A DNA stretch of 64,000 nt from positions 8,618,001 to 8,682,000 of the forward strand of contig CM114271.1 in NCBI GenBank assembly GCA_050084515.1, read 5' to 3'. The notes under the pieces were generated by a model, which worked only from the letters and a program-made list of their open reading frames with translations, made no database searches and was not told where the DNA came from. How positions within the stretch are numbered: the first letter of the stretch is position 1; each line of letters begins with the position of its first letter. Below are positions 1-64,000 of the stretch, one piece after another. A program made the position numbers and the translations under genes. The stretch is from Blasia pusilla. Its lineage: Eukaryota.

Positions 1-437
1 AGATACACCCCGCACTTCATGAGCGCCATGTCTTCCTTGGTACTCTTGTCTGTCTACTTCCGACGGTTCTTGCGCGATCTCAACAGTGCCCTCTTTGGTA
101 AACTTTTGATAGTTCCGGGTTCTCTTGCCATGAGAAATGAGCAAACTCATGCCCCCGGTGTGACTACTCTACGCCCGATAACCGCCAGTCTTATGTAACG
201 GCCGCCTCTCCCGTAACGGCCTCTTGGCACTCTTTGTGATTTAGGGCAAAAAACTCGAGGACAACGACTCTGCTGGAAGAGACAGAGACTGCGAAGACAA
301 AGAAGGAAAAGACTCGAAGATCACCATTCCTTGTCTTTCCCGAGTCTTTGCGAGTCCTTGGAGTCCTTACTTCACCCGTATGAAATGTTTAGCGCTAGGT
401 CCTGTGCTTGCGCTTTCTCTACCCCCTCCCTCAGTCT

Positions 438-3400
438 TCAGGCAGGTGTATAATATCTTCGCACATGCATGCCATTTACCCTTGTTGGAAATGCTTCTCC
501 TTTCAATGTCTCCAATTGTAAAAAACCATTTTCAAAAATCTCCATAACCCAGTAAGGCCCCATCCAGTTTAACTTAAGCTTCCCTAGGAACTTTATACAA
601 CGGTCGGCAAAAATTAGCACCATGTCCCCTTCTCTTCTTGATTGTGGTCTCAAGTTCTTGTCATAGCGTGTCTTCCTTTGTGCTTGGACAGTCTTTATAT
701 GTCTAAGGGCAAGATGTCTTGCCTCCTCCACCGCTACCAGGTCTTTGTTCCTTTTTGCTGTGGTAGCCGACTCTTCTCCGTCCCTCTCTTCTTCTAAAAT
801 TTAGTAGGTTGGCACCTCCCATTCAATTGGAATGGTGTGTACTTGGTAGTGACTTTCTCCATATGTTGGTATACCCAGAGGGAAACAAGAATCTTGGTAT
901 CCTAGTCATATGAATAGGTGACAGTCAGGCGGTTCAAGATCCTACAAATAAGCCCATTGGACGTCTTAGTTAACCCATTAGCTTTGGGGTTGTATGGGGT
1001 AGTCTTCTTGTGATTGATCAGGAAATGGTCGGTCAAAGCTTCGATTGTCTGGTTGAGGAAATGGGTTCCTCGGTCGCTCACCAACTCCAAAGGACAGCCA
1101 TGTCTATTAATGATCATTTCATATACAAATTTAGCTAATGCCTTAGTGTCATCCTTCTTAGTAGCGACCGCTTCCACCATCTTGGTACAATAATCCGAGT
1201 GGCAGGTGAGATGGGCCCCATGAAGTCGATACCGCACTTCTTAAATGGGGTTAAGGGAAGAATAGGTACCAATGGCCAATGGGAGGTTGCCGTGGGCCTT
1301 CTTATCTTTGACAAGCATCACACTATGGTATAAAGAACCTAACATCTCGATACATGGTGGGCAACCAATAGCGTGCGGCCAAGATCTTTTTGACCATATT
1401 CTTGACCGTATTCTTAAGTGCATAATGCCCTTTTTCATCCACCTTGTGCATAGCAGCAATCACTCAAGGTACTTCCTTATTCTCCTAGCATCTCCGGTAT
1501 TCTTCGTCCACGCTAAGCTTGAATAATACCTCATGGCAGAGCTCATAAGGCCCTACCTTACCTAAAAACACTGCATGTTCTTCTGCTGTCATAGGGGCTG
1601 GAAATTTGAAAGTGACAAGGAACCGCAAAATGTCCTCGTATGAAGATATTCTCAAGGTCTCTTTGCTTATCAGGAATAGCTCCTTGTCCGGAAAATCATC
1701 TTCGAGGGTCTTCGTGAGGTCGGACTCCGGCGTTCTCAACCGTGATAGGAAATCCGCATTGGGGTGGATTTTCCCTGCCCTTGTTACCACGTCAAATGTG
1801 AACTCTTGTACCAAGAGAATCCACTGAGCAATCCTGCCTGATAAATCTGCTTTGGGCACCAAGGCACAAAGCGCAAAATGATCGACATGAAAAACAAATG
1901 GGTACCCCAGCAAGTAATGCCGGAACTTCTTGCAAGCAAAGACCATTCCCAGGTCCTCCCTCTATGTAGTAGTCTACTTTTGCTCCGTCATTGAGAGTTT
2001 ATGACATGCATAATAGATAGGGTCATCCTTCTTCTTCTCATCTAACTGAATTAGTACCACACCAATCACAAACAAAGAGATGTCTACATACACCTAGAAG
2101 GTCTTCGTTTAGTCTGGAGGCCGAAGCACAGGAGCTGTCATGAGCACGTGCTTCAACTCCTCGAATGCCTTCTGACATGCAGGCAACCACTCCCACTCCT
2201 CGGTCTTCTTCAGTAGGGTAGTTAAAGGCTTCACCTTTAGTGCATAATCTTTAATGAATCGGCGATAGTACCCCACATGCCCCAAGAACCCTCTTAGCTC
2301 ACGAAGATTTGTGGGAGCTTCCAACTCCAACATTATCTCCACTTTAGCCTATTCCACTTCGAAACCGCGTGAAGGCACCTGATGGCCCAATAGGATATCA
2401 TGCTTCATTGCAATGTAAGAGTTCTACATGTGCAAAGACAACTGCACCTCTCCGCCACGAGCCAAGGTGAGCTCTAGCTTCTGGAAGTGATCGGCGGCCG
2501 AGGTGAAGATGCAAAAGTCATCCAGGAAGATTTCTATGAACCTTCGCAAGTACTCTTGAAAGATAGAGATCATCAGTCTTTGAAAAGTGGCTGGGGCATT
2601 GCACAACCCAAAAGACATCACTCGATAAGCAAAAGTTCCCCAATCCGTGGTGAAAGTAGTCAGGGCCCGGTCCTTTTCTCTTATGGACACTTGATTGTAG
2701 CCGGAATATCCGTCCAAGAAGGTATAGCATTCATGACCAACCACTTTATCTAAGATAGTATCAATAAAGGGCAGGGGGTGATAATCCTTCAGGGTGGCCG
2801 CATTAAGCTTCCTATAGTCTTGACATACCCTGAACTTACCCGTCTGCTTCTTCAGAACAATGACTATGGGGGATACCCACTCACTACAAAGTACCGGATT
2901 AATGACTCATGCTTCCCACCTGTGATCAATTTCATCTTTGACCATTAAGGAATACTTTGGATTCAATCTATACTGCCGCATTCGCACAGGGATTGCCCCG
3001 AACATCACATCAATTCTATGCTCCCCATATTTGGCTGGTAATCCTTTCATCTCATCCATGGTGTAGGCAAACACATCTAGGTAGTTCGAAAACAAAGTTT
3101 TATATAGTGAAAGTTCAGATGAAGACAAGTGTGCAAACACACGTAAGGCTTTAGTATCGCTAATCAAGACTTCTTGGTAGTCCTTCTCTGCACTATCTTC
3201 CCGTGAACTGATAGGTAGTGAGCCCATATGGATCCTCCCTTGGACAGGACGTGCTGCGCTCAGATTGTAGAAATTCTTCATCTATCTCATAGCACTCTAG
3301 ATAGCACACATAGGACAAGGACTTTGTGTCGGCTGCCCGATCTTGATCCAAAGTATACCCTCATGTGTGGCAAGTGTCTCTCCTTGAGACGGCCAAGACT

Positions 3401-6200
3401 TCCAAGAGAACTTGACCAGCTTCTTGGAAGTACTTGATGGCGTTTGGAAAGTAAATCTTCATCTTTTCCAATCTATATTGACATGAGCCCTATAAAGCCA
3501 CGGCCTTCCAATGAGTAAGGGGCAACCTGTGACTATCAAAGGATGAAGGACAAGATAGTCCAATAGGAATAGCACCCCTCCTATCATAGTGGGTACCTGG
3601 GTAAGTTGCCCCAAGGGCCGCTTACGAGACTGATCCGCAAAGCGTAAATACTTATCGGTGGGTTCATACTTAGTGTAACCCAAAGCCTGCGCAGTTTGCT
3701 TTGTCATGATGTTGACCCCACTTTCGGAATCTATAGGCACCTTCTTGATAGTATGCCCTTCAATTTCAACCTCTACTTCCGGCGCACCAAAGTCTTCAAC
3801 TTTTATGCAGAATAGATCCACCACTAGGAGCTTCCTTGCTCCTGTCTTCTTCTGACGTCCAACCTTCCAACGTTGGAGAATTTTCCCATAAATGGGATTA
3901 TCCATAAGTAATTGCAATAAGGATATATTTTTTGGGATGGCAGCCAAATCGTTCAACAAGTTGTAAGCTTCCATCACCAAGAGGGAAGCCACCAAGGTCT
4001 CCATTTTTACTTCTTTGTGCTTGTGTAAAGGTCATGGCGTGCAGACTCCCCTTGCTTGTTCTTCCTGAACTTGGTTACGGACCTGCTTCTCTTCTTCCAA
4101 ATGGAAGTACTTCGCATGATTACCATCAAAAGCCGAGTCCTCATCACCTTTCAATAGAGCTTATCCCGCTTGGTATGTCTCAACCGCTTTCTTCGTAGAT
4201 GGAACACTCAGAGAAGAAGAAGACTTTGGGGTCTTTGCTCTCACAGTTTTCTTCTTAGACTTGGACCTAGTTTCCACTACGAAGACCTCATTGAGAAGGT
4301 CCTCGGGCCCATCTGAGGATTCTTTGTCGATCTTTGTTGCAAGGCCTCTTTCATGAATTGTCATCTTCTTTGGCAACCTTGGTGGGGTGACCTCTTCTAC
4401 ACGCACTAGCTGTATATTAACATCATTCTTGGTTTCGGTGGGTGCCGGTGGGGTGGTGATATATTTGACCAAAAGCCGTGGCTCTTGAGGTTTTGGACAC
4501 TCCACCGCTGTGTGTCCCCCCTTCTTGAAATTACCACATAGAGGATTCAACCCCACATGTCTCTTTGGGTTGAGGCAATTGTTTGTCCAATGATCGGATG
4601 CTAAAAAATTATAGGAGAAATTTCTTTTGATAGGGGGGTGAATGCTGCGGGTCCCATGATATGGCAAAGGGGCCTCTGCTCTCCATATTCAGGCGGCACA
4701 TATATGGGGTCTCCAACTTTGAGAAGTACTAGCCCCAGGAATTGCATGTACCGCGTATCATCCCTCCCGCGGGAAAGCTTCATACCATCCCTCTTCCCTT
4801 GAGGGTTCTTCTTGCATCCAACGTGAGTCTCGGTGCAATGGGCATTCCGGCATTGTATGCCCTTGAGTCCCACATGCACTGCACCAACTATATGTTAGGC
4901 TGCATAAGACGTGGCCTTCTTTGAGGGTCTTTTTGGGCTTCCAAGTGTACTTCTAATTCGGCCATTTGCTTGTCAATTCATTGATGATGGATTTATCCCC
5001 ATCCTTCTTAATCTGACGGGCGGTACTAACAGACTTGCGGCTCTCTGTCTTTGCGCTCTCGTCCTTATGCCCCTTTCCCAAAGACGAAGACCATCTTGGG
5101 CGTCTTGATTTCTTCTTCTTCTTGCCTGTGGAGTCTTCCTCAGACTATGAGTCTTGGCTCCTAGTGTTTCCTGGTGAGGTATCCAAAGAGTCAGAAGATG
5201 GCGAAGACTCCTCTAATGAAGAGCTTTTCCGCTTCCTATGATGTTTCTTCTTCCGCGTTCGCCTGGATTTCTCCAAGGCCTCGTAAGCTTCTACAGAGGC
5301 GATGACAGCAACTAACGAGTCACGCTGCTCCCTACGACAGTAGCAATCCATCTCCTTGGATAAACCCGACACATACCAATCCACCAACTACGGCACAGTG
5401 GTGTGCTCAACCTTACCACCCAAGCTCCAAAACCTCAGAGTGTACTCCCTCAAAGTCTCCTTCTTCCTTGTTTTAAGATCACAAAGGTTTGTAAGTAGGC
5501 AATCATCAAATTCGGGTCTTGTAACTCATGAAGGAATGCCTTAAGCAGGGTCTTCATGAGTGTCCAATCCAGGGTAGACCTTGTAATGCGTCAGAGGTCA
5601 ACGGGTTGCCTCAAGATTATGCTTTGTTGCACCGTCTCGATCGTGGAGTCGCACCGTCATTGTGGAGCAGAGTGTGGGTTTATTGTTGATTGAGGAGGGT
5701 ATGCCGCTGAGTGCCGCATCCCACCATCGAGGGCCGTGCCGTTCGTAGCCGTTCTGTACCGCCTGCAACGCCGCACTGTTCCGCTAGAACCGCACTGTCC
5801 ATCGAGGAGTTTTGAGCAACGTCAGTATGGGAGGAGTATGACTTGCTGGTTGGAGGAGTTATCTCCACGACCGAGTTGGGGTTGAGATTTGAAGTTGTTG
5901 AGGAGCAACATCAACATGTGTTCAGGTTATCCATTCTGGTCCTTTACCTTGCACGCGTCAAGGATTCTGGGATTTGGGTAGTTTATTTGGGGATATTGGG
6001 TTGTGTGGATGCTGAGAGCATCATTTATGTATGTGGTTTAGGGGACATAGACCTGTGTGGGATGTCTGGAGATGAGGGTAGGTTCTCGATGAGATGATAT
6101 CCTGGTCGATTTGCCGCACCACGCCGCTTGTTGCCGCACGTTACACGTCTCGGGGAGGGAGAGTGTAGATCGAGTGCCGCATGTTTGGGATGAGTGATTG
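438..6200 (-). pseudogene. gag-pol of A1 (gag ~4000-6200, PR ~3460-3800, RT ~2420-3100, RH ~1730-2110, INT ~440-1460)
   Basis: ORF fragments at 438, 902, 1485, 2109, 2424, 2907, 3459, 4161 and 5145 carry the motifs in PR-RT-RH-INT order. Confidence 0.9.
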
Positions 6201-6291
6201 AGGGATTACTTGCGAGGTTGAGAGTGATCATGTGAAAGGGGCACAAGGGCCATCACGGCCTTCTTTCAAGATTTTGTGTCGCGACCCTCAT

Positions 6292-6307
6292 GACCAAACG
6301 AGTGCCA
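6292..6307 (-). promoter_or_regulatory. Putative primer-binding site of A1
   Basis: Minus-strand TGGCACTCGTTTGGTC lies between the putative LTR and gag; the cognate tRNA was not identified. Confidence 0.5.
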
Positions 6308-6310
6308 AAG

Positions 6311-7281
6311 AGGAACATCAGAACATTAGCGTGCTCCCGCTAAGATGGTTTGCGTGTTGGAGTGGTCTCGAAGAAGAGACAAGAGACGGGACGCAAGCAA
6401 GGCTTTGCATTTCAGATGTTATGGTCATGAATGAGAAACCTGGACCAAACGCAGAACAAGACTTGAAAGGAGTTGAGTCTAGAAAGTGGGGTTGCCAAAG
6501 GAAGGAATCCGGATTTGGGACGCCACTAGCGTTTGAGAGTTTCCGATTGTATTTATGGCCATAACTTTCAGCGCCAATATGCGTTTGGATTGAACAAGGG
6601 TGCGTTAGAAGGCTTATGGAAAGTCAGTTCAAACGCACTAGAGATCATTTTAAACACATAAGCAGTGGGTGAGAAAAAACCCGAAAACAACTGTTAGTAG
6701 AGTCAGGTTGAGGGCCACAATGAAGGGCCCGACCCTCCTTTTCCAAAGGTGGGGGGTTATTGGAGAACCCCAGAAGTACTAGTAAGGGGGAAGGTCTCCA
6801 AGAGTGCTTGGAACTCGAACCCCACTTTGGGCGCCACGGGGCGGCTCAAGGGCATGGAACGGATCGAGAGTTTGGGGTTGGTTTGGAAAACCTGAACCAA
6901 GTCTATGGAGGCGATTTTAGACATCCCTCTTGGATTTCACCCCGCAACTCAATTACTTGGGTCTCGGTTTGGAACTCATACAAGGTTTGTTGAATAGTTG
7001 GGATCGCTAGGCGCGCAAGTGCCGTTTTAGGTTCCTGGATAAATCAGGAAGTCTGTTCCAAGTCTTGAAGGACTTGCCATGTTTTGGAAACTAGGAAGTA
7101 AGGAAGGTTAAGCTTGATGAGACGCCGAGTTGAGAGCTCGGTGGGTTGGAACGTTGGTTGGCCCAGACCCGACTAACAAGAGTGTGTGTTTGGGTGCAGA
7201 TTGGCGATGAGATCGTGTCCTATTGAACGTACGCTTCCGCAACAATAAAGATTGACGTTCAAGGAGAGTCGGGGCACAACA
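6311..7281 (-). repeat. Putative 5' LTR of A1
   Basis: Starts TGTTGTGCCCC at 7281 on the minus strand, is non-coding, ends at the PBS-like motif, and has a diverged homologue at 42595-42990. Confidence 0.7.
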
Positions 7282-7499
7282 TTTTGAGAGGCAAGGTAGT
7301 GGACCAGAGAGTAGCTCTGGAGGGTTTACCCTGAGTGGTGCGAGGTTTCAAAAGTCTCCACGTGAGAGACCACCTCGATCTCCTTCTGTGTCGTTGTCAG
7401 ACAAGGGGCAGCGTGTAGAGGAGTTTGTGAGCACATCGCCACACATTATGAGTGGTCCTCCCAGTTGGGCGTACAAGATGGACAATCGGGGTAGAGGAC

Positions 7500-8760
7500 C
7501 GCAATGGTTTCAAGTGCAGTAGGCACGATTGAGTTGCACGATTTCATAGCAGAGTTAGGAGTTGGTGTGACTCCCTGCGGGCTTGGAACTCTAGAGAGTT
7601 CAACCCGCTTACAACATGGAACGGTATGTTCCTGCATTTAGAGGGGGCGCCCATGGACAATTTCCACGAGTTCTCTCACAGATATGCACATGAGATCGAG
7701 ACGTGGAGGCTCTACTATGACCCACATTATGTGTCATGGATGGAGCCATTCCCAGATGAGGAGGAGGAGTCAGGAGAGGCTACTTCCTCTTCCACTAGTG
7801 ACATTTTAGGAGGGGTCACTTGCACGGGAGCAGTTGCACCGTCTAGTGGGGTTCGTCCCAGGTTCAACCCTGTGGTTGAGTTTTTTGTTGAGTTGAGGGC
7901 GAGCTACCACGGGGTACGGACGGAGAAGTTGCGGAGCATCCACGACTTCCAGAGGTGCCCGGGTGAGAGTTTGTGTGAGGCTTACACTTGCTTGCGCCGA
8001 TTGATCAACATCACTCAGGGGGTGACAGAGGCTCATGCTATCCAGTCGTGGTACGCGATGCTTGACCGGACCCTACGGACACGGGTGCGGGAGGGGGTGC
8101 TTCTTATAAACACCTCCCCTACATTGAGAGATTTTTTTAGGACCTCCGAGAACATTGAGCGCAACATGGCGGAGGAGAGCGTAGCCACCATGGATTCTGG
8201 GCGAGAGTAGTAACGATTGCCTGCACTACCTATGCAGCAACGTGGACTCCGAGATAGGTTGACTGTGGCACCACGAGCTCAAGAAGGATACCGGGGGGCC
8301 GTGCCATAGAGACTTGCGCCTTCACATGCGGCTCTACAGCAGACACCTACTATTACTTGTTGGTCATGTGGTGGAGCCCATCATCAGCGCGATTGCACTC
8401 GTCAGGGTCATGGACGTGTGCCTTAGCATGGAGGAGGAGATGGTGCTGCACCAAGAGGTTATCAGTATGACTATTGTAAGAGGTATGGTCATACACGCAC
8501 CAGGTGTTTCAATTTACATCCTGAGTTACGTCTGGACCGAGAGCAAGTAGTCGGTCCGAGTGGACCTAGAGATCGTAAACCAAGTGATCCCGTTGGGGGA
8601 CGTGGAGTTGGAGTTTCCCGACACGATGGTGGAGCTGCCCGTGGAGGAGGTAGAGTACCACCACCTAGACGTACCGAGGGAGACTCCAGATGTGAGGCTG
8701 GGATGGCTGCTCAGATACAGCAGCTACAGGAGCAGATTGCCATTATGGCATTGAGGTTAC
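7500..8760 (+). pseudogene. gag of B1 with zinc knuckle
   Basis: ORF 7626-8210 has a retrotransposon-gag-like segment (FQRCPGESLCEAYTCLRRL). CCHC knuckle CWSCGGAHHQRDC at ~8358-8396 and a second degenerate knuckle at ~8465-8510. Homologous to 59358-59965. Confidence 0.85.
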
Positions 8761-9328
8761 TCAATGCCGGATCCGAGGCATCGATATCATATGGAGCGGC
8801 CAGAGATCTGGAGGATCCAAGTTGGATGTGCGGGGTTGCCTAGATGGAGGCAGCCGTAGTTGTGATGGGTGGAGCAACGGCAGAGTTGGATCCATAACGA
8901 GGGGAAGCCAAGAAACATACTAGGCTTCCTCAGTCTTTCACGTTGTCTGAGGCGATGAGGACCCCATCGATGGGTCTTGATCAGAGTTCCTGGAGAGTTG
9001 GTGATGTTGTTGGTGTGCAGGCACGAAGGGCGATGGGAGAAGCAAGTTCAACGACTCCTATTGTTGATGCTTAGGAGGGGCATGTGTCGAGCACGTTGTT
9101 AGGGGCCGCCACCGTTGTGTACCGCACTCCTTTATTTTCTACTTCCGATGTTATGACGTTGGGGGTACGCCCGCCGAGGCTTTTTGGCTGGCCGCTTCAC
9201 TATGTGAGCGCGGATTTGGAGTTCTCGCATCACGTTTAGAGGTGATTGTAGAGGAGGTGATGGACTTGCCCTTGGAGTTGATGCTCGGGTAGTCCACGTT
9301 AGATTCATGGTAGGATTCGGCTGCTAGG

Positions 9329-9720
9329 ATGGCGGAGATGCCCACTAGACCCGCAATAGAGCGTGCCATGGCTTCTCCTGGTGTTGTCTTGCTAGATAAC
9401 CGAGGAGCGGTCTTGCAATTGGTGAGTCTCGGAGGTAGAGCTTTTAGTCCGGAGCGCGTCTTGTTGGATTCAGGAGCGCAATCCCTGATGTTGGGGAAAG
9501 CGTCATTCAGAGGATTGGGCTTGACGAGAGCCGATGTGGAGCGTTGTCCATTCCAGATATAGACTTCCTTGGGTGGAGCGAGTACCACACATTATATCAC
9601 CCGACAAGAGTTCATGGTGAAGATTCGCCCAGGACATCCTACAGATGAGTCCATGGTGCGAGCCAAGGCGATAGTGACTGATGCAGAGTCCTACAACGTC
9701 TTGGTTGGTGGAGGAGTGAA
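9329..9720 (+). pseudogene. Aspartic protease of B1
   Basis: VLLDSGAQSLMLG active site and downstream YNVLVG; homologous to 62350-62760. Confidence 0.85.
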
Positions 9721-9789
9721 GAACCCAAGGTAGCATGGAGTGCTACGATGACACCCTTGGATACCACACCCATTGTGTGGTGTATCCCG

Positions 9790-10003
9790 GAGGAGGGTAT
9801 TTGAGTGTTAGATCTCTTTGGAGGGATTAGCACCCGGTTAGCCGCTATTTTGCAGGTAGAAAAGCGAGTGCACCAGTATCTATATGTGGAGAGTGATGAT
9901 GTTGCAAGGCGTGTCTCACTACGACATGTGGCAGAGTTATGCCTACATTTTCCCAACTTATTATCTGCGTCCGCGGTACAGGGGTACCAGAGTTCCCTAC
10001 CGA
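9790..10003 (+). pseudogene. C5 DNA methyltransferase domain of B1, N-terminal part (motifs I-II)
   Basis: VLDLFGGIS (SAM-binding motif I) and YLYVESDDVARRV; collinear with 63160-63360. Confidence 0.85.
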
Positions 10004-12364
10004 GACCAAAGCGCGGCAGGGTCAATTTCGAAACACCCTCGGAACCAGAACCCACAATTCAAGAGGACTCCGACGAGACGCCTCGTGCTAGCGATCACCG
10101 TCCTGCATTTTGTCTCATGTCCCAGACAGCCAACGACATGGTGTGGTTCCTGAATTTAGCTGTCCCAGTCATGAATCAACTTCAACATGTTCTCCACCTG
10201 GAAAACACAACGATGGTGGACGAGTATTTACAAGCCCTTGATGACCTCAACTGTAGGGCCCAAGCTTCGTCAGAGAACAAAGCACAACGCAAAGTGGCGG
10301 AACAAAATCTTCACCTGTGGGATCAAGAACTCGAAGACACGAAGTCCACGCTTCGCAGAGTTCAAAGCGACTTGGTCCAGAGTCAGTACGAAGCACGGAA
10401 CACACGCCAATGGGAGAGCTTGGCGATTAACCTAGAGTGTGGAGCTGATCAATTAGCTTCGCAGGTCAAGGAAGCTTCGCAACTTATTCAACAATATCGA
10501 CACCAGATGCATCGTGTTAGCAATGAATTCAAGAAATTGGCCACACAACATGCTCAATCTACGAAATTGCTTCAAGAACATCAAGAAACGAACAGAGACT
10601 TAGTGGCGTAGTGGTCAGAGGCTACAGGGAGGATCGTTGTCTTGGAGGCAGAACAGAAGCTACTCAACAAAGTACACTTAGATCCAGAAGATGTCAAGGA
10701 GTTAGTCGACGAAGCAAGCAAGAATTTTGAACAACAGATGAGCGAAGAGATTGACTATGTCAACAAACATTGGAAGCGCCAATTCGACAACCATACGAAG
10801 TCTCTCCCGGAAGTTGTTCCCAACCTCTCAATTACTTTTGAAGAAATACCATTATTTACTCCATTTGATGTCTTAGTCCAGAACAAAGTATTAGGAAGTA
10901 AACTAGTTGTTAATAAATCACGAGAAAGAATGCGCAATCACACCCCCAACATTATCAACAAACCTTCAACTATTCACGGTGGTTTTGCGCCTACATCTGA
11001 GTTTGATAGTTTAGAGGATACTTTTATGGAGTTAGAAGAAACATCCTGATGTGTTCGCCGGGGCGGCTCACATTTGAGGGAGCGGGTATGTGATACCCAT
11101 AATTTTGTACTTTTGAAGAAATATATCTTTTTATTCAACGAAGACTCTTGTACTTTATGATTTTGATTATTTATTATTATGAGGAGGAATGAGTAAGATT
11201 AAAGTGAATTACGAAGCTCCAAGGACAAGGCAGAGAGATAGAAAATCAAGGATTTGCCTAAGAGGAGAGGAGAATAGAATAACGAAGTCTCAAGACCCAG
11301 CAAGAAGCTTCGGAACTATAACGAAGCTCAACGAAGCTCTGTCTACAAAGTGCTTTGCTTTATAAAGAAGCATAATGATGCAGGAAGAAGAAGAGAAAGA
11401 AGTACTTCGCTCTTGTACGAAGCACCTGGAACCCGAACAAAGAATGAAGAGCTTCGTCTTCTGATCAGGAGAAAGAGCTTCCTCCTCAAGCGAACCAAAA
11501 GAGGTCCAGACTTAGCAGCAAAGCGAAGCTAAGATTGACAGTGATTTCAAGCGACACATAGTTAGAACAGTTAGAATAGGAAGAGACGCAACCCTTTGTA
11601 TCAATTTGGTAGTTATGACTATTTTGTTCTGCAAATTCATAGGGATCATAGGAAAAGCAAAGAGCACCATAGATCTAGGTAGTTACAAAAGTTGAAGAGA
11701 CACCAGCTTCATCAAGAACGTTTCGAATCTTTGGATCACTCCTCCTTCAAGGAGTATTTAAGAAAAATAGAAGTAGCTATCATTATCATTCTCTTACGAA
11801 GTCCTCATGCTGTAGGAATGGTCCGAGCAAGGGAGTAGTACCCTCTCGAGCTTGTATACACTTTGAAGCTTTCTCATTCTTGATGGAGTAGTAAAGCAAT
11901 CATTCATTCATTCTGATGTGCGATGTTTATGTCTGAGTATTCTTTTTGGGTCTATAGAGTGAAGAGTGAATGAGGCGAACCTTTCTCATCAATGGAATAA
12001 TCAACATAAAGATTGTAGGAAATTTGTTTGACAGAGAGTAGCCTGCCGAGACGGATTGAGTTCCGAAAGTAGGAGAAGCCAGCTTTCATGTTGAGGTCTC
12101 TGTGAGGTTTCTTGATATCGAGAGGAAATCTACCTGAGCATGCTGTCAATTCCACTAGAGAGAATTGAGAAAATAAACTTTGGTACTAAGAAAGATCTGA
12201 AGATATTGATACGACATTGAATATAAATCATACACATTTAAATACACCTATTACAACATAATTGTAATTTTGAACTCTCTTTTCATCAAAAAATGATCCT
12301 CCTGGGGATCGAACTCAGTAAACGATTGTAAAATAGAAACTCTTATACATTACATATAGCTACA
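10004..12364 (+). mobile_element. LTR retrotransposon family C, 3' fragment (coiled-coil extra ORF, PPT, LTR) inside the B1 methyltransferase
   Basis: Abrupt switch out of B sequence near 10004; Q/E/K-rich ORF to 11049 with one stop; purine tract GAGGGAGCGGG just before the LTR at 11089. Confidence 0.8.
11089..12364 (+). repeat. Family C LTR
   Basis: TGTGATACCC...ATAGCTACA; highly similar inverted copy at 38849-40094 and a fragment at 57508. Confidence 0.92.
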
Positions 12365-12384
12365 AACTTTTTTGTTGTCGCGGG

Positions 12385-13111
12385 TTGGCTGACACTTGGA
12401 CCAGGTTGATTTGGGAGATGTTGAGGATCTTACGATAGTTGCAGGAGCACATGTCTCCTTCTGGAGAATGTGCCGATCTTAGGAGACTCCAGGTAACGGA
12501 TGGTGACAAGTGCTCATCAGGTGCGTGCCTGGATTGGCCCAAAAATGTTATTGCATGTGGCAAGTATAGGTTCTAGAGCCCATCGCCCGCATCTATGGTG
12601 GACCAACTTGATGCCCCATGCAGTGTTACGAAGGACGTATGCGAGAGTGGAGCGCCCCTCCCATTTGTTAGTGGATTCCATTCTGGATCCAGGTCATCGC
12701 TCACAGGCAGTGAGGCATGATGATCGACCACCGTTGACTGTGGTCAACAGGATAGGCAAGCCGCAGGCAGCCTTTCCCACATTTGTGAGTTTTCTCGCTT
12801 CCTATGCATACAAGGAGGCCGGTCTTGGCTTGGTTTGGGATGACCAAGTTCAAAGGTTGGTGGAGCCCACCGCCAATGAGAGAGAGCGGGCGGTGGGATT
12901 TCCCATAGGAGTGACGGCAGTACCGTCAGTATCAGAGGCATCACGATGCCATGTCTTGGGTCAGGCGATGGACATCAACTGCTTGACATGGATCTTCAGC
13001 TTGGGAGTGGCTGAGCAGCGTCAGATGAGATCACGACAGATCACATTGGTTGCGTTGGTGAGCCCCATGCCTACCAAGACGGTGGAGGTAGTGGCTGGGG
13101 GCGAGACCTGA
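12385..13111 (+). pseudogene. C5 DNA methyltransferase domain of B1, C-terminal part (motifs VI, VIII, IX, X)
   Basis: LLENVP near 12460, SIGSRAHRPHLWWTNL, EPTANERERAVGFPIGVT and SRCHVLGQAMDINCL. These match the DNMT3-family pattern ENV / AHRARYFWGNL / EMERVFGFP..YT / RQRLLGRSW. Confidence 0.88.
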
Positions 13112-13309
13112 GGAGATCGACACACCAAGGGAGATTGGGAGAGACACCCTTGGACTTCTTGGGATGTTTTGCAAGTACGCCAGGAGATGATAGTCACAAC
13201 ATCATGCGTGGTTTTGAGCACTGCATGTGGAGGAGATCAGAGTTTGTAGTTGGCAATAGGAGAGCGGCCGAGTGTTGTTGTTCGAGAAGGGGTTGCACCA
13301 TAGCAACCA

Positions 13310-16300
13310 TTGATATCCGCGTCGGAGAGTCCTACCGTAGTCACGATGGAGACTTGGGAGCGAGATATGGGCCCTAAGCTCACAAGAGGAGAGCGGCGCC
13401 GGATACATCAATTCCTCATGAGTTGTAGGAGCTGCTTTGCATTTAGCATGGAGGATTTGGGTACGTTGAAAGGACCGGGGATCCGCATTGAGTTGTCGAG
13501 TGATACGCCGATCTTTCGGAGACCCTATAAGTACAGTGATATGGAAAGGGCTCTATTCAGAGTAGGAGCCAGGACTAGTGGAGATGTTGCATGGGGAGTA
13601 TGCATTTGCCATTGTCATGCCCGCCAATAAGGATGTACATGGCAACTAGATGGATAGGCGACTGTGTAGGGATTACTGACCTATCAATTGGCAAAAGAAG
13701 TCCAATAGGTATGCCATGCCCACCGTTGAGGAGATCTTTGATGCGATTGGTCACGCAAAGGTCTTCAGTTCATTGGATTTGCGAGCTGGATACCATCAGT
13801 TGCTTATCAGATTGGAGGACAAGCAGAAGACAGCATTTTGGGGCATCGATCCTCACGGGAAAGATTGTTTGTACCAGTGGCGGTTCTTACCATTTGGGTT
13901 AAAGAACGCCTCGACGGAGTTTCAAAGGGTCATGGATAGAATCTTGGATGGTGTGGATTTTGCTGTGTGTTATATTGATGACATTATAGTCTTTGGCGCC
14001 ACGGTTGAGGAGCATGAGCAACGATTGCAATTACATGGGCTGAAGCTACATCCAGGCAAGTGCAAGTTCTTCTACGACCTGATTGAGTACTTGGGTCATA
14101 CGATATACCCAGGGGGCCTTGGTGTTCAGCAGACAAAGGTAGAGGCTATCTCACGCATTCCATGCCCTACAGATGTGAGCCGTGCTCGCGCATTCATGGG
14201 ATTGGTGAACTTCTATCGGTGGTACGTCAAGGGATTCACTTCGATTGTGCAGCCGCTAACCTTGCTGACCAAGGTGGATCACAAGTGGCACTGGGCGGAT
14301 AAGCAAGAGCAAGCATTTCAGTTGCTCAAGGACAAGTTGACGTCTGCGCCCATCTTGAGGAGACCGATCACGGGGCGTCCTTTCCATTTGCACATAGATT
14401 GGAGCATGTTGGGGCTTGAAACAGTGCTCACCCAGCATGATGATGAGGGTAGAGAGTTCATGGTGGCTTACGCTAACTGCTCAAACAACGCTGTAGAGGC
14501 AAAGTACAGCTCGTATGAGGGTGAGTGCTTGGATGTAGTGTGGGCTGTCGCACATTTCAGGTGGTACTTATTCGGAAACCCCTTTACCATCATCACTAAT
14601 CATCAACCACTGAAGTGGTTGATAGAGTCCGACAAGCTTACAGGGAAGCTTGTGAAATGGGCTCTGTTGTTGCACGAGTATGATTTTCAGGTGGTACATA
14701 GACTTGGGACGCTTAACCAGAATGCAGATAGATTGAGTCGTAACCCGTGCCCGAGTTAGCGAGATGCGACTGGAGCTCGATGGCATGGAGAGAGTGATGA
14801 GGAGTTAGTGCCAGGATGGCACGCGACAGCCTATTTAGGCATGTTGGCTATGGAGAGCCAGAGTGTGGAGACTTCAATGGCAAGGTCTAGTGGAGAGTCC
14901 TTGGATCCTGAGGCTAGTGAGGAGAGCACATGTGGCCGAGATATTCATGATGATGGAGTAGTCTTGGAGTACCATCGTACTCGCAGCGTTGTGAGCACCG
15001 TGGGTGCTAGAGAGCGGGACCGGATCCTACAGCGGGCCAGACGGTTCCGTTGGGAGGGGACACATGTTTTGAGGATTTGGGAGGATGGCACTGTACGCAT
15101 AGTGCCGCAACCTTTGTAGAGAGCACAACAAGTGCAGCATGCCCAGGAGGAGTTGGGTCACTTTGGGGTGAAGCGGACATACAGCTTGCTCTAGATTCTG
15201 TATTGGTGGAGAGGCATGCAGACTGACGTTCAGCAGTTTGTTGCCAGATGCATGGTGTGTGATCGGGTCCGAGCATCGTTGAATGCTCCGATTCCACAGT
15301 TGCATCCATTACCTATCATGGGCTTAGGGTATAGATGGAGTTTGGATTTTGCAGGACCTTTGCCTTTGACGGAGCGTCACAATCGTTATGTGTTGGTGAT
15401 GGTTGAGCACTTCTCGAAGTGAATCGAGTTGGTTGCATTTCCTGACAAAGTGAGTGAGAGAGTAGCTTATGCCTTCCTTGATAGAGTGATGAGTCATTAT
15501 GGCACACCGGCTGAGGTGTTCATAGATCATGGTACCGAGTTTCATGGTGAGTTCCACGCCTTGTGTGATCAGGCGATGATCGACCACCACACAACTTCAT
15601 GAGATCATCTTGAGGCGGATGGATAAGCAGAGAGAGTTGTGCAGACGGTGAAGAGGGGTTTACGCAAGTATGGCTTGCAAAGAGGTCACGTAGGAGATTG
15701 GGATCTCCAATTGCCATGGTTGGCGATGGGATACATATTTACCAGGCACACATCCTTAGCATCTTTTTCCCCGTACTTGCTACTTTGTGGTCGAGAGCCA
15801 GATTTACCTGCGGCCATTTGTCGAGATGCTGGTGAGGTGCTGGACCTTTATGACCTAGATGTATGGATCCGAGCATGTTCTCAGAGGGCTAAGTTGTTTC
15901 GGAGAGTGATGCCCATGGCGTTTGAGACCTTGGCGATTGTGCATCATGGGGATACGTTGAGGTATGCAACTATTTGGGGTGGTGGTTATCAACCAACCAT
16001 TTAGAGGTTTCATCAAGGAGATTATGTCTACTTGCAGCAGACGGCACCCACGACGTTGGATGTGACTGCAGGGCGCACTATCTTGAGAGTGCGTGACGTT
16101 TTGCCATCTGGTATTCTCTTGCTGGAGGGACACGATGGTATGGTATGGAAGGACCATGTGCCTAATTTTGCGCCATGTCACCTTCCTAACATTGATGGTA
16201 CAGTAGATCCGAGCTTAGCAGTAGTTCCTATAGGCTTGCGTTGTATGTTGTGTGGTTCTGCTCGTGGTGCGGCCACAATGCTAGTATGTGATGGATGTTC

Positions 16301-16382
16301 GAGAGGTTGGCATATGGCGTGTCTGAAGCCACCTCTCATTGGGGTTCCTCGGGGACAATGGATGTGTCCCAGATGTACATAG
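13310..16382 (+). pseudogene. RT, RNase H, integrase and C-terminal PHD finger of B1
   Basis: SLDLRAGYHQ, LPFGLKNA, YIDD; RNase H YSSYEGEC and NQNADRLSR; integrase H2C2 (LGHFG...CMVC) and WSLDFAGP; C4HC3 PHD at the end. Confidence 0.93.
16242..16376 (+). other. PHD finger at the integrase C-terminus of B1
   Basis: CMLC-x10-VCDGC-RGWHMAC-LKPPL..VPRGQWMCPRC, a complete C4HC3 ligand set. Confidence 0.92.
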
Positions 16383-16570
16383 AGGAGATACTACGTAGGT
16401 TTTGATTCCAACTTTTTCCGTGATATGGATGACAGGAAAGCGACTAACAATGGGGCCACATGAGCACTTGGCCTTTATGCTCTTAGCGTCCTAGAGATGT
16501 ATGTCATGGTAGGTAGGGATAGATGGCTATCTAGAGTTAGAGAGACCTAACCACCAGCTAGGGGGGCGAT

Positions 16571-16696
16571 TGGAGATATTTTAGTACTTCTTCTCTCGTT
16601 GTTTGGATGCCATGAGTTAGCATGGGATCGTACGTGTTTGTGTGTGTGTTCGGTGACAGCGATGTATGTTATGTAGTGATGTGTATGTGCACGACA
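16571..16696 (+). repeat. Internally deleted family B LTR (TG plus the last 124 bp)
   Basis: Directly follows the PPT; 16573-16696 is a close copy of 17216-17339. Confidence 0.8.
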
Positions 16697-16698
16697 AT

Positions 16699-17339
16699 TG
16701 TCACGTCTTTTAGGATAGATTGGTGAGATCTAGTAGAGCACCTTCGTGAGTAGTGGAGGACAGGATCAGTAGGTCGAGGATGACCTGCTGAGGCCCCGGG
16801 AAACCTGAGAGAGCAGGTTTCCTTTTGTTCAGCTCATTTGGAGCCATATTGAGCAACTTACTATTTTAGGTAAGTTCCATTTTGAGTATATTATGGACTT
16901 TCTATTTTTTGTAAGTGGCCCTTGACCTTCTACATCAGATCAAGAGCCAAGGAGGTGACTTGGAAGAATAGGTTACCATGGAGAGAGCTTGGGAGAGGGG
17001 AGGGGTATACCTCAAAGAGAGAGAGTTTGAGAGCTCATTCTCTCTTTGTTAAACCTCTTAGCATGAGGCGGCGGAGCTATGCTCCCTTGCCCTGTGAGTG
17101 TAACCCAAGCCTCTCATTAGGAAAGTGGGTTTGGTTTGACGTGAGAGAGAGTGCACACCTTTGAGAGCTATGGTGTGAGATGGTGTAGAGAGAGAGATTG
17201 CATCTTACTTTATAAGAGATATTTTAGTATTTCTTGTCTCGTTGTTTGGATGCCATGAGTTAGCTTGGGATCGTGCGTGTTTGTGTGTGTGTTTGGTGAC
17301 AACGATGTATGTTGTGTAGCGATGTGTATATGCACGACA
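16699..17339 (+). repeat. Family B LTR (~640 bp)
   Basis: TGTCACG...GCACGACA termini; family D coding sequence begins immediately after 17339. Confidence 0.8.
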
Positions 17340-20300
17340 TCTAATACGGGCATAATGAGACCCATCATCCATGACTTTGGTCTCCATTCTAGATGTTATG
17401 ATGTAAGGCTGCCCAAGAATCACAAGATAAGCAACTCCATTGTGAACAAACAAAGTTTGCTCAATCAACACATCTCTTATCCAAGTTTTGACGAATGGAC
17501 AAGCACCTCAGAGTTAATATTTTTGGTTGTTAGCCGCATGTAGTATCCATCCATGCCCTATATCAATTGGACACATCCCTTTATCGTATATACTTCACGA
17601 TATGATGTTGATCTTCGAACCATGATCAAGGAGAGCCAGAACTGACTCTTGGAGAGAGCCAAGTTGAACTCTAGCCTTTGTCGTTGCACGCGCCCAATAT
17701 GACCAAGAATAGTGTCCACCATTGTGCATTTTCTTCACCTTGTTCTGTCAAGGCTTCTCCTACTCTCTCTTCTTCTCCTTTTAAGTCAAGCTTTTGTCCA
17801 AAAACTTGGCAAAGTTCTTCATCTTCTTCTTCTATGATGTCAGTATCCAATGCCCTCACCATCACCGTATCTGCAGTAATCTGCCTTTTTCTTTTGATCA
17901 CATCTATGATCAACTTATGAAAGTCACGTCTGGCTATGCCCAAGACGTCCCTCAAAGAAAAATCTATTTTTGCATCCAAAATCCTCTCCTCAAGAATCTC
18001 CTTCAAATTCGTGCTTGTCTCTATATCAGACTGCAACTTGTATGTAGGAGTCTTACCCTTGGTCTTCTGAGAAGACCTAAATTCTTTCTCATGCATTCCA
18101 CCTTCTTTCATATGAGAATCCATCATAGATTCATATGTAGAAGGCCCTTCTTCTCTTGATGCCTGCGTCTCTGGTTGCCCTTTCCTTCTTGCGGTCCTCG
18201 CTCTTCTTGCAGCTTCTTCAGGATCAACACCATCATTTTCGTATCTCCTCTTCTCCTCCACACTAGCATCTTGCCAACTCACATGTTTCTCTTGTGCTAG
18301 GTATGCTTTAACAATCCTAGCTTCCACTGGATCATCCCATCTAGTCACGTGGCGGATAGTCTCTGCCCCTCGGAGCATCACTTCTCGAGGAAATTCTAAT
18401 GATTCACTTTTAGCTACAGATACAATAGGCACTTCTATTTTTAATTCAAAGGTATCAAAATCTTATGTTCTAGTGGCAACTCCTACTTGACCTCTCACTA
18501 ACCTTTTCATTCCTCCTCTACCAAAGTTCGTATTCAACAACATATCAGTCTGCGTTGAATGAATCTTCCCATCTTTGAAGTTTAGTATTCCATTCCTAAG
18601 AGCTTCTGTAATCTCCTCACATTCTCGACGTTGATGCTCAACACTATCACACCATAAACATCTTCTCACAAAGTTCCTACTTGTCGAAGGAGCACCAACA
18701 CTAGGATTCCTATCAAGTTTAAGCTCAACCATTTCTACTCTCAATTCTCTCAAACCTTTCACCAACTCATCAATTTTAGAATCTTCAAGCTTTGCTAACA
18801 TGGGCTTAGGCAATGGATTTGAAATTGATACCTCCAACTCAAATAGTGCGGTTCTACCTCTACTTTGACTTTGCTTTGTGAGGATAGCAACAGCTTCTAC
18901 CACTTTCTTCCAATTAGTGTTGGCACCTCCTTCTTCGGTCTTATTTGCCAACATTATGAAAAGCTTGTCCTCCAAATTCTCATCCGCCGTTTCAAGGAAC
19001 AACTCGGTTTTCCTCAAGTCTAGAGTTGCCCTTTCGTAAGAAGAAAGTTGAAAAACCCGCTTCTCAAACTCGCGCAAAAATTCTTTTGGAGTCATTCCCT
19101 TCCTCGGATGTTGCTCTATCCATTCTAGAAAACTCCTCTTAGTCACCCGATCCACATGATCATCGAAGAATTGTCCTTTAAGCAACTGCTCATACTCCTC
19201 CCAGGACGTTCCATTTTATGCTCTCAACTTCTTTACTTGACTACGGATCTCTGGAATTACAACTAACTCAAAACTTGATACCATATCACCTTCGGGTAGA
19301 AAATTTACCTCCATCTCACAAAGGTACTCTCGAACATACTTGGCGATGTTCCTCCCATAAAATCTCCCCAACTTCTTTAAAATCCCTTGGAGAGTCCTTG
19401 TTGATCTTTGCTCTCCTATGTGAACTCCTCCTTGATGGCTCAACAATATTGTCAAAGTTTGGAGAAGATCCTCAACTCCCTTAGTTCCCATTGATGAAGT
19501 ACTTCCAAAAGGAGTCATCTTGATAAGACTCCAACTTGCAAACACAATCTACCGCCTCAAAGATCTCTTAGTGGAAGCATCATTTGCCGTGTCGAGAGCC
19601 TTTCTTCGAGTAAGGGCAGACCTTCTAGTTGCAACAGACGTGGTTGATGCAAGTTAAACTCTATAACAATTTCTACTTTTTCAATAAAATTTTATGTAAA
19701 CTCTTCATTCTCTCACGATAGGAATCACAAATGGTAGTGCCTAGGCAATTACTTCTTTAACACATGAAACCCCGAAATTCCTAACTATGAAATCCCTCTA
19801 AACTACTTTACGTTTGTACACAAGAAAAATAGCATAACTAGTGTTAAACCCTACTTGAGCAGGCCTATTGACGTCCATGGATAGCTATATAAGGACATAC
19901 AAAGTGCAATCCCATGTCCTTCCGTATATGACTATAGGAAGAAAAATACTGGAGTTGGAGATTGCATGATTTGGTTCATGAACGCCTCCCCAAAGTGATA
20001 AACTAGATAGCGAGTGAACTAGTGCCTATCTACAAAGAGAATCTTGACGAGGTACGGGTTAAGAAAAGGAAAATCCGGCACAACTCGTGCTCCATCTCTA
20101 TCCATATTTGACAAACATCTTCTACTCTCCTCTAGAATGGGATTTGGCGGAGTTGCTCTCCCAAGAGGGGTAATCCACTCTCATTGGGAAAATAATAAGC
20201 CAAACCATTCTTTATTTCTAGTATGACTAAACTCATCCAAGGTGACAAGTATCTCATCTCCACACATACCACACTCTAAAAAAAGCTTGAAGATTAGACC

Positions 20301-20852
20301 AAGGTCAAGTTACTCTCCCAAGAGGGGTAATCCACTCTCATTGGAAAACCAAGCAATCCCAAAGCCATACACTCAAGAGTGACACAAGAGACTCGAGATG
20401 TGAAGTAGAAGGTGATGAACCCTTGAAGGTCCCTCCTTTTTATAGACTTACAAGGGTACCAAATAGGGCTAATCTTATCTTGTGCCACATGGTTTCCTCT
20501 CAAGGCTTAGCCAATCACATTTTGACATAAGTAGATTACCTCTTATTTCTTCCAAAATATCCTCTTTTACTCTCTTCATATCTTCCAAACTACCCCACCA
20601 ATCCTAGCCACCAACCAAAACTACATTTGCTTTTATTTTATTAAAGCATCAACCCTACTTCTTACTTTGCTAATCCCATCTTTTATTTACTATCTCTTTT
20701 CCTAAAGTTGGGCCCGCGCAAATGAGTCATCCTAAAAAGGTTCAAACATGAGAATTTCATTTTCCTAAGCTAATTTACTTAATAAAAATAAAACTCTCTC
20801 TAACACTTAATGATAGAGGAGTTTACATAGCTGATGATTTTACTATATGATA
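17340..20852 (-). mobile_element. LTR retrotransposon family D (probably Gypsy), copy D1: LTR 19585-20852, PBS, gag, protease; cut by B1
   Basis: gag ORFs 19216, 18463 and 17671 with knuckle CLWCDSVEHQRREC; protease LLDHGS and ILGQPY; LTR homologous to 34926-36198 and 59966-61150. Confidence 0.88.
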
Positions 20853-22170
20853 TTGGTAAAATTGGACCGCTCCGACGAATCTCCTCATCCCCTTAACATT
20901 GGAAGGCGGTTCCCATTCAGAAATCGCGCTTACCTTCTCCATGTTTGGACTCAATCCATATGCACTAACCACATGCCTCAAAGACTTAATCTTTGTCAAA
21001 CACTCTTGTCCGCATTCGCATACAGCTTGTTCGCCCTGAGTTTCTCAAACACTGTCTTCAAATGTCGAGCGTGCTCCTCTAGTGTTTTCAAATAGATGAG
21101 TATGTCATCTATGTAGATGATCATATACTCATCTGTCTCCTTATAAAAGAAGGAGTTCATCAAAGTGGTGAACGTCGGAGGCACATTACATAAACCAAAA
21201 GGCATTGCCACAAACTTGAACGAATCGTATCTCGTCTTATACGCAGTCTTCTCTACATCCACTTCCGCAATCCGAATATGATAATATCATGATTTCAGGT
21301 CAATCCTACTAAAATACTTGGCACCTAACAATCGATTAAAGAGGTCATCCATCCTCGGAAGAGGATAGTTTTTCCTTATCGTCATTTAATTCATCGCCCG
21401 ATAATCAACACAGAGTTTCAACTTTCCATCCTTCTTCTTCACAAAGAGAACGGATGCTCCATAAGGTGACTTGCTAGTTTGGATGTAACCCCTTTCTAAG
21501 AGTTTATCCAACTGTTTCTTCAACTCTGTAAGTTCCCCTTGATTCAACCTATATCGTGCCTTTGAAGATGGTCGAGATCCGGGTGTCACCTCTATCTTAT
21601 GATCAACCGCCCTATGTGGTGGCAACTTAGTCGGAAGCTCCTTAGTAAAAACATCATCAAATTCTCTCAAAAATCTCTTGAGTGGTTCAGGGATTTCCCT
21701 TGAAGTTGAGTGATGATGTCTACATCTCGCGCTTGCGTCATCCTCTACTTGTCTCATCAAGCTAAGAAAGCCTTCCTCTTATTTGGTCGAACTCGTTCTT
21801 GTGATGGCATTCACCAACTCCGTCTTCCTAGGAACCTCACGAACCAATCTGACGTGCATCCGTTTGCCGTTTACCAAGACGCTCAACCTTAAAGGTATTT
21901 GCCTCAGTTCCACCTCATATGCATCTAAGAATGTGTTCCCCAAGACTCCATTGATTCCGTCCATATCGCAGACTGTGAAATTCTCCTTTAACTCGAATAC
22001 TCCGCATCCCACAACTAGTCTTAAAACCAACTTTGAGGTCTAGTGGGACTTGCCTCCCGCAAAACCTACCCTAATGGGTTTGTCTGCCTTAGTGATTGGA
22101 AATCCCAACGCCTTCACGATTCTCAGGCTCAAGAAGGAGAGCAAAGCACTTGTATTAACGAGCAACATCA
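20853..22170 (-). mobile_element. Ty3/Gypsy family E (chromovirus-like), protease-RT part
   Basis: DHKIEVTPGS...SPYGASVLFVKKKDGKLKLCVDYRAMN, MPFGLCN, YIDD. The protease reading joins 41652 across the CACTA insertion. Confidence 0.88.
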
Positions 22171-22654
22171 CACTAGTAGAAAAGGGGTCATTTTAAACCC
22201 ATATCATTGTGACTCATTTTACTTAAAGTCATTTTAATTACTCTTATTTACTCCGAAACCGATATTGTGACTTGAGAATTACTCACATGGTAGGGGAGTC
22301 ACAATTTGATATTTATTTAACAACATGAAAACATATAGGAAGCCACTTTAACTTGTATATCAATGTTTAAAACCCAGTCATGTAAAGAGCAAAATGAACA
22401 TTTTATTTCTTCTCTCTATCTTCCAAAGAATGACGTGGATCATCTAACCTACAACTACAGTAGTATGAAGAAAATGACTAAAACTTGTTAAAAGATAGAG
22501 AAAGAAGTAAGAGATATGAAGGTAAGGGAAATAGTGTTTAGGCCCTAAACCCTCTTGAGGTTCAAAAACCCTAACATCACTAGTACACATTTCCCCCCTC
22601 CCTCGTGCCCCAACTCTCTATCTCTCTTCCAACTTGTGACGGGTCGAGCTTCCT

Positions 22655-27720
<5,066 letters not shown>

Positions 27721-28399
27721 AAGTGTGAGTGGTGACCATAAAGCGTTGGTGCAGAGATTCAAGTGTTAGAACTTGGAGGGGTTCCACTCCAAGTTTTGAT
27801 ATCAAACAAACAAGTTTAGGTTTCACACTGGACGACAAGCCTTTTGGGAAAGAGAACGATGAGATTTTATAATCGTTGGTGGCTAGTAGAGCTTTGAAGG
27901 AGTCAGAGCATATAATAAGCAGGTATAAAAATCTGGAAGCTACGTTTGCCCTGGACGCGATTAAAAAGGTATGAAATCTGATTGAAATTCATGGGTTTTT
28001 TTCCTAGGAACTTATTGGATATCTTAATGGACATGTGCGTCATATAGTGCAATAACAAAAAACTTCCGTACAAAAAAAATCCCTCCTCAATATCAGAGAT
28101 CGCCTGTACCAATCCATGAAAAGATCCATAGGTGGATACTTGAGGCAGAGGTGGACGATATGTATGGTGACTTCTTTGTATACTTAGTTTTGAACTACTC
28201 TTTTGTACTTTAGTAAATATTTAGGGTATTAACTTGAATGGAGAGAGAAGTTTTGTTGTCATTAAATACCGGAATGTTGTAGCTTTGTGCACCATGGAGA
28301 GAGAAGTCTATAGAATGTAACATCCTTCATATCTCTGGATGGCATCAGAGTGATGGGGAGTGTTTCCTTTCAACCAATAGTCCAAAATGACTCAGGGTA

Positions 28400-28886
28400 C
28401 TTTTTGTCCAAATTAAGGAGCCTTCCTTTTGAAGTGAAGGTCAAGATCTTTACCATGAGCACGCCTACTAGTCTCTTGGACCGTATCCTTGCCCTCCCAT
28501 AATCTGCAAGGGCAAACATTTGTTACTTTCATGCTTACTCTGACCGTTATTCGACCCCAAATAAGCGACAAAGGCAGACTAGGAATTGGCTATTCCACTT
28601 AGAAGATCGCCACGTTTATGTGTGATTTGTAGACATTGTTATGTGGATGGAGGATAGAGGAGCACTATTAACATGGCTAATACTTGGGGTCACCCGCAAA
28701 GTCACTCTTCATATCTGTCATGATGGAGGGGGGATTCTCCCTGGGGGAGACAATCCCATTGTTAGGAAGGCACGATCCATCATTGAATATGCTAGTTCTA
28801 TTGGTGGCCACACGGTAGAGGTTATTCTTGAGTATTGTAATACTTGGGAAGTTGTAACCTCAGGGGACTTAGTATGCATTCGCTAA
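28400..28886 (+). pseudogene. Degenerate ORF in CACTA with possible F-box-like motif
   Basis: KLRSLPFEVKVKIF is in frame, through two stops, with ORF 28641-28886. Confidence 0.3.
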
Positions 28887-29286
28887 AGTCGTAGAACAAT
28901 TTGAGGGAAAATTTGCATATGTTGCCTAAACATATGCCGTAATGCTGGAGTATGGCAATGAGTTTGATCCGTAGCCTTACTTGAGGCCCTTCATATGGCC
29001 AATGGATAACATTTGTAATTGTAAACAATAAGAAAATAAGAGGATCCATTGTGAGAAAATAGAAAGATAAAATCACTGAAATTTTTACATAACTTAGAGA
29101 AACAAAGTAGCCTAGTCCGTCTGTGCGCTCACAGAAGAGCTTCGATGGAACCTGAACATGGAGATAACTCGACATACGAGAATGCGCAACCGCTGCGGCT
29201 CTCGACTATTTCACTACTTGGGAAACTAGGGGTTTTACCTGATTTTTCTTTGTTTCTATTAATAAAAAAAATTTGCAAAAGGGATT

Positions 29287-29394
29287 AGCGTTACTAGGAT
29301 TCCCTAAACCCTAAACCCTAAACCCTAACCCTATATTGCATAAGGGTGCCCCACACCCTCATGCAATATAGGGTTAGATAATCCTAGTGACGCT
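29287..29394. repeat. Inverted repeat with three CCCTAAA telomeric units in one arm
   Basis: AGCGTTACTAGGATT pairs with AATCCTAGTGACGCT, and CTAACCCTATATTGCATAAGGGTG pairs with CACCCTCATGCAATATAGGGTTAG. Confidence 0.85.
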
Positions 29395-30059
29395 ACTTCT
29401 GAAACCACCTACATCATATTACTATGACTCCTCCGACGTCTAAGTCGAAACCATCAATCTAGGATTCTCCTCTTACAAGGGGGCTGATCTGATTAATGGT
29501 GCTCAGAGAAGTGGATGTTGAGAATCCAACAGTTGCCTAAACATATGCCGTGATGTTGTAGTATGTCAAATCCGTAGCTTAATTTGAGGCCCCTCATGTG
29601 GCAGACGGATAACATTTGTAATTATAAACATGAAGACAATAAGAGGATCCATTTTTGCCAGTCATGAATTGAGTCACCGTTAGTCACCGTTATTTGTCTT
29701 CATTGATGGAATTGGGCTTATTTTGAGGGGGCGTGATGTGTGTACACTCTTGACCTTGGACGATAAAAGACGCTATTATAGGGATGTATGCAACGAAATA
29801 ATTAATAAGAAGTAATGATTTCTATAGAAACAATTGCTTCTTATGCTACTTAACTTTAACTTGTTCTATGTACATGTACCAAAGGATTGACTATTGGAAA
29901 TCCGAGTATCGTGAAGGCAGGAGGTAACCTCCACATCCATTGACATCCATTTTAAAGCTTTTGTTTCTCATGCTTGAATCAATATCCATTGAATTTCTAC
30001 ACCTAATAATAATCTTATTGTCTTTTGTCTCAAAATGTAGGAGTAACCAACGTACAAGG

Positions 30060-30713
30060 ATGGCGCGCCCAGAGTACCAGGCCAAGAAAACCCCCGAGGT
30101 GAGCACTTATGTGCCATATAGTGCACTCCAGGTTGTGTAGAAGGCAACCCACATTTGTGCAATCTATGAAAATGGGGAAGACCTGGTTGTTTGCGACTGG
30201 CCTTATGCCAGACACTTCCATGCAACTACACAATCAGCGGGGGCTATAGAGAACTCTTGTCTAGGGGTCAACCTCCCACCAAACCATGAGGGGAGCTGGT
30301 TGTGCCAGGATTGTGTGAAGCAAATCGCCAGAATGTGCCAAGTGTGGTCTAGAGGGGAGTTTTGCAGAGAGCAAGGATTCTCGGGTTCGTGTGAGAAAGT
30401 GCCCAGATACCTCTTGTGTGAGGTTTTTTTGCTTTACTTGTTTGCGTACGGGAGTGGAGTCTTGCCCCATGCATTATTTCCTAGAATGCCATAAGAATGA
30501 TGAGGAGTTGTGGGAGGACATGGTCTATTGCCCTAGGTGCCCCACTGCATGGCATTGGACTTGAAGAAGGCTATGAGCAAGGGTTATGCATGCGATCGGA
30601 TTATATATGACCATGCTGCATGTGGTGAGGATAGGTGGTGGTTCTATTGCCACCAACACAGAGTTGATCCCACACTTCAGACTCCTTTGAGAGATCATAT
30701 TTCATGGATTTGA
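30060..30713 (+). pseudogene. EDM2-like composite PHD-finger module carried by the CACTA
   Basis: Manual translation across a stop and frameshifts: ICAIYENGEDLVVCDWPYARHFHAT...WLCQDC..CAKCG...KCPDTSCVRFF...CPMH...YCPRCPTAWH...YCHQHRVDPTLQTPLRDHI. This parallels the EDM2 PHD region as recalled. Confidence 0.75.
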
Positions 30714-31138
30714 TTTTCAGGTTGGCGGATGAGAAATTTGTGTCTGAATAAAATTTCGTGGCATTTTGGTGGAGATTGCAGGGTAGCCACTTCTGATGTA
30801 AAGAGGGTCGTGGTTCTAAACATGCTTACTAGGTAGGTGGTATGACTTCGTATATAGACTCGTCATTACCTACCCTCTGATTTTGAGAGTTCCAATCTTC
30901 TGAAATTTTGATCGAACAGCCATAATTGCGAAACTATATAATATCAGGTTTTGCATCAACATTATGCAGTTTTTTTAATTTTGGAAGGATGAAATGTAAT
31001 CATGGTGGTTTCTAAAAGACTCTTGTGATTAGGCTCTTGATTAGGATATGTCTGGTTGCAGGTGGAATTCTCTATTCATTCGTCATCCATTGCCATATCC
31101 AATCATGCGAGTAGAGCTTTAGAGCTAGGTAGTCCATC

Positions 31139-32098
31139 ATGGAAAATCATTGGCAACACAGTACCAAAATGAGAATTGTTGAGCTTCTCCCACTCCCAAG
31201 TGGCGGTGTCTCTAAAGTGTTCACGTGTCATGAGAACTCACCCAGATGCGCTTTGGGTACGATGACAACCTCTCTTTTTGCAAGGATTGTAGCATGCATA
31301 ATAGCCTTCCTTGAATTGCCCCATGATGAATGGTGTCGACTTAAAACAAACTTTCTGAAATTGGGTAGGAGAGACACTGATTGTCTCCGTGACGCCACAC
31401 ATGGAATTTATGGGAATTGGGTAAGAGTTTTGGAGAATTTCATATGGACCATCCTGAATTCCCAGAGGAATGAACGGGGTGTTAAATATGTCCACAAAGA
31501 TTGGTTGTCCTTGTCCATCCAGGATGGAAGATTGCATGACCCTGAAGACCATGATCTATTTCAAAGTAAATCAAGCTCGGTGGCTATTTTGAGGGAAAAG
31601 AAATTGTATTGGAAGAATGTGAGGGAAGGGAAACCACTCCCAACTGGTCCGCCAGCCACTCCACATCCAACCATGTTTGGTCGGGTGAGGGTAGTATTTG
31701 TCCTTGACAATATATCTCAATGGAGGTTGAAATGGATGAAGAGAAAATTTCTAGAATGTGGTAGGCATCTGGATGACACAGTGGATAGGAATACCACCCA
31801 CTTGATTTTCCGATCCTTTTCCAAAGCCTGTAGACATCATGAAAAGACATTGATTCATTTGTGGATGTCATCTCAAGGTCTGTATGTGCTTCATTACAAC
31901 TGGGTCAAAGAATCCATTGAATTGGGGCACTTGGTAGAAAGTACTCCACATGACTTGATTGGAAACAAGCAAGTGAAACAGCCATACCGGATCAACCAAA
32001 TCTCTGGAGACATGGAGGAGCTTACAGATGAGTGGCAAACCACAGATGACGAAGAAATAGATTCCACTTGTTTGGATAGTTGCGAAAGTAGTACATAG
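31139..32098 (+). CDS. Intact 319-aa ORF with a C-terminal BRCT domain (~31673-31960) and acidic tail
   Basis: MFGRVRVVFVL...TTHLIF...VLHYNWVKESIELG follows the BRCT pattern (F-G start, THLI, W..E/DS) and resembles the plant DNA polymerase lambda BRCT. Confidence 0.7.
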   Translation: MENHWQHSTKMRIVELLPLPSGGVSKVFTCHENSPRCALGTMTTSLFARIVACIIAFLELPHDEWCRLKTNFLKLGRRDTDCLRDATHGIYGNWVRVLENFIWTILNSQRNERGVKYVHKDWLSLSIQDGRLHDPEDHDLFQSKSSSVAILREKKLYWKNVREGKPLPTGPPATPHPTMFGRVRVVFVLDNISQWRLKWMKRKFLECGRHLDDTVDRNTTHLIFRSFSKACRHHEKTLIHLWMSSQGLYVLHYNWVKESIELGHLVESTPHDLIGNKQVKQPYRINQISGDMEELTDEWQTTDDEEIDSTCLDSCESST

Positions 32099-32332
32099 AC
32101 CGTGTACTAAGACATGTATTTTTATATTGAATGTGGGTTCCATCTCATTGATTTTTCCTCAATACCAGGTTGCTCCAATATGGCCGCATGCAGTGACTAC
32201 ATTCCAAGTTGGCCAATCAATTGTATAAAGGTGAGGAATATCAGCAACCTCGTGCATTTTTTTTACCACCCTAAAAGTTTATAAACATATTTTTTTATGG
32301 TTGATAGTGAAGTTTGGTATCTTTAGGGTTTC

Positions 32333-33990
32333 ATGGATGTCCCACCTAGCCCTCCTTACTAGGGGAAAAATGCTCATCATCATGCACCCATAGGCAATCC
32401 TCCACATCGCTTCGGACCTAGAACAAGCAGGTTACCATTACAACATCCAAAACGGACCAGAGCTCGTGATTCCAAACTTTGGGATTGGGAGCAAGTCCTA
32501 GTGGGACACTCTAGAAGTGACCAGATGAGATGTCCTTGTGTAGCTTGCAATGGGTCTCGCACACTGGCCTTGCGGAATGTTTTCACTCACCTTCAAAAAC
32601 ACGGAAGGCATCCAGATAAAAGAGTTTCTGGAGTTCTAGGAGATGAGGACTCGTCTGATGAAGAGTTGAGGTCTGGATCAAACATTGCTTGTGCGGCTAG
32701 ACATGCACAATTTTTGGGACAAGCAATGGGCAACCTCGATGCTCGAGATGCAGGTGAGGCAGGTACCACACCCAAGGAGTTTGCATACAATAATCGTGAT
32801 GATGGGGTTGATGCTGAAGGTGATAGTGTTGATAATGGGATTGATGTGCAACGCATGGTCCGTGACATCTTCCAAGATCTTGATGCATTCTATGATGATG
32901 TCGAGAGCATGGAAGACATCATTGATGCAGCCAAAGAGGCTAGAGAGGACGCACATGATATTGGGCAAGAAGAGGACGAGCAGGGATGGATGTTTGGGTC
33001 GCATGAAACTGTTTCTTATGCATGACAGCCTTTGTTCCAAGGCTCTAAGTGTACAAAGTTGGCCTTTGTACTCATGTTGATGAACATCTGTGGGAATCAT
33101 GGTGTCCGAGCTATGTTTGTTTCAAGATTACTTGCATTCTTGAAGACAACCGTCTTTCCTATTGGGAACACGGCTCCTGGAAATAAGTACGAGGGAACTA
33201 AATTATTGTCAAGTCTTGGATTGAATTACAATTCCATTCATGCTTGCCCTGATGGCCATGTGCTCTTCAGAGGAGAGCATGCAAATCGATCAAGTTTCCC
33301 GCTATGTGGACAACAAAGGTATAGGAATGTGGGCAAGTCCATGTAGCCTACGAAGGTACTTCGACATTTTGAAATCATTCCTAGATTGAAACAGATGTAC
33401 AGGAGCCCAAATATTCCAAAGTTGATGACTTGGACATGCAAGAACAAGAGTATCGATGGCTTGTAGTGGCACATCAGAGATTCAGAACATTGGAGATTCA
33501 TTGACTAGAGATGGCTAGAGTTTGCAAGAGAGATAAGGAATGTGAGACTTGGCCTCTCGACCGATGGATTCAATCCATCTGGAGACAAGAACAATGTATA
33601 TTCTTGTTGGCCTATAACCATGTTGAATTACAACCTCCCTCCGTGGTTGACTACTAAGAAGTTTTTTTGTCTTATTGGTTTTTCTTATCCCAGGCCCACA
33701 ATCTGCTCTTTCTAGGAATATAGACGTTTGGATAGCTCCTCTTGTGGATGAGTTGAAGCGCTTGTGGTACGAAGGCATTTGGATCCATGATGTGATGTAA
33801 TGGGTTCGGAGACCAAACCCATTCAGGCTAAAACCCTAATTGGTATTGACTTTGGGAGATTATGCAACCCACGACATGATTTCCGGTCAGGCAACAAAGA
33901 GGTATTTGGCTTGTACAACATGTGGCCCCAATTTCACTGGTCAGCATTCTAGACCCTTGAGGAGAATGAAATACACTAGACATCGATGTC
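32333..33990 (+). pseudogene. CACTA Tnp2/TnpD-type transposase, 3'-truncated
   Basis: MRCPCVACN, LGLNYNSIHACP, RNVRLGLSTDGFNP, YSCWP..NYNLPPWL, LIPGP, IDVWIAPLVDELKRLW. Confidence 0.92.
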
Positions 33991-34925
33991 TAGTATATTT
34001 CATGCTCCACTCGGACGAGTTGCACATTTACGTCATTCTTGGACTCTGGTTGGACTGCTAGGGTGTTGACATACTTTACCAACAACCGCGGGACCTTGGG
34101 CTCCGGGCATTCCACTGTAGTGTGCCCGCCCTTCTTGCAATTTCCGCACAATGGATTGAGTCCTACTGGCCGCTTTGGAGTTGGGCAATTATGAGCCTAG
34201 TGGTCAGCTGCCCCGTAATTATAACAACAATTCCTTTTTATGGGTGGCGTGAAGGCTACGGCGCCCATAATCTGTCTCAGGGGTCTTTGTTCCCTGTATT
34301 CTAGAGGCACATATCAGGTGATCCAACTTCGTCCGAGATTAGATGGTGGCACAGCTTGGATTGCATAGCACCCTTCCCACTGTTCGGGTTCATACCACCC
34401 TTCTTCTGTAGTTGGATCTTCCTGGATCCAACGTAAATCCCTCTGATTATGACATTCCTGAGCAGTATGCCTTTGGGTTCCGCAAGTATTGCACCAGATG
34501 TTGGGCCTCATCAAACCTGGTCGTCTTCAGGAATCCTTCTGGGCCGTAAGATGTACCTTTAATTCCGCCTTTTTTTTACTTAGCTATTCAATGGCAGACT
34601 TGCCTGCCTTCCTCGCTGTCCCCCTCATTGGACTTTCCGACCGTTGGGGAAGGTGCTTTGTTGGTCGGGTTTTCCTTCCGTGCTTGGGAGAGTGGTGGTG
34701 CGTGATTTTTCTTTTCCGCTTAGATTTTAAATATTTTTCGGAGTCATAGAGGATTCCGTGTGTGTGGAAGACGCTTCGTCCTTCAACGAAGCACTAGTTT
34801 GCGAATAACCTCGTCATTGGTGATGCCATCTTCGTATTTTACGGGACTTCTCTTAGGCCTCGTACGCCTCTACGGAGGCTATGACTGCTTCCAAGGAATC
34901 TTGTTGGCCTCGCCGGCATTACCGG
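33991..34925 (-). mobile_element. Family A gag fragment (A3)
   Basis: RPNIWCNTCGTQRHTAQEC and EEGWYEPEQWEG; homologous to ~4500-5330 and 46950-47800. Confidence 0.85.
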
Positions 34926-37900
34926 TGTCGTATAGTAAACTCAACTAGTATGTAAACTCCTTCATCATTAAGTGTTAAATAGAGTTTCATTAGTATTAAG
35001 TAAATTGGCTTAGAAAAAGGAAATTCTTATGTTTAAACCTCTTTATGATGCCTCTTTTATGCGGGCCTAATTTTAGAAAAGGAGGTGATAAATAAAAGAT
35101 GACTTTATAAGAGTAAAGTAGTTGCTTTAATGAAAAGCAAAAGTAGTCTTGGTTGGTGGTTAGATTAGTTGGGGTAATTTGGAAAGTATCAATTGGGTAA
35201 AAAAAGGATATTTTGGAAGAGATAAGAGGAAATCTACTTGTGTCAAAATGTGATTGGCTAAGCCTTGAGAGGAAGCCATGTGGCACAAGATAAGATAAGC
35301 TCTATTTCGTACTCTTGTGGATCCTTTGTGAGTATATAAAGAAGAGGGACCTTCAAGGGTTCATCACCTTCTATTCCACATCTTTAGTCTCTCGTGTCTC
35401 TCTTGAGTGTATGGCTTTGGGATTGCTTGCTCTTCCAATGAGAGTGGATCACCCCTCTTGGGAGAGTAACTTGATCATGGTCTATTCTTCGAGAGGTTTC
35501 TAGAGTATGGTGTGTGTGTGTGGAGATGAGAGGTTTGTTACCTTAGAGAATTTTAGTCACACAAAAATAGTGAATATTTTGGCTTGTTACTTCCCCAATG
35601 AGAGTGGATTACCCCTCTTGGGAGAATAATTCCGCCAAAATCCATTCTTGAGGAGAGTAAAGAATGTCTGTCAAGCATGGATAGGGGTGGAGCACGAGTT
35701 GTGTCCGACTTTCCTTTCCTCAATCCATACCATGTCAAGGTACTCTTTGTAGATAGACACTGGTTTACTCGATATTTAGTTTATCACTTTGGGGAGGCGT
35801 TCATGAACCAGGTCATGCAATCTCCAACTCCGGTGATTCTTCCTATCGTCACATATGGAAGGACATGGGATTGTACTTTGTATGTCCTTATATAGCAATC
35901 CATAGATGTCAATAGGCCTACTCAAGTAGGGTTTAACAGTAGTTGTGCTATCTTCCTCGTGTACAAGCGTAAAATAGTTTATAGGGATTTTATAGTTAGG
36001 AATTTTGGGGTCTGATGTTACGAAGAAGTGATCGCCTCGGCACTTCCATTTGTGATACCTGTTGTGAGAGAATGGAGAGTATACATCATAATTTTGTATT
36101 GAAAAAGGAGAACTTCTTAAAGAGTTCACCTTGCATCAACCGCATCTACCGCAACTAGAAGGCCCGCCCTTGCTCGAAGAAAGGCTCTCGACACGACAAA
36201 TGGTGCTTCCACTGAGAGATCTTTGAGGCGGTAGATTTTGTTTGCAAGTTGGAGTCTTATCAAGATGACTACTTTTCGTAGTACTTTATCAATGGAAACT
36301 CAGGGAGCTTATGATCTTCTCCAAACTTTGACAACATTGTTGAGCCAACAAGGAGGAGTTCACATAGGAGAGCAAAGATCAATAAGGGCTCTTCAAGCGA
36401 TTGTAGAGAAGTTGGGGAGATATGATGGGAGGAACATCACCAAGTATGTTCGAGAGTATGTCTGTAAGATGGAGGTAAATCATGTATCCAAAGGTGATAC
36501 GGTGTCAAGTTTTGAGTGAGCTGTAATACCAGAGATTCGTAGTCAAGTGAAGAAGTTGAGAGCAGAAAATCCGACCTCGTGGGAGGAGTATGAGCAGTTG
36601 CTGAAAGCAGAATTCTTCGATGATGATGTGGATCGGATGACTAAGAGGAGTTTTTTAGAATGGATAGAGCAACGTCCAGGGAAGGGAATGACTCCAAATG
36701 AATTATTGCGTGAGTTTGAGAAGCGGTTTTTTCTGCTTTCTTCTTCCGAAAGAGCAACTCTAGACTTGAGGAATACTGAGTTATTCCTTGAGGCGGCTGA
36801 CGAGAATTTGGAGGACAAGCTTTTCATAATGTTGGCGGACAAGACCAAAGAAGGAGGTGTTAGCACTGATTGGAAGAAAGTGGAAGAAGCTGTTGCTATC
36901 CTTACAAAGCAAAATCGAAGTAGAGGTAGAACCGCACTATTCAAGTCGGAGGTATTAATTTCAAATCCATTGCCTAAGCCCGTTTCAACAAAACTTGAAG
37001 ATTCCGCTATAGATGAGTTGGTGAAAGGTTTGAGAGAATTGAGAGTAGAAATGGCAGAGCTTAAACTTGATAGGAATCCTAGTGTTGGTGCTCCTTCGAC
37101 AAGTAGGAACTTTGTGAGAAGATGTATATGGTGTGATAGTGTTGAGCATCAACGTCGAAAATGTGAGGAGTTTTCAGAAGCTCTTAGGAATGGAATAGTA
37201 AACTTCAAAGATGGGAAGATTCATTCAACGCATAATGGTATGCCGTTGAATACCAACTTTGGTAGAGGAGGAATGAAAGGCTTAGTAAGAAGTCAAGTAG
37301 GAGTTGCCACTACGACATTAGATTCTGATACCTTTGCAGTAAAAATAGAAGCGCCTATTATATCTGTAGCTAAAAGTGAATCATTAGAATTTCCTCGAGA
37401 AGTTATGATACGAGGGGCAGAGACTATCCATCATCTGACTGGATGGGATGATCCAGTGGAAGCTGGGTGTGTTAAAGCATACCTAATACAAGAGAAACAT
37501 GTGAGTTGGCAAGATGCTAGTGTGGAGGAGAAGGGAAGACGCGACAATGATGGTGTTGATGCTGAGGAAGCCGTAAGAAGAGCAAGGACCTTAAGAAGAA
37601 AAGGACAATCGGAGGCGCAGCCATCAAGAGAAGAAGGACCTTCCACATCTGAATTTGTGAGGGATTCTCATGTCAAAGAAACAGGTACGAAGGAGAACAA
37701 ATTGAGGTCTCCTCAGTAGACCAAGGATAAGCCTTCTACATACAAGCTGCAGTCTGATATCGAGACAAGCACAAATTTAAGTTTAAATTTGTGGAGAATT
37801 CAAGGACGCAAAAATAGAGTTTTCTTTAAGGGAAGTCTTGGGCATAGCCAAACAAGACTTTCATGAGTTGATCATAGATGTGATCAAAAGGAAGAGGCAG

Positions 37901-38140
37901 ATGATTGTAGATATGGTGATGATGAGAGCTTTGGATACTGACATCATAGAAGAAGAAGATGAAGAGCTTTGCCAAGTGTTTGGACAAAAGCTTGACTTAC
38001 GGGAAGAAGAGGCGAGAGTAGGAGAAGCCTTGACAGAACAAGGTGAAGAAAGGCATAATGGTGGACACTATTCTCGATCATATTGGGCGCGTGCAACGAC
38101 GGAGGCTAGAGTTTGACTTGGCTCTCTTCAAGAGTCAGTT
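34926..38140 (+). mobile_element. Family D copy D2: LTR 34926-36198, PBS 36201-36218, gag; truncated before protease
   Basis: TGTCGTATAG...ACACGACA followed by TGGTGCTTCCACTGAGAG; ORFs 36238, 36547 and 37838 are homologous to D1. Confidence 0.9.
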
Positions 38141-40094
38141 TCAATCTAGTTGATTTGGTCGGCTCCTCGTCCCCCGAGTCCCCAAAGGAGTTCTAGGTTA
38201 ACTCTTTGTACGACTGCAAACTGGGAGGAGACGTGGTGGGGAGCGTATTCTTGTCCCTCTTCTTGCTCTTGGGCTTCGTGCGAAGACAAAGACTGGGAGA
38301 CACCCCAGGCGGTCTCCAAGACGGGTGATCTTCTTGTTGCTTACTACGTCGATCAGCTTGCTGATCTTGCGAAGAGGTCCAGGAGACTTCCATGAGTCCC
38401 TTATGGGATTCGGGAGCTTACTTCCGCACCCACGGTCGCCACAAGGTAGGGGTCCATGGAGGGAAATTAAATCTTCCTAATTCCTAAGCCTACAGGCGTG
38501 TGCAGGTGCTCTTAATCTTCTTGCCAAGTTTTCCTCCCATAAAGAGAAGTACCCGATCATCACCAAGTACAACTGACGTTCATGTGCGAAGCACCGTTCG
38601 GCGATTGGTTTTTTGACAATACTAATTAATTGTTCTATCTTTTCTAGCACCAATGCAGAAAACCGGTTGTTATCTTCTTTCATCCATTGTCTGAGGGGGA
38701 TAGCTAGAGATAGCAGATAGTCTTTAGTAAGAACTAGTTGGTTGGGTCTTCTAGGATACGAGGCTTCTTTCCCCGCTCCTGGATTCCCCATGTGTCTCTC
38801 TCCCTCTTCAGAAAAGCTTATAATCCCCGGCAGCGGCGCCAAAAAGTTTGTTGCTATATGTAATGTATAAGAGTTTCTATTTTACAGTCATTTAATAAGT
38901 TCGATCCCCAAGAGGATCATTCTTTGATGAAAAGAGAGTTCGAAATTACAATTCTGTTGTAATAGTTGTATTTAAATGTGTATGAGTTCTATTCAATGTC
39001 TTATCAATATGTTCGGATCTTTCTTAGTACCAAGGGATCTTTTCTCAATTCTCTCTAATGGAATTAACAGCATGCTCAGGTAGATTTCCTCTCGATATCA
39101 AGAAACCTCACAGAGATCTCAACATGAAAGCTGGCTTCTCCTACTTTCGGAACTCAATCCGTCTCGGCAGGCTACTCTATGTCAAACATATTTCCTACAA
39201 TCTTTATGTTGATTATTCCATTGATGAGAAAGGTTCGCCTGATTCACTCTTCACTCTGCAGACCCAAAAAGAATACTCAGACATAAGCATCGCACATCAG
39301 AATGAATGAATGATTGCTTTACTACTCCATCAAGAATGAGAAAGCTTCAAAGTGTATACAAGCTCGAGAGGATACTACTCCCTTGCTCGGACCATTCCTA
39401 CAGCATGAGGACTTCGTAAGAGAATGATGATTATGGCTTATGTTTTGCTTCTTAAATACTCGCTGGAGTAGGAGTGATCCAAAGATTCGAAGCGTTCTTG
39501 ATGAACCTGGTGTCTCTTCAGCATTTGTAACTACCTAGATCTATGGTTCTCTTAGATTTTCCTACGATCCCTGTGAATCCGCATAACAAAACTGTCCTAA
39601 CTACCTATCTGATACAAAGGGTCGCGCCCTTTCCTAGTCTAACTGTTCTAACGGTATGACACTTGAAATCACTGTCATTCTTAGCTTCGCTTCATTGACT
39701 TCTTGAGGACAAAGCACTCCATTCTTTGTTCTTGTTTAAGGTGCTTCGTGCTTCGCACTTCGTACAAGAGCAAAGTACTTCTTTCTCTTATTCTTCCTGC
39801 TTTGTTATGCCTCGTTATATAGCAAAGCACTTTGTAGACAGAGCTTCGTTAAGCTTCGTTATCGTTCTCAAGCTTCTTGATGGGTCTTGAAACTTCGTTA
39901 TTTTATTCTCCTCTCCTCTTAGGCAAATCCTTGATTTTCTATCCCTCTGCCTTGTCCTTGGAGCTTCTTGATTCACTTTAATCTTACTCATTCCTCCTCA
40001 TAATAATAAATAATAATCAAAATCATAATGTACAAGAGTCTTTATTGAATAAAAAAAAATATTTCTTCAAAAGTACAAAATTTTGGGTATCACA
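38141..40094 (-). mobile_element. Family C 5' fragment: LTR 38849-40094, PBS, start of internal ORF
   Basis: The LTR is an inverted copy of 11089-12364; PBS TGGCGCCGCTGCCGGGGA at 38824-38841 is Athila-like; ORF 38477-38842 follows. Confidence 0.88.
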
Positions 40095-40096
40095 AG

Positions 40097-40459
40097 TTGG
40101 ATCATTTGGATCTTCTGCAAAAGCCAATGGTGGTGAGAAGAGCGACACTGAGGAAGAGGACCCGAGAGGCTACCAAGCCGGTATTGAAATCTTTTATGGT
40201 TGCGTTGCAGTTGTTGATATCACGTGAGAACCTCTATGTGGTTGTAGGTTATGGCAACTTGGATGATGGTTGTTCTACTTTCCATGGAGGTGGCATTCCA
40301 GATGGGCATTTTTTTCTCCATTTGAGAGAGGTTTGCAAAAAGAAATATGTATTGCCATTTCCAAATATGGTTGATGATCCACCGCATATTTATGTTGGAG
40401 ATGCCATTGATAGTGTAGTGTTATGGCCATCTCATCTTGTTATGCCTTCTCAAAAATAG
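40097..40459 (+). pseudogene. C-terminal remnant of CACTA second ORF (TnpA-like)
   Basis: FHGGGIPDG...LPFPN...VGDAIDSVVLWP resembles CACTA ORF2 C-termini and sits just before the right subterminal repeats. Confidence 0.65.
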
Positions 40460-41144
40460 GGACACCTTTGCTTTGTGTGTAGAATTTTTTAGTAAACTTT
40501 CCCTTTGACATTCCTGTTGAGTGTGGCGATCTCCATATACTTGATGTTTGTGTTTCAGTTTTGAGTGTGACAATTGAGATGTACTTGGATTTCCATGTCT
40601 CAGTTTTGAGAATATCAGAGGGGGAGTTTGCAATGAGAAGTAGATTTTGTGTTCATCCATTGATGACCATCTTTCACTATAATTTACTAGGCATTCTTCT
40701 GACGTAAGAAAATAATCCATTTTAGGATGTATGGATACACTTTGTAGCTTTGGACTTATGGCCACAATTGGATGTAAGAAACATTTGCTAGCTATATCTT
40801 TCAATAGATAAGGATTTTTTACTGTGAAAAATTGATCTGACCAGATGCTGCAACATGGATGGGTTGGTACAGGAGTAATGTGCTTGTATGTTTTCACACG
40901 ATGCTGGTCTCTTACATAATGGCATCTCCATTGCATGGATGTAAGAGAAGTAGTGATAGGTGTAGGGAGGATAGGTAGGAAGGAGTAATTCATATTCATG
41001 GATACAAAATGGACTAAAATGCCAATTCCATGTACATATTTATGTCAGCAATAAAGCAATATGTCATACATGAATAGTTGTTATTTGGACTAGTATAGTT
41101 GTTATTTGGATATTGTTGGTGAATTGGATTATAAATGACATGGG

Positions 41145-41651
41145 GAAGTCATTTTAATGACTCTTAGTCATTCTTTTATGATGCATGAAGTCATTATTTA
41201 TTACTCTGAGAAGTCACTCTTAATGACTTGCCTAGTCATTATTAATGACTCGTCTAGTCAATTCTTAATGAATCGTCTAGTCAATGCTTATGACTCTTCT
41301 AGACATTCTTCATTACTCGTCCAATCATTGTTAATGAATCGTCTAGTCAGTCATGACTCTTCTAGTCATTCTTTATGACTCGTCTAGTCATTTTTTATGA
41401 CTCGTCTAGTCATTTTTTATGACTTGACCTAGTCATAAAAAATGACTAGGTCAAGTCATATTTAGTGACTATGTTGAGTAACAAAAAAGAGACTCAGATA
41501 TGACTACCCTCGGTTTTAGTAACAAATTATACGACTAGGATTATTTTTTATTACTAGAGTCTGGTTAAGTAATTACTTAGTCACACAGGCCCGGTTTCAG
41601 TAACATCTAGTCATTTTTCTAAGTCATCCAGAGGGGGTTTTTGTACTAGTA
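41145..41651. repeat. CACTA right subterminal repeat array and TIR
   Basis: Many ATGACT(C/A)/(T)AGTCAT units in both orientations ending at the TIR. Confidence 0.88.
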
Positions 41652-42590
41652 TCACATCGTGATCAGCGATCTTGGATCCTAGGTGAACCAAATTGGGCGT
41701 CCTCTTGGTGACTTTGAGAGATGTATCTAGATCTCTCGCCGATAAGTGTTTAGTAGCAAATGCAATCATACTCGATTTACTAACCTTGGGGCTCACACAT
41801 TCCTTAGCCATATGCCTAGGTTTTCCACAATTATAGCAAATCACTTTGGCATTTGCTGACTTTAGGTACGGCCGCCCTCTTGGCTTCGCATTGAGTTCCA
41901 ATCGTTTTTTTGTTGGGGCAAGAGACCCTCCGTGGTCGCGTTCACCCCCATTCCAAACCCTCTTGGATGCCCCTATGTTTTTCGATAACTTAGAAAAACT
42001 TTTTGGCATGAAGGGTTTTTGGCTTTGGACTTCATCCTCCCCCATCCTCTCTGCAAGCTTCATAAGCTCTGTGCATGTATCCGGTAGCTAAGGCATACAC
42101 AAGAGGTCCTTTTCGGCGCTTGACTTGAGTCCACTTAAGAAGATCACTTTCTTTGCAAACTCATCCATTGTTGGAAGTGAGTTCATTTATGCATTGAACT
42201 CTCACACACAAGCGCTAAGGGACCCACTTTTTTGCAACCATACAAACTCCATGCCATCGCAATACTCCTGATATTCCTGATCACACCGATTGAATCGGTC
42301 ACCAATCAACACCTTTAACTCTTCCCAACTCAAAGTTGTTCCACGGCCCATATGTTCTTTGCGATGAGCCATCCACCAGTGGAGAGTGTGATCCTTAAGA
42401 AACGTGATCGCTATATTCATCTTGTCATGCTCATCTTCCTTTTGCGCTTTGGCGTAAAGTTTGAGCTTTGTTAGAAACTCACTCACTTTCCGAGAACGCC
42501 CCATTCTTGTGAATGGCGTTGGAAAATTTGTCTTACAAAGCTTCTTGCCGTTACTAGAAGCTTCGTTTGACTTAAGTTCAACTTAGAGAG
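41652..42590 (-). mobile_element. Family E gag part
   Basis: TFLKDHTLHWW and knuckle CYNCGKPRHMAKEC; reads into the protease at 22167 once the CACTA is removed. Confidence 0.85.
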
Positions 42591-42594
42591 ACTC

Positions 42595-42990
42595 CCCCTT
42601 ACTTGTACTTCAAGGGATCCCCGCCCTCCCCCTAAATTTAGGGAAAAATAGTCGGGCCCCTCAGATTGGCCCTAAACCCGATTACTCTCATAATCGTTTT
42701 TGTCCAATATCTCAGTCTGTACTCATGAGTTTGCTAAGATCTTTGGTGCGTTGGAAGCGTCTTGGAATAAGATTTCCAATGCGTGCTTATTTGTTCCAAG
42801 AGAATCCCCAAACTCTAGTCAGGTTCCAAATCAAAATCAAAATCCCCAAACGCTAGTCGGGTTCCAAAAGTGGTTGTCACCTCTTTAGCAACCAACCTTC
42901 CTAGACCCAACTTATCTCAAGTCTTGGCTCAAGTTTGGTACAGGTTTCCTAGTTGCAACCACAAATGTATGAAACGCACAACTCTATTCT
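42595..42990 (+). repeat. Diverged fragment of a family A-like LTR
   Basis: Shares blocks with the reverse complement of 6400-6780 (GTCGGGCCC, CAAACGCTAGT, TCAAGTCTTG, GTTTGGT.CAGGTTTC). Confidence 0.6.
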
Positions 42991-42991
42991 G

Positions 42992-44599
42992 TGTGATAAC
43001 CCACTCTTTCGAGAATTTTGAAAATTTGAAATTTTTGTATTGAATTATAGTAAAGTCTTTATGAAGTGAAGACCAAAGACTCACTTCTGGAAGGAAAGAG
43101 TCTTCCTTTACTGCAATTTTGTGGGAGGATTAATGGATAGAACTTTGATGAAAAGACAAGAAATGGTAGTAGATTAAGGATTGTCTTGGAAAAGTGAGAA
43201 TTGTGTAAAAGTAGGAAAAGATAGAAAAAGAAGTTAGAAGAAGAAGCGCGGGTGCTTCGCAAGGAAGATTGCAGGAAGAACGGTGTAAAAGACTATCAAC
43301 AAAGATTGGGGAAAGCTTCTTTGTAAAGAAGATGGAAGATAGTCTCTGTACGAAGACTAGAGAAGAAGGACGAAGACTCCAGAGCAGAGACTAAGAACTC
43401 AAAGAAGCAAGAGGAAGAAGCGGAAGAGGTAAAAGAGTCTTCACAAAAGTGGACAGGAATATTAAGAAGAGGAATAGAAAGATAGAGAGTACTTGGAAAA
43501 AAAATGAAGGAAAGAGCGTAAAGACTCTTCATGGTGACACAAGGATAAGAGTCTTCGCATGAAGATAGGATAGGAAAGAGAAAGACTACAAAGACTAGGA
43601 AGAGTCTTTGCGAATAACGGCAAAGAGCGAAAAGACTGTAAAGAGTGAACCGTCGCGGCGGTTTCGGAAGCCAGAAAAGGGAGAGTCGCAGAAGTTACAT
43701 CCATTTAAAAGGGAGCGGAAAGGAAACACCATGACAATGAACAACCTTAGGAAGATGGAAGGTTGGAGAATTGGAATCAAAAAGTCAGGATTAGTAGTTA
43801 GAAATCTAGATTAGAGAAGAAAGATTAATTGGAACTATAAATACTATTTAAAGAGAAATTAGTAGAAGAAGAGATCATCGTTTTCCCTTGTATCTTGAAC
43901 TCCTCAATGTCGTTTTGTATATCTTGAGTTTACTAGCAGTCTTGGTGAGAGTGTAAGGATTTTTGTTGGGGGATGATCCAAGTTGAAGAGTCTTTTACTT
44001 TCTTAAACTTATACTACTTCTGAGTTCTTTCCACTCTTCGATGTAGAAGAAGGGTGTTCTTTCATTCCATCTGAGGTGCGGAATTGAATGTGGATCTTAT
44101 TGGGCTGCAGTAGATATGAGAGTTGAGCCTTGTAGTTTCAGAATTCCAGAAGATAATAAGGAAGAAGCTTAGGAAAATTGTTAGATAGTGAGTAACCTGC
44201 CATGATAGATTTAGTTTTGAAAGTAGGGTGAGCCGCCATTCTTGAGGTCTCTTTGAGGTCTTCATGGAGCTTGGTTATTGCAGGTTCACAAGAGTCTTCC
44301 TCTACATTTGAGAAGAGTCGTTTCTATGAGGAAAGAAGACTATCTTATCTTTTCTTTACTTTCCTGAAGTTGGAGTTAGTAGAGTTAGCGAAGCGTTTTA
44401 AGTGAAGAAAGAGATTATTCTGGTTATTTCTTATAAAACATCTCTTTACTCAGGAAAAAATGGTCTGTTGGGAACGAACTTAATACTTTTCCATAGAAAG
44501 AGTATATTTTTTCCTTGAGTTGTACATTACATTCCGCGTTTCGTCTCTTGGAATTTTCCAAGAGACATTTCCGAAACCCTCTCCAAAGCGCGATCATCG
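42992..44599 (+). repeat. Putative LTR of another family
   Basis: Starts TGTGATAACC, is AG-rich and non-coding, with CTATAAATA near 43834. No second copy or TSD was found. Confidence 0.45.
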
Positions 44600-44606
44600 T
44601 AGCATG

Positions 44607-45430
44607 CACTAGAAGAAATCCTTGGTTATATGACTAGGTTTTATTACTAATATGAGTCATATATTACATCCCATGACTAACAACTACTTTAGACACAAAA
44701 GCCAAGTCACATTTGCTCAAGGACTAGGCTAACTAAGGTGGTATGCTTAGATGGACATAAGTACATAACTAGAGGGAGTAGTCATAAGGCCATGACTTAC
44801 CATGACTAACGACTACTTTAGACACAAAAGCCAAGTCATATTTGCTCGAGGACTAGGCTTACTAAGGTGGTATGCTTAGGTGGACATTGGTACATGACTA
44901 GAGGGAGTACATGACTAGGCCATGATTGATATGTCATGCTACTGACATGGAAGTAGGACACGTCACTACATGACATGGAATAATTTGTGTGATATGTCAT
45001 AGATGACATGGACTGGGGAAACAAACAACCATTTTAGTCATATGTGTATCATCCTAGTCATTTTAAATGACTACTTGAGTCATATTATGTGGGACAATTA
45101 AGTGAAGTGGCGAACAAGGACCAATGAAATTATAACAATTGTATTTGAAATTTGAATGAATCAAATTGTGCAAATATTCATGACTCTATGAGTCATTACA
45201 TTTTCGGATTCGATCAAAGACAAAAACTCATGTAGTTATAGAAATGTATCATATGACTAGGCTCGATTCGTGTAGTTGAGACATACGACTCGACGAGTCA
45301 TGATGCACGACTTGACCAATCATGAGCTTGACTAATAGAGTTAGGCAAATGTGACTAAAAGAGTTTTTGGGAAGGTTGTGGTCTTTACATTAGAACTAAT
45401 TGAGTCATATTCATGTGACTCAATAAGTAA
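44607..45430. mobile_element. Terminus of a second CACTA element (TIR, subterminal repeats, ~130-bp tandem duplication 44671-44908)
   Basis: CACTAGAAGAAA followed by ATGACTAG/CTAGTCAT arrays; the other end was not found. Confidence 0.8.
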
Positions 45431-46324
45431 TGGAGGATAGCTTTGCTAGTAATATCAATGACTACAATAAAGTAGGCGCTTTTAATTTTGGCCATTTTGA
45501 TGCAATTTGTAATCCAAGTTTGTTTGATGGATACTATGTTCAAGAATTAGAAGCTTTGTGTTGAATTCCAATTTTGAAATGTAACAATCAACTTTTACTT
45601 TTCCATTTTTATTATGTTGGAAATAGCACACAATGCTACTAGGCTTACTAGTGGCACAACTGCATCAAACAACAAAGCCCTAGTTTTGGATAGAATCTTA
45701 TCAAAGATATTTCAAAATGACATGCTACAAAGAGCCTTACATGAAAAATAAACTACCCAGCACCTTGAAAGAAAACTTCTGATCCTCAAGAAATGTATTG
45801 CCCCTCACTAGGGAGGAGTTATCATAAAATATAGAGTAAACCCCAAATGCACGGGATTGAACCGCAATAAGAGAATTAAGCAATTGGATGATATCATATA
45901 AGACAATAATATAAAATTTGGAAGTTTTTTTTATAGTGTTGTTTCAACTAGATATAGGGAAGTCTTATGCATATTGAAATCATCCACACAAACAAAAATT
46001 GTGGATAATCTACCTCATGACTTCATCTAAAGATTGATGGAACCTGATGAAACTTCTTGTAGTGTTGAGAAGCAAGCCTAAGATATCAATGCGCCAACAG
46101 CTAGTGGTAAATCATGAATATACACTCTGGAAATCCACTTGGATTTTGTTGGATCGTGCGTGAGTTTCAAGAATGTGTGGATGTAGGTGGACAAGAAGTC
46201 AAGTCTGGAATTGATTGTATGGTCCGTCTTTAACTCTAAATACATCTCTGCAACATGCGTGCTCCTTTAGAACCTTTCTATTGTGGTAAGAAGCTAATCA
46301 TATGCAAGAGTGTGGCGAAAGTAC

Positions 46325-46805
46325 CACTTCATAATTGTATGCGATGAAAGGAATGCCAAGTATTGTAATAGGAGTCCACACGCCGCCAATTCCATCAAAC
46401 AAGTTGAGAACCTCCAAAGGTCTAGCATTCCATTCACTAGCATTTCATCTCAAAACTTGTATCCATTCTTCACTTCCACTTAGGGCACTCCTGAAGAAAA
46501 AATGTAAAATAGACATAAACAAAACATGACATTCTCATAAAGATGCATAATGGCTTGGAAGGCAGGGTTGCAACATCATCGAGGCTACATGTGTGCTGTA
46601 ATCTAGACTATTTGGAATTCACTAGCAAAGCAACGTACAATAAGACTACACAACCTCCGTGACCTCACAGAAAAATGTCTCCATATTGCAAAAGTAAAAC
46701 TGGAAATTACTTACTAGAAGAATAAAATTTGAAACATGAGAGGACATTAATGACATACCTCTTGAGTGCATGAAACTTGAGATCATGAGTGCACTTGTTT
46801 TGTAG
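46325..46805 (-). pseudogene. DNMT3: Host-type DNMT3 methyltransferase gene fragment (exons 46805-46759 and 46490-46325)
   Basis: GT-AG splicing gives in-frame ...HALKRSALSGSEEWIQVLR*NASEWNARPLEVLNLFDGIGGVWTPITILGIPFIAYNYEV, i.e. DNMT3-type motifs I-II. Later catalytic exons were not seen. Confidence 0.72.
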
Positions 46806-49800
46806 CTAAATTCAATATAACAACATTACTTTCAAGATGATAGATTTTACTGATCAACCTATTAATTTCCTCCCACACTAGGAAAAATAAGATAAAGAGA
46901 GTCGTCCTAAATATTCACATCCAAGGAATGTGATATCAGGATCATAGATATAGAGGGCAGCGTGACTCATTAGCACCCGTCATTGCCTCTACCGGAGCTT
47001 ACTAGGCCTCAGAAAAATCCAGGAGGACGCGCAAGAAGAGACATTATCGGAAGAGGACAAACTCTTCATCAGAGGAGTCTGAGTCTTCGTCTGACTCCTC
47101 ACATATCTTGTCAGGAAGCACTAGCAGTGAAGACTCAGAGTCTGAGGAAGACTCTAAGGGCAAAAAGAAGAAGAAATCAAGATGCCTTAGACACTCTTCG
47201 TCCTTGGGAAAAGGACGTAGGGATCAGAGCATCGCAAGTTGATGAGTCCTGCTCGTAAGACAGAGAAGGATGGGGAAAAGTTGGCCATCAGTGAGTTGAA
47301 AAAACAAATGGCCGATTTAAAAGTACATTTGGCGGCTCAAAAAGACCCCTAAGGTCTTATGTGGCCTAATATATGATGTACTGCTTGTGGGACTCAGGGG
47401 CATATAGTGCCAGAGTGCCCACTGAAACAAGATTTACGTTGGATGGAAGAAGAATCCTCAAAGGAGGAGGGGTGGTATGAAGCCGACCAGTAGGAAGGAT
47501 GTTATGCGGTTCAATTAGTTCTTGAGGCTAGTACTTCTTGCAGCTCAATCTCGAGATACGTGCCGCCAAAATTTGGAGAGCAAAGGCCTATACGACAAAT
47601 CATTGGACCCGCAGCGTTCACCCCACCAATTAAGAGGAATTATTGTTAAAATTACGGGGCAATCGATAATTGGGCAAACAATGGTCTTAACCCAAAATGA
47701 CCCGTGGGTTTGAATCCCCTATGTGGAAATTGTAAGAAGGGAGGACATACTGTAGTAGAATGTCCATAGCCTCAAGTTCCCTGGTTCTTTATCAAATATG
47801 TCACCACCCCACCGTCCCCCACCGAAGCCAATAATGATGTTAATGTGCAGCTAGTACGTGTGGAAGATATTACCTCACCCAGGAAGGCAAGGAAGGTGAC
47901 AATTGTAGAAGAAGGCCCAAAAATGAAGATTGAAGAAGAGTCCTCCGATTGGCCCGAAGACGTTCTCAACAAGGTCTTCACAATGAATATCAGGTCCAAG
48001 TCTAAGAAGAAGACTGTGAGGATGAAGACCCCAGAGTCTTCATCTTCGCAAAGTGTTTCGTCTACAAAGAAAGCGAGTGAGACATTTTGAGCATGGAAAG
48101 CTGTTCTAAAAGGCAAGGAGGACCCGACTGTTGATTGCAATCATCCGAAGTACTTCTACCCAAAAGTTGAGAAGCATGTCCGTAATCAAGTTCACAAAGA
48201 ACAAGCAAGTGGAGTCTTCGCACATGGCGTCTAACCCCATCACAAAGAAGGAAAAGTAGAGACCACTGTCGCTTCACCCTTGGTGATGGAAGCTTACGAC
48301 TTATTGAAATATTTGGCTACCAGTCCGGCAAAGATATCTTTATTGCAATTATTCATGGATAACCCCATTTATGGGAAAATACTCCACCAGTGGAAGGTTG
48401 GACGTAAGAAGGAGCGTGCAAAGAAGCTCCCGAGGTTGAAGACCTGGGTGCCCTGGAAGTGGAAGTAGAGATTGAAGGATAGACCATCAAAAAGGTCCCT
48501 ATAGATTCTGGAAGCAGGATCAACATCATGACAGAGCAAACTACTCAAGCCTTGGGTTACACTAAATATGAACCTACAGATAAATACTTACGCTTTCTTG
48601 ACCAGTCTTGCAAGCGACCTTTGGGGCAACTCACTCAAATCCCCAACATGATAGGGGGAGTGTTATTTCTCTTGGACTATCTTGTCCTTCAGCCTTTGAC
48701 AGTCACCGGTTACCCCCTGCTTATTGGGAGACTGTGGCTCTATGGAGCTCAGGATAACACGGATTGGAAGAGACAAAGATTAACTTTCCAAGCACCGTAC
48801 AGTACCCCAAAGAAGTTGGTGAAATTATCATGGAAATCTCGGCCTTCTCAAGGAGAGACACCGACCACAGATGAGGGGTATACCTCATATCAAGACCAGA
48901 CAGTTGACACAGAGTCCTCGTCCTATGTGTGCTACTTGGAGTGTTATGAGATAGATAAAGAGTACCTACAACTAGAACAAAGTAAGTCCTTTCTAGGAGA
49001 GGAGCCATCTGGGCTCACTACATATCAGTTCACATAGAAGATGGTGCAGGAGAAAGACTACGAAGAAATCCTTATCACTGACACTAAGGCTTTGCGTCTA
49101 TCCACAGATTTTTCTGCGTCTGAACTTTCACAATATAAAACTTTGCTTTCGAAGTACCTTGTTGTGTTTGCCCACACCATGCATGAGATGAGAGGAGTGC
49201 GAGCCAAGTATGGAGAACATAGAATTGATTTGAAACCTGACGCACTTCTTGTGCAAATAGGTGAGTATAGGTTAAACCCAAAGTACTCTTTAATGGTCAA
49301 AGACGAAATTGATGAGAGGTTGGAAGCTGGAGTCATCTATCCGGTGCTCAATAGTGAATGGGTATCCCCCATAGTCATTGTTCCGAAGAAGAAGACATGG
49401 AAGATCCGAGTATGTCAAGATTCTAGGAAGCTTCATGTGGCCACCCTTAAGGATCACCACCCCTTGCCCTTTACGGACACTATTTTAGATAAGGTGGTCG
49501 GCCATGAAGGCTATACCTTCTTGGACGGGTATTCTCGTTACAATCAAGTATCTATCAGAGAGAGGGACCGAGCCCTGACTACCTTCACCACGGATTGGGG
49601 TACTTTTGCCTATCGAGTGATGCCTTTTGGGTTGTGTAATGCCCTGGCCACTTTCCAAAGAAAGATGATTGCTATCTTCCAAGACTATTTACGAAGATTC
49701 GTAGAGATCTTCCTATATGACGTTTATGTCTTCAACTCGGCCAAAGATCATTTGTAGAAGTTAGAGCTAACCCTGGCTCGGTGCCGAGAAGTGCAGCTAT

Positions 49801-52030
49801 CGTTGCATCCAGAGAAGTCTTACATTGCCATGGAACAAGGTATCCTATTAGGGCATCAAGTGTTGTCACGCGGTATTGATGTAGGTACGATGAAGGTGGA
49901 GATAATTTTGGAGTTAGAAGCTCCCACAAATCTTTGTGAGCTAAGGGGATTCCTGGGGCATGTGGGGTATTACCGCCGGTTCATCAAGGATTATGCGCTA
50001 AAGGCGAAGCCTCTAACAAACCTGCTGAAGAAGACCGAGGAATGGGAGTGGTTGCCAGCATGTCAGAGGGCATTTGAGGAGTTGAAGCATGCACTAACAA
50101 CAACTCATGTGTTCCAAGTGTATGTTGACACCTCGTTGTTTGCAATTTTTGTAGTGCTAAGTCAACTAGATGAGAAGAAGAAGGATTACCCTATCTATTA
50201 TGCAGCGTGACAACTTTCAGTCGTAGAGCAGAAGTACACTACTATGGAGAGGGAATCCTTGGGCATGGTCTTTTCTCGCAAGAAGTTTCGGCATTACTTG
50301 TTGGGATACCCTTTTTGTTTTTCATGTCGACCATTTTGCGCTTCGTGCCGTGGTGGTCGAAGCAGATTTGTCCGACAGGATTGCCAAGTGGATTCTCTTG
50401 TTACAAGATTTTATATTTGATGTGGTGAAAAGAGCAAGAAGGATCCACACCAATGCGGACTTTCTGTCACGCTTAAGGACGCCAAAGAGCGATCTCACAA
50501 AGACCCTTGAAGACGACTTTCCAGACAAAAAATTGTTCTTGATCAGCGAGGAGGACCTGCAAAGATCTTCATATGAAGACATTCTATGATTTCTAATCAC
50601 TCTTGCTTTTCCAACTCCTATGACAGTAACAGAACGGGCAGTATTCTTGCATAAGGTAGGGCCTTATGAGATCTGCCGTGATGTGTTATTCAAGCTTGGT
50701 GCGGATGGAGAATATAGAAGGTGCTTGGAGAAGGAGGAAGTTTTGCAGGTGATTGCTGCTATGCATTTGGAGTATTCCAGAGGGCATTATGCAGTCAGGA
50801 ATACTGTCAAAAAAATCTAGGCCGCATGCTACTGGTGGCCCACAATGTATCGGGATGTCAAATCCTTCATCCAAAAGTGTGATGCTTGTCAAAGAGCAGG
50901 AAGGCCGACAGTGACTTCTGGTTGGCCTTTGGTGCCTATTCTTCCCCTGGCCCCTTTTGAGAAGTGGGGTATCAATTTTGTGGGTCCTATCTCACCCGCC
51001 ACCCGATAGACACGCCGGAAGTATGTTTTAATCGTTACGGATTATTACACCAAAATGGTGGAAACATTTGCGATGCGAAAGGATGACATTGAGGTAGTGG
51101 ACAAGTTTTTATATGAAATGATTATTACTAGATATGGTTGTCCTCTGGAATTTTTGAGCAACCAGGGAACTCATTTTCTCAACCAGATGGTCAAAGCTTT
51201 GACCGACCACTTCCTAATCAAGCTCCGCAAGACAACCCCGTACAACCCCAAGGCCAATGGATTAACAGAGAAGTCCAATGGGTTGATTTGTAGGATCTTG
51301 AATCGATTGACAGTCACCTATGCATATGATTGGGATACCAAGATTCCTGCTGCACTACGAGCCTATCGCACAATGCATAAAGTAACCACCAAGTACACAC
51401 CATTCTATTTGACATATGGAATTCAACCCCTTGCTCCAATCAAATGGGATGTGCCCACCTACCAAATTATGGAAGAAGAAAGAAACGAAGAAGAGTCGGC
51501 GATCACTGGAAGGAGGAACAAGGACTTGGTTGCAGTGGAGGACGCATGACATCTTGCTCTAGGTCATATGAAGACCGTTTAGCTCCAAAGAAAGGAGCTG
51601 CATGACAAAAACTTGAGATAACAGTCAATACAAAGAGGGGATTTGGTCTTGCTCTATGACAATCGACGCCTTAAATTTCTACGGAAGCTAAAGTTAAATT
51701 GGATGGGACCTCACCAGGTCCTCGAGGTATTTGAAAATGGATCTTTAAAATTAAGAACATCAAGCAGAGAAGCACTACCAACAAGAGTGAATGGCATGCA
51801 TGTGCAAAGATACCACGCACCTGACTACAGGTTGAGGGAGGGGGTAACGAAGAAATCAGGACCAGGGAAGGTCCGACCCCCCAAGAATTGTGAAGAGTCA
51901 TAAGCAACCCAGGATAGGAGTCTTCATCTCCGGTCGTGTTTGCTGGGTCTTCGCAGTCTTGGTCTTTGCACTACCTAAAAAAAAACAACCAAAAACTCGT
52001 AACGAGGAGCACGACCGTTACGTAAAATTG

Positions 52031-52118
52031 GCGATAATGTGAAAGGAGCGACAACGCGCTCTCAGTCCAGCTCCTGAAGTCCTGGACTGAGAGCGCGTTG
52101 TCACTCATTTCACATCGC
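52031..52118. repeat. Long hairpin between pol and the extra ORF of A2
   Basis: Perfect 21-bp stem 52050-52070 / 52082-52102 with an 11-nt loop and an imperfect extension. Confidence 0.9.
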
Positions 52119-52215
52119 AAGAAGCCTGAGTAACCTCAAGAGCCGACCAAAGAAAACTTTGCACCGGTATCACAAGAATCGTAGGAAGCAGGCCAGTTTG
52201 TGTAGAGAGGGAGAC

Positions 52216-53340
52216 ATGGTGCTCATGAAATGCGGAGTGTATCCAGCACTAAGGATTCTAAAGGAATTGCATGAGGCCCTGAAGGAGTGGTCGTTGTGGC
52301 AGTTCTTTGGGGCAGATTTTTCTCCATCGTCGGTGGCGTTACTCACGGAGCTCCATTCAAGTTCCAAGGTGGTCGATTTGGGGAAGAAGGGTTACAAGTA
52401 TCAAGCGTAGCGGGCTTCGTAGTGTGCTGACTTGTGGCGCATCACGTATGAGCTTCCCGCGGCTCCAGAGCAAGAATTGGACTACGACGCTCTTGTCCAA
52501 CAAGAAGAATTGGAAGAGTTTGGTTGCGTTATAGAGGATCGATTAGGAAGGAACGGCTACAAGCCGCAAATGTTGAGTCCTCCCTTGTTTGCACAATTTT
52601 GTAGGGTTTACTCGATGTGTTTCAATCCTGGTAGAACATATTATATGAGTAACAAGCTCGTCAAACAATGTTACACTCTTTGGAACATGCATCTGCACCC
52701 CAAAGAACAAGGAGTGGATTTTTCAGCTCTTGTCCATGCCCATGTATTTAGTTTGATAACCGCTTTGACACTTGGGGAGAAGTCATATCTCTCTCCTTTC
52801 TTAATCTGGATGTATTCACAGGTCGGGGAGGTTACCACCGACGAGTCTTTTGAGTGGATCTCAGCTACTCCAATTTGAAGACCGCAACCTACCAAAGTGT
52901 CTACTTTAGGTACAAAGGAGGAAGCAACTATAACCCCATTGGCCATACCACAAAGTGTTCAGAGGACCAAGAAGAGGCCGATGGAAGGATCTTCATCCCG
53001 GCCACCCTCATAAACGCATGAGGTACCAAGACCTAAGACGGTTCGGATGGAGATCCAGAATTGGAAGAGGCAGCCGAGATACCAGCGGCTAAAGCAATAA
53101 AACCGCCGGTTGTTCCTGCCGGTTTGCAAGACAATTTGGTTGTGCAGCCTGTGCACACCATCTTACGACAATCTGACTTCATTTTTGGAAGTTGCGGAGC
53201 CAATTCTTGAAGAACTGAAGAAGATGGGAAATTTGTCCGACCATGTGGTGGCACAAAAATACATAGGACTTCTCAGGAACCTGCATCGTGTCCAGCTGCA
53301 GCAAACGGTCAACGAGTCAATGGAGCGCCATAATCGGAAA
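52216..53340 (+). pseudogene. Extra ORF downstream of pol in family A (env-like position)
   Basis: The start MVLMKCGVY matches MALMKCGVY at 29-1 (minus) in A1; ORF pieces 52159, 52432 and 53110. Confidence 0.7.
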
Positions 53341-54244
53341 AATCTTTGGGAGATCATGTAAAGATGAGCCATTGCTCTCCTCCATGTGTTCCCTGAAAAT
53401 GTAAGTTCAAAGACCTATAAGAGACATAAAAAAACATACCCAAAAGACCATATGCAAGTGATGGGTCTTGGTGGATACCTAAAATATTGCATTTGCATCA
53501 GTTTCATGTGGTGTTTTCTTTACATCTTTGAGAGCTAAAAGAGTGTATTTGAAAGATGACTCAAATAATGATGTATGAACTTGAACTTGAACTTGAATTC
53601 TCAATCTAAATATGGAGAGCTAGGTGGAAATCTTGAGGGCATAAATTCTATGTGTGATTCCTGGATGCTAAGAGATTCAAAAGACGGAATCGTATAATAA
53701 GCTGATCTAAACATGGACTTAAAACTCTACTTGTAGTGAGCTATAATTCCTAGGATTGTAGCATAATTCTTAAGATACCACCTTGATTCCCTTGACCTCC
53801 GCCAGCAAATCATAATAGCACACATGGGGACTATGGTTGCAAGGCTACAATAGACGCTAATTTTGAGTACAAACATTTTTGTGCAGGACACACGCATTTG
53901 TCACCCGCACTTCTACACCACCAACTCTTAACCCGACTGTATTTCTCTATTTCTGGACCAACCCTATATGCATTCAAGTTCTGTTGTAGTTGACACGGAG
54001 AGAGATGGTGATACTACATGTCACATGCTCATACCACATGTCATGTTTTCGTCTAACAAAAATTGTAAGTTCAGAAAATATCCAAGCAGAGAAGCTAGAG
54101 TTATGAGTTTACCTTCTGAAATACTTTACATTGAAGATACAATAACCAAAGACCTTACATGGGGTGATCGTCAGGAATGTGACATTTCATGATAAAAGTT
54201 GGACACATCAATAGCAAATTGTATCTGGCCATGTGCATACCATC
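53335..54244 (-). pseudogene. Three phase-compatible exons of an unidentified host gene (54244-54113, 53478-53440, 53392-~53335)
   Basis: Canonical AG/GT sites, all phase 1; reads GWYAHGQIQFAIDVSNFY...SISEGIHQDPSLAYGLLGNTWRRAMAHLYM with two stops. Confidence 0.5.
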
Positions 54245-54290
54245 CTGGCTAGTAACCACATCACACTTTAAACATGAGAAAACGTGGTAC

Positions 54291-54776
54291 CTGCGTTTAA
54301 ACCATAGAGTGTACAATGGACCGGGGATGGATGACTATAACGATGTCATCATATACCGCACCAAAGAGGTAATGAGCTTCTATCACCTCCAACCCCTGTA
54401 TAAAACATCATCAATTGGGATTTAGCAGTGAGGAAAACAGACACGAAGGAGAGGAAAAAAATCCTGAGATCTGGATAAAGACTCCAAATTTTAGCTAAGT
54501 CCTTGTGGAGAATTCACTACATGATAACCTTCCACAACCTTCAAAAGTTCCACAACACGGGTAATTTGACACTCAACAAAGGCATCGGATACTTGACCCT
54601 ACAACCGACATTAAACCTAGAAGACAAGAGCAGTCTCTGGTCCATTATTACCTTGTTCATCAGTGTTACTGAATCAACTGTGATTTTTCTAACCATGCTC
54701 TCTACCCATGCTCCAGTTTGGATGCTTCAAGGCATCGGCTACCTTTACTTCTTTCAGCTTCTCAACAGGACAATCC
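54291..54776 (-). pseudogene. DXR: 1-deoxy-D-xylulose-5-phosphate reductoisomerase gene fragment (exons 54776-54652 and 54395-54291)
   Basis: [36 protein letters not shown] | [34 protein letters not shown] with a GT-AG intron; a 13-nt duplication and a stop inactivate it. Confidence 0.9.
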
Positions 54777-57507
54777 CTGTAGAATAAAGCACGTATCATT
54801 TCTTAATGCTACGATCACAAGTTAGATCAACCAGCATGATCAGGATCATGAAAGTCCCAAAAATTCAGTTACACTGATTAGTGGGAATTTCCTCATTTGA
54901 ATGCTTCCCCCATATGCGGTGAGTGCTCTCCTACTACTTGCCGTTCCTAGTTAAGCACGTGCAAGATGGAAGGTAACCCTTGCAAGTCGCTCCACGTGAC
55001 CTCCAGAGGATCTCAAGTTCTTGCCTTCAAGGTTCCATAAAATAGCTTTGCAATCAACACAACCTATGGGAATGTTTTCCACAATGGATGAGACGCTTTG
55101 TGTGCCCCTTAAGCATAACTGTCTTCTTCACAGCGGGTACTTCCCATAGCTTTGTGTTGTCAAAGTAGTTGAGGCATAGGGAGAGATAGTATCAAGGCCT
55201 TAGAATGGTCTTGTGCTTTCCTCTTTTGAGAGGTCATATGTGACCTGCTCTTAGGAGGTGACCTACGTGTGTAGGTCACCCTTCCCTTTATGAGGAGTGG
55301 CAACCTTGGAGAGGTTGACCTTCCCAGCCATGTATGGCTCCACTTGGACCTATAGGGTCATGGGTTAGTTGGTAGTTGGTCTCATGAGGGGACCATATGT
55401 ATAGTTGTTAGGGAGCTAGTATGGGTGTACTACAGGTTGGTAGTGACTTGCTAGGAGGGAGATGACTTGTGTGTACATGTCACCCATGGAGGTGCCAAGG
55501 GGGTATACTTCGGATGAGTGTCATTTGGAGCTCATCTCCTTAGGATTGCTGACCCTTGTTGGGATCCGTGATACACTACGACGTGCATGCATTGAGCTTG
55601 GATTCTCTCTTGAAGAGTGGGCTAGGAGTGATCAATAAGGAGATCACCCATTTTTTGGAATCCTTGTGCATACTTTCTCTTGCTGTCACACCAGTGCGTA
55701 TCACAATCATGAGTATGGTTGTTTGGATGAAGTACGGTTGATTGCAGATTTCATTCGAGTTTACAATTCGTATTCAACTTTATATGCTAAGGAGATGCAC
55801 ACTGGTTCTGAATAGAAGAGGAAGTGGAACTCAATTTGTGGTGTAGAGCACAATTGTGGTGTTGTGGGGTTTGCAAGAATTGCAAGCTAGTGTATCTTGA
55901 CCATGCAAAAGGACATGGGGCAGAAGAAATGTTGAAATCAAAGCGAGGTTTTCAAAATTGAGAAATTTGTGCAATGCGATAAATGTGACAAGATTTGAAG
56001 AGGGGGAGGCTTCTCAATCCTGATGGAGTTGCTCAAGAGTAGAGCAATTGAGGATTAGATTGTAAGAACAAAGTTCTTGAGATAATTCTGGATTTTATGA
56101 TATCTAAATTTGCCATTGGAAAGCTCATGAAAAACTGAGTCCAACTGTGAAAACATTACCAAAAATGGAGCTCATTTGAGGAAGATTCCAAAAAGATTCT
56201 CCATAATCATGTAGATTCCCTGAGATGAGCGGATCACATGTGTAGAAAGGGTAGGAGAGCAACGCTGGACCTATTGTACGAGGCATCAGAACTTAAAATG
56301 TGATAGCCCTTGTTTGGAAAGTGAAGAGGAGGAGAACTTTTCATTCAATCGGAACTGAAGTTCCGATTTCCCTTGTGAACGTGGTTCAGGAAAGGCAAGG
56401 AAGAAGCTACTATGTAGCTTTCCCTTGGTGAGAGGCTGAGAAAGGTTTGGGTGTCGCTAGTATGGAGGAACTAGTGCCACTAGTTTGGAGCCGTTACTAG
56501 AGCATAGCTAGAAAGTGCTAGCCACAAAGTTGGTGGAGTTGAGGGAGACATGAGAACTTAAGTTCTGATTTATGAGATCCCTCCCAAGAGACAGTTCGGA
56601 GCAGAGTGGCGAAATGGGAATCGGAACTGAAGTTTTGATTTAGCAACAAGGGTCGGGTCACCTAAAGGGCGCAGCAAGGGTGACAAGGGGGGTTGGTATT
56701 CTGGCAAGAGAGAGGAAGAGAGGAGAGGAAGAGAGGAAGAGAGGAGAGTCTCTCTTAAAAAGGGCCAAATCTGCCTCCTCTCTTCAAATTTTTTTGACAT
56801 ATTTGAAATTTTTGTTTGCTTTCAAATTCATGAAATCTTTAGAAGAGGGTAGGTAGTGGTCTACGTTCAAGCCTAAAGAAACCTCCTTTTTGCAGGGGGC
56901 GAAAAACTAGTAGACATCATAAGAACACTACAAACATTTTCCCATCACTCTCCATGTGAGCCTAAGTTTTTTCACATTGTCTGTCTCAGTCTACAGTAAG
57001 ATGTGCCCAGGGCTATTTTTTTTGGAGGACCATTGGCAAATAATGTGACCACAAGTAGCAATCTCATCTCAATGAAAGGTTCAAATAAAGACCAACTTTG
57101 TGAAATGTGAACACAGGAAATGATAATTGCACCAAAAGATTGTTAGCTTTATGGAGTAAAGAGGAACTGATGTCCCTCATTCAGATCCTAAATATGAGAA
57201 ACCGAGAAGCTACACCCCTCCCAATCCATTGGAATTTTACAAGTTGCAACTCTTGCAACCCGTCGGAATCAGGTGGCTTGCACCCCTTGCAAGCAAGCTC
57301 ACCATAACAAAGGAAAGATTTTGAGAAGTGATTCCATTCCACCCTGAACCCACGAAGATCCAACTGGTTAGGAATCCGAAATGGCAATCCGACAGGCTTT
57401 AGGAATCCAGCACGTCTTAGAGAAGAAAAGAATCCTACGATTGGTTTGACAATACAAGGGGAACGAGCCAAAAGTGAAGAAGCCCGCCATAATGCCTCAG
57501 AAGTTGG

Positions 57508-57687
57508 TATGATACCCATAATTTTGTACTTTTGAAGAAATATATCTTTTTATTCAACGGAGACTCTTGTACTCTATGATTTTGATTATTATTTATTATT
57601 ATGAGGAGGAATGAGTAAGATTAAAGTGAATCAAGAAGCTCCAAGGACAAGGCAGAGAGATAGAAAATAAAGGATTTGCCTAAGAGG
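57508..57687 (+). repeat. 5' fragment of family C LTR
   Basis: Near-identical to 11089-11265. Confidence 0.9.
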
Positions 57688-58160
57688 TGTGGTAAGAGGA
57701 GAGGAACAGAGGAAGAGAGGAAGAGAGGAGAGAGGAAACTACCTTCAACCGAAATAGATACTTTTTTTCAAAGAGAGTTTCCGTTGGGTTGAAGAGAAGA
57801 AAATTTTTGTGTGATTTTTTTTGCATTTTTTTGCTCAGTTATTAAGTAGTCCCACAAATTTTTTCCCTCTTCCATATTTTGGCAATCCATCTGAGTCCGA
57901 CCGGTCGCAAATTGCACAAAATTTAGAAAACTGAAAAATCAGTGGAATCATAAGTGTGGAACCAATCACTTTTTCCATCCAAGGTCTGGAAAAAATCTAT
58001 CATTTGCGTGGGCTGAATAGAGTTTAAGCTCAAAGTGAAGGTTCTGGAAAAATGAAAGTACAATCTAAAACCTCATTTTGCATCCTCAAAGTGGTTTGTT
58101 TAAAATACTCCGCACTTCTTTGAGAGACAGAATTGGTTGGTGGATTCCTACTCCTATCTC

Positions 58161-59185
58161 TCATTGTCTTAAAACTACCAGCAACACATAGTACATGTGC
58201 TTACAAGGGAAATACCTTTTGCCACTTGTCTCTCTTTGGACAAAGTCATCACATAAACATGTGGGAAAGCAACAGATGTGCACCACATACACCCATGTGA
58301 CACTTCAATTTATAGTGTTGTTCTTGACCCAATACATCCTTCCTATTCCACTGCCACTCAGGACATCTTTCGTGGCGATGATCTCCATTTTTGCCTCCCG
58401 AGCTGATGCAATTCGCTTTGCTCTCTCCACCGTTGGCCTACACATTTTATTTCTCTTCGCCCCATTTCTAGACTCAAACAAAAATAGTGGATTGAGATCA
58501 TCCATCTTCTCCGGGTACATGTTGACATCAATCTTGGGTTGAATACAAAATACGAAGGTCTCTATAATGCGAACATGCTCCGAACTTCCCCCGTCTACGA
58601 GTCTGAAACCGGCACTTGTAAGATTGTCCACTTCGTCTTGAGTGCAATTCGTACCTGAGACGATGGGCCAAATCGTGGGGGTATTCCCCAGAGCTCCAAT
58701 GGCAGCTGGATAAGACTTCCAGAAAGTGCAAGATTCATTTGGGCAGAAGAAGTATTCAATTGATCCCCGGTCCTCGTGAAACGATCAAAGGTTTTGAGTC
58801 CCCAAAACCCAGGGAGTGGTCGTCGGTCCTTGTCTGATTCTTATTTAGGAAAGTGCCGCATGCTCTCCTAATGCCATCAGATCCCGCCTTGCAAGTGGGT
58901 CCACGTCTGGGTTGCTCGAGATATATGCCACCGTTTTAGGTTGCAATCCACCTCCATTACCGGAATCCCATATTGTTGAACCACCCCAGTGACAGGATGT
59001 TGCGAACTTCCAGCAACGGAGGGCTTTTGAAATAAAACATTCACTGATTTTGGAGAAGTTACTCCATCACGGATTTGGGAGCGGCTCGGGATCCCCAAAT
59101 ACCTGGGCGGCATAATTTCCTCATCCAAATCAATCACCGGATTCGTTCCTCGATGCTGCCTCTTCACATGCATGAAGTCAAGATA
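58161..59185 (-). pseudogene. Degenerate SWIM zinc-finger protein, probably from a DNA transposon
   Basis: Reading through the stop of ORF 58305-58631 gives YVVHICCFPTCLCDDFVQRETSGKRYFPCKHMYYV (CxC-xn-CxH). Confidence 0.65.
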
Positions 59186-59965
59186 CTTATCTGGTCTCCA
59201 CGAGTCTCGCTCGGACTACTCTACCACCATTTGTATGGAACGTCTTGAAACGCGCCCACGAATATCCCCACCAATGTGTACGTCTTGCTCGAGGGGAGTT
59301 CCTGCTACGCTCGAGTAAGATGTACATATTGGTGGGGATATTTGTGGAACCAATGAGTTGGATGATTTTATGGAGTGTGATAGTTGGTGCGATGCACAAA
59401 GGATGCGAAACTTGCAGAGATTCAACCCCTTTATGGCGTGGAAGAGACTTTTTCAGCATCTAGAGGGCCCTCCCATGGATGATTATCATGAGTCTCGGAT
59501 TCTTCATGAGGCAGAGATCGATGCGTGGAGAATATTTTGGTCTCCAGGATATGTGTCCCTCACAAGGCATGCTATGAATGTTGTGGCGGGTGTCGTAGCA
59601 CCCATTAATTGCACGGAGGAGACACTTGGAGGTATTGTCAATCCAAGTCTTATGAGTGTGACCAGCCGAGTACCACCCACGTTCAACCCGTTGGTTGAGT
59701 TCTTCAGAGAGTTGGGGAGGAACTATTAGGGGGTGAGGACCGACAAGCTGAAGTCGATTCATGAGTTTCAGCAGAGCGGGAAAGACTCTTCAGGAGGCCT
59801 ATGCACGACTCCGACAGTTGATTATAACGACTCAGGGTATGACAGAGGGGCAAGTCGTTCAGTTTTGGTATGTGATGCTAGACCGCGATTGGCGGAAGAG
59901 AGTGCGAGATGCAAATCTCTTATATATTGGTTCAGCTACTCTCAGGTCTGTATTTTTGTTGGCGG

Positions 59966-61150
59966 TGTCGTATAGTAAAATCAGCCAATGTGTTAACTCC
60001 TTCCTCATTAAGTGTTAGATAGAGTTTTATTAGTATTAAGTAAATTAGCTTAGAAAAAGGAAATTCCCATGTTTGAACCTCTTTATGGTGTCTCTTTTAT
60101 GCGTGCCCAACTTTAGGAAAAGAGGTCATAAATAAAAGATGACTTTATAAAAGTAAAGTAGTGAGGTTGGTGCTTTAATAAAAAACAAAAGTAGTCTTGG
60201 TTGGTGACTAGGTTAGTTGGGGTAATTTGGAAAATATCAAGTGAGTAAAAGAGGATATTTTTGGAAGAGATAAGAGGAAATCTACTTGTGTCAAAATGTG
60301 ATTGGCTAAGCCTTGAGAGGTAGCCATGTGGCACAACATAAGATTAGCTCTATTTCGTATTCTTGTGGATCTCTTGTGAGTATATAAAGAAGAGGGACCT
60401 TCCAGGGTTCATCACCTTCTATTTCATATCTTCAGTCTTTCGTGTCACTCTTGAGTGTATGGCTTTGGGATTACTTGCTCTTCCAATGAGTCATAATGAA
60501 AATTTTTGTCATATAAAAAAAGTGAATATTTTGGCTTGTTATTTTCCTAGTGAGAGTGAATTATCCCTCTCGGAAGAATAATTCCTCCAAAGCCCATTCT
60601 TGAGGAGAGTAGAGAATGTCTATCAAGCATGGATAGGGATGGAGCACGAGTTGTGCGCGAATTTCCTTTCCTCAATCATTATCATGTCAAGGTACTCTTT
60701 GTAGATAGGCACTGATTAAGTTGCTATTTAGTTTATCACTTTGGGGAGGCGTTCATGAACCAGGTCATGCAATCCCCAACTCCGGTGATTCTTCCTATGG
60801 TCCGATATGGAAGGACATGGGATTGTACTTTGTTTGTCCTTATATAGCAATCCATGGAAGTCAATAGGCCTTCTCAAGTAGAGTTTAATACTAGTTATGC
60901 TATCTTCCTCGTGTACAAGAATGAAGTAGTTTATAGGGATTTTATAGTTAGGAATTTTGGGAATTCATGTTACAAAGAAGTGATCGCTTCGGCACTTCCA
61001 TTTGTGATACCTGTCGTGAGGGAATGGAGAATATCCATAATAATTTTGTATTGAAAAAGGAGAACTTCTTAGAGAGTTCATCTTGCATCAACCATGTCTG
61101 CCGCAGCTAGAAGGCCCGCCCTTACTTGAAAAAAGGCTCTCAACACAACA
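59966..61150 (+). repeat. Solo LTR of family D inside B2 gag
   Basis: TGTCGTATAG...ACACAACA; flanks GCGG/GCGA; gag reads SVFLLAERIELN when the LTR is removed. Confidence 0.9.
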
Positions 61151-63149
61151 GCGAAGCGTATTGAGCTCAACATACTCGAGGAGAGAGTTTTTACAATTGG
61201 GGCGTCATTTTTTAGGGAGACGACATGAGTGACGGTGTCTCCATGAGTGCAGCAGTGCACTACTCAAGATAGAGTCATGGGACCGAGGGCTACGGGAGGA
61301 TATCGGGAGCCCAGGATCACGACCAATTCAGTCATACGTTGGGCAACAGGGCTCAGGTATTTATTGTTGGACGTGTGGAGGATTACATCATCAGCGAGAT
61401 TATAGACATCAGAGTGGAGTGCAGGCAGCACCATCAGCTGTTTATGAGGCGACATAGGGGAGACCACCCTTACCTCAGTGTGATCATTGCCTGAGGTATG
61501 AGCACACACTTTAGAGATGTTTTGAACTCCATCCCGAGTTGGGCCTAGAGGGACGTCGAGGACGTGGAGGTGGCAGAGGATAAGGTGTATGAGATTGAGG
61601 ACGTGGTGGAGAGAGGATACCACCACATACCAGAGCGAGTGCAGCACTTGCATCACAGGCAGCTTTGGCGAGGATTGTTGAGTTGGAGCAACGCCTTCAG
61701 GCTATGACGGCCGAGCAGGCATCTACATCAGGTGTAGGAGGCGCGTCGACTTCTGAATCTGCTCAGGCCCAGGATACGGCAAGAGATCTATGAGGTATGG
61801 GATTTTTGTGCAACACCGCAGAGGTGGATGCAGATGTAGTGGTTACGAGAGGTACGGTGAGAGCTTCTAAGCCACGAGGATCCGATATGGAGTTGGATCC
61901 CCAAAGGGAAGAAGCTGGCAAGCAGGCTAGACTTCCCCAGTCTTTTAAATTATCATACGCTCTTCGGACCCCATCGATGGTCCCAATACAGCCTTTGAGG
62001 AGTGTTGTTGTTGCAGATGTCGATGCAATTAGAGGAGCAAGTGAGGCGAGTACATCTACCAGGCCTATGCAATATTCGACATGGCCTAGTACTGGCACGT
62101 TACGAGAGATGGCGACGACATTGTGTAGCGTCCCACTATTTACGACCACAATTTTGTTGGTATGTGGAGGTCAACCAAGTGAGGTTTTCCGGTTGGCGGA
62201 GACGCTTTGTGAGAGCAATGAGTTTGGTTCTTCTAGTGTTGAGACTCGCACAGAAGATGTGGCAGAAGTACCCTTGGAGCAAGTGCTCGGGACGAGGACC
62301 ACACAGAGTTGGCATGCAACAGCGGCTAGAGTGGCGGAGTTGCTAGCTAGACCGACCATAGAGCGTGCAACCGTCTCACCATGAGTTTTTGTCTTGGACA
62401 ACCGAGATTGAGTTTTCCAGTTGGTTGGTCCATGCGGAGTCGTGTATCGATTGCAGAGAGTGCTACTTGATTCAGAAGCACAACCCCTTATGTTAAGGAA
62501 GGTGGCATGTGTAGGGATGGGATTGTGGAAGTGTGAGATCACTCCATGTCCATTCCACATTCAGACTTCTTTGGGAGGCACATCCTAGACACAATTCATG
62601 ACTCGAGATGAGATTGCAGTAAGGATTCGGCCTTATCATCCTACGGATAGTGCGATGGTGCGAACGCGAGCGATTGTGACACCGGCCGAGTCTTATGATG
62701 TTTTGGTAGGGGCTACCGTATTGTATCCTCTAGGGTTCACACTTGATTTTTGGGAGGAGACATCCTCCTATCGACCAGGCTGGCAGTCACGTGAGGGACG
62801 AGCCAGTGAGCTACCCGCGCAATTTGCAAGGAGACTTGATGGTTCACTCCGAGGGTCGACCACAACAATTGCTGCTTATTGTGGCACACTATGTTGGCCT
62901 AGAGATATACTAGAGGGCAACGCCAATGCAGAGGATATTCCTGTGGAGGATAGTCCTGAGGAGGGGCATGCGATGACGAGCGTGCCTACATCTGTTGGCG
63001 ACACTTCTTCAGTTTTGTGGGGGACGAGCATGGATTTGCAGAGGAGAGTAGACGAGCTTGTGAGGCAGGCGTGGAGCCAAACCTGTGCTCTAGGAGTGGA
63101 GATGTTGACACCCTTGGACACCACACCGATCATGTGGCAGTATCGCAAG

Positions 63150-64000
63150 AAGGGTGTGCGTATACTAGATCTCTTTGGAGGGATAAGTACAGCATTGGCT
63201 GCATTGTTGCAGGCAAGAGTACGAGTACAACATTACTTGTATGTGGAGAGAGAGATGAGACTGCACGTAGAGTCTCATTATATCATGTGTCGAGACTAGT
63301 CCAACAGTATCCTCAGTTATTGCTAGTGTCTATAGTTAGGGGATATCAACATGTATTACCGGCTGACATTTTGTTGTTGGGGGCGCCATGTGTAGATAGG
63401 GTTGGTCCGATACACTTGGTGGCGGCAAGGTGGCCATGTCAGGGTCATACTTCGGCGAGTCGGGGACTTGGTTTGCAGGACCCAAGGTCGGCCATGTTTT
63501 GGGAGATGTTGCGAGTTCTTTGTCACTTGCAGACTACCCAGCGATGTTCTCCAGCCTACATTTTGGAGAATGTCCCTTTGTTAGGTAACACTCAAGCCCG
63601 AGTGATGGCAAGTGTACATCTGGTGCGGTTTTGGATAGGACCGGCAGTGATGTTGGATGCGGCGAGCATTGGATCGCACGCATACCATCCACGATTGTGG
63701 TGGACGAATCTTTTACCATCTGTGTTGCTGAGGCCGGCTTATGATGGAGTCCACAGACCATCACTACTTACAGTGGATGGTCTAATCTTGTATCCACGTC
63801 GGCGATCTCATGTTGTTACTCATGATGATGTACCACCGTTGGCAGTGGCCAATCGGGTGGGCCAGCAGAGGGGAGCATTGCCTACGTTGGTGAGTTTTCC
63901 GGCATCTCATGCTTTTTGTCAAGGAGGACCAGGCATGATATGGGATAAGCATGCAGGTACACTAGTGGAGTCTTACGCCGACGAGCTAGAGCAAGCTATG
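63150..64000 (+). pseudogene. DNMT3-like C5 DNA methyltransferase domain of B2
   Basis: ILDLFGGIS (63162), one frameshift in the GA run near 63250, then open to the window end: IHLVAARWPCQG (Cys codon 63437-63439), GLQDPRSAMFWE, YILENVP (ENV 63566-63574), LDAASIGSHAYHPRLWWTNL. Confidence 0.92.

Follow-up and report, generated by a model that had tools for sequence, protein, structure and literature searches.

Element A, at 7467-17339 on the plus strand of the window (the whole 64,000-nucleotide stretch of Blasia pusilla DNA analysed here), is a Ty3/Gypsy-type retrotransposon that is decayed and incomplete at its 5' end. We consider it very likely, with a probability of roughly 85%, that it belongs to a bryophyte Ty3/Gypsy family in which pol encodes a DNMT3-type C5 cytosine methyltransferase (MTase) between the protease (PR) and the reverse transcriptase (RT) and a PHD finger after the integrase (INT), and that this family is like KnitGypsy-Dnmt3 of the charophyte alga Klebsormidium nitens and probably of the same lineage. 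Element A itself is a dead copy, a relic without functional consequence.

Architecture and ends of element A

Pfam searches and guide proteins recover the domain order gag-PR-MTase-RT-RNase H-INT-PHD, in good agreement with the first-pass annotation, which had placed a DNMT3-like C5-MTase within the pol of a Gypsy element and a PHD finger behind its integrase. The pol order that defines Ty3/Gypsy elements, PR-RT-RNase H-INT with a DDE integrase, is thus present. All features described below lie on the plus strand. The gag region (7467-9185), which carries a CCHC knuckle (CWSCGGAHHQRDC, 8358-8396) and seven stops in the guided frame, was mapped by tblastn of residues 26-546 of the Marchantia protein P0157 onto 7542-9185 (39% identity); homology starts at about 7467-7542, the former value being extrapolated from P0157 residue 26. 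The aspartic protease (9155-9727, frame 2, three stops; P0157 residues 537-725, 47% identity) has its DSGA at 9467-9478 and gives a weak Pfam match to Asp_protease_2 (E 0.052). Downstream of the MTase, RT (YIDD at 13971-13982) and RNase H occupy 13340-15074, with 55-63% identity to residues 691-1190 of Marchantia P0160 and Pfam matches within 13680-14759 to RVT_1 (E 1.7e-20) and RT_RNaseH (E 1.5e-27). The integrase (14817-16200), consisting of an H2C2 zinc finger and a DDE core, is matched by P0036 and P0180 at about 40% identity and, when stops are read as X, by Integrase_H2C2 (E 2.3e-14) and rve (E 1.1e-10) in 15120-15626. The pol C-terminus is formed by the PHD finger (16242-16376; PF00628, E 6.8e-12) in an ORF that ends at 16382, and Marchantia P0213 is 60% identical over 15336-16379. 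The integrase and PHD stretch together contain seven stops; over the whole element we count about two dozen stops and no fewer than four frame changes, which affect every domain.

The best solved relatives of the PHD finger are those of CHD4, PHF12, KDM5B, KDM5A (PHD1), DPF3, ATXR5, PHF21A and AIRE, and the finger of element A presumably resembles readers of unmodified H3K4, which we take to be the ligand of these relatives. Pfam finds no chromodomain after the integrase of element A; the PHD finger stands there.

The 3' end is built from repeats. Terminal repeat B1 (16573-16696) adjoins on the upstream side a putative LTR-like repeat, A2 (16699-17215, extent tentative), which was recognised by its homology to the A2 junction of two related loci, L044 and L070; the stretch 16414-16703 is likewise homologous to the sequence preceding A2 in these loci. 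A second copy of B, B2 (17216-17339, 93% identical to B1), forms the 3' end of the element: homology shared with the relatives stops at the end of B2, and position 17336 is where reads of the adjacent element's RNA break off (34, 19 and 39 reads). Loci L044 and L070 have the full arrangement A1-coding-B1-A2-B2, with A repeats of about 330 bp; the homology they share begins with A1 and ends with B2. Element A retains B1-A2-B2 (16573-17339) and lacks A1: no similar stretch was found upstream of gag or elsewhere in the window. Nor were two flanking long terminal direct repeats found, as 5800-7700 and 16300-17800 show no similarity and a Smith-Waterman comparison of the 5' and 3' ends gave a score of 25, where shuffled sequences averaged 23.4 (sd 2.6). 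Of the bounds proposed in the first-pass annotation, 7282-17339, the 3' one is therefore upheld by the B2 end and the read breaks, and the 5' one is not, given the gag start and the missing 5' repeat.

A DNMT3-type methyltransferase in a split and in a continuous state

The MTase of element A lies in two parts, an N-terminal one at 9742-10004 (frame 1; P0157 residues 862-948, 61% identity) and a C-terminal one at 12380-13168 (frame 1 and then frame 2, with stops; P0157 residues 985-1243, 54-56% identity). Between them sits a 2375-bp insertion (10005-12379), delimited by the gap in the guide protein, by repeat matches and by reads, whose first portion (10005-11088) is single-copy and holds a coiled-coil-like ORF, and which continues as a dispersed repeat (11089-12372) that recurs at 40094-38841 (92%) and 57510-57687 (95.5%). 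Ten DNA reads (run X18) bridge from 10004 to 12380 and skip the insertion, with letters in between being possible. Per orientation, element parts are covered by DNA reads to a depth of 7-69, compared with about 1 for unique parts and likewise about 1 for 10340-10873 of the insertion; depth and insertion-skipping reads together point to sister copies of element A.

All the motifs quoted in the first-pass annotation are present: motif I (LDLFGGI, 9808-9828), motif VI (LENV, 12461-12472), motif VIII (HRPHLWW, 12581-12601), motif IX (ERERAVGF, 12878-12901) and motif X (LGQAM, 12956-12970). They do not, however, continue in a single frame as it had stated, since frame 1 holds motif I and the YVESD at 9883-9897 and motifs VI-X are read in frame 2, and the insertion between them had gone unmentioned. 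The insertion replaces the stretch with motif IV (PCQ, containing the catalytic Cys), which is absent from element A, P0157 residues 949-984 having no counterpart; the family possesses this motif. With motif IV deleted, the MTase split and stops throughout, element A is unable to make the enzyme. The similarity that remains is extensive: the 204-aa ORF at 12497-13111 matches 754 representative proteins at E<=1e-3, of which 370 remain at E<=1e-10, and by sequence comparison the MTase motifs of element A are far beyond chance.

A second copy, element B, enters the window from 59343 onwards (+). Its gag and protease (59343-63092), mapped with P0157, are collinear with those of element A (42-64% protein identity), contain many stops and are interrupted at 59963-61150 by a piece of another element, which matches 34923-36198 at about 89%. 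The MTase follows at 63093-64000, where it leaves the window, and is 64.5% identical to Marchantia P0157. Motif I (LDLFGGI, 63165-63185) is in frame 0 and is followed by a frame change at about 63248, from which point the MTase has no stop in 251 codons and displays PCQG (63434-63445), LENV (63563-63574) and HPRLWW (63686-63703). The two elements are collinear, with 42-72% protein identity (about 50%) and the MTase at the same place, and element B is a second, decayed and diverged member of the family. Among the traits of the PF00145 family, motif I is found in both copies, and motifs VI, VIII, IX and X follow in linear order; in the RxR of motif VIII one Arg is His in both copies, the second Arg in A and the other position in B.

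The PF00145 search that the first-pass annotation had recommended gave a divided outcome. None of the three element A fragments matches, even at E<=1, and element B scores 21.9 bits (E 1.3e-4) against the gathering cut-off of 22 bits. Intact relatives, by contrast, score 27.7-46.1 bits, and the cut-off is passed by six of eight relatives scanned, by P0007, P0023 and P0036, and by P0293 and P0294. In a phmmer search of element B against solved structures nothing was found at E<=10; the profile search alone finds matches.

The missing PF00145 match in element A and the foreign DNA that interrupts it are what one would cite in favour of a one-off chimera, in which a single Gypsy copy had picked up a host DNMT3 fragment or unrelated pieces had been joined in assembly. 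We reject this explanation, whose probability we consider negligible. Element B carries the domain at the same place, single ORFs with the order PR-MTase-RT-RNase H-INT exist elsewhere (P0023, 2188 aa; P0293, 2352 aa), Marchantia P0160 joins MTase, RT and RNase H in one ORF, and the family profile search returned 348 matches at E<=1e-10. Furthermore, DNA reads from an independent run cover both MTase halves and bridge the insertion site. The domain thus keeps its position family-wide, in element B and in hundreds of relatives, and the absence from other members by which the first-pass annotation would have recognised a one-off insertion is not what we find.

To which MTases the family domain is nearest was read from a profile of 22 sequences (family profile A1) searched against solved structures. 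For the catalytic domain, the top-scoring structures are animal DNMT3A (E 1.1e-23, 86.8 bits), DNMT3C (E 5.9e-22, 81.1 bits) and DNMT3B (E 1.7e-21, 79.5 bits), followed by tobacco DRM (E 8e-11, 44.3 bits), M.HhaI (E 6e-9, 38.2 bits) and DNMT2 (E 9e-7, 31.0 bits); DNMT1 is not among the 57 chains matched at E<=1. Motifs I, IV-VIII and IX-X of the profile are collinear with DNMT3A, without a DRM-like rearrangement. By score ranking rather than by a tree, the family MTase is of DNMT3 type, nearer to DNMT3 than to other C5 methyltransferases. Pfam detects neither PWWP nor ADD in the window or in the scanned polyproteins; behind the integrase there is a PHD finger instead.

Conservation in relatives and possible roles of the enzyme

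The named relatives belong to three bryophyte genera, Marchantia, Calypogeia and Sphagnum, and to two of green algae, Cymbomonas and Scenedesmus, with no K. nitens protein among the named matches; one search gave 27 matches, including 14 from Marchantia polymorpha, two from Calypogeia fissa and two from Sphagnum. In the MTase tree, elements A and B are nearest to Calypogeia. Two domain orders coexist in the wider family, green algae having a sister form with the MTase behind RNase H. The first-pass annotation had suggested that such an element may be undescribed in a land plant. Our literature searches found no article on bryophyte Gypsy-DNMT3 elements, in keeping with this suggestion, but publicly available annotations of Marchantia, Calypogeia and Sphagnum already include proteins of the family, and later papers, in their available text, take 'streptophytes (Gypsy-DNMT3)' as known.

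All catalytic motifs show 91-99% conservation among relatives whose identity is only 30-60%. The catalytic Cys is retained in 185 of the 186 relatives covering the column, the Glu and Asn of ENV in 187/195 and 189/196, the motif VIII Arg residues in 199/218 and 205/214, and the second Gly of motif I in 167/170. Such deep conservation of catalytic residues argues for constraint. The individual copies are worn: near-full MTase stretches in related metagenome loci have 1-12 stops in 30 of 30 cases, and no ORF longer than 365 aa occurs in the 20 related loci examined. Among 433 pairs of the 30 decayed metagenome copies, the median dN/dS of the MTase core is 0.58 (below 1 in 425 pairs), which is no lower than that of the adjacent linker (0.59); values below 0.2 have been reported for K. 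nitens.

These data bear on whether the enzyme still acts on DNA. An RNA substrate, or a structural role in the polyprotein, has a precedent in SymbioLINE-Dnmt, for which the main text of PMC5890265 reports no DNA methylation in yeast and suggests an RNA substrate, and in 50 of 185 relatives the residue preceding the catalytic Cys is Glu instead of Pro. Against it stand the conserved catalytic motifs and the DNA enzymes DNMT3A/B/C, which score about 50 bits above the tRNA enzyme DNMT2, and we regard a non-DNA role as quite improbable.

Hosts combat transposons chiefly by cytosine methylation, and a transposon-borne de novo methyltransferase is for that reason a paradox. In intact members the MTase would be part of Gag-Pol and would hence travel with RT and integrase; it would most likely carry out de novo methylation of the element's own new cDNA or of the insertion site, and the PHD finger might tether the integration complex to chromatin unmethylated at H3K4. 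We put this mechanism forward as a whole only tentatively, at somewhat less than even odds. Packaging and cDNA methylation had been proposed for the present element in the first-pass annotation; as element A cannot make the enzyme, the proposal could apply to intact members at best. The cDNA-methylation idea has already been discussed in PMC5890265.

The Discussion of de Mendoza et al. 2018 (PMC5890265) also raises the option of self-restraint, in which the MTase marks the element's own copies for silencing, keeping copy number and host damage low and prolonging the life of the family. Several observations are consistent with it: every copy in the window and in the related loci is decayed; sense-strand RNA coverage is low, deriving from reads 95-99% alike, presumably from sister copies, at a depth of 0.1-5 (with 6-12% of each run read); and the window has A/T where the reads have G/C at 256 places, compared with 119 for the reverse, an excess that fits deamination of methylated C. 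The same data, however, fit ordinary host silencing of any transposon. Moreover, the CpG observed/expected ratio is 0.67-0.69 in elements A and B versus 0.47-0.55 in the window's other elements, so that CpG depletion is weaker than in MTase-free neighbours and gives no hint that these copies were methylated at CG to an unusual degree. We consider self-restraint unlikely.

On a broader scale, a lineage shared with KnitGypsy-Dnmt3 might have persisted since before plants came onto land and be active in liverworts as writer-reader modules, with the PHD finger taking the part of ADD and insertions arriving already methylated in chosen chromatin. This picture is doubtful, well short of an even chance. 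If it were true, with tens of transcribed copies per genome, transposon DNMT3 could supply a measurable share of de novo methylation in bryophytes, among them the model Marchantia. With its many annotated copies and its amenability to genetics, Marchantia polymorpha would allow the role of transposon DNMT3 to be tested.

Relation to known systems

DNMTs in retrotransposons were described from Symbiodinium and from K. nitens (KnitGypsy-Dnmt3) by de Mendoza et al. 2018 (PMC5890265), the paper that the first-pass annotation had correctly cited. According to its main text, the A-coding region-B-A-B arrangement is found in DIRS elements, and KnitGypsy-Dnmt3 combines the same repeats with Gypsy domains. 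The elements described here share with KnitGypsy-Dnmt3, as presented there, a Gypsy pol with a non-rearranged DNMT3 domain inside, the A-coding-B-A-B repeats (in full in loci L044 and L070) and a streptophyte host; they differ in that their hosts are land plants and in a weaker selection signal, as judged by dN/dS. From these features the bryophyte elements, of liverworts and Sphagnum mosses, appear to be of the same kind as the charophyte Gypsy form, with the same odd terminal repeats, which extends to bryophytes a form previously described from one charophyte alga. Kinship with KnitGypsy-Dnmt3 is judged here from architecture. Neither 'PHD' nor 'chromodomain' occurs in the main text of PMC5890265, and the PHD finger may be an addition relative to KnitGypsy-Dnmt3 or may simply have gone unmentioned there.

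SymbioDIRS-Dnmt3, whose acquisition the same text treats as independent from that of KnitGypsy-Dnmt3, is likewise described with a DNMT3 domain in the Pol polyprotein, A-coding-B-A-B repeats and two coexisting domain orders. It is, however, a DIRS element with a tyrosine recombinase, whereas element A has a DDE integrase (rve) and the Gypsy order. The 'EpiLTRs' and DAM retrotransposons (bioRxiv 10.64898/2026.05.21.726589) similarly unite a DNA methyltransferase and a chromatin-targeting domain in one unit, but the available text of the preprint describes adenine methyltransferases and a DNMT4-related module with chromodomains, and states that the EpiLTR acquisition is distinct from streptophyte Gypsy-DNMT3.

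The order of motifs I to X is the same in host DNMT3 enzymes (animal DNMT3A/B/C and bryophyte enzymes such as MpDNMT3b) as in the family MTase, which differs from them in having no Pfam match to PWWP or ADD beside it, in its longer VIII-IX stretch, and in being intronless and contained in a polyprotein. Chromoviruses carry a chromodomain at the integrase C-terminus that is thought to guide integration; a chromatin reader after the integrase is common to both, but here it is a PHD finger of the CHD4/KDM5/BHC80/AIRE type. By analogy, the presence of PHD finger and MTase on one polyprotein suggests a reader-writer pairing that parallels the ADD-DNMT3 pairing of the host.

Domain content and decay of copy A

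The stop-to-stop ORFs on the plus strand between 7.5 and 16.4 kb of the window hold retroelement domains arranged in Gypsy order. In this element (copy A, 7467-17339, +) Pfam recognises RVT_1 and RNase H at 13680-14759 (+; E 1.7e-20 and 1.5e-27), Integrase_H2C2 and rve at 15120-15626 (+; E 2.3e-14 and 1.1e-10, with X at the stops in the translation) and a PHD finger at 16242-16376 (+; E 6.8e-12). Domain extents outside Pfam come from tblastn mapping of guide proteins from Marchantia and metagenomes, which places gag at 7542-9185, the protease at 9155-9727, the methyltransferase (MTase) in two parts at 9742-10002 and 12382-13168, RT-RNase H at 13340-15074 and integrase-PHD at 14817-16376, all on the plus strand. 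Taken together, Pfam and guide-protein mapping establish that the first-pass observation of a Gypsy element with an MTase in pol and a PHD finger after the integrase is real, and each motif quoted there was found at its place. The interpretation attached to it was largely right. The copy is a relic, and elements of this kind were already known.

Decay is extensive. The coding body goes through at least four frame changes (0, 2, 1, insertion, 1, 2, 0) and contains some two dozen stops within the guided frames. Since the Marchantia guide proteins P0157 (gag-PR-MTase) and P0160 (MTase-RT) each read the corresponding stretches as one ORF, we regard the frame changes as damage. Residues 949-984 of P0157, PCQ included, have no counterpart in copy A, which is therefore devoid of the catalytic cysteine, and about 137 residues of the protease-MTase linker are missing as well; 107 DNA reads diverge from the window at 9718. 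The search with PF00145 that had been proposed as a check failed on copy A, whose three fragments gave no match even at E ≤ 1.

Between 10004 and 12380 copy A is interrupted by 2375 bp of foreign DNA that are not part of the element. The 5' portion of this insertion is single-copy, with a long coiled-coil-like ORF, and the 3' portion is a 1284-bp dispersed repeat also present at 40094-38841 and 57510-57687. The coiled-coil-like frame (10005-11049) continues the reading frame of the MTase N-terminus for about 200 open codons, followed by one stop and 145 more codons, and Pfam returned no significant match on it. The AT-rich 1.3-kb repeat (11089-12372, 38841-40094 on the minus strand, and 57510-57687) has a left boundary common to the three copies, which are 92-95% alike, and a DNA depth of 8-18 per orientation.

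Other repeats surround the element. One family occupies 17340-20859 (-), 34919-38140 (+) and 59963-61150, its two long copies being 86% alike, with gag-like ORFs bearing a CCHC knuckle at 17671-19215 (-) and RNA reads in sense orientation at depth 2-7 over 17282-18883. Inverted copies of a different Gypsy family, 75-79% alike and devoid of an MTase, lie at 420-5334 and 46951-51846; in RT they share about 31% identity with copy A. A 134-nt flank, 92% alike, is common to two long (CT)n runs (22659-22904 and 27586-27718), and a tandem array with units of about 70-110 nt is found near 41.1-41.5 kb (41128-41470).

A second copy and the DNMT3-type methyltransferase family

A second, diverged family member, copy B, fills the final 4.7 kb (59343-64000, +); it is collinear with copy A and runs off the window end. 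Protein identity between the two is 42-53% in gag, 52-64% in the protease and 52-72% in the MTase. That the MTase was a one-off insertion, a possibility raised in the first-pass annotation, is contradicted by this diverged copy with the domain at the same position; there is no third MTase copy in the 64-kb window. Copy B is interrupted at 59963-61150 by a fragment of another element, a 1.2-kb piece of the 17340-20859 repeat family located inside gag. It changes frame at about 63248, downstream of which 251 open codons retain PCQG, ENV and motif VIII, and scores 21.9 bits with PF00145 against a cut-off of 22.

While phmmer with copy B found no match among solved structures at E ≤ 10, a profile of 22 family MTase sequences alone succeeded, with DNMT3A as its best match (E 1.1e-23, 86.8 bits) alongside DNMT3C and DNMT3B. 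Weaker matches were tobacco DRM (8e-11), M.HhaI (6e-9), DRM2 (5e-7) and DNMT2 (9e-7), and DNMT1 was absent from the 57 chains matched at E ≤ 1. In the alignment to DNMT3A, motif I, motifs IV-VIII and motifs IX-X occur in that enzyme's order; the domain thus lacks the DRM rearrangement. Domain scans of the family polyproteins found neither PWWP nor ADD beside the MTase. Among the relatives covering each column, the catalytic cysteine is retained in 185 of 186, the E and N of ENV in 187/195 and 189/196, and the two motif VIII arginines in 199/218 and 205/214. The residue before the catalytic cysteine is Glu rather than the canonical Pro in 50 of 185 relatives.

A search with the 204-aa ORF of copy A yielded 754 cluster representatives at E ≤ 1e-3, of which 370 reach E ≤ 1e-10 and 22 reach E ≤ 1e-30; a Marchantia homologue is found in 'C-5 methylase' clusters. 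Querying with copy B recovered 27 longer proteins at up to 64% identity (14 from Marchantia polymorpha, two from Calypogeia fissa, two from Sphagnum and nine unnamed), and the profile search (348 matches at E ≤ 1e-10) added Marchantia paleacea and two further Sphagnum species. Cymbomonas and Scenedesmus contribute more remote members. The database relatives P0023 (2188 aa) and P0293 (2352 aa) are continuous polyproteins, both in the order CCHC, PR, MTase, RT, RNase H, INT.

Two pol layouts can be distinguished: PR-MTase-RT-RH-INT(-PHD) in the window and in bryophytes (layout 1), and RT-RH-MTase-INT-PHD in many unnamed proteins and named algae (layout 2). In P0032, P0034, P0036, P0090, P0180, P0294 and other relatives the MTase follows RNase H and precedes the integrase, mostly accompanied by a PHD finger; the Scenedesmus and Cymbomonas proteins belong here too. 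A coverage rule reduced 300 sequences to 139 MTase cores, 42 of them without a layout label. In a FastTree of these cores, one split with support 0.91 holds 40/40 layout-1 proteins and 1/57 layout-2 proteins, an almost clean separation of the layouts. Copies A and B are closest to Calypogeia, with Marchantia next, so that, judged by transposon proteins alone, a liverwort is the probable host.

Intact relatives were sought in related metagenome loci, but among 30 near-full MTase stretches there, none was without a stop. The dN/dS among these 30 copies was 0.58 and equal in the linker; we set it aside as evidence for selection because it does not distinguish the MTase core from the linker. CpG depletion gave no support for self-methylation, being weaker in copies A and B than in neighbouring elements. 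As to base composition, G+C is 0.50-0.52 in 7470-16382 and 59343-64000 versus 0.445 in the rest of the window, G exceeds C on the coding strand of both MTase-bearing copies (skew about +0.2), and observed/expected CpA is 1.46-1.52 in A and B versus 1.06-1.14 in other elements. The best solved relatives of the PHD finger are the CHD4 PHD fingers (E 4.7e-16), followed by PHF12, PHD1 of KDM5B and KDM5A, DPF3, ATXR5, PHF21A, AIRE and UHRF1, most of which bind H3 tails with unmodified K4.

Sister copies and their expression

The DNA and RNA sequencing runs used all bear one organism label. In the DNA run X18, depth was 7-69 per orientation on parts of the element versus about 1 on the unique part of the insertion. 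Since only 245 of the 5242 placed reads were at least 99% alike, they must represent about ten to several tens of sister copies, 95-99% alike. The insertion is lacking in sister copies, since ten DNA reads connect 10004 with 12380; the joint shows the ends only, and a direct join would be out of frame. Most sister copies also differ from copy A in the RT region at 13909-13999, where 89 bases are absent from 57 DNA reads and 13 RNA reads.

Three RNA runs gave 235, 241 and 229 placed reads, nearly all 95-99% alike; the weak expression they reveal is that of sister copies rather than of the copy A locus. The first mate falls mostly on the minus strand over the element body and on the plus strand over the minus-strand neighbour, which is consistent with sense transcription, provided that the libraries are stranded in the usual way.

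Within 5000-21000, differences between the window and the X18 reads comprised 133 A>G and 123 T>C versus 60 G>A and 59 C>T, the window mostly having A or T where sister-copy reads have G or C. Such an excess would be expected if methylated cytosines of copy A had been deaminated.

Termini and comparison with published elements

No LTR pair flanking copy A was found; its sole repeat is one of 124 nt, at 16573-16696 and 17216-17339 (93% alike). A match to this repeat at 5940-6110 was rejected as weak, GT-rich and of low complexity. In the related metagenome locus L044 the order is A1 (1768-2074), coding region, B1 (10378-10494), A2 (10499-10837) and B2 (10855-10971); L070 has the same layout, and homology between these loci extends from the start of A1 to the end of B2. 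Because 16414-16703 of copy A is homologous to the stretch preceding A2 in both, we assign B1 to 16573-16696, A2 to about 16699-17215 and B2 to 17216-17339, with A1 missing. The 3' end at 17339 proposed in the first-pass annotation was right, RNA reads of the neighbouring element breaking at 17336. On the 5' side, loose ends of DNA reads tentatively suggest that sister-copy homology may begin near 6276.

Our literature search found no article on bryophyte DNMT-carrying Gypsy elements, and nothing relevant on PF00145 with retrotransposons, PHD-integrase Gypsy elements, split direct repeats or Marchantia gene names. The words Marchantia, Physcomitrella, liverwort and moss are absent from the main text of de Mendoza et al. 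2018 (PMC5890265); its supplements and those of PMC12344493 may list bryophyte copies. A 2026 preprint (bioRxiv 10.64898/2026.05.21.726589) counts 'streptophytes (Gypsy-DNMT3)' as known. New here are the host range, now extended to bryophytes and among them a model liverwort, the presence of a PHD finger in the MTase-bearing polyprotein, and the sister layout in green algae. The arrangement A-coding region-B-A-B is the DIRS repeat order, and KnitGypsy-Dnmt3 of Klebsormidium nitens is described as combining that repeat structure with Gypsy domains (PMC5890265). This common repeat structure is the strongest link between KnitGypsy-Dnmt3 and the family in the window, a likeness in architecture.

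Follow-up and report, generated by a model that had tools for sequence, protein, structure and literature searches.

Chromoviruses carry a chromodomain at the extreme C-terminus of their integrase, after a small C-terminal barrel. The locus described here raises the question of whether another kind of histone reader, a PHD finger, takes that place in a Ty3/gypsy-type element, and what it would do there. The element lies in a 64-kb stretch of DNA, referred to here as the window, and the original prediction was that its pol reading ends in a complete C4HC3 PHD finger. This was borne out. The finger occupies positions 16242-16376 (+) with all eight ligands intact, and matches Pfam PF00628 (PHD) with an E-value of 6.8e-12; the score of 45.7 bits exceeds the cut-off of 24, and the match covers positions 1-47 of the 47 in the profile. 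The match corresponds to residues 80-124 of a 125-residue frame translated from 16005-16379 (+), in which the ligands are spaced C80-x2-C83-x11-C95-x2-C98-x4-H103-x2-C106-x14-C121-x2-C124 and are followed by T125 and the terminal pol stop, TAG, at 16380-16382 (+). A C4HC3 regular expression found exactly one match in the six frames of the window, at this site, and none in 50 mononucleotide shuffles. The interval proposed earlier, 16032-16382, includes the finger but also spans the β-barrel tail that precedes it. An AF2 model of the tail was moderately confident (mean pLDDT 69.5, rising to 75-85 over the PHD blocks), and its residues 75-125 superposed on the PHD of ATXR5 with a Z score of 9.5 and an rmsd of 1.4 Å over 51 residues; Foldseek assigned this model a probability of 1.00 to the PHDs of DPF3, ATXR5 and UHRF1. 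The finger shares its frame with the reverse transcriptase (RT), RNase H and integrase, since a single tblastn segment (13572-16376) runs through all of them with 60% identity to the pol of the intact relative L038, and a continuous segment was also obtained with P0043 (47% identity). This confirmed that pol ends, in its own frame, in a real and complete PHD fold.

The remainder of the element was reconstructed from Pfam and tblastn matches. A decayed gag-like region with a CCHC-type zinc knuckle was located at 7551..8840 (+): the gag of L038 matches 7551-8531 (20% identity, E 4e-8), and an ORF at 8427-8840 holds a C-x2-C-x4-H-x4-C knuckle. The aspartic protease, with its DSG motif in 'LLDSGAQ', lies at 9314..9709 (+), where the proteases of P0213 and L038 match from 9314 and 9323, respectively, up to 9709 with 36-41% identity. 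RT and RNase H occupy 13307..14756 (+), with Pfam matches on the ORF 13680-14759 to RVT_1 (1.7e-20), RT_RNaseH (1.5e-27) and RT_RNaseH_2 (5.2e-27), and the integrase (zinc-binding and core parts), interrupted by in-frame stops, lies at 15011..16001 (+) within the tblastn segment described above. The order protease-RT-RNase H-integrase, with gag upstream, is that of Ty3/gypsy elements, and the intact polyprotein P0213 likewise contains gag knuckles, protease, a methyltransferase (MTase), RT, RNase H and integrase. A second, diverged copy lies at 59343..64000 (+), with tblastn matches to gag (59343-59789), protease (62325-62753) and MTase (63263-64000, 43% identity); the end of the window cuts this copy before its PHD.

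No pair of LTRs, the other mark of a Ty3/gypsy element, was found flanking the element in the window. Directly 5' of its 3' terminal repeat is a PPT-like block at 16544..16570 (+), which contains AGGGGGG, ends in AGGGGGGCG and has a core that five related loci (L078, L040, L012, L049 and L075) share at 100% identity over 26-27 nt. This block fits a polypurine tract and is a candidate for one, which would put the PHD upstream of the PPT, as had been predicted. It is followed by a terminal repeat unit, B1 (16573..16696, +), then by unit A2 (16697..17215, +), and by B2 (17216..17339, +), which forms the 3' end of the element. B1 and B2 are 93% identical and both end in ...CACGACA. In the related locus L078, the equivalent of A2 (10668-10980) is an 89% match to a unit on the 5' side (1774-2096), giving split direct repeats in which A1 stands 5' and B1-A2-B2 stands 3', of which the window shows B1-A2-B2; B1/B2 pairs are also present in L021, L037 and L056. 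An A1 partner of A2 was not found in positions 1-9000 of the window, and a sensitive blastn search with the 3' tail gave no match in 1-9000 or 52000-64000. Canonical LTRs were considered and rejected for this element, given the missing LTR pair in the window and the split direct repeats of its relatives.

Between the integrase core and the PHD lies a small β-barrel module, 'GDYVYLQQ...CHLP', at 16005..16241 (+), with four strands in residues 7-50 of the AF2 model and many columns that are invariant across relatives. We call it SH3/Tudor-like by inference, since its matches to SH3/Tudor barrel folds are weak (Z 4.4-5.1 over residues 1-58). The PHD follows it at the extreme C-terminus of the integrase, and another Gypsy family in the window, a PHD-less one at 49080-51900, ends after the same module. 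Placed beside this family and the chromovirus layout given above, the PHD does occupy the chromodomain position, as had been predicted. Pfam gave no match to a chromo domain in the integrase tail of the window copy.

The window copy itself is decayed. Seven internal in-frame stops lie between 13680 and 16379, from RT to PHD, and one TAG, at 16002..16004 (+), where relatives have a sense codon, parts the PHD and its barrel from the integrase core. Taken with the free-standing 'PHD-type domain' proteins that appear in Marchantia annotations, this stop might suggest that the finger is foreign to the element, either an exon taken from the host or a sequence that came to lie there by accident in this decayed copy. 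We regard that explanation as extremely improbable, and indeed refuted: the junction is open in the ORFs of the intact relatives L038 and L032 (1047 aa) and in P0213, a single polyprotein of 2811 aa, the barrel-PHD unit occurs in 166 confirmed metagenome stretches, and strong purifying selection acts on the PHD of intact copies (dN/dS 0.04-0.13 between them, at dS of 0.14-1.8). Since these stops are joined by foreign DNA that splits its MTase, the window copy is a dead relic, now without any of the functions proposed below, and it is the family that has to be considered.

If the PHD were absent from most copies, the prediction would have lost its ground, and this did not come true. In 80/80 related metagenome loci the tblastn match extends into the PHD, unless the contig stops short of it. 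Of these 80 loci, 51 keep all eight ligands in frame, 40 of them with no stop inside the finger and 11 with one; of the other 29, six run off the end of a contig and 23 have a ligand substitution or a frameshift. PF00628 was found in 57/63 longer homologues, including named proteins from Marchantia polymorpha, Calypogeia fissa and Sphagnum fallax, and in 118 of the 120 green-algal-type relatives among the matches listed, some of them named from Haematococcus lacustris. PF00385 (chromo) was found in none of these 63 and 120 relatives in the precomputed Pfam lists. A total of 931 cluster representatives matched at E<=1e-10, most of the best 150 over the whole barrel-PHD unit, and all 30 long representatives scanned have an integrase zinc domain followed by the PHD; as it was the PHD-bearing tail that served to find every relative, lineages that lost the PHD would be missed in these counts. 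In the algal clade the PHD is followed by extensions of 100-450 residues in which no Pfam domain was found at E<=0.05. A protein atlas returned just generic Gypsy clusters, with scores <0.9 and sparse taxonomy. Judging by this distribution, the PHD is a native C-terminal integrase module of an old green-lineage clade of Ty3/gypsy-type elements that carry a DNMT3-like MTase.

What might such a finger bind? PHD fingers with an aromatic cage have a Trp two residues before the ligand His and an aromatic residue before the first Cys (PMC4225485). In the window copy these positions are G101 and R79. The former is Gly in 83/86 family proteins and the latter is aromatic in only 2/86, so that the absence of an aromatic cage, noticed in the original reading, extends to the family. 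The best PDB matches by sequence were PHF12, CHD4 PHD2, KDM5 PHD1 (Lid/5B/5A), KMT2D, DPF3, ATXR5, PHF21A, AIRE, UHRF1 and BAZ2A/B. In the fold comparison, the predicted model gave Z scores of 9.5 to the ATXR5 PHD-H3 structure, 8.6 to DPF2 and 7.9 to ORC1b with unmodified H3, and reached just 4.4-4.9 with the H3K4me3 readers ARID5, TAF3, YNG2 and PHF23. Considering sequence and fold together, the best solved matches are thus readers of unmodified H3, namely ATXR5, BAZ2A, UHRF1, KDM5 PHD1, ORC1b and DPF2/3. The wider group of such readers (KDM5A/B PHD1, BHC80/PHF21A, AIRE PHD1, ATXR5, BAZ2A/B, UHRF1 and DPF2/3 PHD2) lacks the cage, as does the finger described here, which is 36-50% identical to them over 45-50 residues; rmsd values are mostly 0.7-1.6 Å, and up to 2.2 Å for KDM5B PHD1 and one MOZ chain. 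They differ in setting, being parts of host chromatin regulators and not of a transposon integrase.

The contacts known from KDM5B PHD1 were followed on the alignment, with the KDM5B numbering being our own count: D328, which holds H3R2, L324-L326, which pair with the H3 backbone, and W351, at H3A1, align with D96, M92-V94 and W119, respectively. Counterparts for all three functions are therefore conserved here, and D96, M92 and W119 are invariant in the 20 relatives of the family alignment. By ungapped extension of the alignment, D308 of KDM5B, which hydrogen bonds with H3K4, falls on I76 and E321, which contacts H3T3, falls on A89, so that neither is matched in the window clade. The C2-C3 loop of the window copy has no Asp or Glu, as in 13/86 family proteins, while the other 73/86 have an acidic residue there. 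Another residue could replace the missing acidic contact to H3K4. Taken together, these features hint that the PHD may be an H3K4me0-specific reader. The earlier suggestion that it reads unmethylated H3K4 agrees with the absent cage and with the nearest PHDs, which bind unmodified H3, but the acidic K4 contact of KDM5B PHD1 is unmatched.

The same unmatched contacts, to H3K4 and to H3T3, speak for another reading, in which the PHD is an interaction or structural zinc module that might bind a host chromatin factor, a nucleic acid or an integrase subunit without reading H3; a role as an aid to assembly or nuclear import may serve as an example. A non-histone partner is possible, since some of the top matches sit in protein complexes, the first by sequence being PHF12 PHD2 from structures of the SIN3B complex, and a review lists atypical PHD targets (PMC10124903). 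Against this, the features that H3-tail binders share are invariant in the family alignment, namely an Asp next to the third Cys on its C-terminal side, a hydrophobic strand and a Trp in the P-x-G-x-W loop, and the nearest folds, within the 0.7-1.6 Å given above, are those of PHD-H3 complexes. We consider a purely non-histone module unlikely.

The second question raised by the locus is the relation of the PHD to the MTase of the element. In animals, DNMT3A, DNMT3B and DNMT3L have a Cys-rich ADD domain, an H3K4-methylation-sensitive reader encoded alongside a DNMT3-type catalytic domain. In the window, the N-terminal piece of an MTase, with motif I in 'DLFGGIS', lies at 9778..10005 (+) and matches residues 2-77 of the L038 MTase (tblastn, 38% identity, E 8e-12), and the C-terminal piece lies at 12458..13024 (+), matching residues 143-331 (47% identity, E 4e-50). 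The gap between the two matches, 10006..12457 (+), is foreign DNA, part of which (11089-12372) is a dispersed repeat that recurs at 40094-38841 and, in part, at 57510-57687; residues 78-142 in the numbering of the relative, which include the catalytic PCQ loop, are missing from the window copy. Neither piece had a Pfam match, and they were recognised solely by tblastn with relatives. Intact relatives do match PF00145, namely P0043 and P0213, the latter at 1.3e-9, and the solved structures nearest to the family MTase are DNMT3B/3A/3C (E about 1e-6), as against 4e-5 for M.HaeIII.

Co-occurrence of PHD and MTase across the family proved to be strong. The MTase was found in 33 of the 41 loci with enough upstream DNA, in 28/30 of those where the protease was also found, and in 24/30 long distant representatives; conversely, all four matches to a query of the MTase alone carry the PHD. 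The position of the MTase varies. In the green-algal clade the order is RT-RH-MT-IN-PHD, and since the MTase is directly N-terminal of the integrase-PHD part, a fused MT-IN-PHD protein is conceivable there. In the bryophyte clade, to which the window copy belongs, it lies between protease and RT, some 1,000 residues from the PHD. Between MTase and RT of this clade there is also a conserved in-frame TAG, at 13301..13303 (+) in the window and in the context TAG-CAA-CCA. Homologous TAG/TAA-CAR stops are present in 29/33 sequences (32 loci and the window), and in the intact L038 and L032 the TAG is the sole break between the gag-PR-MT and RT-RH-IN-PHD frames. Such a TAG-CAR stop is of the leaky type and a candidate for read-through.

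These data bear on the proposal that PHD and MTase together are the element's equivalent of ADD, recognising chromatin with unmethylated H3K4 and directing or licensing methylation of a newly inserted copy or of the DNA around it, with targeting of integration secondary or absent. The co-occurrence, the proximity of the MTase to DNMT3B/3A/3C and the algal gene order speak for it, as does, in the part of de Mendoza et al. 2018 (PMC5890265) available, the finding that retrotransposon DNMTs carry out de novo CG methylation. However, common descent alone would yield the same co-occurrence in sequences that were all fished with the PHD-bearing tail, and in the window clade the distance, the conserved stop and presumed protease cleavage all separate MTase and PHD. 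Since this stop and the whole RT-RH-IN stretch intervene, a fused pairing like that of DNMT3 and ADD is unlikely in the window clade. The present finger is also a canonical single PHD, not a composite of GATA-like and PHD parts as in ADD, and sits on the integrase, with a stop codon and three enzymes between it and the MTase. Furthermore, all architectures have the PHD directly joined to the integrase tail, while the place of the MTase has changed, which indicates that the constant partner of the PHD is the integrase. The pairing of PHD with MTase suggested originally is thus upheld as co-occurrence, for which shared descent is sufficient, but hardly in fused form, and we think it rather doubtful that an ADD equivalent is what the PHD provides.

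The closest known element, compared by its published description, is Gypsy-DNMT3 (KnitGypsy-Dnmt3) of the charophyte alga Klebsormidium nitens. As far as the available text of PMC5890265 describes it, it shares a Gypsy-type pol with a DNMT3-related MTase inside the polyprotein, and the legend of Fig. 4 gives its terminal repeats as DIRS-like, not as two LTRs, which resembles the A1...B1-A2-B2 of L078 and the B1-A2-B2 of the window. The family MTase, nearest to DNMT3 among solved structures, adds to this likeness, while the host differs, being liverwort-like here. No K. nitens protein appears by name among the relatives listed. The term 'PHD' does not occur in the main text or in one text supplement of that paper, and the architecture in its Fig. 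4c may or may not show a PHD. Literature searches turned up no account of a PHD closing the integrase in Gypsy-DNMT3 or in elements of bryophytes, though one may exist in print.

PHDs in retrotransposon polyproteins have been reported for REM1 and Gypsy-7a_cRei of Chlamydomonas and for CR1 LINEs in the portions available of PMC8557442, PMC9940879 and PMC6673714, and the first two of these papers call the PHD 'a common accessory domain' of C. reinhardtii transposable elements, with the proposal that it keeps harmful insertions in check. Gypsy-7a_cRei differs from the present family in that the legend puts its PHD between RNase H and integrase, and the same text, as far as available, does not mention an MTase (PMC8557442/PMC9940879). 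CopiaMBD of arthropods is another LTR retrotransposon with an epigenetic reader thought to guide integration; its reader is a methyl-CpG binding domain, it is a Copia element, and it is confined to arthropods (PMC6673714). The likeness to chromoviruses is one of position, with a histone reader at the very end of the integrase after a small barrel (Gao et al. 2008, as cited in the part of PMC6673714 available), and extends to the proposed steering of integration by chromatin state. The reader here is, however, a PHD and not a chromodomain, and its predicted ligand is the unmodified N-terminus of H3 instead of H3K9me.

Based on these comparisons, the following mechanism may be proposed for intact members of the family. 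Read-through of the TAG after the MTase, followed by protease processing, would release an integrase that carries the small β-barrel and then the PHD. The PHD would bind the N-terminal tail of H3 with unmodified K4, with M92-V94 pairing as a β-strand, Asp96 contacting H3R2 and H3A1 lodged in a pocket made by Trp119, and with no methyl-lysine cage taking part. It would thereby tether the integration complex to nucleosomes without H3K4me3 and make insertion at active promoters less likely, a functional parallel to the chromodomain of chromoviruses. This reading, of a native integrase PHD that binds H3 unmodified at K4 and steers insertion from H3K4me3 chromatin, is the one we favour, and we would put its chances at a little better than even.

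A further step would be to regard the integrase PHD and the DNMT3-like MTase as a two-part epigenetic kit, by which the element picks its own silent niche and then reinforces it. The PHD would place copies in H3K4-unmethylated chromatin and the MTase would methylate the new DNA, the two having been inherited jointly from a time before chlorophyte algae and the ancestors of land plants diverged. The MTase would be made in excess, with Gag and protease, since it is encoded upstream of the leaky stop. Its change of place within pol, which is RH-MT-IN in algae and PR-MT-RT in bryophytes, without loss of the pair would speak for selection acting on the two together. We put this forward tentatively, as an idea with a low chance of being correct.

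For the plants concerned, one consequence is immediate. Several 'PHD-type domain' gene models of Marchantia, Calypogeia and Sphagnum are fragments of the PHD element and should be left out of any count of chromatin readers of the host. M. polymorpha, the liverwort model, has named protein fragments of this family. For retrotransposons more generally, an unmodified-H3-class PHD would be a second kind of histone reader in the place where chromoviruses carry their chromodomain, present across a large and old green-lineage clade together with a DNMT3-type MTase, and the family would offer a testable system for how a transposon may both read and write the chromatin of its host.

The tail of the window's integrase was observed to be a frame of 125 codons on the forward strand (16005-16379), ended by a TAG at 16380-16382, with the ligands in its final 45 residues spaced as C-x2-C-x11-C-x2-C-x4-H-x2-C-x14-C-x2-C. 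Pfam matched PF00628 (PHD) over the full profile to tail residues 80-124 (nt 16242-16376; E 6.8e-12, 45.7 bits, the cut-off being 24 bits). A regular expression for the C4HC3 ligands, run over the six reading frames of the whole window (64 kb), matched this finger only, and the same pattern gave no match in 50 shuffles. Since the Pfam match is full-length and the pattern occurs once in the window and never in the shuffles, the PHD finger that the original prediction had placed at the end of pol is real and far above chance.

The PHD frame is the end of a decayed Ty3/gypsy-type pol. Read along the forward strand, the element has a gag-like stretch carrying a zinc knuckle (7551-8840), then an aspartic protease (9314-9709) and the N-terminal 76 residues of a C5-methyltransferase (MTase; 9778-10005). 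Foreign DNA of 2.45 kb, part of which is a dispersed repeat, splits the MTase (10006-12457), whose C-terminal 190 residues follow at 12458-13024. Next come reverse transcriptase (RT) and RNase H (13307-14756), the integrase (about 15011-16001) and, as the last part of pol, the tail of barrel and PHD. The foreign DNA takes the place of the catalytic-loop region; its dispersed repeat (11089-12372) has other copies at 40094-38841 and 57510-57687, and an ORF at 9805-10608 continues past MTase motif I into unrelated sequence of coiled-coil appearance. There is no frameshift over 13572-16376, because this stretch forms a single tblastn segment with 60% identity to the pol of an intact relative. The frame from RT to PHD (13680-16382) nevertheless holds seven internal in-frame stops within 2.7 kb, one of them the TAG at 16002-16004 between integrase core and tail. 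With these stops and the loss of the catalytic-loop part of its MTase, the window copy is dead. Premature stops and Cys-to-Tyr ligand changes are also common among related loci, and stops without frameshift together with such changes may reflect transition-driven decay of methylated DNA. Another copy of this type of element, with gag, protease and MTase, lies in the same orientation at about 59343-64000; it is roughly 70% diverged, and the window end falls inside its MTase, ahead of RT and PHD.

No LTR pair flanking the element was found in the window. Downstream of pol lies a conserved block containing AGGGGGG (16544-16570), with a core of 26-27 nt that five loci share at 100% identity. It is followed on the same strand by unit B1 (124 nt, 16573-16696), unit A2 (519 nt) and unit B2 (17216-17339); B1 and B2 share 93% identity, and each of them ends in CA. 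In L078, a related metagenomic locus, the A unit is repeated at the 5' end with 89% identity (1774-2096 of that locus; 3' part 10549-11091), so that its layout, A1 ... B1-A2-B2, is one of split direct repeats. The Fig. 4 legend of de Mendoza et al. 2018 (PMC5890265) likewise gives the Klebsormidium Gypsy-DNMT3 element terminal repeats of DIRS-like arrangement. B1/B2 pairs are also present in L021, L037 and L056, and here split direct repeats, instead of two LTRs, coexist with an encoded DDE integrase. A recognisable A1 of the window element was not found; it was lost or never shown. Elsewhere in the window, long (CT)n microsatellites at 22741-22904 and 27660-27718, both preceded by the same sequence of about 40 nt (91% identity), probably mark where two copies of another repeat end.

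Residues 1-60 of the tail ('GDYVYLQQ...CHLP') are predicted to form a four-stranded small barrel, the model of which weakly resembles SH3 and Tudor barrels (Z 4.4-5.1). The integrase of another Gypsy family in the window ends with a comparable barrel module (51622-51900), and no PHD or chromodomain-like extension is visible after it. This family has two copies, at 49080-51900 (+) and 3221-441 (-), with 29-30% identity to the pol of the PHD family. Since it stops after a comparable barrel, the PHD is an extra module appended behind the integrase C-terminal barrel. In chromoviruses, the chromodomain sits behind this same barrel, and the PHD thus occupies the chromodomain position, as had been proposed. 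Precomputed Pfam lists gave no chromodomain in any of 63 longer homologues or 120 listed relatives.

Among 63 longer proteins matching the 125-aa tail, 57 carry PF00628, and the other six span merely 22-81% of the query. Named sources of tail homologues (72-80% identity) include Marchantia polymorpha, Calypogeia fissa and Sphagnum fallax. An exhaustive search of cluster representatives gave 7072 matches at E<=1e-3, of which 931 reached E<=1e-10 and 21 reached E<=1e-30; the whole barrel and PHD unit was matched in most of the best 150, in proteins of up to 3456 residues, and an integrase zinc-binding domain followed by a PHD was present in all 30 long representatives scanned. Of 211 candidate stretches on metagenome contigs, 166 were confirmed and 80 loci were kept, many of them decayed; counts of these loci are not independent, because several are the same region assembled more than once (e.g. 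L005/L006, L028-L030, L046-L048, L058/L060). The tail match reaches the PHD in all 80 except where the contig ends earlier, so the finger is not missing from most copies. All eight ligands are in frame in 51 loci (40 without a stop inside the finger, 11 with one); among the remaining 29, the contig end cuts six (L045, L053, L072, L073, L076, L077), and a ligand substitution or frameshift affects 23. Among the intact copies L031, L032 and L038, dN/dS of the PHD was 0.04-0.13 at dS 0.14-1.8, as low as that of the neighbouring barrel. The PHD is a real, selected integrase appendage. Several host-annotated 'PHD-type domain' or hypothetical proteins, 221-612 aa long, are pieces of this integrase tail, among them the Marchantia models Mp_1g18210, Mp_3g00200, Mp_5g07880, Mp_7g09570 (P0023, in which MTase pieces are joined to the PHD) and MARPO_0060s0038, as well as models from Calypogeia fissa and Sphagnum fallax (BDL97_02G004000). 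P0315, a 1974-aa RT-RNase H-integrase-PHD protein of this clade, bears the NCBI label of a 'Minisyncoccia bacterium' MAG, and its contig is probably mis-binned.

When probed with the MTase of intact L038, 33 of the 41 loci that extend 4100 nt or more upstream of the tail proved to have an MTase. In six negative loci (L016, L046, L048, L059, L062, L079) the protease is absent as well and RT is truncated; these loci are 5'-truncated and uninformative. In the near-identical L058 and L060, the protease abuts RT without an MTase, and the PHD is decayed. Where a protease was found, the MTase was present in 28 of 30 loci. A phmmer search with the MTase of P0043, a related protein, detected an MTase in 24 of the 30 long representatives; of the other six, three begin too near the integrase to tell. 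An MTase-only query returned four proteins, all with a PHD; all other sequences were fetched through the PHD-bearing tail, alone or with MTase and integrase, and the co-occurrence test is therefore mostly one-directional. The co-occurrence is what shared descent predicts.

The nearest solved structures to the MTase are DNMT3B, 3A and 3C (E about 1e-6); M.HaeIII is a weaker match (4e-5). Two domain orders were observed: gag-protease-MTase-RT-RNase H-integrase-PHD in the bryophyte type (the window, the L038 type, P0043 and P0213), and RT-RNase H-MTase-integrase-PHD in a distant clade of 39-50% identity (P0057, P0060, P0063 and others), some members of which are named Haematococcus lacustris, a green alga. 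Between the two orders, MTases gave mutual matches of E 1e-25 to 1e-41, far better than the match of either to animal DNMT3, and one acquisition followed by relocation is likely. The PHD is joined to the integrase tail in both, so that the MTase apparently moved within pol (protease/RT versus RNase H/integrase) while integrase-PHD stayed put. In the algal-type clade the PHD is often followed by 100-450 further residues without a Pfam match, and more than 60 residues follow it in 35 of 86 family proteins. No Pfam domain was found at E<=0.05 in these extensions of P0057, P0060, P0063 and P0183; precomputed lists give a G-patch (PF01585) in some members of the clade with P0057, P0063, P0113 and P0183.

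The element is of an already known type (Gypsy-DNMT3), and PHD fingers in retrotransposons are known as well. Passages of PMC8557442 describe the PHD as a common accessory domain of Chlamydomonas TEs, and passages of PMC9940879 list one between RNase H and integrase in the active Gypsy-7a_cRei, whose intergenic insertions are 2.6x commoner than expected. Retrotransposon DNMTs are described in the text of PMC5890265 and restated in PMC12344493 and a 2026 preprint (10.64898/2026.05.21.726589), the latter with chromodomain+DAM+DNMT elements and no PHD. In the literature texts searched, which included the main text of PMC5890265, a PHD ending the integrase was not found described for Gypsy-DNMT3 or bryophyte elements.

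In the intact L038 and L032, gag-protease-MTase and RT-RNase H-integrase-PHD share one reading frame interrupted by a single TAG (5083-5085 and 4661-4663 of these loci; 13301-13303 in the window). Its context is TAG-CAG-TTA and TAG-CAA-TCA in the intact loci and TAG-CAA-CCA in the window, and of the 33 sequences compared (the window and 32 loci), 29 have a TAG or TAA directly before CAA or CAG at this junction. These contexts resemble UAG-CAR-YYA, the tobamovirus-type read-through context. On this reading, the MTase would be made together with Gag and protease and integrase-PHD only upon read-through, making the MTase an abundant product and integrase-PHD a rare one. The P0213 lineage has a single unbroken frame of 2811 residues instead. 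The original prediction had also suggested that the PHD may pair with the element's MTase. Co-occurrence (28 of 30 loci with a protease) favours this, but action of the PHD in cis on the MTase is argued against in the window's family, because the stop would place the MTase with Gag-protease and integrase-PHD behind read-through. The link between the two is evolutionary co-inheritance, not a demonstrated functional pairing.

By sequence, the best solved relatives of the finger are PHF12 PHD2, CHD4 PHD2, Lid/KDM5B/KDM5A PHD1, KMT2D, DPF3, ATXR5, PHF21A, AIRE, UHRF1 and BAZ2A/B. Fold matches were highest for the ATXR5 PHD with H3 (Z 9.5, rmsd 1.4 A), DPF2 (Z 8.6) and ORC1b with unmodified H3 (Z 7.9); Foldseek matched BAZ2A with an unmodified H3K4 peptide at rmsd 1.1 A, and the H3K4me3 readers ARID5, TAF3, YNG2 and PHF23 gave Z 4.4-4.9. 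Where a methyl-lysine cage has its Trp, two positions ahead of the ligand His, 83 of 86 family proteins have Gly, which bears out the predicted lack of an aromatic cage. Contacts described in passages of PMC4225485 for the KDM5B PHD1-H3K4me0 structure were mapped onto the PHD sequence alignment. D328 (salt bridge to H3R2), L324-L326 (backbone pairing) and W351 correspond to D96, M92-V94 and W119 of the tail, and D96, M92 and W119 are invariant in 20 relatives; in contrast, E321 (H3T3 contact) is aligned to Ala89, and D308 (H3K4 contact) lands, by ungapped extension, on Ile76. The C2-C3 loop has no acidic residue in the window; the algal clade retains an acidic 'PDDE'-type loop. Homology thus lends good support to the predicted binding of the H3 N-terminus, and selectivity for unmethylated K4 is plausible. 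The proposal that the finger may be a chromatin reader that steers integration, pairs with the MTase, or both, is supported in part: the integrase appendage is real, selected and cage-less. The PHD probably serves to tether the integrase to unmodified H3 tails, which would make it a functional parallel to the chromovirus chromodomain.

Follow-up and report, generated by a model that had tools for sequence, protein, structure and literature searches.

Plant transposons are known to pick up pieces of host genes, and one family, VANDAL, encodes a protein that lifts the silencing imposed on the family. EDM2 is a host factor that reads heterochromatic marks on transposons lying inside genes. The Arabidopsis protein binds H3K9me2, and ASI1/IBM2 and EDM3/AIPP1 are brought by it to heterochromatic introns (PMC7529245). 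Its PHD fingers are described as resembling those of NSD1, with the last finger being of the C4HC2H type (PMC3776765), and its C-terminal region appears in the literature as the ELP or methyltransferase-like region. A literature search through titles and the opening parts of abstracts, with subscription journals and supplements outside its scope, yielded no paper that describes CACTA or any other DNA transposon with an EDM2-type or PHD reader gene, and in a 2026 review of plant gene capture (PMC13317346) neither "PHD" nor "EDM2" occurs. In a window of 64,000 nucleotides from Blasia pusilla (GCA_050084515.1, contig CM114271.1, positions 8,618,001 to 8,682,000), which is the whole stretch of DNA analysed here, we found a decayed gene for a triple-PHD protein of the EDM2 type lying upstream of CACTA transposase remnants. 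The interpretation that we prefer, with a probability of roughly 55%, is that this copy is a dead small intronless gene, that a multi-copy CACTA family has such a gene among its fixed components, and that the gene was kept protein-coding within that family.

The initial annotation had marked a Cys/His array in this part of the window and described it as a compact, seemingly intronless, stand-alone and EDM2-like ORF, now disrupted. The array is indeed there, from 30060 to 30713, with an ATG and a stop that match the ends of the family proteins described below, and the disruption consists of one stop, two frameshifts and the loss of several ligands. The first stretch of the ORF is read in frame 0 at 30060-30329 (MARPE...CAIYENG...RHFHAT...CQDCVKQIA, with the start ATG at 30060). 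A one-base frameshift at about 30330 then leads into frame +1, in which the second stretch is read at 30331-30561 (ECAKCG...RKCPDTSCVRFFCFTCL...CPMH...YCPRCPTAWHWT). A ligand Cys codon is lost through a deletion at 30562-30563, which also restores frame 0, so that the third stretch runs from 30564 (KKAMSKG...FYCHQHRVDPTLQTPLRDHISWI) to a TGA stop codon at 30711-30713, placed three codons past RDHIS just as in the relatives. Together with an in-frame TAG, these two frameshifts make up the lesions within the 654 bases. Conserved Cys/His columns were defined as alignment columns with Cys or His in at least six of nine relatives (n = 26); the window copy retains 22 of them and has lost four. Substituted ligands are found at 30165-30167 (Cys to Tyr, with P0003 likewise having Tyr at this place), at 30204-30206 (Cys to Tyr) and at 30478-30480 (Cys to Phe). 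The window copy is dead, and no protein can be made from the PHD ORF at 30060-30713. The coordinates of this and the neighbouring features are collected in Table 1.

Table 1. Features in and around the decayed PHD gene, with summed whole-genome read depth where it was taken
Feature	Coordinates	Strand	Details
LINE			summed depth 275-638
Upstream flank	27704-28305		summed depth about 14
Co-repeated unit	28306..33990	+	drawn from read depth; 5' limit uncertain, between 27720 and ~28660
Upstream part	28306-28907		summed depth 34-40
Nested insert, unrelated high-copy repeat in the 5' region of the unit	28908..29531		depth 522-716 over 28908-29509; loose ends at 29070, 29225 and 29531
Upstream part	29811-30111		summed depth 26
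Decayed stand-alone triple-PHD ORF, EDM2 type	30060..30713	+	218 codons; end-to-end alignment with P0002, P0005 and P0006
PHD bins	30112-30713		summed depth 43.5 and 58.6
In-frame TAG	30138..30140	+	Gln at the same place in 5 of 5 aligned relatives
PHD finger 1, PHD-1st_NSD type	30150..30314	+	Pfam 20.4 bits, E 5.8e-4, cut-off 27; two zinc ligands now Tyr
PHD finger 2, PHD_NSD type	30328..30450	+	Pfam 17.2 bits, cut-off 23.9; frame +1
Variant PHD finger 3, C4HC2H type, end YCHQH	30487..30659	+	Pfam PHDvar_NSD 15 bits, cut-off 27
Conserved tail RVDPTLQTPLRDHISWI and stop codon	30660..30713	+	TPxRDH motif common to EDM2 proteins P0007 and P0008, which run on further
Bin past the PHD ORF	30714-31014		summed depth 44.2
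Candidate polyadenylation signal AATAAA	30747..30752	+	34 nt past the PHD stop codon; RNA depth ends in bin 30714-31014
Four bins with the 321-codon ORF	31015-32218		summed depth 105.7, 51.1, 39.1 and 45.7
Open 321-codon frame (stop to stop), possibly tandem-BRCT	31133..32098	+	between PHD gene and transposase
Six transposase bins	32219-34024		summed depth 41.2, 56.7, 67.2, 55.8, 43.0 and 44.2
CACTA (En/Spm) transposase remnants with stops and a frameshift	32363..34061	+	Transpos_assoc 18.8 bits; Transposase_21
Gypsy sequence	past 34025		summed depth 92-1204

Three NSD-type Pfam PHD models matched the window pieces in the expected order, each below its gathering score. Since a weak match to the NSD-type models was likewise obtained with a generic PHD finger in another part of the window, Pfam alone does not settle the type of the fingers. 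The YCHQH end of finger 3 fits the published C4HC2H pattern of the last EDM2 finger, while finger 2 has a Cys specific to the stand-alone family in place of the EDM2 His (FFCFTC, alignment column 160). Past finger 3, the TPxRDH tail reads TPLRDHI in the window copy, TPLRDHL in P0007 and TPRRDHI in P0008. A word-based homologue search with the first PHD piece gave nothing, and single window pieces compared with the sequences of solved structures gave chance matches only. The ESM Atlas offered an IBR identity for the middle piece (scores below 0.9), which we treated as a generic Cys-rich signal.

An exhaustive HMMER search of 1.84 billion proteins at E <= 0.001, with the 81-aa frame +1 piece as the query, matched four proteins (E 1.9e-12, 3.6e-12, 9.8e-6 and 1.0e-5), all of them short (165-245 aa), all triple-PHD and all with NSD-type PHD models. 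Together with two cluster mates, P0005 and P0006, they form a set of six relatives, P0001-P0006, originating from JGI/IMG, Logan and ENA. None of the six carries an informative name in its source record, three being called just "hypothetical protein", and they could be host genes. For alignment, the three frame pieces of the window module were joined with an X at each break. The module assembled in this way aligns with P0002 from start to stop at 43.6% identity over 220 aa (172 bits), and with P0005 at 45% identity. The window ORF and P0002 have the start MARPE in common, and the common end is RDHISW followed by the stop. Since the alignment extends from start to stop, the window ORF is a decayed member of a stand-alone triple-PHD family, with the coordinates of the initial annotation as the true limits of the gene, and since the joined pieces align end to end with intact relatives, the Cys/His array of the module is far beyond chance. 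The compact, intronless and stand-alone character that had been proposed for the ORF also agrees with these relatives of 165-245 aa, which are called as single ORFs.

Three derived features set the stand-alone family apart, the window copy included: the stop just past RDH(I/V)S, the Cys for the EDM2 His in finger 2, and the loss of the linker of 11-19 residues that EDM2 has ahead of finger 3. Members of the family are 31-46% identical to P0002, or 28-46% if the comparison is with either the window copy or P0002. Across the nine relatives, 16 columns do not vary. P0002, P0003, P0005 and P0006 have uninterrupted frames with the Cys/His ligands kept, save for one Tyr in P0003. Two members look like decaying copies: P0001, whose C-terminus is scrambled, and P0004, in which four ligand columns hold Tyr or His. 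Cluster 1 holds three variants of at least 90% identity on three contigs, the scrambled P0001 among them, which suggests that the stand-alone family is multi-copy elsewhere too. That open frames were kept at 28-46% identity, along with the 16 invariant columns, argues for past purifying selection on the family, since neutral decay to such a divergence would probably have filled the frames with stops. It had been considered from the outset that all copies might be dead captures evolving neutrally; going by its sequences, the family does not look like one in neutral decay. The best explanation for the sequence evidence would be that the stand-alone family is old and has diverged from the host EDM2 (~32-36% identity).

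A scan of metagenomes with the family alignment gave no relatives. The AlphaFold model of P0002, built from nine sequences, was poor (mean pLDDT 49.8, with residues 104-227 at 58-84), and Foldseek with this model gave no match at E <= 0.001; its best matches, all weak, were tandem-PHD readers, the JADE1/BRPF1 PZP and the NSD2/NSD3 PHD-C5HCH.

To examine the relation to EDM2, the six relatives were made into a profile, with which proteins of 430-2000 aa were searched. Only three of the 1846 candidates matched at E <= 0.001, and all three are lycophyte proteins of the EDM2 type. The best is a Diphasiastrum protein of 1384 aa (E 1.5e-27), followed by a Selaginella protein that NCBI names "protein ENHANCED DOWNY MILDEW 2 isoform X1" (P0008, E 1.5e-23) and by a second Diphasiastrum protein (E 5.5e-23); the two EDM2-type Diphasiastrum proteins are P0007 and P0009, and P0008 is the Selaginella EDM2. 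In precomputed annotation, all three contain PF26055 and PF22908. P0002 matches P0008 with E 2e-29 and 35% identity over 192 aa, from VCAICDDGGDL, which holds the first CxxC of finger 1, to RDHI. The window module itself scored 91.7 bits against P0007, 84.3 bits against P0008 and 72.4 bits against the remaining one in a comparison with a nine-sequence database, where the bit scores rather than the E-values count, and its identity to P0007 is 34% over 222 aa. Against the PDB, the same profile found NSD3 (E 6.5e-8, profile positions 23-163) and NSD2 (E 2.2e-7), far weaker than the EDM2 matches. The label "EDM2-like" given to the module by the initial annotation is thus supported: the best named matches are EDM2-like, with all three of the long matches among the 1846 candidates being EDM2-type and collinear to TPxRDH, and NSD2 and NSD3 are much weaker.

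What the module has in common with EDM2 is the set of three PHD fingers and their order; the two align collinearly between the first CxxC and TPxRDH, at 32-36% identity. The differences are equally clear. The window ORF ends just past RDHIS, and the downstream part of EDM2, including the PF26055 domain, is missing; the long C-terminal region has no place in an ORF that ends at 30713, and the relatives have 165-245 aa as against 797-1384 aa in the EDM2 proteins. Moreover, the window family is multi-copy and adjoins a transposase. With the N-terminal PHD cluster of NSD1, NSD2 and NSD3 (PDB 7crp, 7cro and 29hg), the module shares the matching Pfam models, which are NSD-type, but the similarity is much weaker than to EDM2, and the window protein is a plant one, stand-alone and without PWWP or SET. 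In a maximum-likelihood tree, the seven stand-alone rows split from the three EDM2 rows with support of 100/100, and the window copy groups with P0002 (89/92); as its EDM2 sequences are just three, all from lycophytes, neither the age of the family nor its place of origin can be read from it. On these comparisons, the module is of the EDM2 type and is neither an EDM2 orthologue nor a fresh fragment of a host EDM2 gene.

Downstream on the same strand, the transposase remnants start 1.65 kb past the PHD stop. The Transposase_21 (tnp2) domain is recognized at 33509-33715 with E 8.1e-19 and 68.1 bits against a cut-off of 28.6, with a second piece at 33840-34061 (E 1.5e-4). The match ends at position 173 of the 213 in the profile, and a gag fragment of a gypsy element on the minus strand starts there, at about 33990. 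Ahead of the PHD gene and beyond 34000, 117 plus-strand ORFs with a length of 50 aa or more were listed; 97 of them were scanned, and none of these continues the transposase, the other 20, which were skipped, lying in the gypsy pol at 48483-51546 or past 62734. The 3' part of the CACTA element is absent from the window, the element being cut at ~33990. No CACTA termini or TIR, subterminal repeat array, target duplication or second copy was found in the window. A candidate terminus, CACTACTTAATGAGTACAC(TC)n at ~27650, was discarded because of its LINE-level depth and its recurrence at ~22.8 kb.

Between the PHD gene and the transposase lies the 321-codon ORF, which stays open although the neighbouring genes of the same copy are broken. 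No family is assigned to it with significance. Three weak and independent leads point in one direction: a Pfam lead to BRCT_2 (E 0.17), the ESM Atlas, in which BRCT is named in nine of the ten best matches that have a family, all with scores below 0.9, and a comparison with the PDB, which gave the tandem BRCT of microcephalin at E 0.02 and the BRCT of BRCA1 at E 0.17. The ORF may thus possibly encode a tandem-BRCT protein. A word-based search gave no homologues of it and the metagenome scan no relatives, and its single-sequence AlphaFold model (pLDDT 33.5) has no usable fold.

How the three genes belong together was addressed by read depth. About 2 Gb of raw whole-genome reads (run X12) were placed on 26500-35500 at a likeness of at least 85%, with the two orientations summed. 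From 30112 to 34024, the depth is 39-67 in 12 of 13 bins, with 106 in the remaining one, and abrupt changes are confined to 34025 and the nested insert. At the listed element sites, which are the best-supported ones, no read agrees with the window (29 of 29 differ at 30072, for example, and 50 of 50 at 30446), so that the reads come from other copies. The PHD ORF has a depth equal to that of the transposase and can for that reason be taken as part of one multi-copy CACTA unit. Considering depth and adjacency together, the PHD gene, the 321-codon ORF and the transposase are one unit that is repeated many times, and we infer a copy number of tens to hundreds. The proposal of the initial annotation that a CACTA element carries the PHD module is supported by the position 1.65 kb upstream of the same-strand transposase and by the equal depth. 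The evidence for placing the gene inside the CACTA element is thus its adjacency and its read depth, as the search for termini and a target duplication gave none.

Three runs of raw RNA reads (X15-X17), also placed at a likeness of at least 85%, show where on the unit RNA reads fall. In the two PHD bins, the RNA depth of the first mate is low, at 1.2-2.7 on the minus strand as against 0-0.12 on the plus strand, in all three runs, while the depth is zero in eight of the ten bins of 31015-34024 and at most 0.85, in one run, in the last two. These reads are RNA, because contaminating DNA would have covered the whole unit evenly. By the convention for stranded libraries, the RNA over the PHD ORF would be plus-strand, i.e. 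sense. In agreement with this, though short of proof, most bins of the plus-strand LINE have more reads of that orientation than of the other, with the clearest case at 26801-27101 (e.g. 136 vs 286 in X16). Those RNA reads that are listed at a site of the PHD ORF differ from the window at 15 positions or more, which puts the divergence of the expressed copies from the window copy at 10% or higher. The host EDM2 was considered as the source of this RNA and dismissed, because the mRNA of a protein that is 32-36% identical would fall short of the 85% likeness asked of the reads. The RNA could come from other copies of the transposon or from a host paralogue of the stand-alone family.

The last point leads to the explanation that weighs most against the preferred one, in which the stand-alone PHD protein is the product of a host gene, a truncated EDM2 paralogue, of which CACTA took one complete copy, the transposon copies then decaying neutrally as dead transduplicates. 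If so, the conservation seen in the databases and the RNA reads would both belong to the host gene rather than to the cargo. CACTA elements are known to capture host sequence (Pack-CACTA; PMC13317346), the window copy is broken at three places over 654 bases, and the relatives P0001-P0006 could be host genes. The RNA would also suit this explanation, as the listed reads with their 15 or more differences and the restriction of the RNA to the PHD part are what is expected of a separate host gene. What speaks against it is that the cargo is no fragment but a complete gene, from start to stop and with an AATAAA nearby, and that the PHD depth equals the transposase depth, so that we are not looking at a one-off in a non-autonomous derivative. 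Furthermore, the database relatives themselves look multi-copy and decaying, as the cluster 1 variants, P0001 and P0004 indicate. Taking both sides into account, we regard a dead transduplicate as a serious but on the whole unlikely explanation.

The remaining two explanations concern the unit as such. Even if the gene is a fixed part of the element, the reader might serve simply in chromatin targeting, directing or licensing transposition at a given H3 mark together with the transposase, and perhaps with the BRCT-like ORF, and involving no counter-silencing. There are parallels, in that the PHD finger of RAG2 reads H3K4me3 for the RAG1 recombinase and the integrases of chromoviruses use chromodomains for targeting. 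The location of the three ORFs on one strand within one co-repeated unit would fit such an accessory, as would the presence in the window of another element with a canonical PHD finger (PF00628, E 6.8e-12, at 16005-16382). The ORF with this finger directly follows a 125-aa frame that reads like an integrase tail and has no Pfam match. On the other hand, RNA was seen on the PHD ORF and not on the transposase or the 321-codon ORF in the three runs, which gives no sign of co-expression, and a pure targeting role seems to us improbable. It can finally be asked whether the PHD copy has anything to do with CACTA, or merely ended up beside a truncated transposase among nested repeats. LINE, gypsy and other repeats make up a mosaic in the window, with insertions nested among them, and the search for termini enclosing both the PHD gene and the transposase gave none. 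The even depth is hard to reconcile with this, as two unrelated repeats would need to have an equal copy number and to be contiguous as well, and a chance neighbourhood is in our opinion very improbable indeed.

Returning to the preferred interpretation of a PHD gene that is a fixed and formerly maintained component of a CACTA family, a possible mode of action can be envisioned. The gene would sit at the 5' side of the element, upstream of the 321-codon ORF and the transposase, with all of them on one strand. An intact copy would encode a stand-alone protein of ~190-245 aa, consisting of fingers 1 and 2, the variant C4HC2H finger and the TPxRDH tail alone. The stand-alone family would have been kept as a protein-coding gene, with the window copy decaying later. 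The intact protein could be expected to bind modified histone H3 tails in the manner of the EDM2 and NSD PHD modules. Having no counterpart of the downstream region of EDM2, it might occupy the marks without recruiting the partners of EDM2, and so act as a competitor or decoy, which would be in line with the candidate anti-silencing cargo suggested in the initial annotation. Alternatively, it might link the element's own proteins to marked chromatin. The transposon would stand to gain from either action, be it that of a competitor or that of a tether. It is tempting to think of an autonomous CACTA lineage that has long carried a selected, EDM2-derived reader, which either competes with EDM2/ASI1/AIPP1 at H3K9me2 or tethers the element's proteins; this extended scenario is speculative, and we consider it doubtful. 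If it were true, the protein would represent a kind of chromatin factor, encoded by a transposon, of which no plant example has yet been described. A complete, conserved and separately transcribed EDM2 reading module would then constitute a new kind of transposon accessory gene, and the way in which mobile elements deal with histone-based silencing could be studied on it directly.

Among the known systems, VANC of the VANDAL elements, which are Mutator-like, is comparable by analogy only, in being a transposon-encoded accessory apart from the transposase that could act on the chromatin of the element (PMC13317346). The target of VANC is DNA, namely motifs in the element that encodes it, whereas that of a PHD module would be histone tails, and the two belong to different transposon superfamilies. 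The window module showed no homology to VANC in a Pfam scan (E <= 1), where every family matched was either PHD-type or an unrelated zinc finger. Pack-CACTA and other gene-capturing CACTA elements such as Tgm-Express share with this locus the presence of host-gene-derived sequence in a CACTA element (PMC13317346, PMC6379663, PMC1947982), but those elements are non-autonomous and contain gene fragments, while here a complete ORF lies beside the transposase at the copy number of the latter. The DNA transposons with TET/JBP dioxygenases in fungi likewise have a gene of an epigenetic pathway adjoining the transposase (PMC12730594). Their cargo is an enzyme acting on DNA methylation in fungal hosts, in contrast to the histone reader predicted here. 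CACTA elements that carry genes are thus known, as are chromatin factors encoded by transposons, VANC among them, and what would be new here is an EDM2-type reader gene on CACTA.

The second Cys of finger 1, the first PHD finger (PHD-1st_NSD type) of the decayed stand-alone triple-PHD ORF, is replaced by Tyr (CAIY) both in the window copy (30165-30167) and in P0003 (residue 10), a stand-alone triple-PHD relative from the databases. The two fall apart in the tree of the stand-alone family and EDM2 rows despite this common Tyr, which could have arisen twice through TGT>TAT decay, by convergence, or could be a variant that the finger tolerates. Elsewhere in the CACTA unit, a frame of 321 codons (31133-32098, + strand) is still open though the surrounding transposon copy has decayed. 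Homologue searches with this frame detected none, the tandem-BRCT leads were all weak, and no RNA reads fell on it.

Inserted within the 5' region of the CACTA unit is a short repeat of very high copy number (28908-29531), over which the depth of whole-genome reads, placed at 85% likeness or more, is 522-716. It contains a (CCCTAAA)n stretch, a short plant telomere-like run, at 29305-29330, as well as a 24-nt hairpin; its transcription is strongly strand-biased, and in its RNA reads 29269-29390 is swapped for 17 other letters.

Retroelement features of the window
Feature	Position	Strand	Content or match
LINE	about 22600-27720		RVT_1, E 2e-23, at 25841-26617
Retroelement ORFs	9805-16382 and 62589-64000	+	methylase-like segment, RT + RNase H, PHD finger
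RT + RNase H of retroelement	13680-14759	+	E 1e-20 to 1e-27
Canonical PHD finger of retroelement	16005-16382	+	PF00628, E 6.8e-12

The LINE is closed by a (TC)n tail, and this 3' motif with (TC)n occurs again at about 22.8 kb; LINE RNA is plentiful in both orientations, with depth up to about 1200. Two 183-nt inverted repeats (39910-40092 and 57510-57692), 93% complementary and spaced 17.4 kb apart, could be the termini of a large DNA transposon, or alternatively two oppositely oriented copies of one repeat.

In the retroelement at 9805-16382 and 62589-64000, the segment at 62960-64000 resembles a C-5 cytosine DNA methylase (PF00145) at 21.9 bits, under the cut-off of 22, and 12497-13111 is homologous to it. 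Immediately 5' of the ORF bearing the PHD finger is a frame of 125 aa (15627-16004), for which a Pfam scan gave no match. DNA methyltransferase-bearing retrotransposons are not known to have been reported outside a few algae and protists. A retroelement with a methylase-like segment is noteworthy in a land-plant-like genome.

Follow-up and report, generated by a model that had tools for sequence, protein, structure and literature searches.

Positions 62598-64000 of the Blasia pusilla DNA analysed here, a window of 64,000 nucleotides, very probably hold the protease-to-methyltransferase part of a dead Ty3/Gypsy-type retrotransposon copy in which a DNMT3-like C5 DNA methyltransferase (MTase) lies between the protease (PR) and the RT, a domain that selection has kept in the transposing lineages. 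Purifying selection on the MTase in those lineages is argued from its homology to DNMT3, its conserved catalytic motifs, and the strongly synonymous-biased divergence between subfamilies. The copy, termed B2, adds to the Gypsy-DNMT3 elements already described in Klebsormidium. A second copy, B1, lies in the same window.

Two decayed copies in the window

B2 is a dead copy that extends from about 59343 past the window end, and only its gag, PR and MTase are visible before that end. Its parts are as follows:

59343..59964, plus strand: N-terminal part of gag (tblastn with Marchantia P0003 residues 18-229, 47-52% identity)
59965..61072, no strand assigned: nested repeat of ~1.1 kb within gag, foreign to the element, with blastn copies elsewhere in the window
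61073..62729, plus strand: gag C-terminus and aspartic protease, frame 0 (relatives have Asp_protease Pfam matches at the homologous place)
62730..63068, plus strand: linker of ~110 aa between protease and MTase, aligned to Marchantia P0003 and deleted in B1
63069..63254, plus strand: N-terminal part of the MTase, frame 0, including motif I
63246..63256, plus strand: single change from frame 0 to frame 2 within a GA-rich run (HSPs to Marchantia P0003 stop at 63254 and resume from 63248)
63248..64000, plus strand: MTase, frame 2, with motifs IV, VI and VIII, the target-recognition stretch and, at the window edge, the first part of motif IX

The open-reading-frame listing gives a stop-to-stop frame of 236 aa at 62589-63299, with its first ATG at 62598, and a second frame at 62960-64000 that meets no stop before the window end. 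The earlier note on this DNA had the ORF at 62598-63299 begin in the protease C-terminus and lead straight into motif I, and frame 0 does carry the protease C-terminus (AIVTPAESYDVLVGATVLYPLGFTLDFW), the linker and motif I (ILDLFGGIST, with DLFGG at 63168-63182). Its further proposal, a single frameshift followed by a frame open to 64000, agrees with the alignment to Marchantia P0003, which shows one frame switch at 63248-63254; the out-of-frame stop at 63297-99 results from this frame change. The three motifs that it read beyond the frameshift are all present in frame 2: WPCQG of motif IV (63431-63445), ENV of motif VI (63566-63574) and motif VIII, GSHAYHPRLWWTNL, at about 63671-63712. Motifs I, IV and VI stand in canonical order and align with the same motifs of DNMT3A. 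The window ends within motif IX, which reads ELEQAM in B2 versus ERERAMGF in relatives. In a PF00145 profile search, frame 2 of B2 scored 21.9 bits (E 1.3e-4) against a gathering cut-off of 22; the intact relatives P0003 and P0017 scored 35.6 and 44.1 bits.

The decay of B2 is visible throughout. Its protease region contains three in-frame stops, at 62382-84 (TGA), 62409-11 (TGA) and 62586-88 (TAG), and the active-site DSG has become DSE at 62469-62477; these stops and the DSE directly adjoin the ORF at 62589-63299 upstream, in the same frame. The repeat nested in gag recurs by blastn at 34925-36119 (90%) and, on the opposite strand, at 19664-20850 (83%). Within the MTase, nine relatives all share the same residue at 84 columns, and B2 differs at 12 of these. 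The Gly preceding WPCQ of motif IV is Arg (63428), the last Gly of GGISTG in motif I is Ala, and motif VIII has a His-to-Tyr change at 63683. PCQ and ENV are retained in B2 because its decay is only partial, not because selection acts on this copy. After insertion, neutral decay of both B2 and B1 would have produced the stops and nested insertions, the frameshift in B2, and changes of the Gly-to-Arg, Gly-to-Glu, His-to-Tyr and Arg-to-Gln type.

B1 extends further through the element:

7542..10002, plus strand: gag, protease and N-terminal part of the MTase (motif I), with several in-frame stops
10003..about 12375, no strand assigned: foreign DNA of ~2.4 kb, standing in place of ~34 MTase residues, motif IV among them
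12376..13168, plus strand: C-terminal part of the MTase, with ENV and motifs VIII, IX and X
13301..13303, plus strand: in-frame TAG with CAA CCA after it, at the position of the conserved MTase/RT stop
13340..16379, plus strand: RT, RNase H, integrase (INT) and C-terminal PHD finger (Pfam; tblastn of P0005 and P0021)

Pfam E-values in B1 are 1.7e-20 for RVT_1, 1.5e-27 for RT_RNaseH and 6.8e-12 for PHD. The PCQ stretch is lost altogether with the missing residues, and part of the foreign DNA (11089-12372) matches 38841-40094 at 88% by blastn. The alignment across B1 skips the linker, passing from 9727 to 9733. B1 and its relatives carry motifs IX and X (ERERAxGF, LGQAMD), and the order Gag (CCHC), PR, RT, RNase H, INT is found in all of them. 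The LTRs of Ty3/Gypsy elements are not seen in B1, where neither a repeat search nor blastn of 4500-7600 against 16300-19500 found flanking direct repeats, which decay or nested insertions may hide.

A Gypsy-DNMT family in bryophytes

Frame 2 of B2 matches 21 proteins: 14 from Marchantia polymorpha, one each from Calypogeia fissa and Sphagnum fallax, and five others. The best match, Calypogeia P0001 (E 2.9e-85, 64% identity), combines PF00145 with RVT and RNase H. Colinear tblastn matches of P0003, P0005 and P0021 on B1 and B2 give the domain order, and that of the family is Gag, PR, DNMT, RT, RNase H, INT, PHD in Marchantia, Calypogeia and Sphagnum. The Gypsy-DNMT family is abundant in bryophytes, liverworts included. 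An in-frame stop between MTase and RT is conserved in 23 of 28 metagenome loci. In a tree, B1 and B2 form separate long branches in a clade with Calypogeia, Marchantia and metagenome copies (support 100/99), and Klebsormidium nitens falls outside this bryophyte clade. A protein-cluster search returned generic DNA-methylase clusters only, at 0.93.

Among solved structures, the MTase ranks closest to DNMT3A/3B/3C (8e-11 to 1e-7), followed by DRM (4e-7 to 2e-4), the bacterial M.HaeIII/M.HhaI and then DNMT2. Judged from this structure-database ranking, it is a putative member of the DNMT3 clade, to which it is closest, with motifs I to X in colinear order, unlike the rearranged DRM.

A DNMT3-like sequence in such surroundings might also be the decayed remains of a host gene from the DNMT3 family, or a domesticated offshoot of such a gene, beside retrotransposon debris. 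The window is indeed a nested-repeat mosaic, and the Marchantia gene models that carry the domain include several annotated as hypothetical proteins and one as a DNA (cytosine-5) methyltransferase. Against this, individual polyproteins from Marchantia, Calypogeia and Klebsormidium align colinearly, in one reading direction, with the whole series of gag, protease, linker and MTase. B1 and 71 non-redundant metagenome loci show these junctions again, followed in the same frame by the RT; no introns have to be assumed, and each genome contains many diverged copies. A host-gene origin was rejected on these grounds and is hardly credible.

Selection on the methyltransferase

The codon alignment of B1 and B2 contains every silent pair from which the earlier note argued for synonymous-biased divergence, both at motif I (ATT/ATA, AGC/AGT, ACC/ACA, GCC/GCT) and at PT.VSF (CCC/CCT, ACA/ACG, TCC/TCT). 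Across 240 MTase codons, 61 are identical, 73 differ only synonymously and 106 change the amino acid. By NG86, dN is 0.359 and dS 1.85, a ratio of about 0.19 (bootstrap 0.10-0.31) rather than one near 1, which is approximate because dS is saturated (pS 0.69-0.71). The protease part behaves like the MTase, with a ratio of 0.21. The B1/B2 estimate rests on NG86, raw proportions and a shifted-frame control.

A synonymous bias of this kind could be an artefact of protein-guided alignment between diverged, saturated sequences, with the MTase drifting as passenger DNA. The observed pS is near the saturation limit of 0.75, ML dS runs away to 12-16, YN00 gives no usable estimate, and the alignments came from tblastn, whose protein guidance can favour amino-acid matches. 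Nonetheless, the same aligned bases give pN/pS of 0.77 (+1) and 1.39 (+2) in shifted frames against 0.41 in the true frame, a control that largely refutes the artefact and argues that the alignment-guidance bias is small. Differences fall at codon positions 1, 2 and 3 in 89, 59 and 132 of 242 codons, and the B1/B2 blocks are almost without gaps. Independent comparisons with 12 metagenome copies also return low ratios where dS is usable, and the catalytic residues are near-invariant across 159 proteins. On the shifted-frame control we rejected the artefact, which we consider very improbable, in favour of purifying selection.

The metagenome set comprised 80 loci, from which nine near-identical ones (L007, L017, L035, L039, L045, L057, L059, L060 and L070) were dropped before pairwise counts, leaving 71. 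The MTase of B2 against the 12 metagenome copies gave dN/dS of 0.11-0.16 in the ten rows with usable dS; the two rows left out had an undefined dS and a dS of 26. Among the non-redundant copies, median dN/dS at dS 1.5-3 was 0.23 for the MTase, 0.34 for the protease and 0.11 for the RT. Over matched locus pairs the median was 0.58 for the MTase versus 0.41 for the RT, and the MTase value was the higher in 90% of 236 pairs. Among the 71 copies, the MTase is constrained about as much as the protease and less than the RT, and dN/dS is below 1 family-wide in all three. Close pairs (dS 0.1-0.3) reach only about 0.58, a ratio in which selection is mixed with post-insertion decay. Of the metagenome loci, 23 have a best match that spans 327 or more of the 340 MTase residues, and all 23 contain at least one in-frame stop; the metagenome ratios therefore reflect both selection and decay. 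The intactness of the family was judged at the protein level from database ORFs rather than from DNA copies.

Catalytic residues are not commonly lost. In a set of 159 related proteins that each cover 300 aa or more of the domain, 158 have the Cys of motif IV and 158 the Glu-Asn of motif VI; among the 21 closest proteins, PCQ is present in 18 (the other three are deletions) and ENV in 19. Residue conservation and dN/dS across the family therefore agree with the earlier proposal that the MTase was under purifying selection as an integral part of the element, and the conserved residues suggest that it was catalytically relevant. The streptophyte-type motif set (DLFGG, WPCQG, ENV, RxRLWWTN, ERERAMGF, LGQAMD) reads like active DNMT3 at all six motifs. 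ECQ replaces PCQ in 75 of 176 proteins, the algal relatives carrying Glu for Pro. Such a replacement in the Pro-Cys dipeptide is unusual among active C5 methyltransferases.

Selection could be real and yet have kept the domain for a role other than catalysis, for instance to bind nucleic acids or recruit host factors, with no DNA methylation. The ECQ of the algal relatives would fit such a role, as would the K. nitens Gypsy DNMT domain, which produced no methylation in yeast (de Mendoza et al. 2018, PMC5890265); human DNMT3B was negative as well, and the authors called the assay inconclusive. Binding alone requires neither the Cys nor the Glu-Asn, both of which are almost always kept, and the resemblance of the six streptophyte-type motifs to active DNMT3 also speaks against it. 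A purely non-catalytic role is therefore improbable, and a catalytically relevant MTase remains our preferred reading.

Relation to known elements and possible role

The closest published parallel is KnitGypsy-Dnmt3 of K. nitens, for which PMC5890265 describes conserved key residues, Ka/Ks below about 0.2 between copies and DIRS-like repeats, and proposes self-methylation of retrotranscribed DNA. Both it and the bryophyte elements place a Dnmt3-type, non-rearranged MTase within a Gypsy-type polyprotein (PMC5890265). The selection values are also alike (0.19 for B1/B2; 0.11-0.16 for B2 and metagenome copies), but not the 0.58 among close, decayed copies. The K. nitens protein KFL_009030040 (P0171) is arranged as DNMT, RT, RH, INT and matches the MTase profile at E 3e-66. 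It is colinear with liverwort proteins over PR, DNMT, RT and RH; against Marchantia P0005, identity is 30% over 591 aa of PR-DNMT (E 5e-54) and 38% over 554 aa of RT-RH (E 5e-101). Because of this colinearity, and assuming that P0171 is a published copy, the bryophyte family is of the published Gypsy-DNMT3 kind. Unlike the K. nitens element, B2 has a bryophyte-type host, and its nearest proteins, about 64% identical, come from Calypogeia and Marchantia. The in-frame stop between DNMT and RT of the bryophyte elements and the C-terminal PHD of B1 are both unseen in the partial P0171.

In live elements, the MTase would be released from a Gag-PR-DNMT product and could then methylate cytosines of the new cDNA or of the integration site. 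A new copy methylated in this way might look like DNA that the host has methylated, or might have its chromatin state determined by the mark, and the integrase-linked PHD finger may read histone tails and so guide target choice. Methylation is usually viewed as a weapon of the host, a view that retrotransposons with their own cytosine methyltransferase turn round. Until now such elements have been known mainly from Symbiodinium and one charophyte; the Gypsy-DNMT3 kind is also multi-copy and long-lived in a bryophyte-type genome. B2 itself is a fossil whose selection signature repeats the Klebsormidium result (PMC5890265), and its message is modest. What the element gains from its MTase is experimentally approachable, because relatives occur in Marchantia polymorpha, for which genetics and methylome tools exist.

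Animal DNMT3A/3B catalytic domains are the top solved-structure match (E 8e-11) and share the motif order I, IV, VI, VIII, IX, X, a DNMT3-like motif VIII (AHRxRxxWxNL) and motif X (LGxxxxV/L). Across motifs I to VIII the element MTase is no more than about 25-30% identical to them; it is without PWWP and ADD, has a longer stretch between motifs VIII and IX, and is part of a retrotransposon polyprotein. Symbiodinium, too, has retrotransposon-borne DNMTs under purifying selection, SymbioDIRS-Dnmt3 and SymbioLINE-Dnmt, the first of which carried out de novo CG methylation in yeast; they differ in retrotransposon class (DIRS, LINE), in host lineage and in being independent acquisitions (all PMC5890265).

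A literature search found no report of DNMT-carrying retrotransposons in bryophytes or liverworts, and PMC11982613 held nothing relevant to them; the DNMT trees of PMC5890265 and PMC12344493 may already include such sequences. We tentatively raise the possibility, at somewhat less than even odds, that the bryophyte Gypsy-DNMT3 branch is a distinct, undescribed variant, with the MTase C-terminal in a Gag-PR-DNMT frame and a conserved leaky-type stop (TAG/TAA CAA CCN) before RT-RH-INT-PHD, and that the MTase-plus-PHD lineage spans chlorophytes to liverworts. If the frame and stop are as proposed, MTase output would match that of a structural protein, and the enzyme could enter the particle and methylate cDNA. 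If the lineage is one, the MTase would have moved from a site flanked by RH and INT to one flanked by PR and RT, with a Glu/Pro swap beside the catalytic Cys. Green-algal Gypsy polyproteins with DNMT and PHD occur in Haematococcus lacustris, Chlamydomonas eustigma, Monoraphidium neglectum and Chromochloris. Their MTases show 35-40% identity, their RT and INT are 39-44% identical to those of B1, and a PHD follows the integrase. Their order is PR, RT, RH, DNMT, INT, PHD, whereas that of bryophytes is PR, DNMT, RT; in motif IV they have ECQ instead of PCQ, and in motif VI mostly ENT or ENA.

Reading frames and identity of the B2 methyltransferase

B2, the partial Gypsy-DNMT3 copy that runs past the window end, encodes its methyltransferase (MTase) domain in two frames, each colinear with liverwort Gag-protease-MTase polyproteins.

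Features of B2 (frames from the ORF listing)
62589-63299, + strand: frame 0, stop to stop, first ATG at 62598
62960-64000, + strand: frame 2, open to the window end
63168-63182, + strand: motif I, DLFGG (frame 0)
63246-63256, + strand: change from frame 0 to frame 2 at a GA-rich run (P0003 alignment)
63431-63445, + strand: motif IV, WPCQG (frame 2)
63566-63574, + strand: motif VI, ENV (frame 2)
about 63671-63712, + strand: motif VIII (frame 2)

The alignment of Marchantia protein P0003 follows frame 0 over 61326-63254 and frame 2 over 63248-64000, so exactly one frame change lies within 62598-64000. The earlier note had described a protease C-terminus running into motif I, then a single frameshift and an open frame with WPCQG, ENV and motif VIII, and this description holds. 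Frame 0 comprises the protease C-terminus (AESYDVLVGATVLYPLGF...), a ~110-aa linker and motif I; the window edge cuts frame 2 inside motif IX.

PF00145 scores 21.9 bits on B2 (E 1.3e-4) against the Pfam cut-off of 22 bits. The MTase identity is not in doubt, given the matches to Calypogeia fissa (the best protein match, 64% identity, E 2.9e-85) and to Marchantia polymorpha proteins (60-64% identity) that bear PF00145, RVT and RNase H. A solved-structure search with the MTase placed DNMT3A/3B/3C top (E 8e-11), DRM next and bacterial enzymes after, with motifs I to X colinear; the domain is DNMT3-like.

In B1, the other copy in the window (7542-16379), and in relatives, the domain order is Gag(CCHC), protease, DNMT, reverse transcriptase (RT), RNase H, integrase and PHD finger. 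This kind of element is already published from Klebsormidium, and B1 and B2 add bryophyte members. The Klebsormidium nitens protein KFL_009030040 (P0171), recovered by profile search, has the order DNMT, RT, RNase H, integrase and is colinear with Marchantia P0005 across protease, DNMT, RT and RNase H; this agrees with the published KnitGypsy-Dnmt3. De Mendoza et al. 2018 (PMC5890265) describe a Dnmt3-type domain inside the Gypsy Pol, with key residues conserved and Ka/Ks < 0.2, whose activity in yeast was inconclusive. A 2026 preprint mentions 'streptophytes (Gypsy-DNMT3)' (10.64898/2026.05.21.726589); outside supplements, our search found no literature on bryophyte members. Green-algal relatives (Haematococcus, Chlamydomonas eustigma, Monoraphidium, Chromochloris and many metagenome contigs) differ in that their homologous MTase follows RNase H and precedes integrase, and in a motif IV that reads ECQ, not PCQ (e.g. 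P0021, P0025, P0027 and P0043; 75 of 176 proteins). Their Gypsy polyproteins end in a PHD finger, as in B1.

Selection on the methyltransferase

The synonymous-biased divergence of B2 from B1 reported earlier is confirmed by dN/dS and a shifted-frame control, and every silent codon pair then quoted is present in the codon alignment.

B1 versus B2 (NG86; bootstrap ranges in brackets)
MTase: 240 codons (61 identical, 73 synonymous-only, 106 amino-acid-changing); dN 0.359, dS 1.85, dN/dS 0.19 (0.10-0.31)
Protease part: 275 codons (66 identical, 76 synonymous-only, 133 amino-acid-changing); dN 0.421, dS 2.06, dN/dS 0.21 (0.11-0.33)

The control was added because dS is saturated (pS 0.69): the same aligned bases give pN/pS of 0.77 (+1) and 1.39 (+2) versus 0.41 in the true frame. 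MTase differences at codon positions 1/2/3 number 89/59/132. Neutral drift of both copies would bring the ratio near 1; most of the change that separates B1 from B2 therefore dates from transposing lineages in which the protein was constrained. In the MTase-domain tree, B1 and B2 each form a long branch of their own within a Calypogeia/Marchantia/metagenome clade (support 100/99) and do not resolve as sisters.

DNA of relatives came from one metagenome scan (80 loci, L001-L080; 71 after removal of nine near-identical). All are decayed, with 0.9-1.4 stops per 100 codons, and the 23 loci with a best match spanning 327 or more of the 340 MTase residues all contain in-frame stops.

Median pairwise NG86 dN/dS, non-redundant metagenome loci, binned by dS (pairs in brackets)
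dS 0.1-0.3: MTase 0.58 (851), protease 0.63 (938), RT 0.43 (199)
dS 1.5-3: MTase 0.23 (149), protease 0.34 (178), RT 0.11 (22)

Across 236 matched locus pairs the median was 0.58 for MTase versus 0.41 for RT, with MTase higher in 90%. MTase constraint is thus similar to that on the protease and weaker than that on RT; the MTase-RT comparison proposed earlier, run on these loci, gives an MTase ratio below 1 and above RT. Against the 12 metagenome copies closest by dN, B2 gives 0.11-0.16 in the ten with usable dS (of the other two, one has undefined dS and one dS = 26).

In 57 non-redundant DNA copies, the majority residue is retained at motif IV Cys in 96%, at motif VI Glu in 86% and at motif VI Asn in 98%; the mean over all columns is 79%. 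The lesions seen most often (Gln-to-stop, Arg-to-Gln/Cys/His, Ala-to-Val, Thr-to-Met) are transitions of the C-to-T or G-to-A type, the pattern that deamination of methylated cytosines would leave. The domain spans 300 aa or more in 159 of the 176 database proteins that carry it; in these, motif IV Cys and motif VI Glu-Asn are each kept in 158. The closest 21 proteins have PCQ in 18 (the other three have deletions) and ENV in 19. The earlier note would have given up purifying selection had dN/dS been near 1 or catalytic Cys/Glu commonly lost in young intact copies. Neither was found, which supports maintenance of the MTase by purifying selection across the element family; from its sequence, we infer that it is probably catalytic.

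Decay of the window copies

B2 itself is a dead copy. In-frame stops lie upstream in the same frame (62382-84, 62409-11, 62586-88), the protease active site (62469-77) reads DSE instead of DSG, and gag (59343-59964, resuming from 61073) is interrupted by a 1.1-kb repeat. Of 84 MTase columns invariant among nine relatives, 12 are changed, including Gly to Arg before WPCQ (63428) and motif VIII His to Tyr (63683). B1 is more decayed, with several stops, no protease-MTase linker and a foreign stretch of ~2.4 kb (10003 to about 12375) where ~34 aa including motif IV should be. Retention of both PCQ and ENV, noted earlier for B2, therefore holds for that copy only; there it is unfinished decay and no sign that the copy functions.

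The foreign DNA matches two other places in the window, marking it as another dispersed repeat: 11089-12372 is 88% identical to 38841-40094 on the opposite strand, and 11091-11265 is 96% identical to 57510-57687 over 178 bases. The ~1.1-kb repeat has three copies at 83-90% identity (59965-61072, nested in B2 gag; 34925-36119; 19664-20850) and no protein-family match, and may represent a non-autonomous element or solo terminal repeat. A search around B1 in the window found no terminal repeats of the element. Shortly downstream of the B1 PHD finger is a 124-base direct repeat (16573-16696 and 17216-17339, 643 bases apart, 93% identity).

Possible expression and function

At the same place between MTase and RT, 23 of 28 metagenome loci with an RT-leader anchor have an in-frame stop (TAG in 18, TAA in 5), with CAACCCATG directly 3' in 23/23; the stop is followed by CAA CCC ATG (L001 3243, L004 2686 and 21 more loci). 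In B1 the corresponding stretch (13301-13312) has its stop at 13301 and reads TAG CAA CCA. This context resembles the plant-virus leaky-stop motif, UAG-CAR-YYA. In the databases, 16 ORFs that fall into four groups stop 76-141 aa past the MTase, with tails specific to each group. The arrangement suggests a Gag-protease-DNMT first product and a readthrough product that would add RT, RNase H, integrase and PHD finger.

Beyond the observed homology, architecture, motif conservation and family-level purifying selection, a possible role is suggested by comparison with DNMT3 and with what was proposed in 2018, namely that retrotransposon DNMTs methylate retrotranscribed DNA (PMC5890265). The element protease would free the DNMT3-like enzyme, which might methylate cytosines in new cDNA or at the integration site, while the integrase-fused PHD finger could read histone tails and so provide targeting.

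The window is a transposon graveyard. It also holds at least three more Gypsy-type RT/integrase remnants without MTase, one RVT_1 + zf-RVT frame (LINE-like) and one DUF4100 frame.

Remaining transposon remnants, together
824-3140, - strand
20811-21682, - strand
25841-27411, + strand
49098-51438, + strand
17674-18462, - strand

CpG observed/expected is 0.57 for the whole window and 0.68 for B2.
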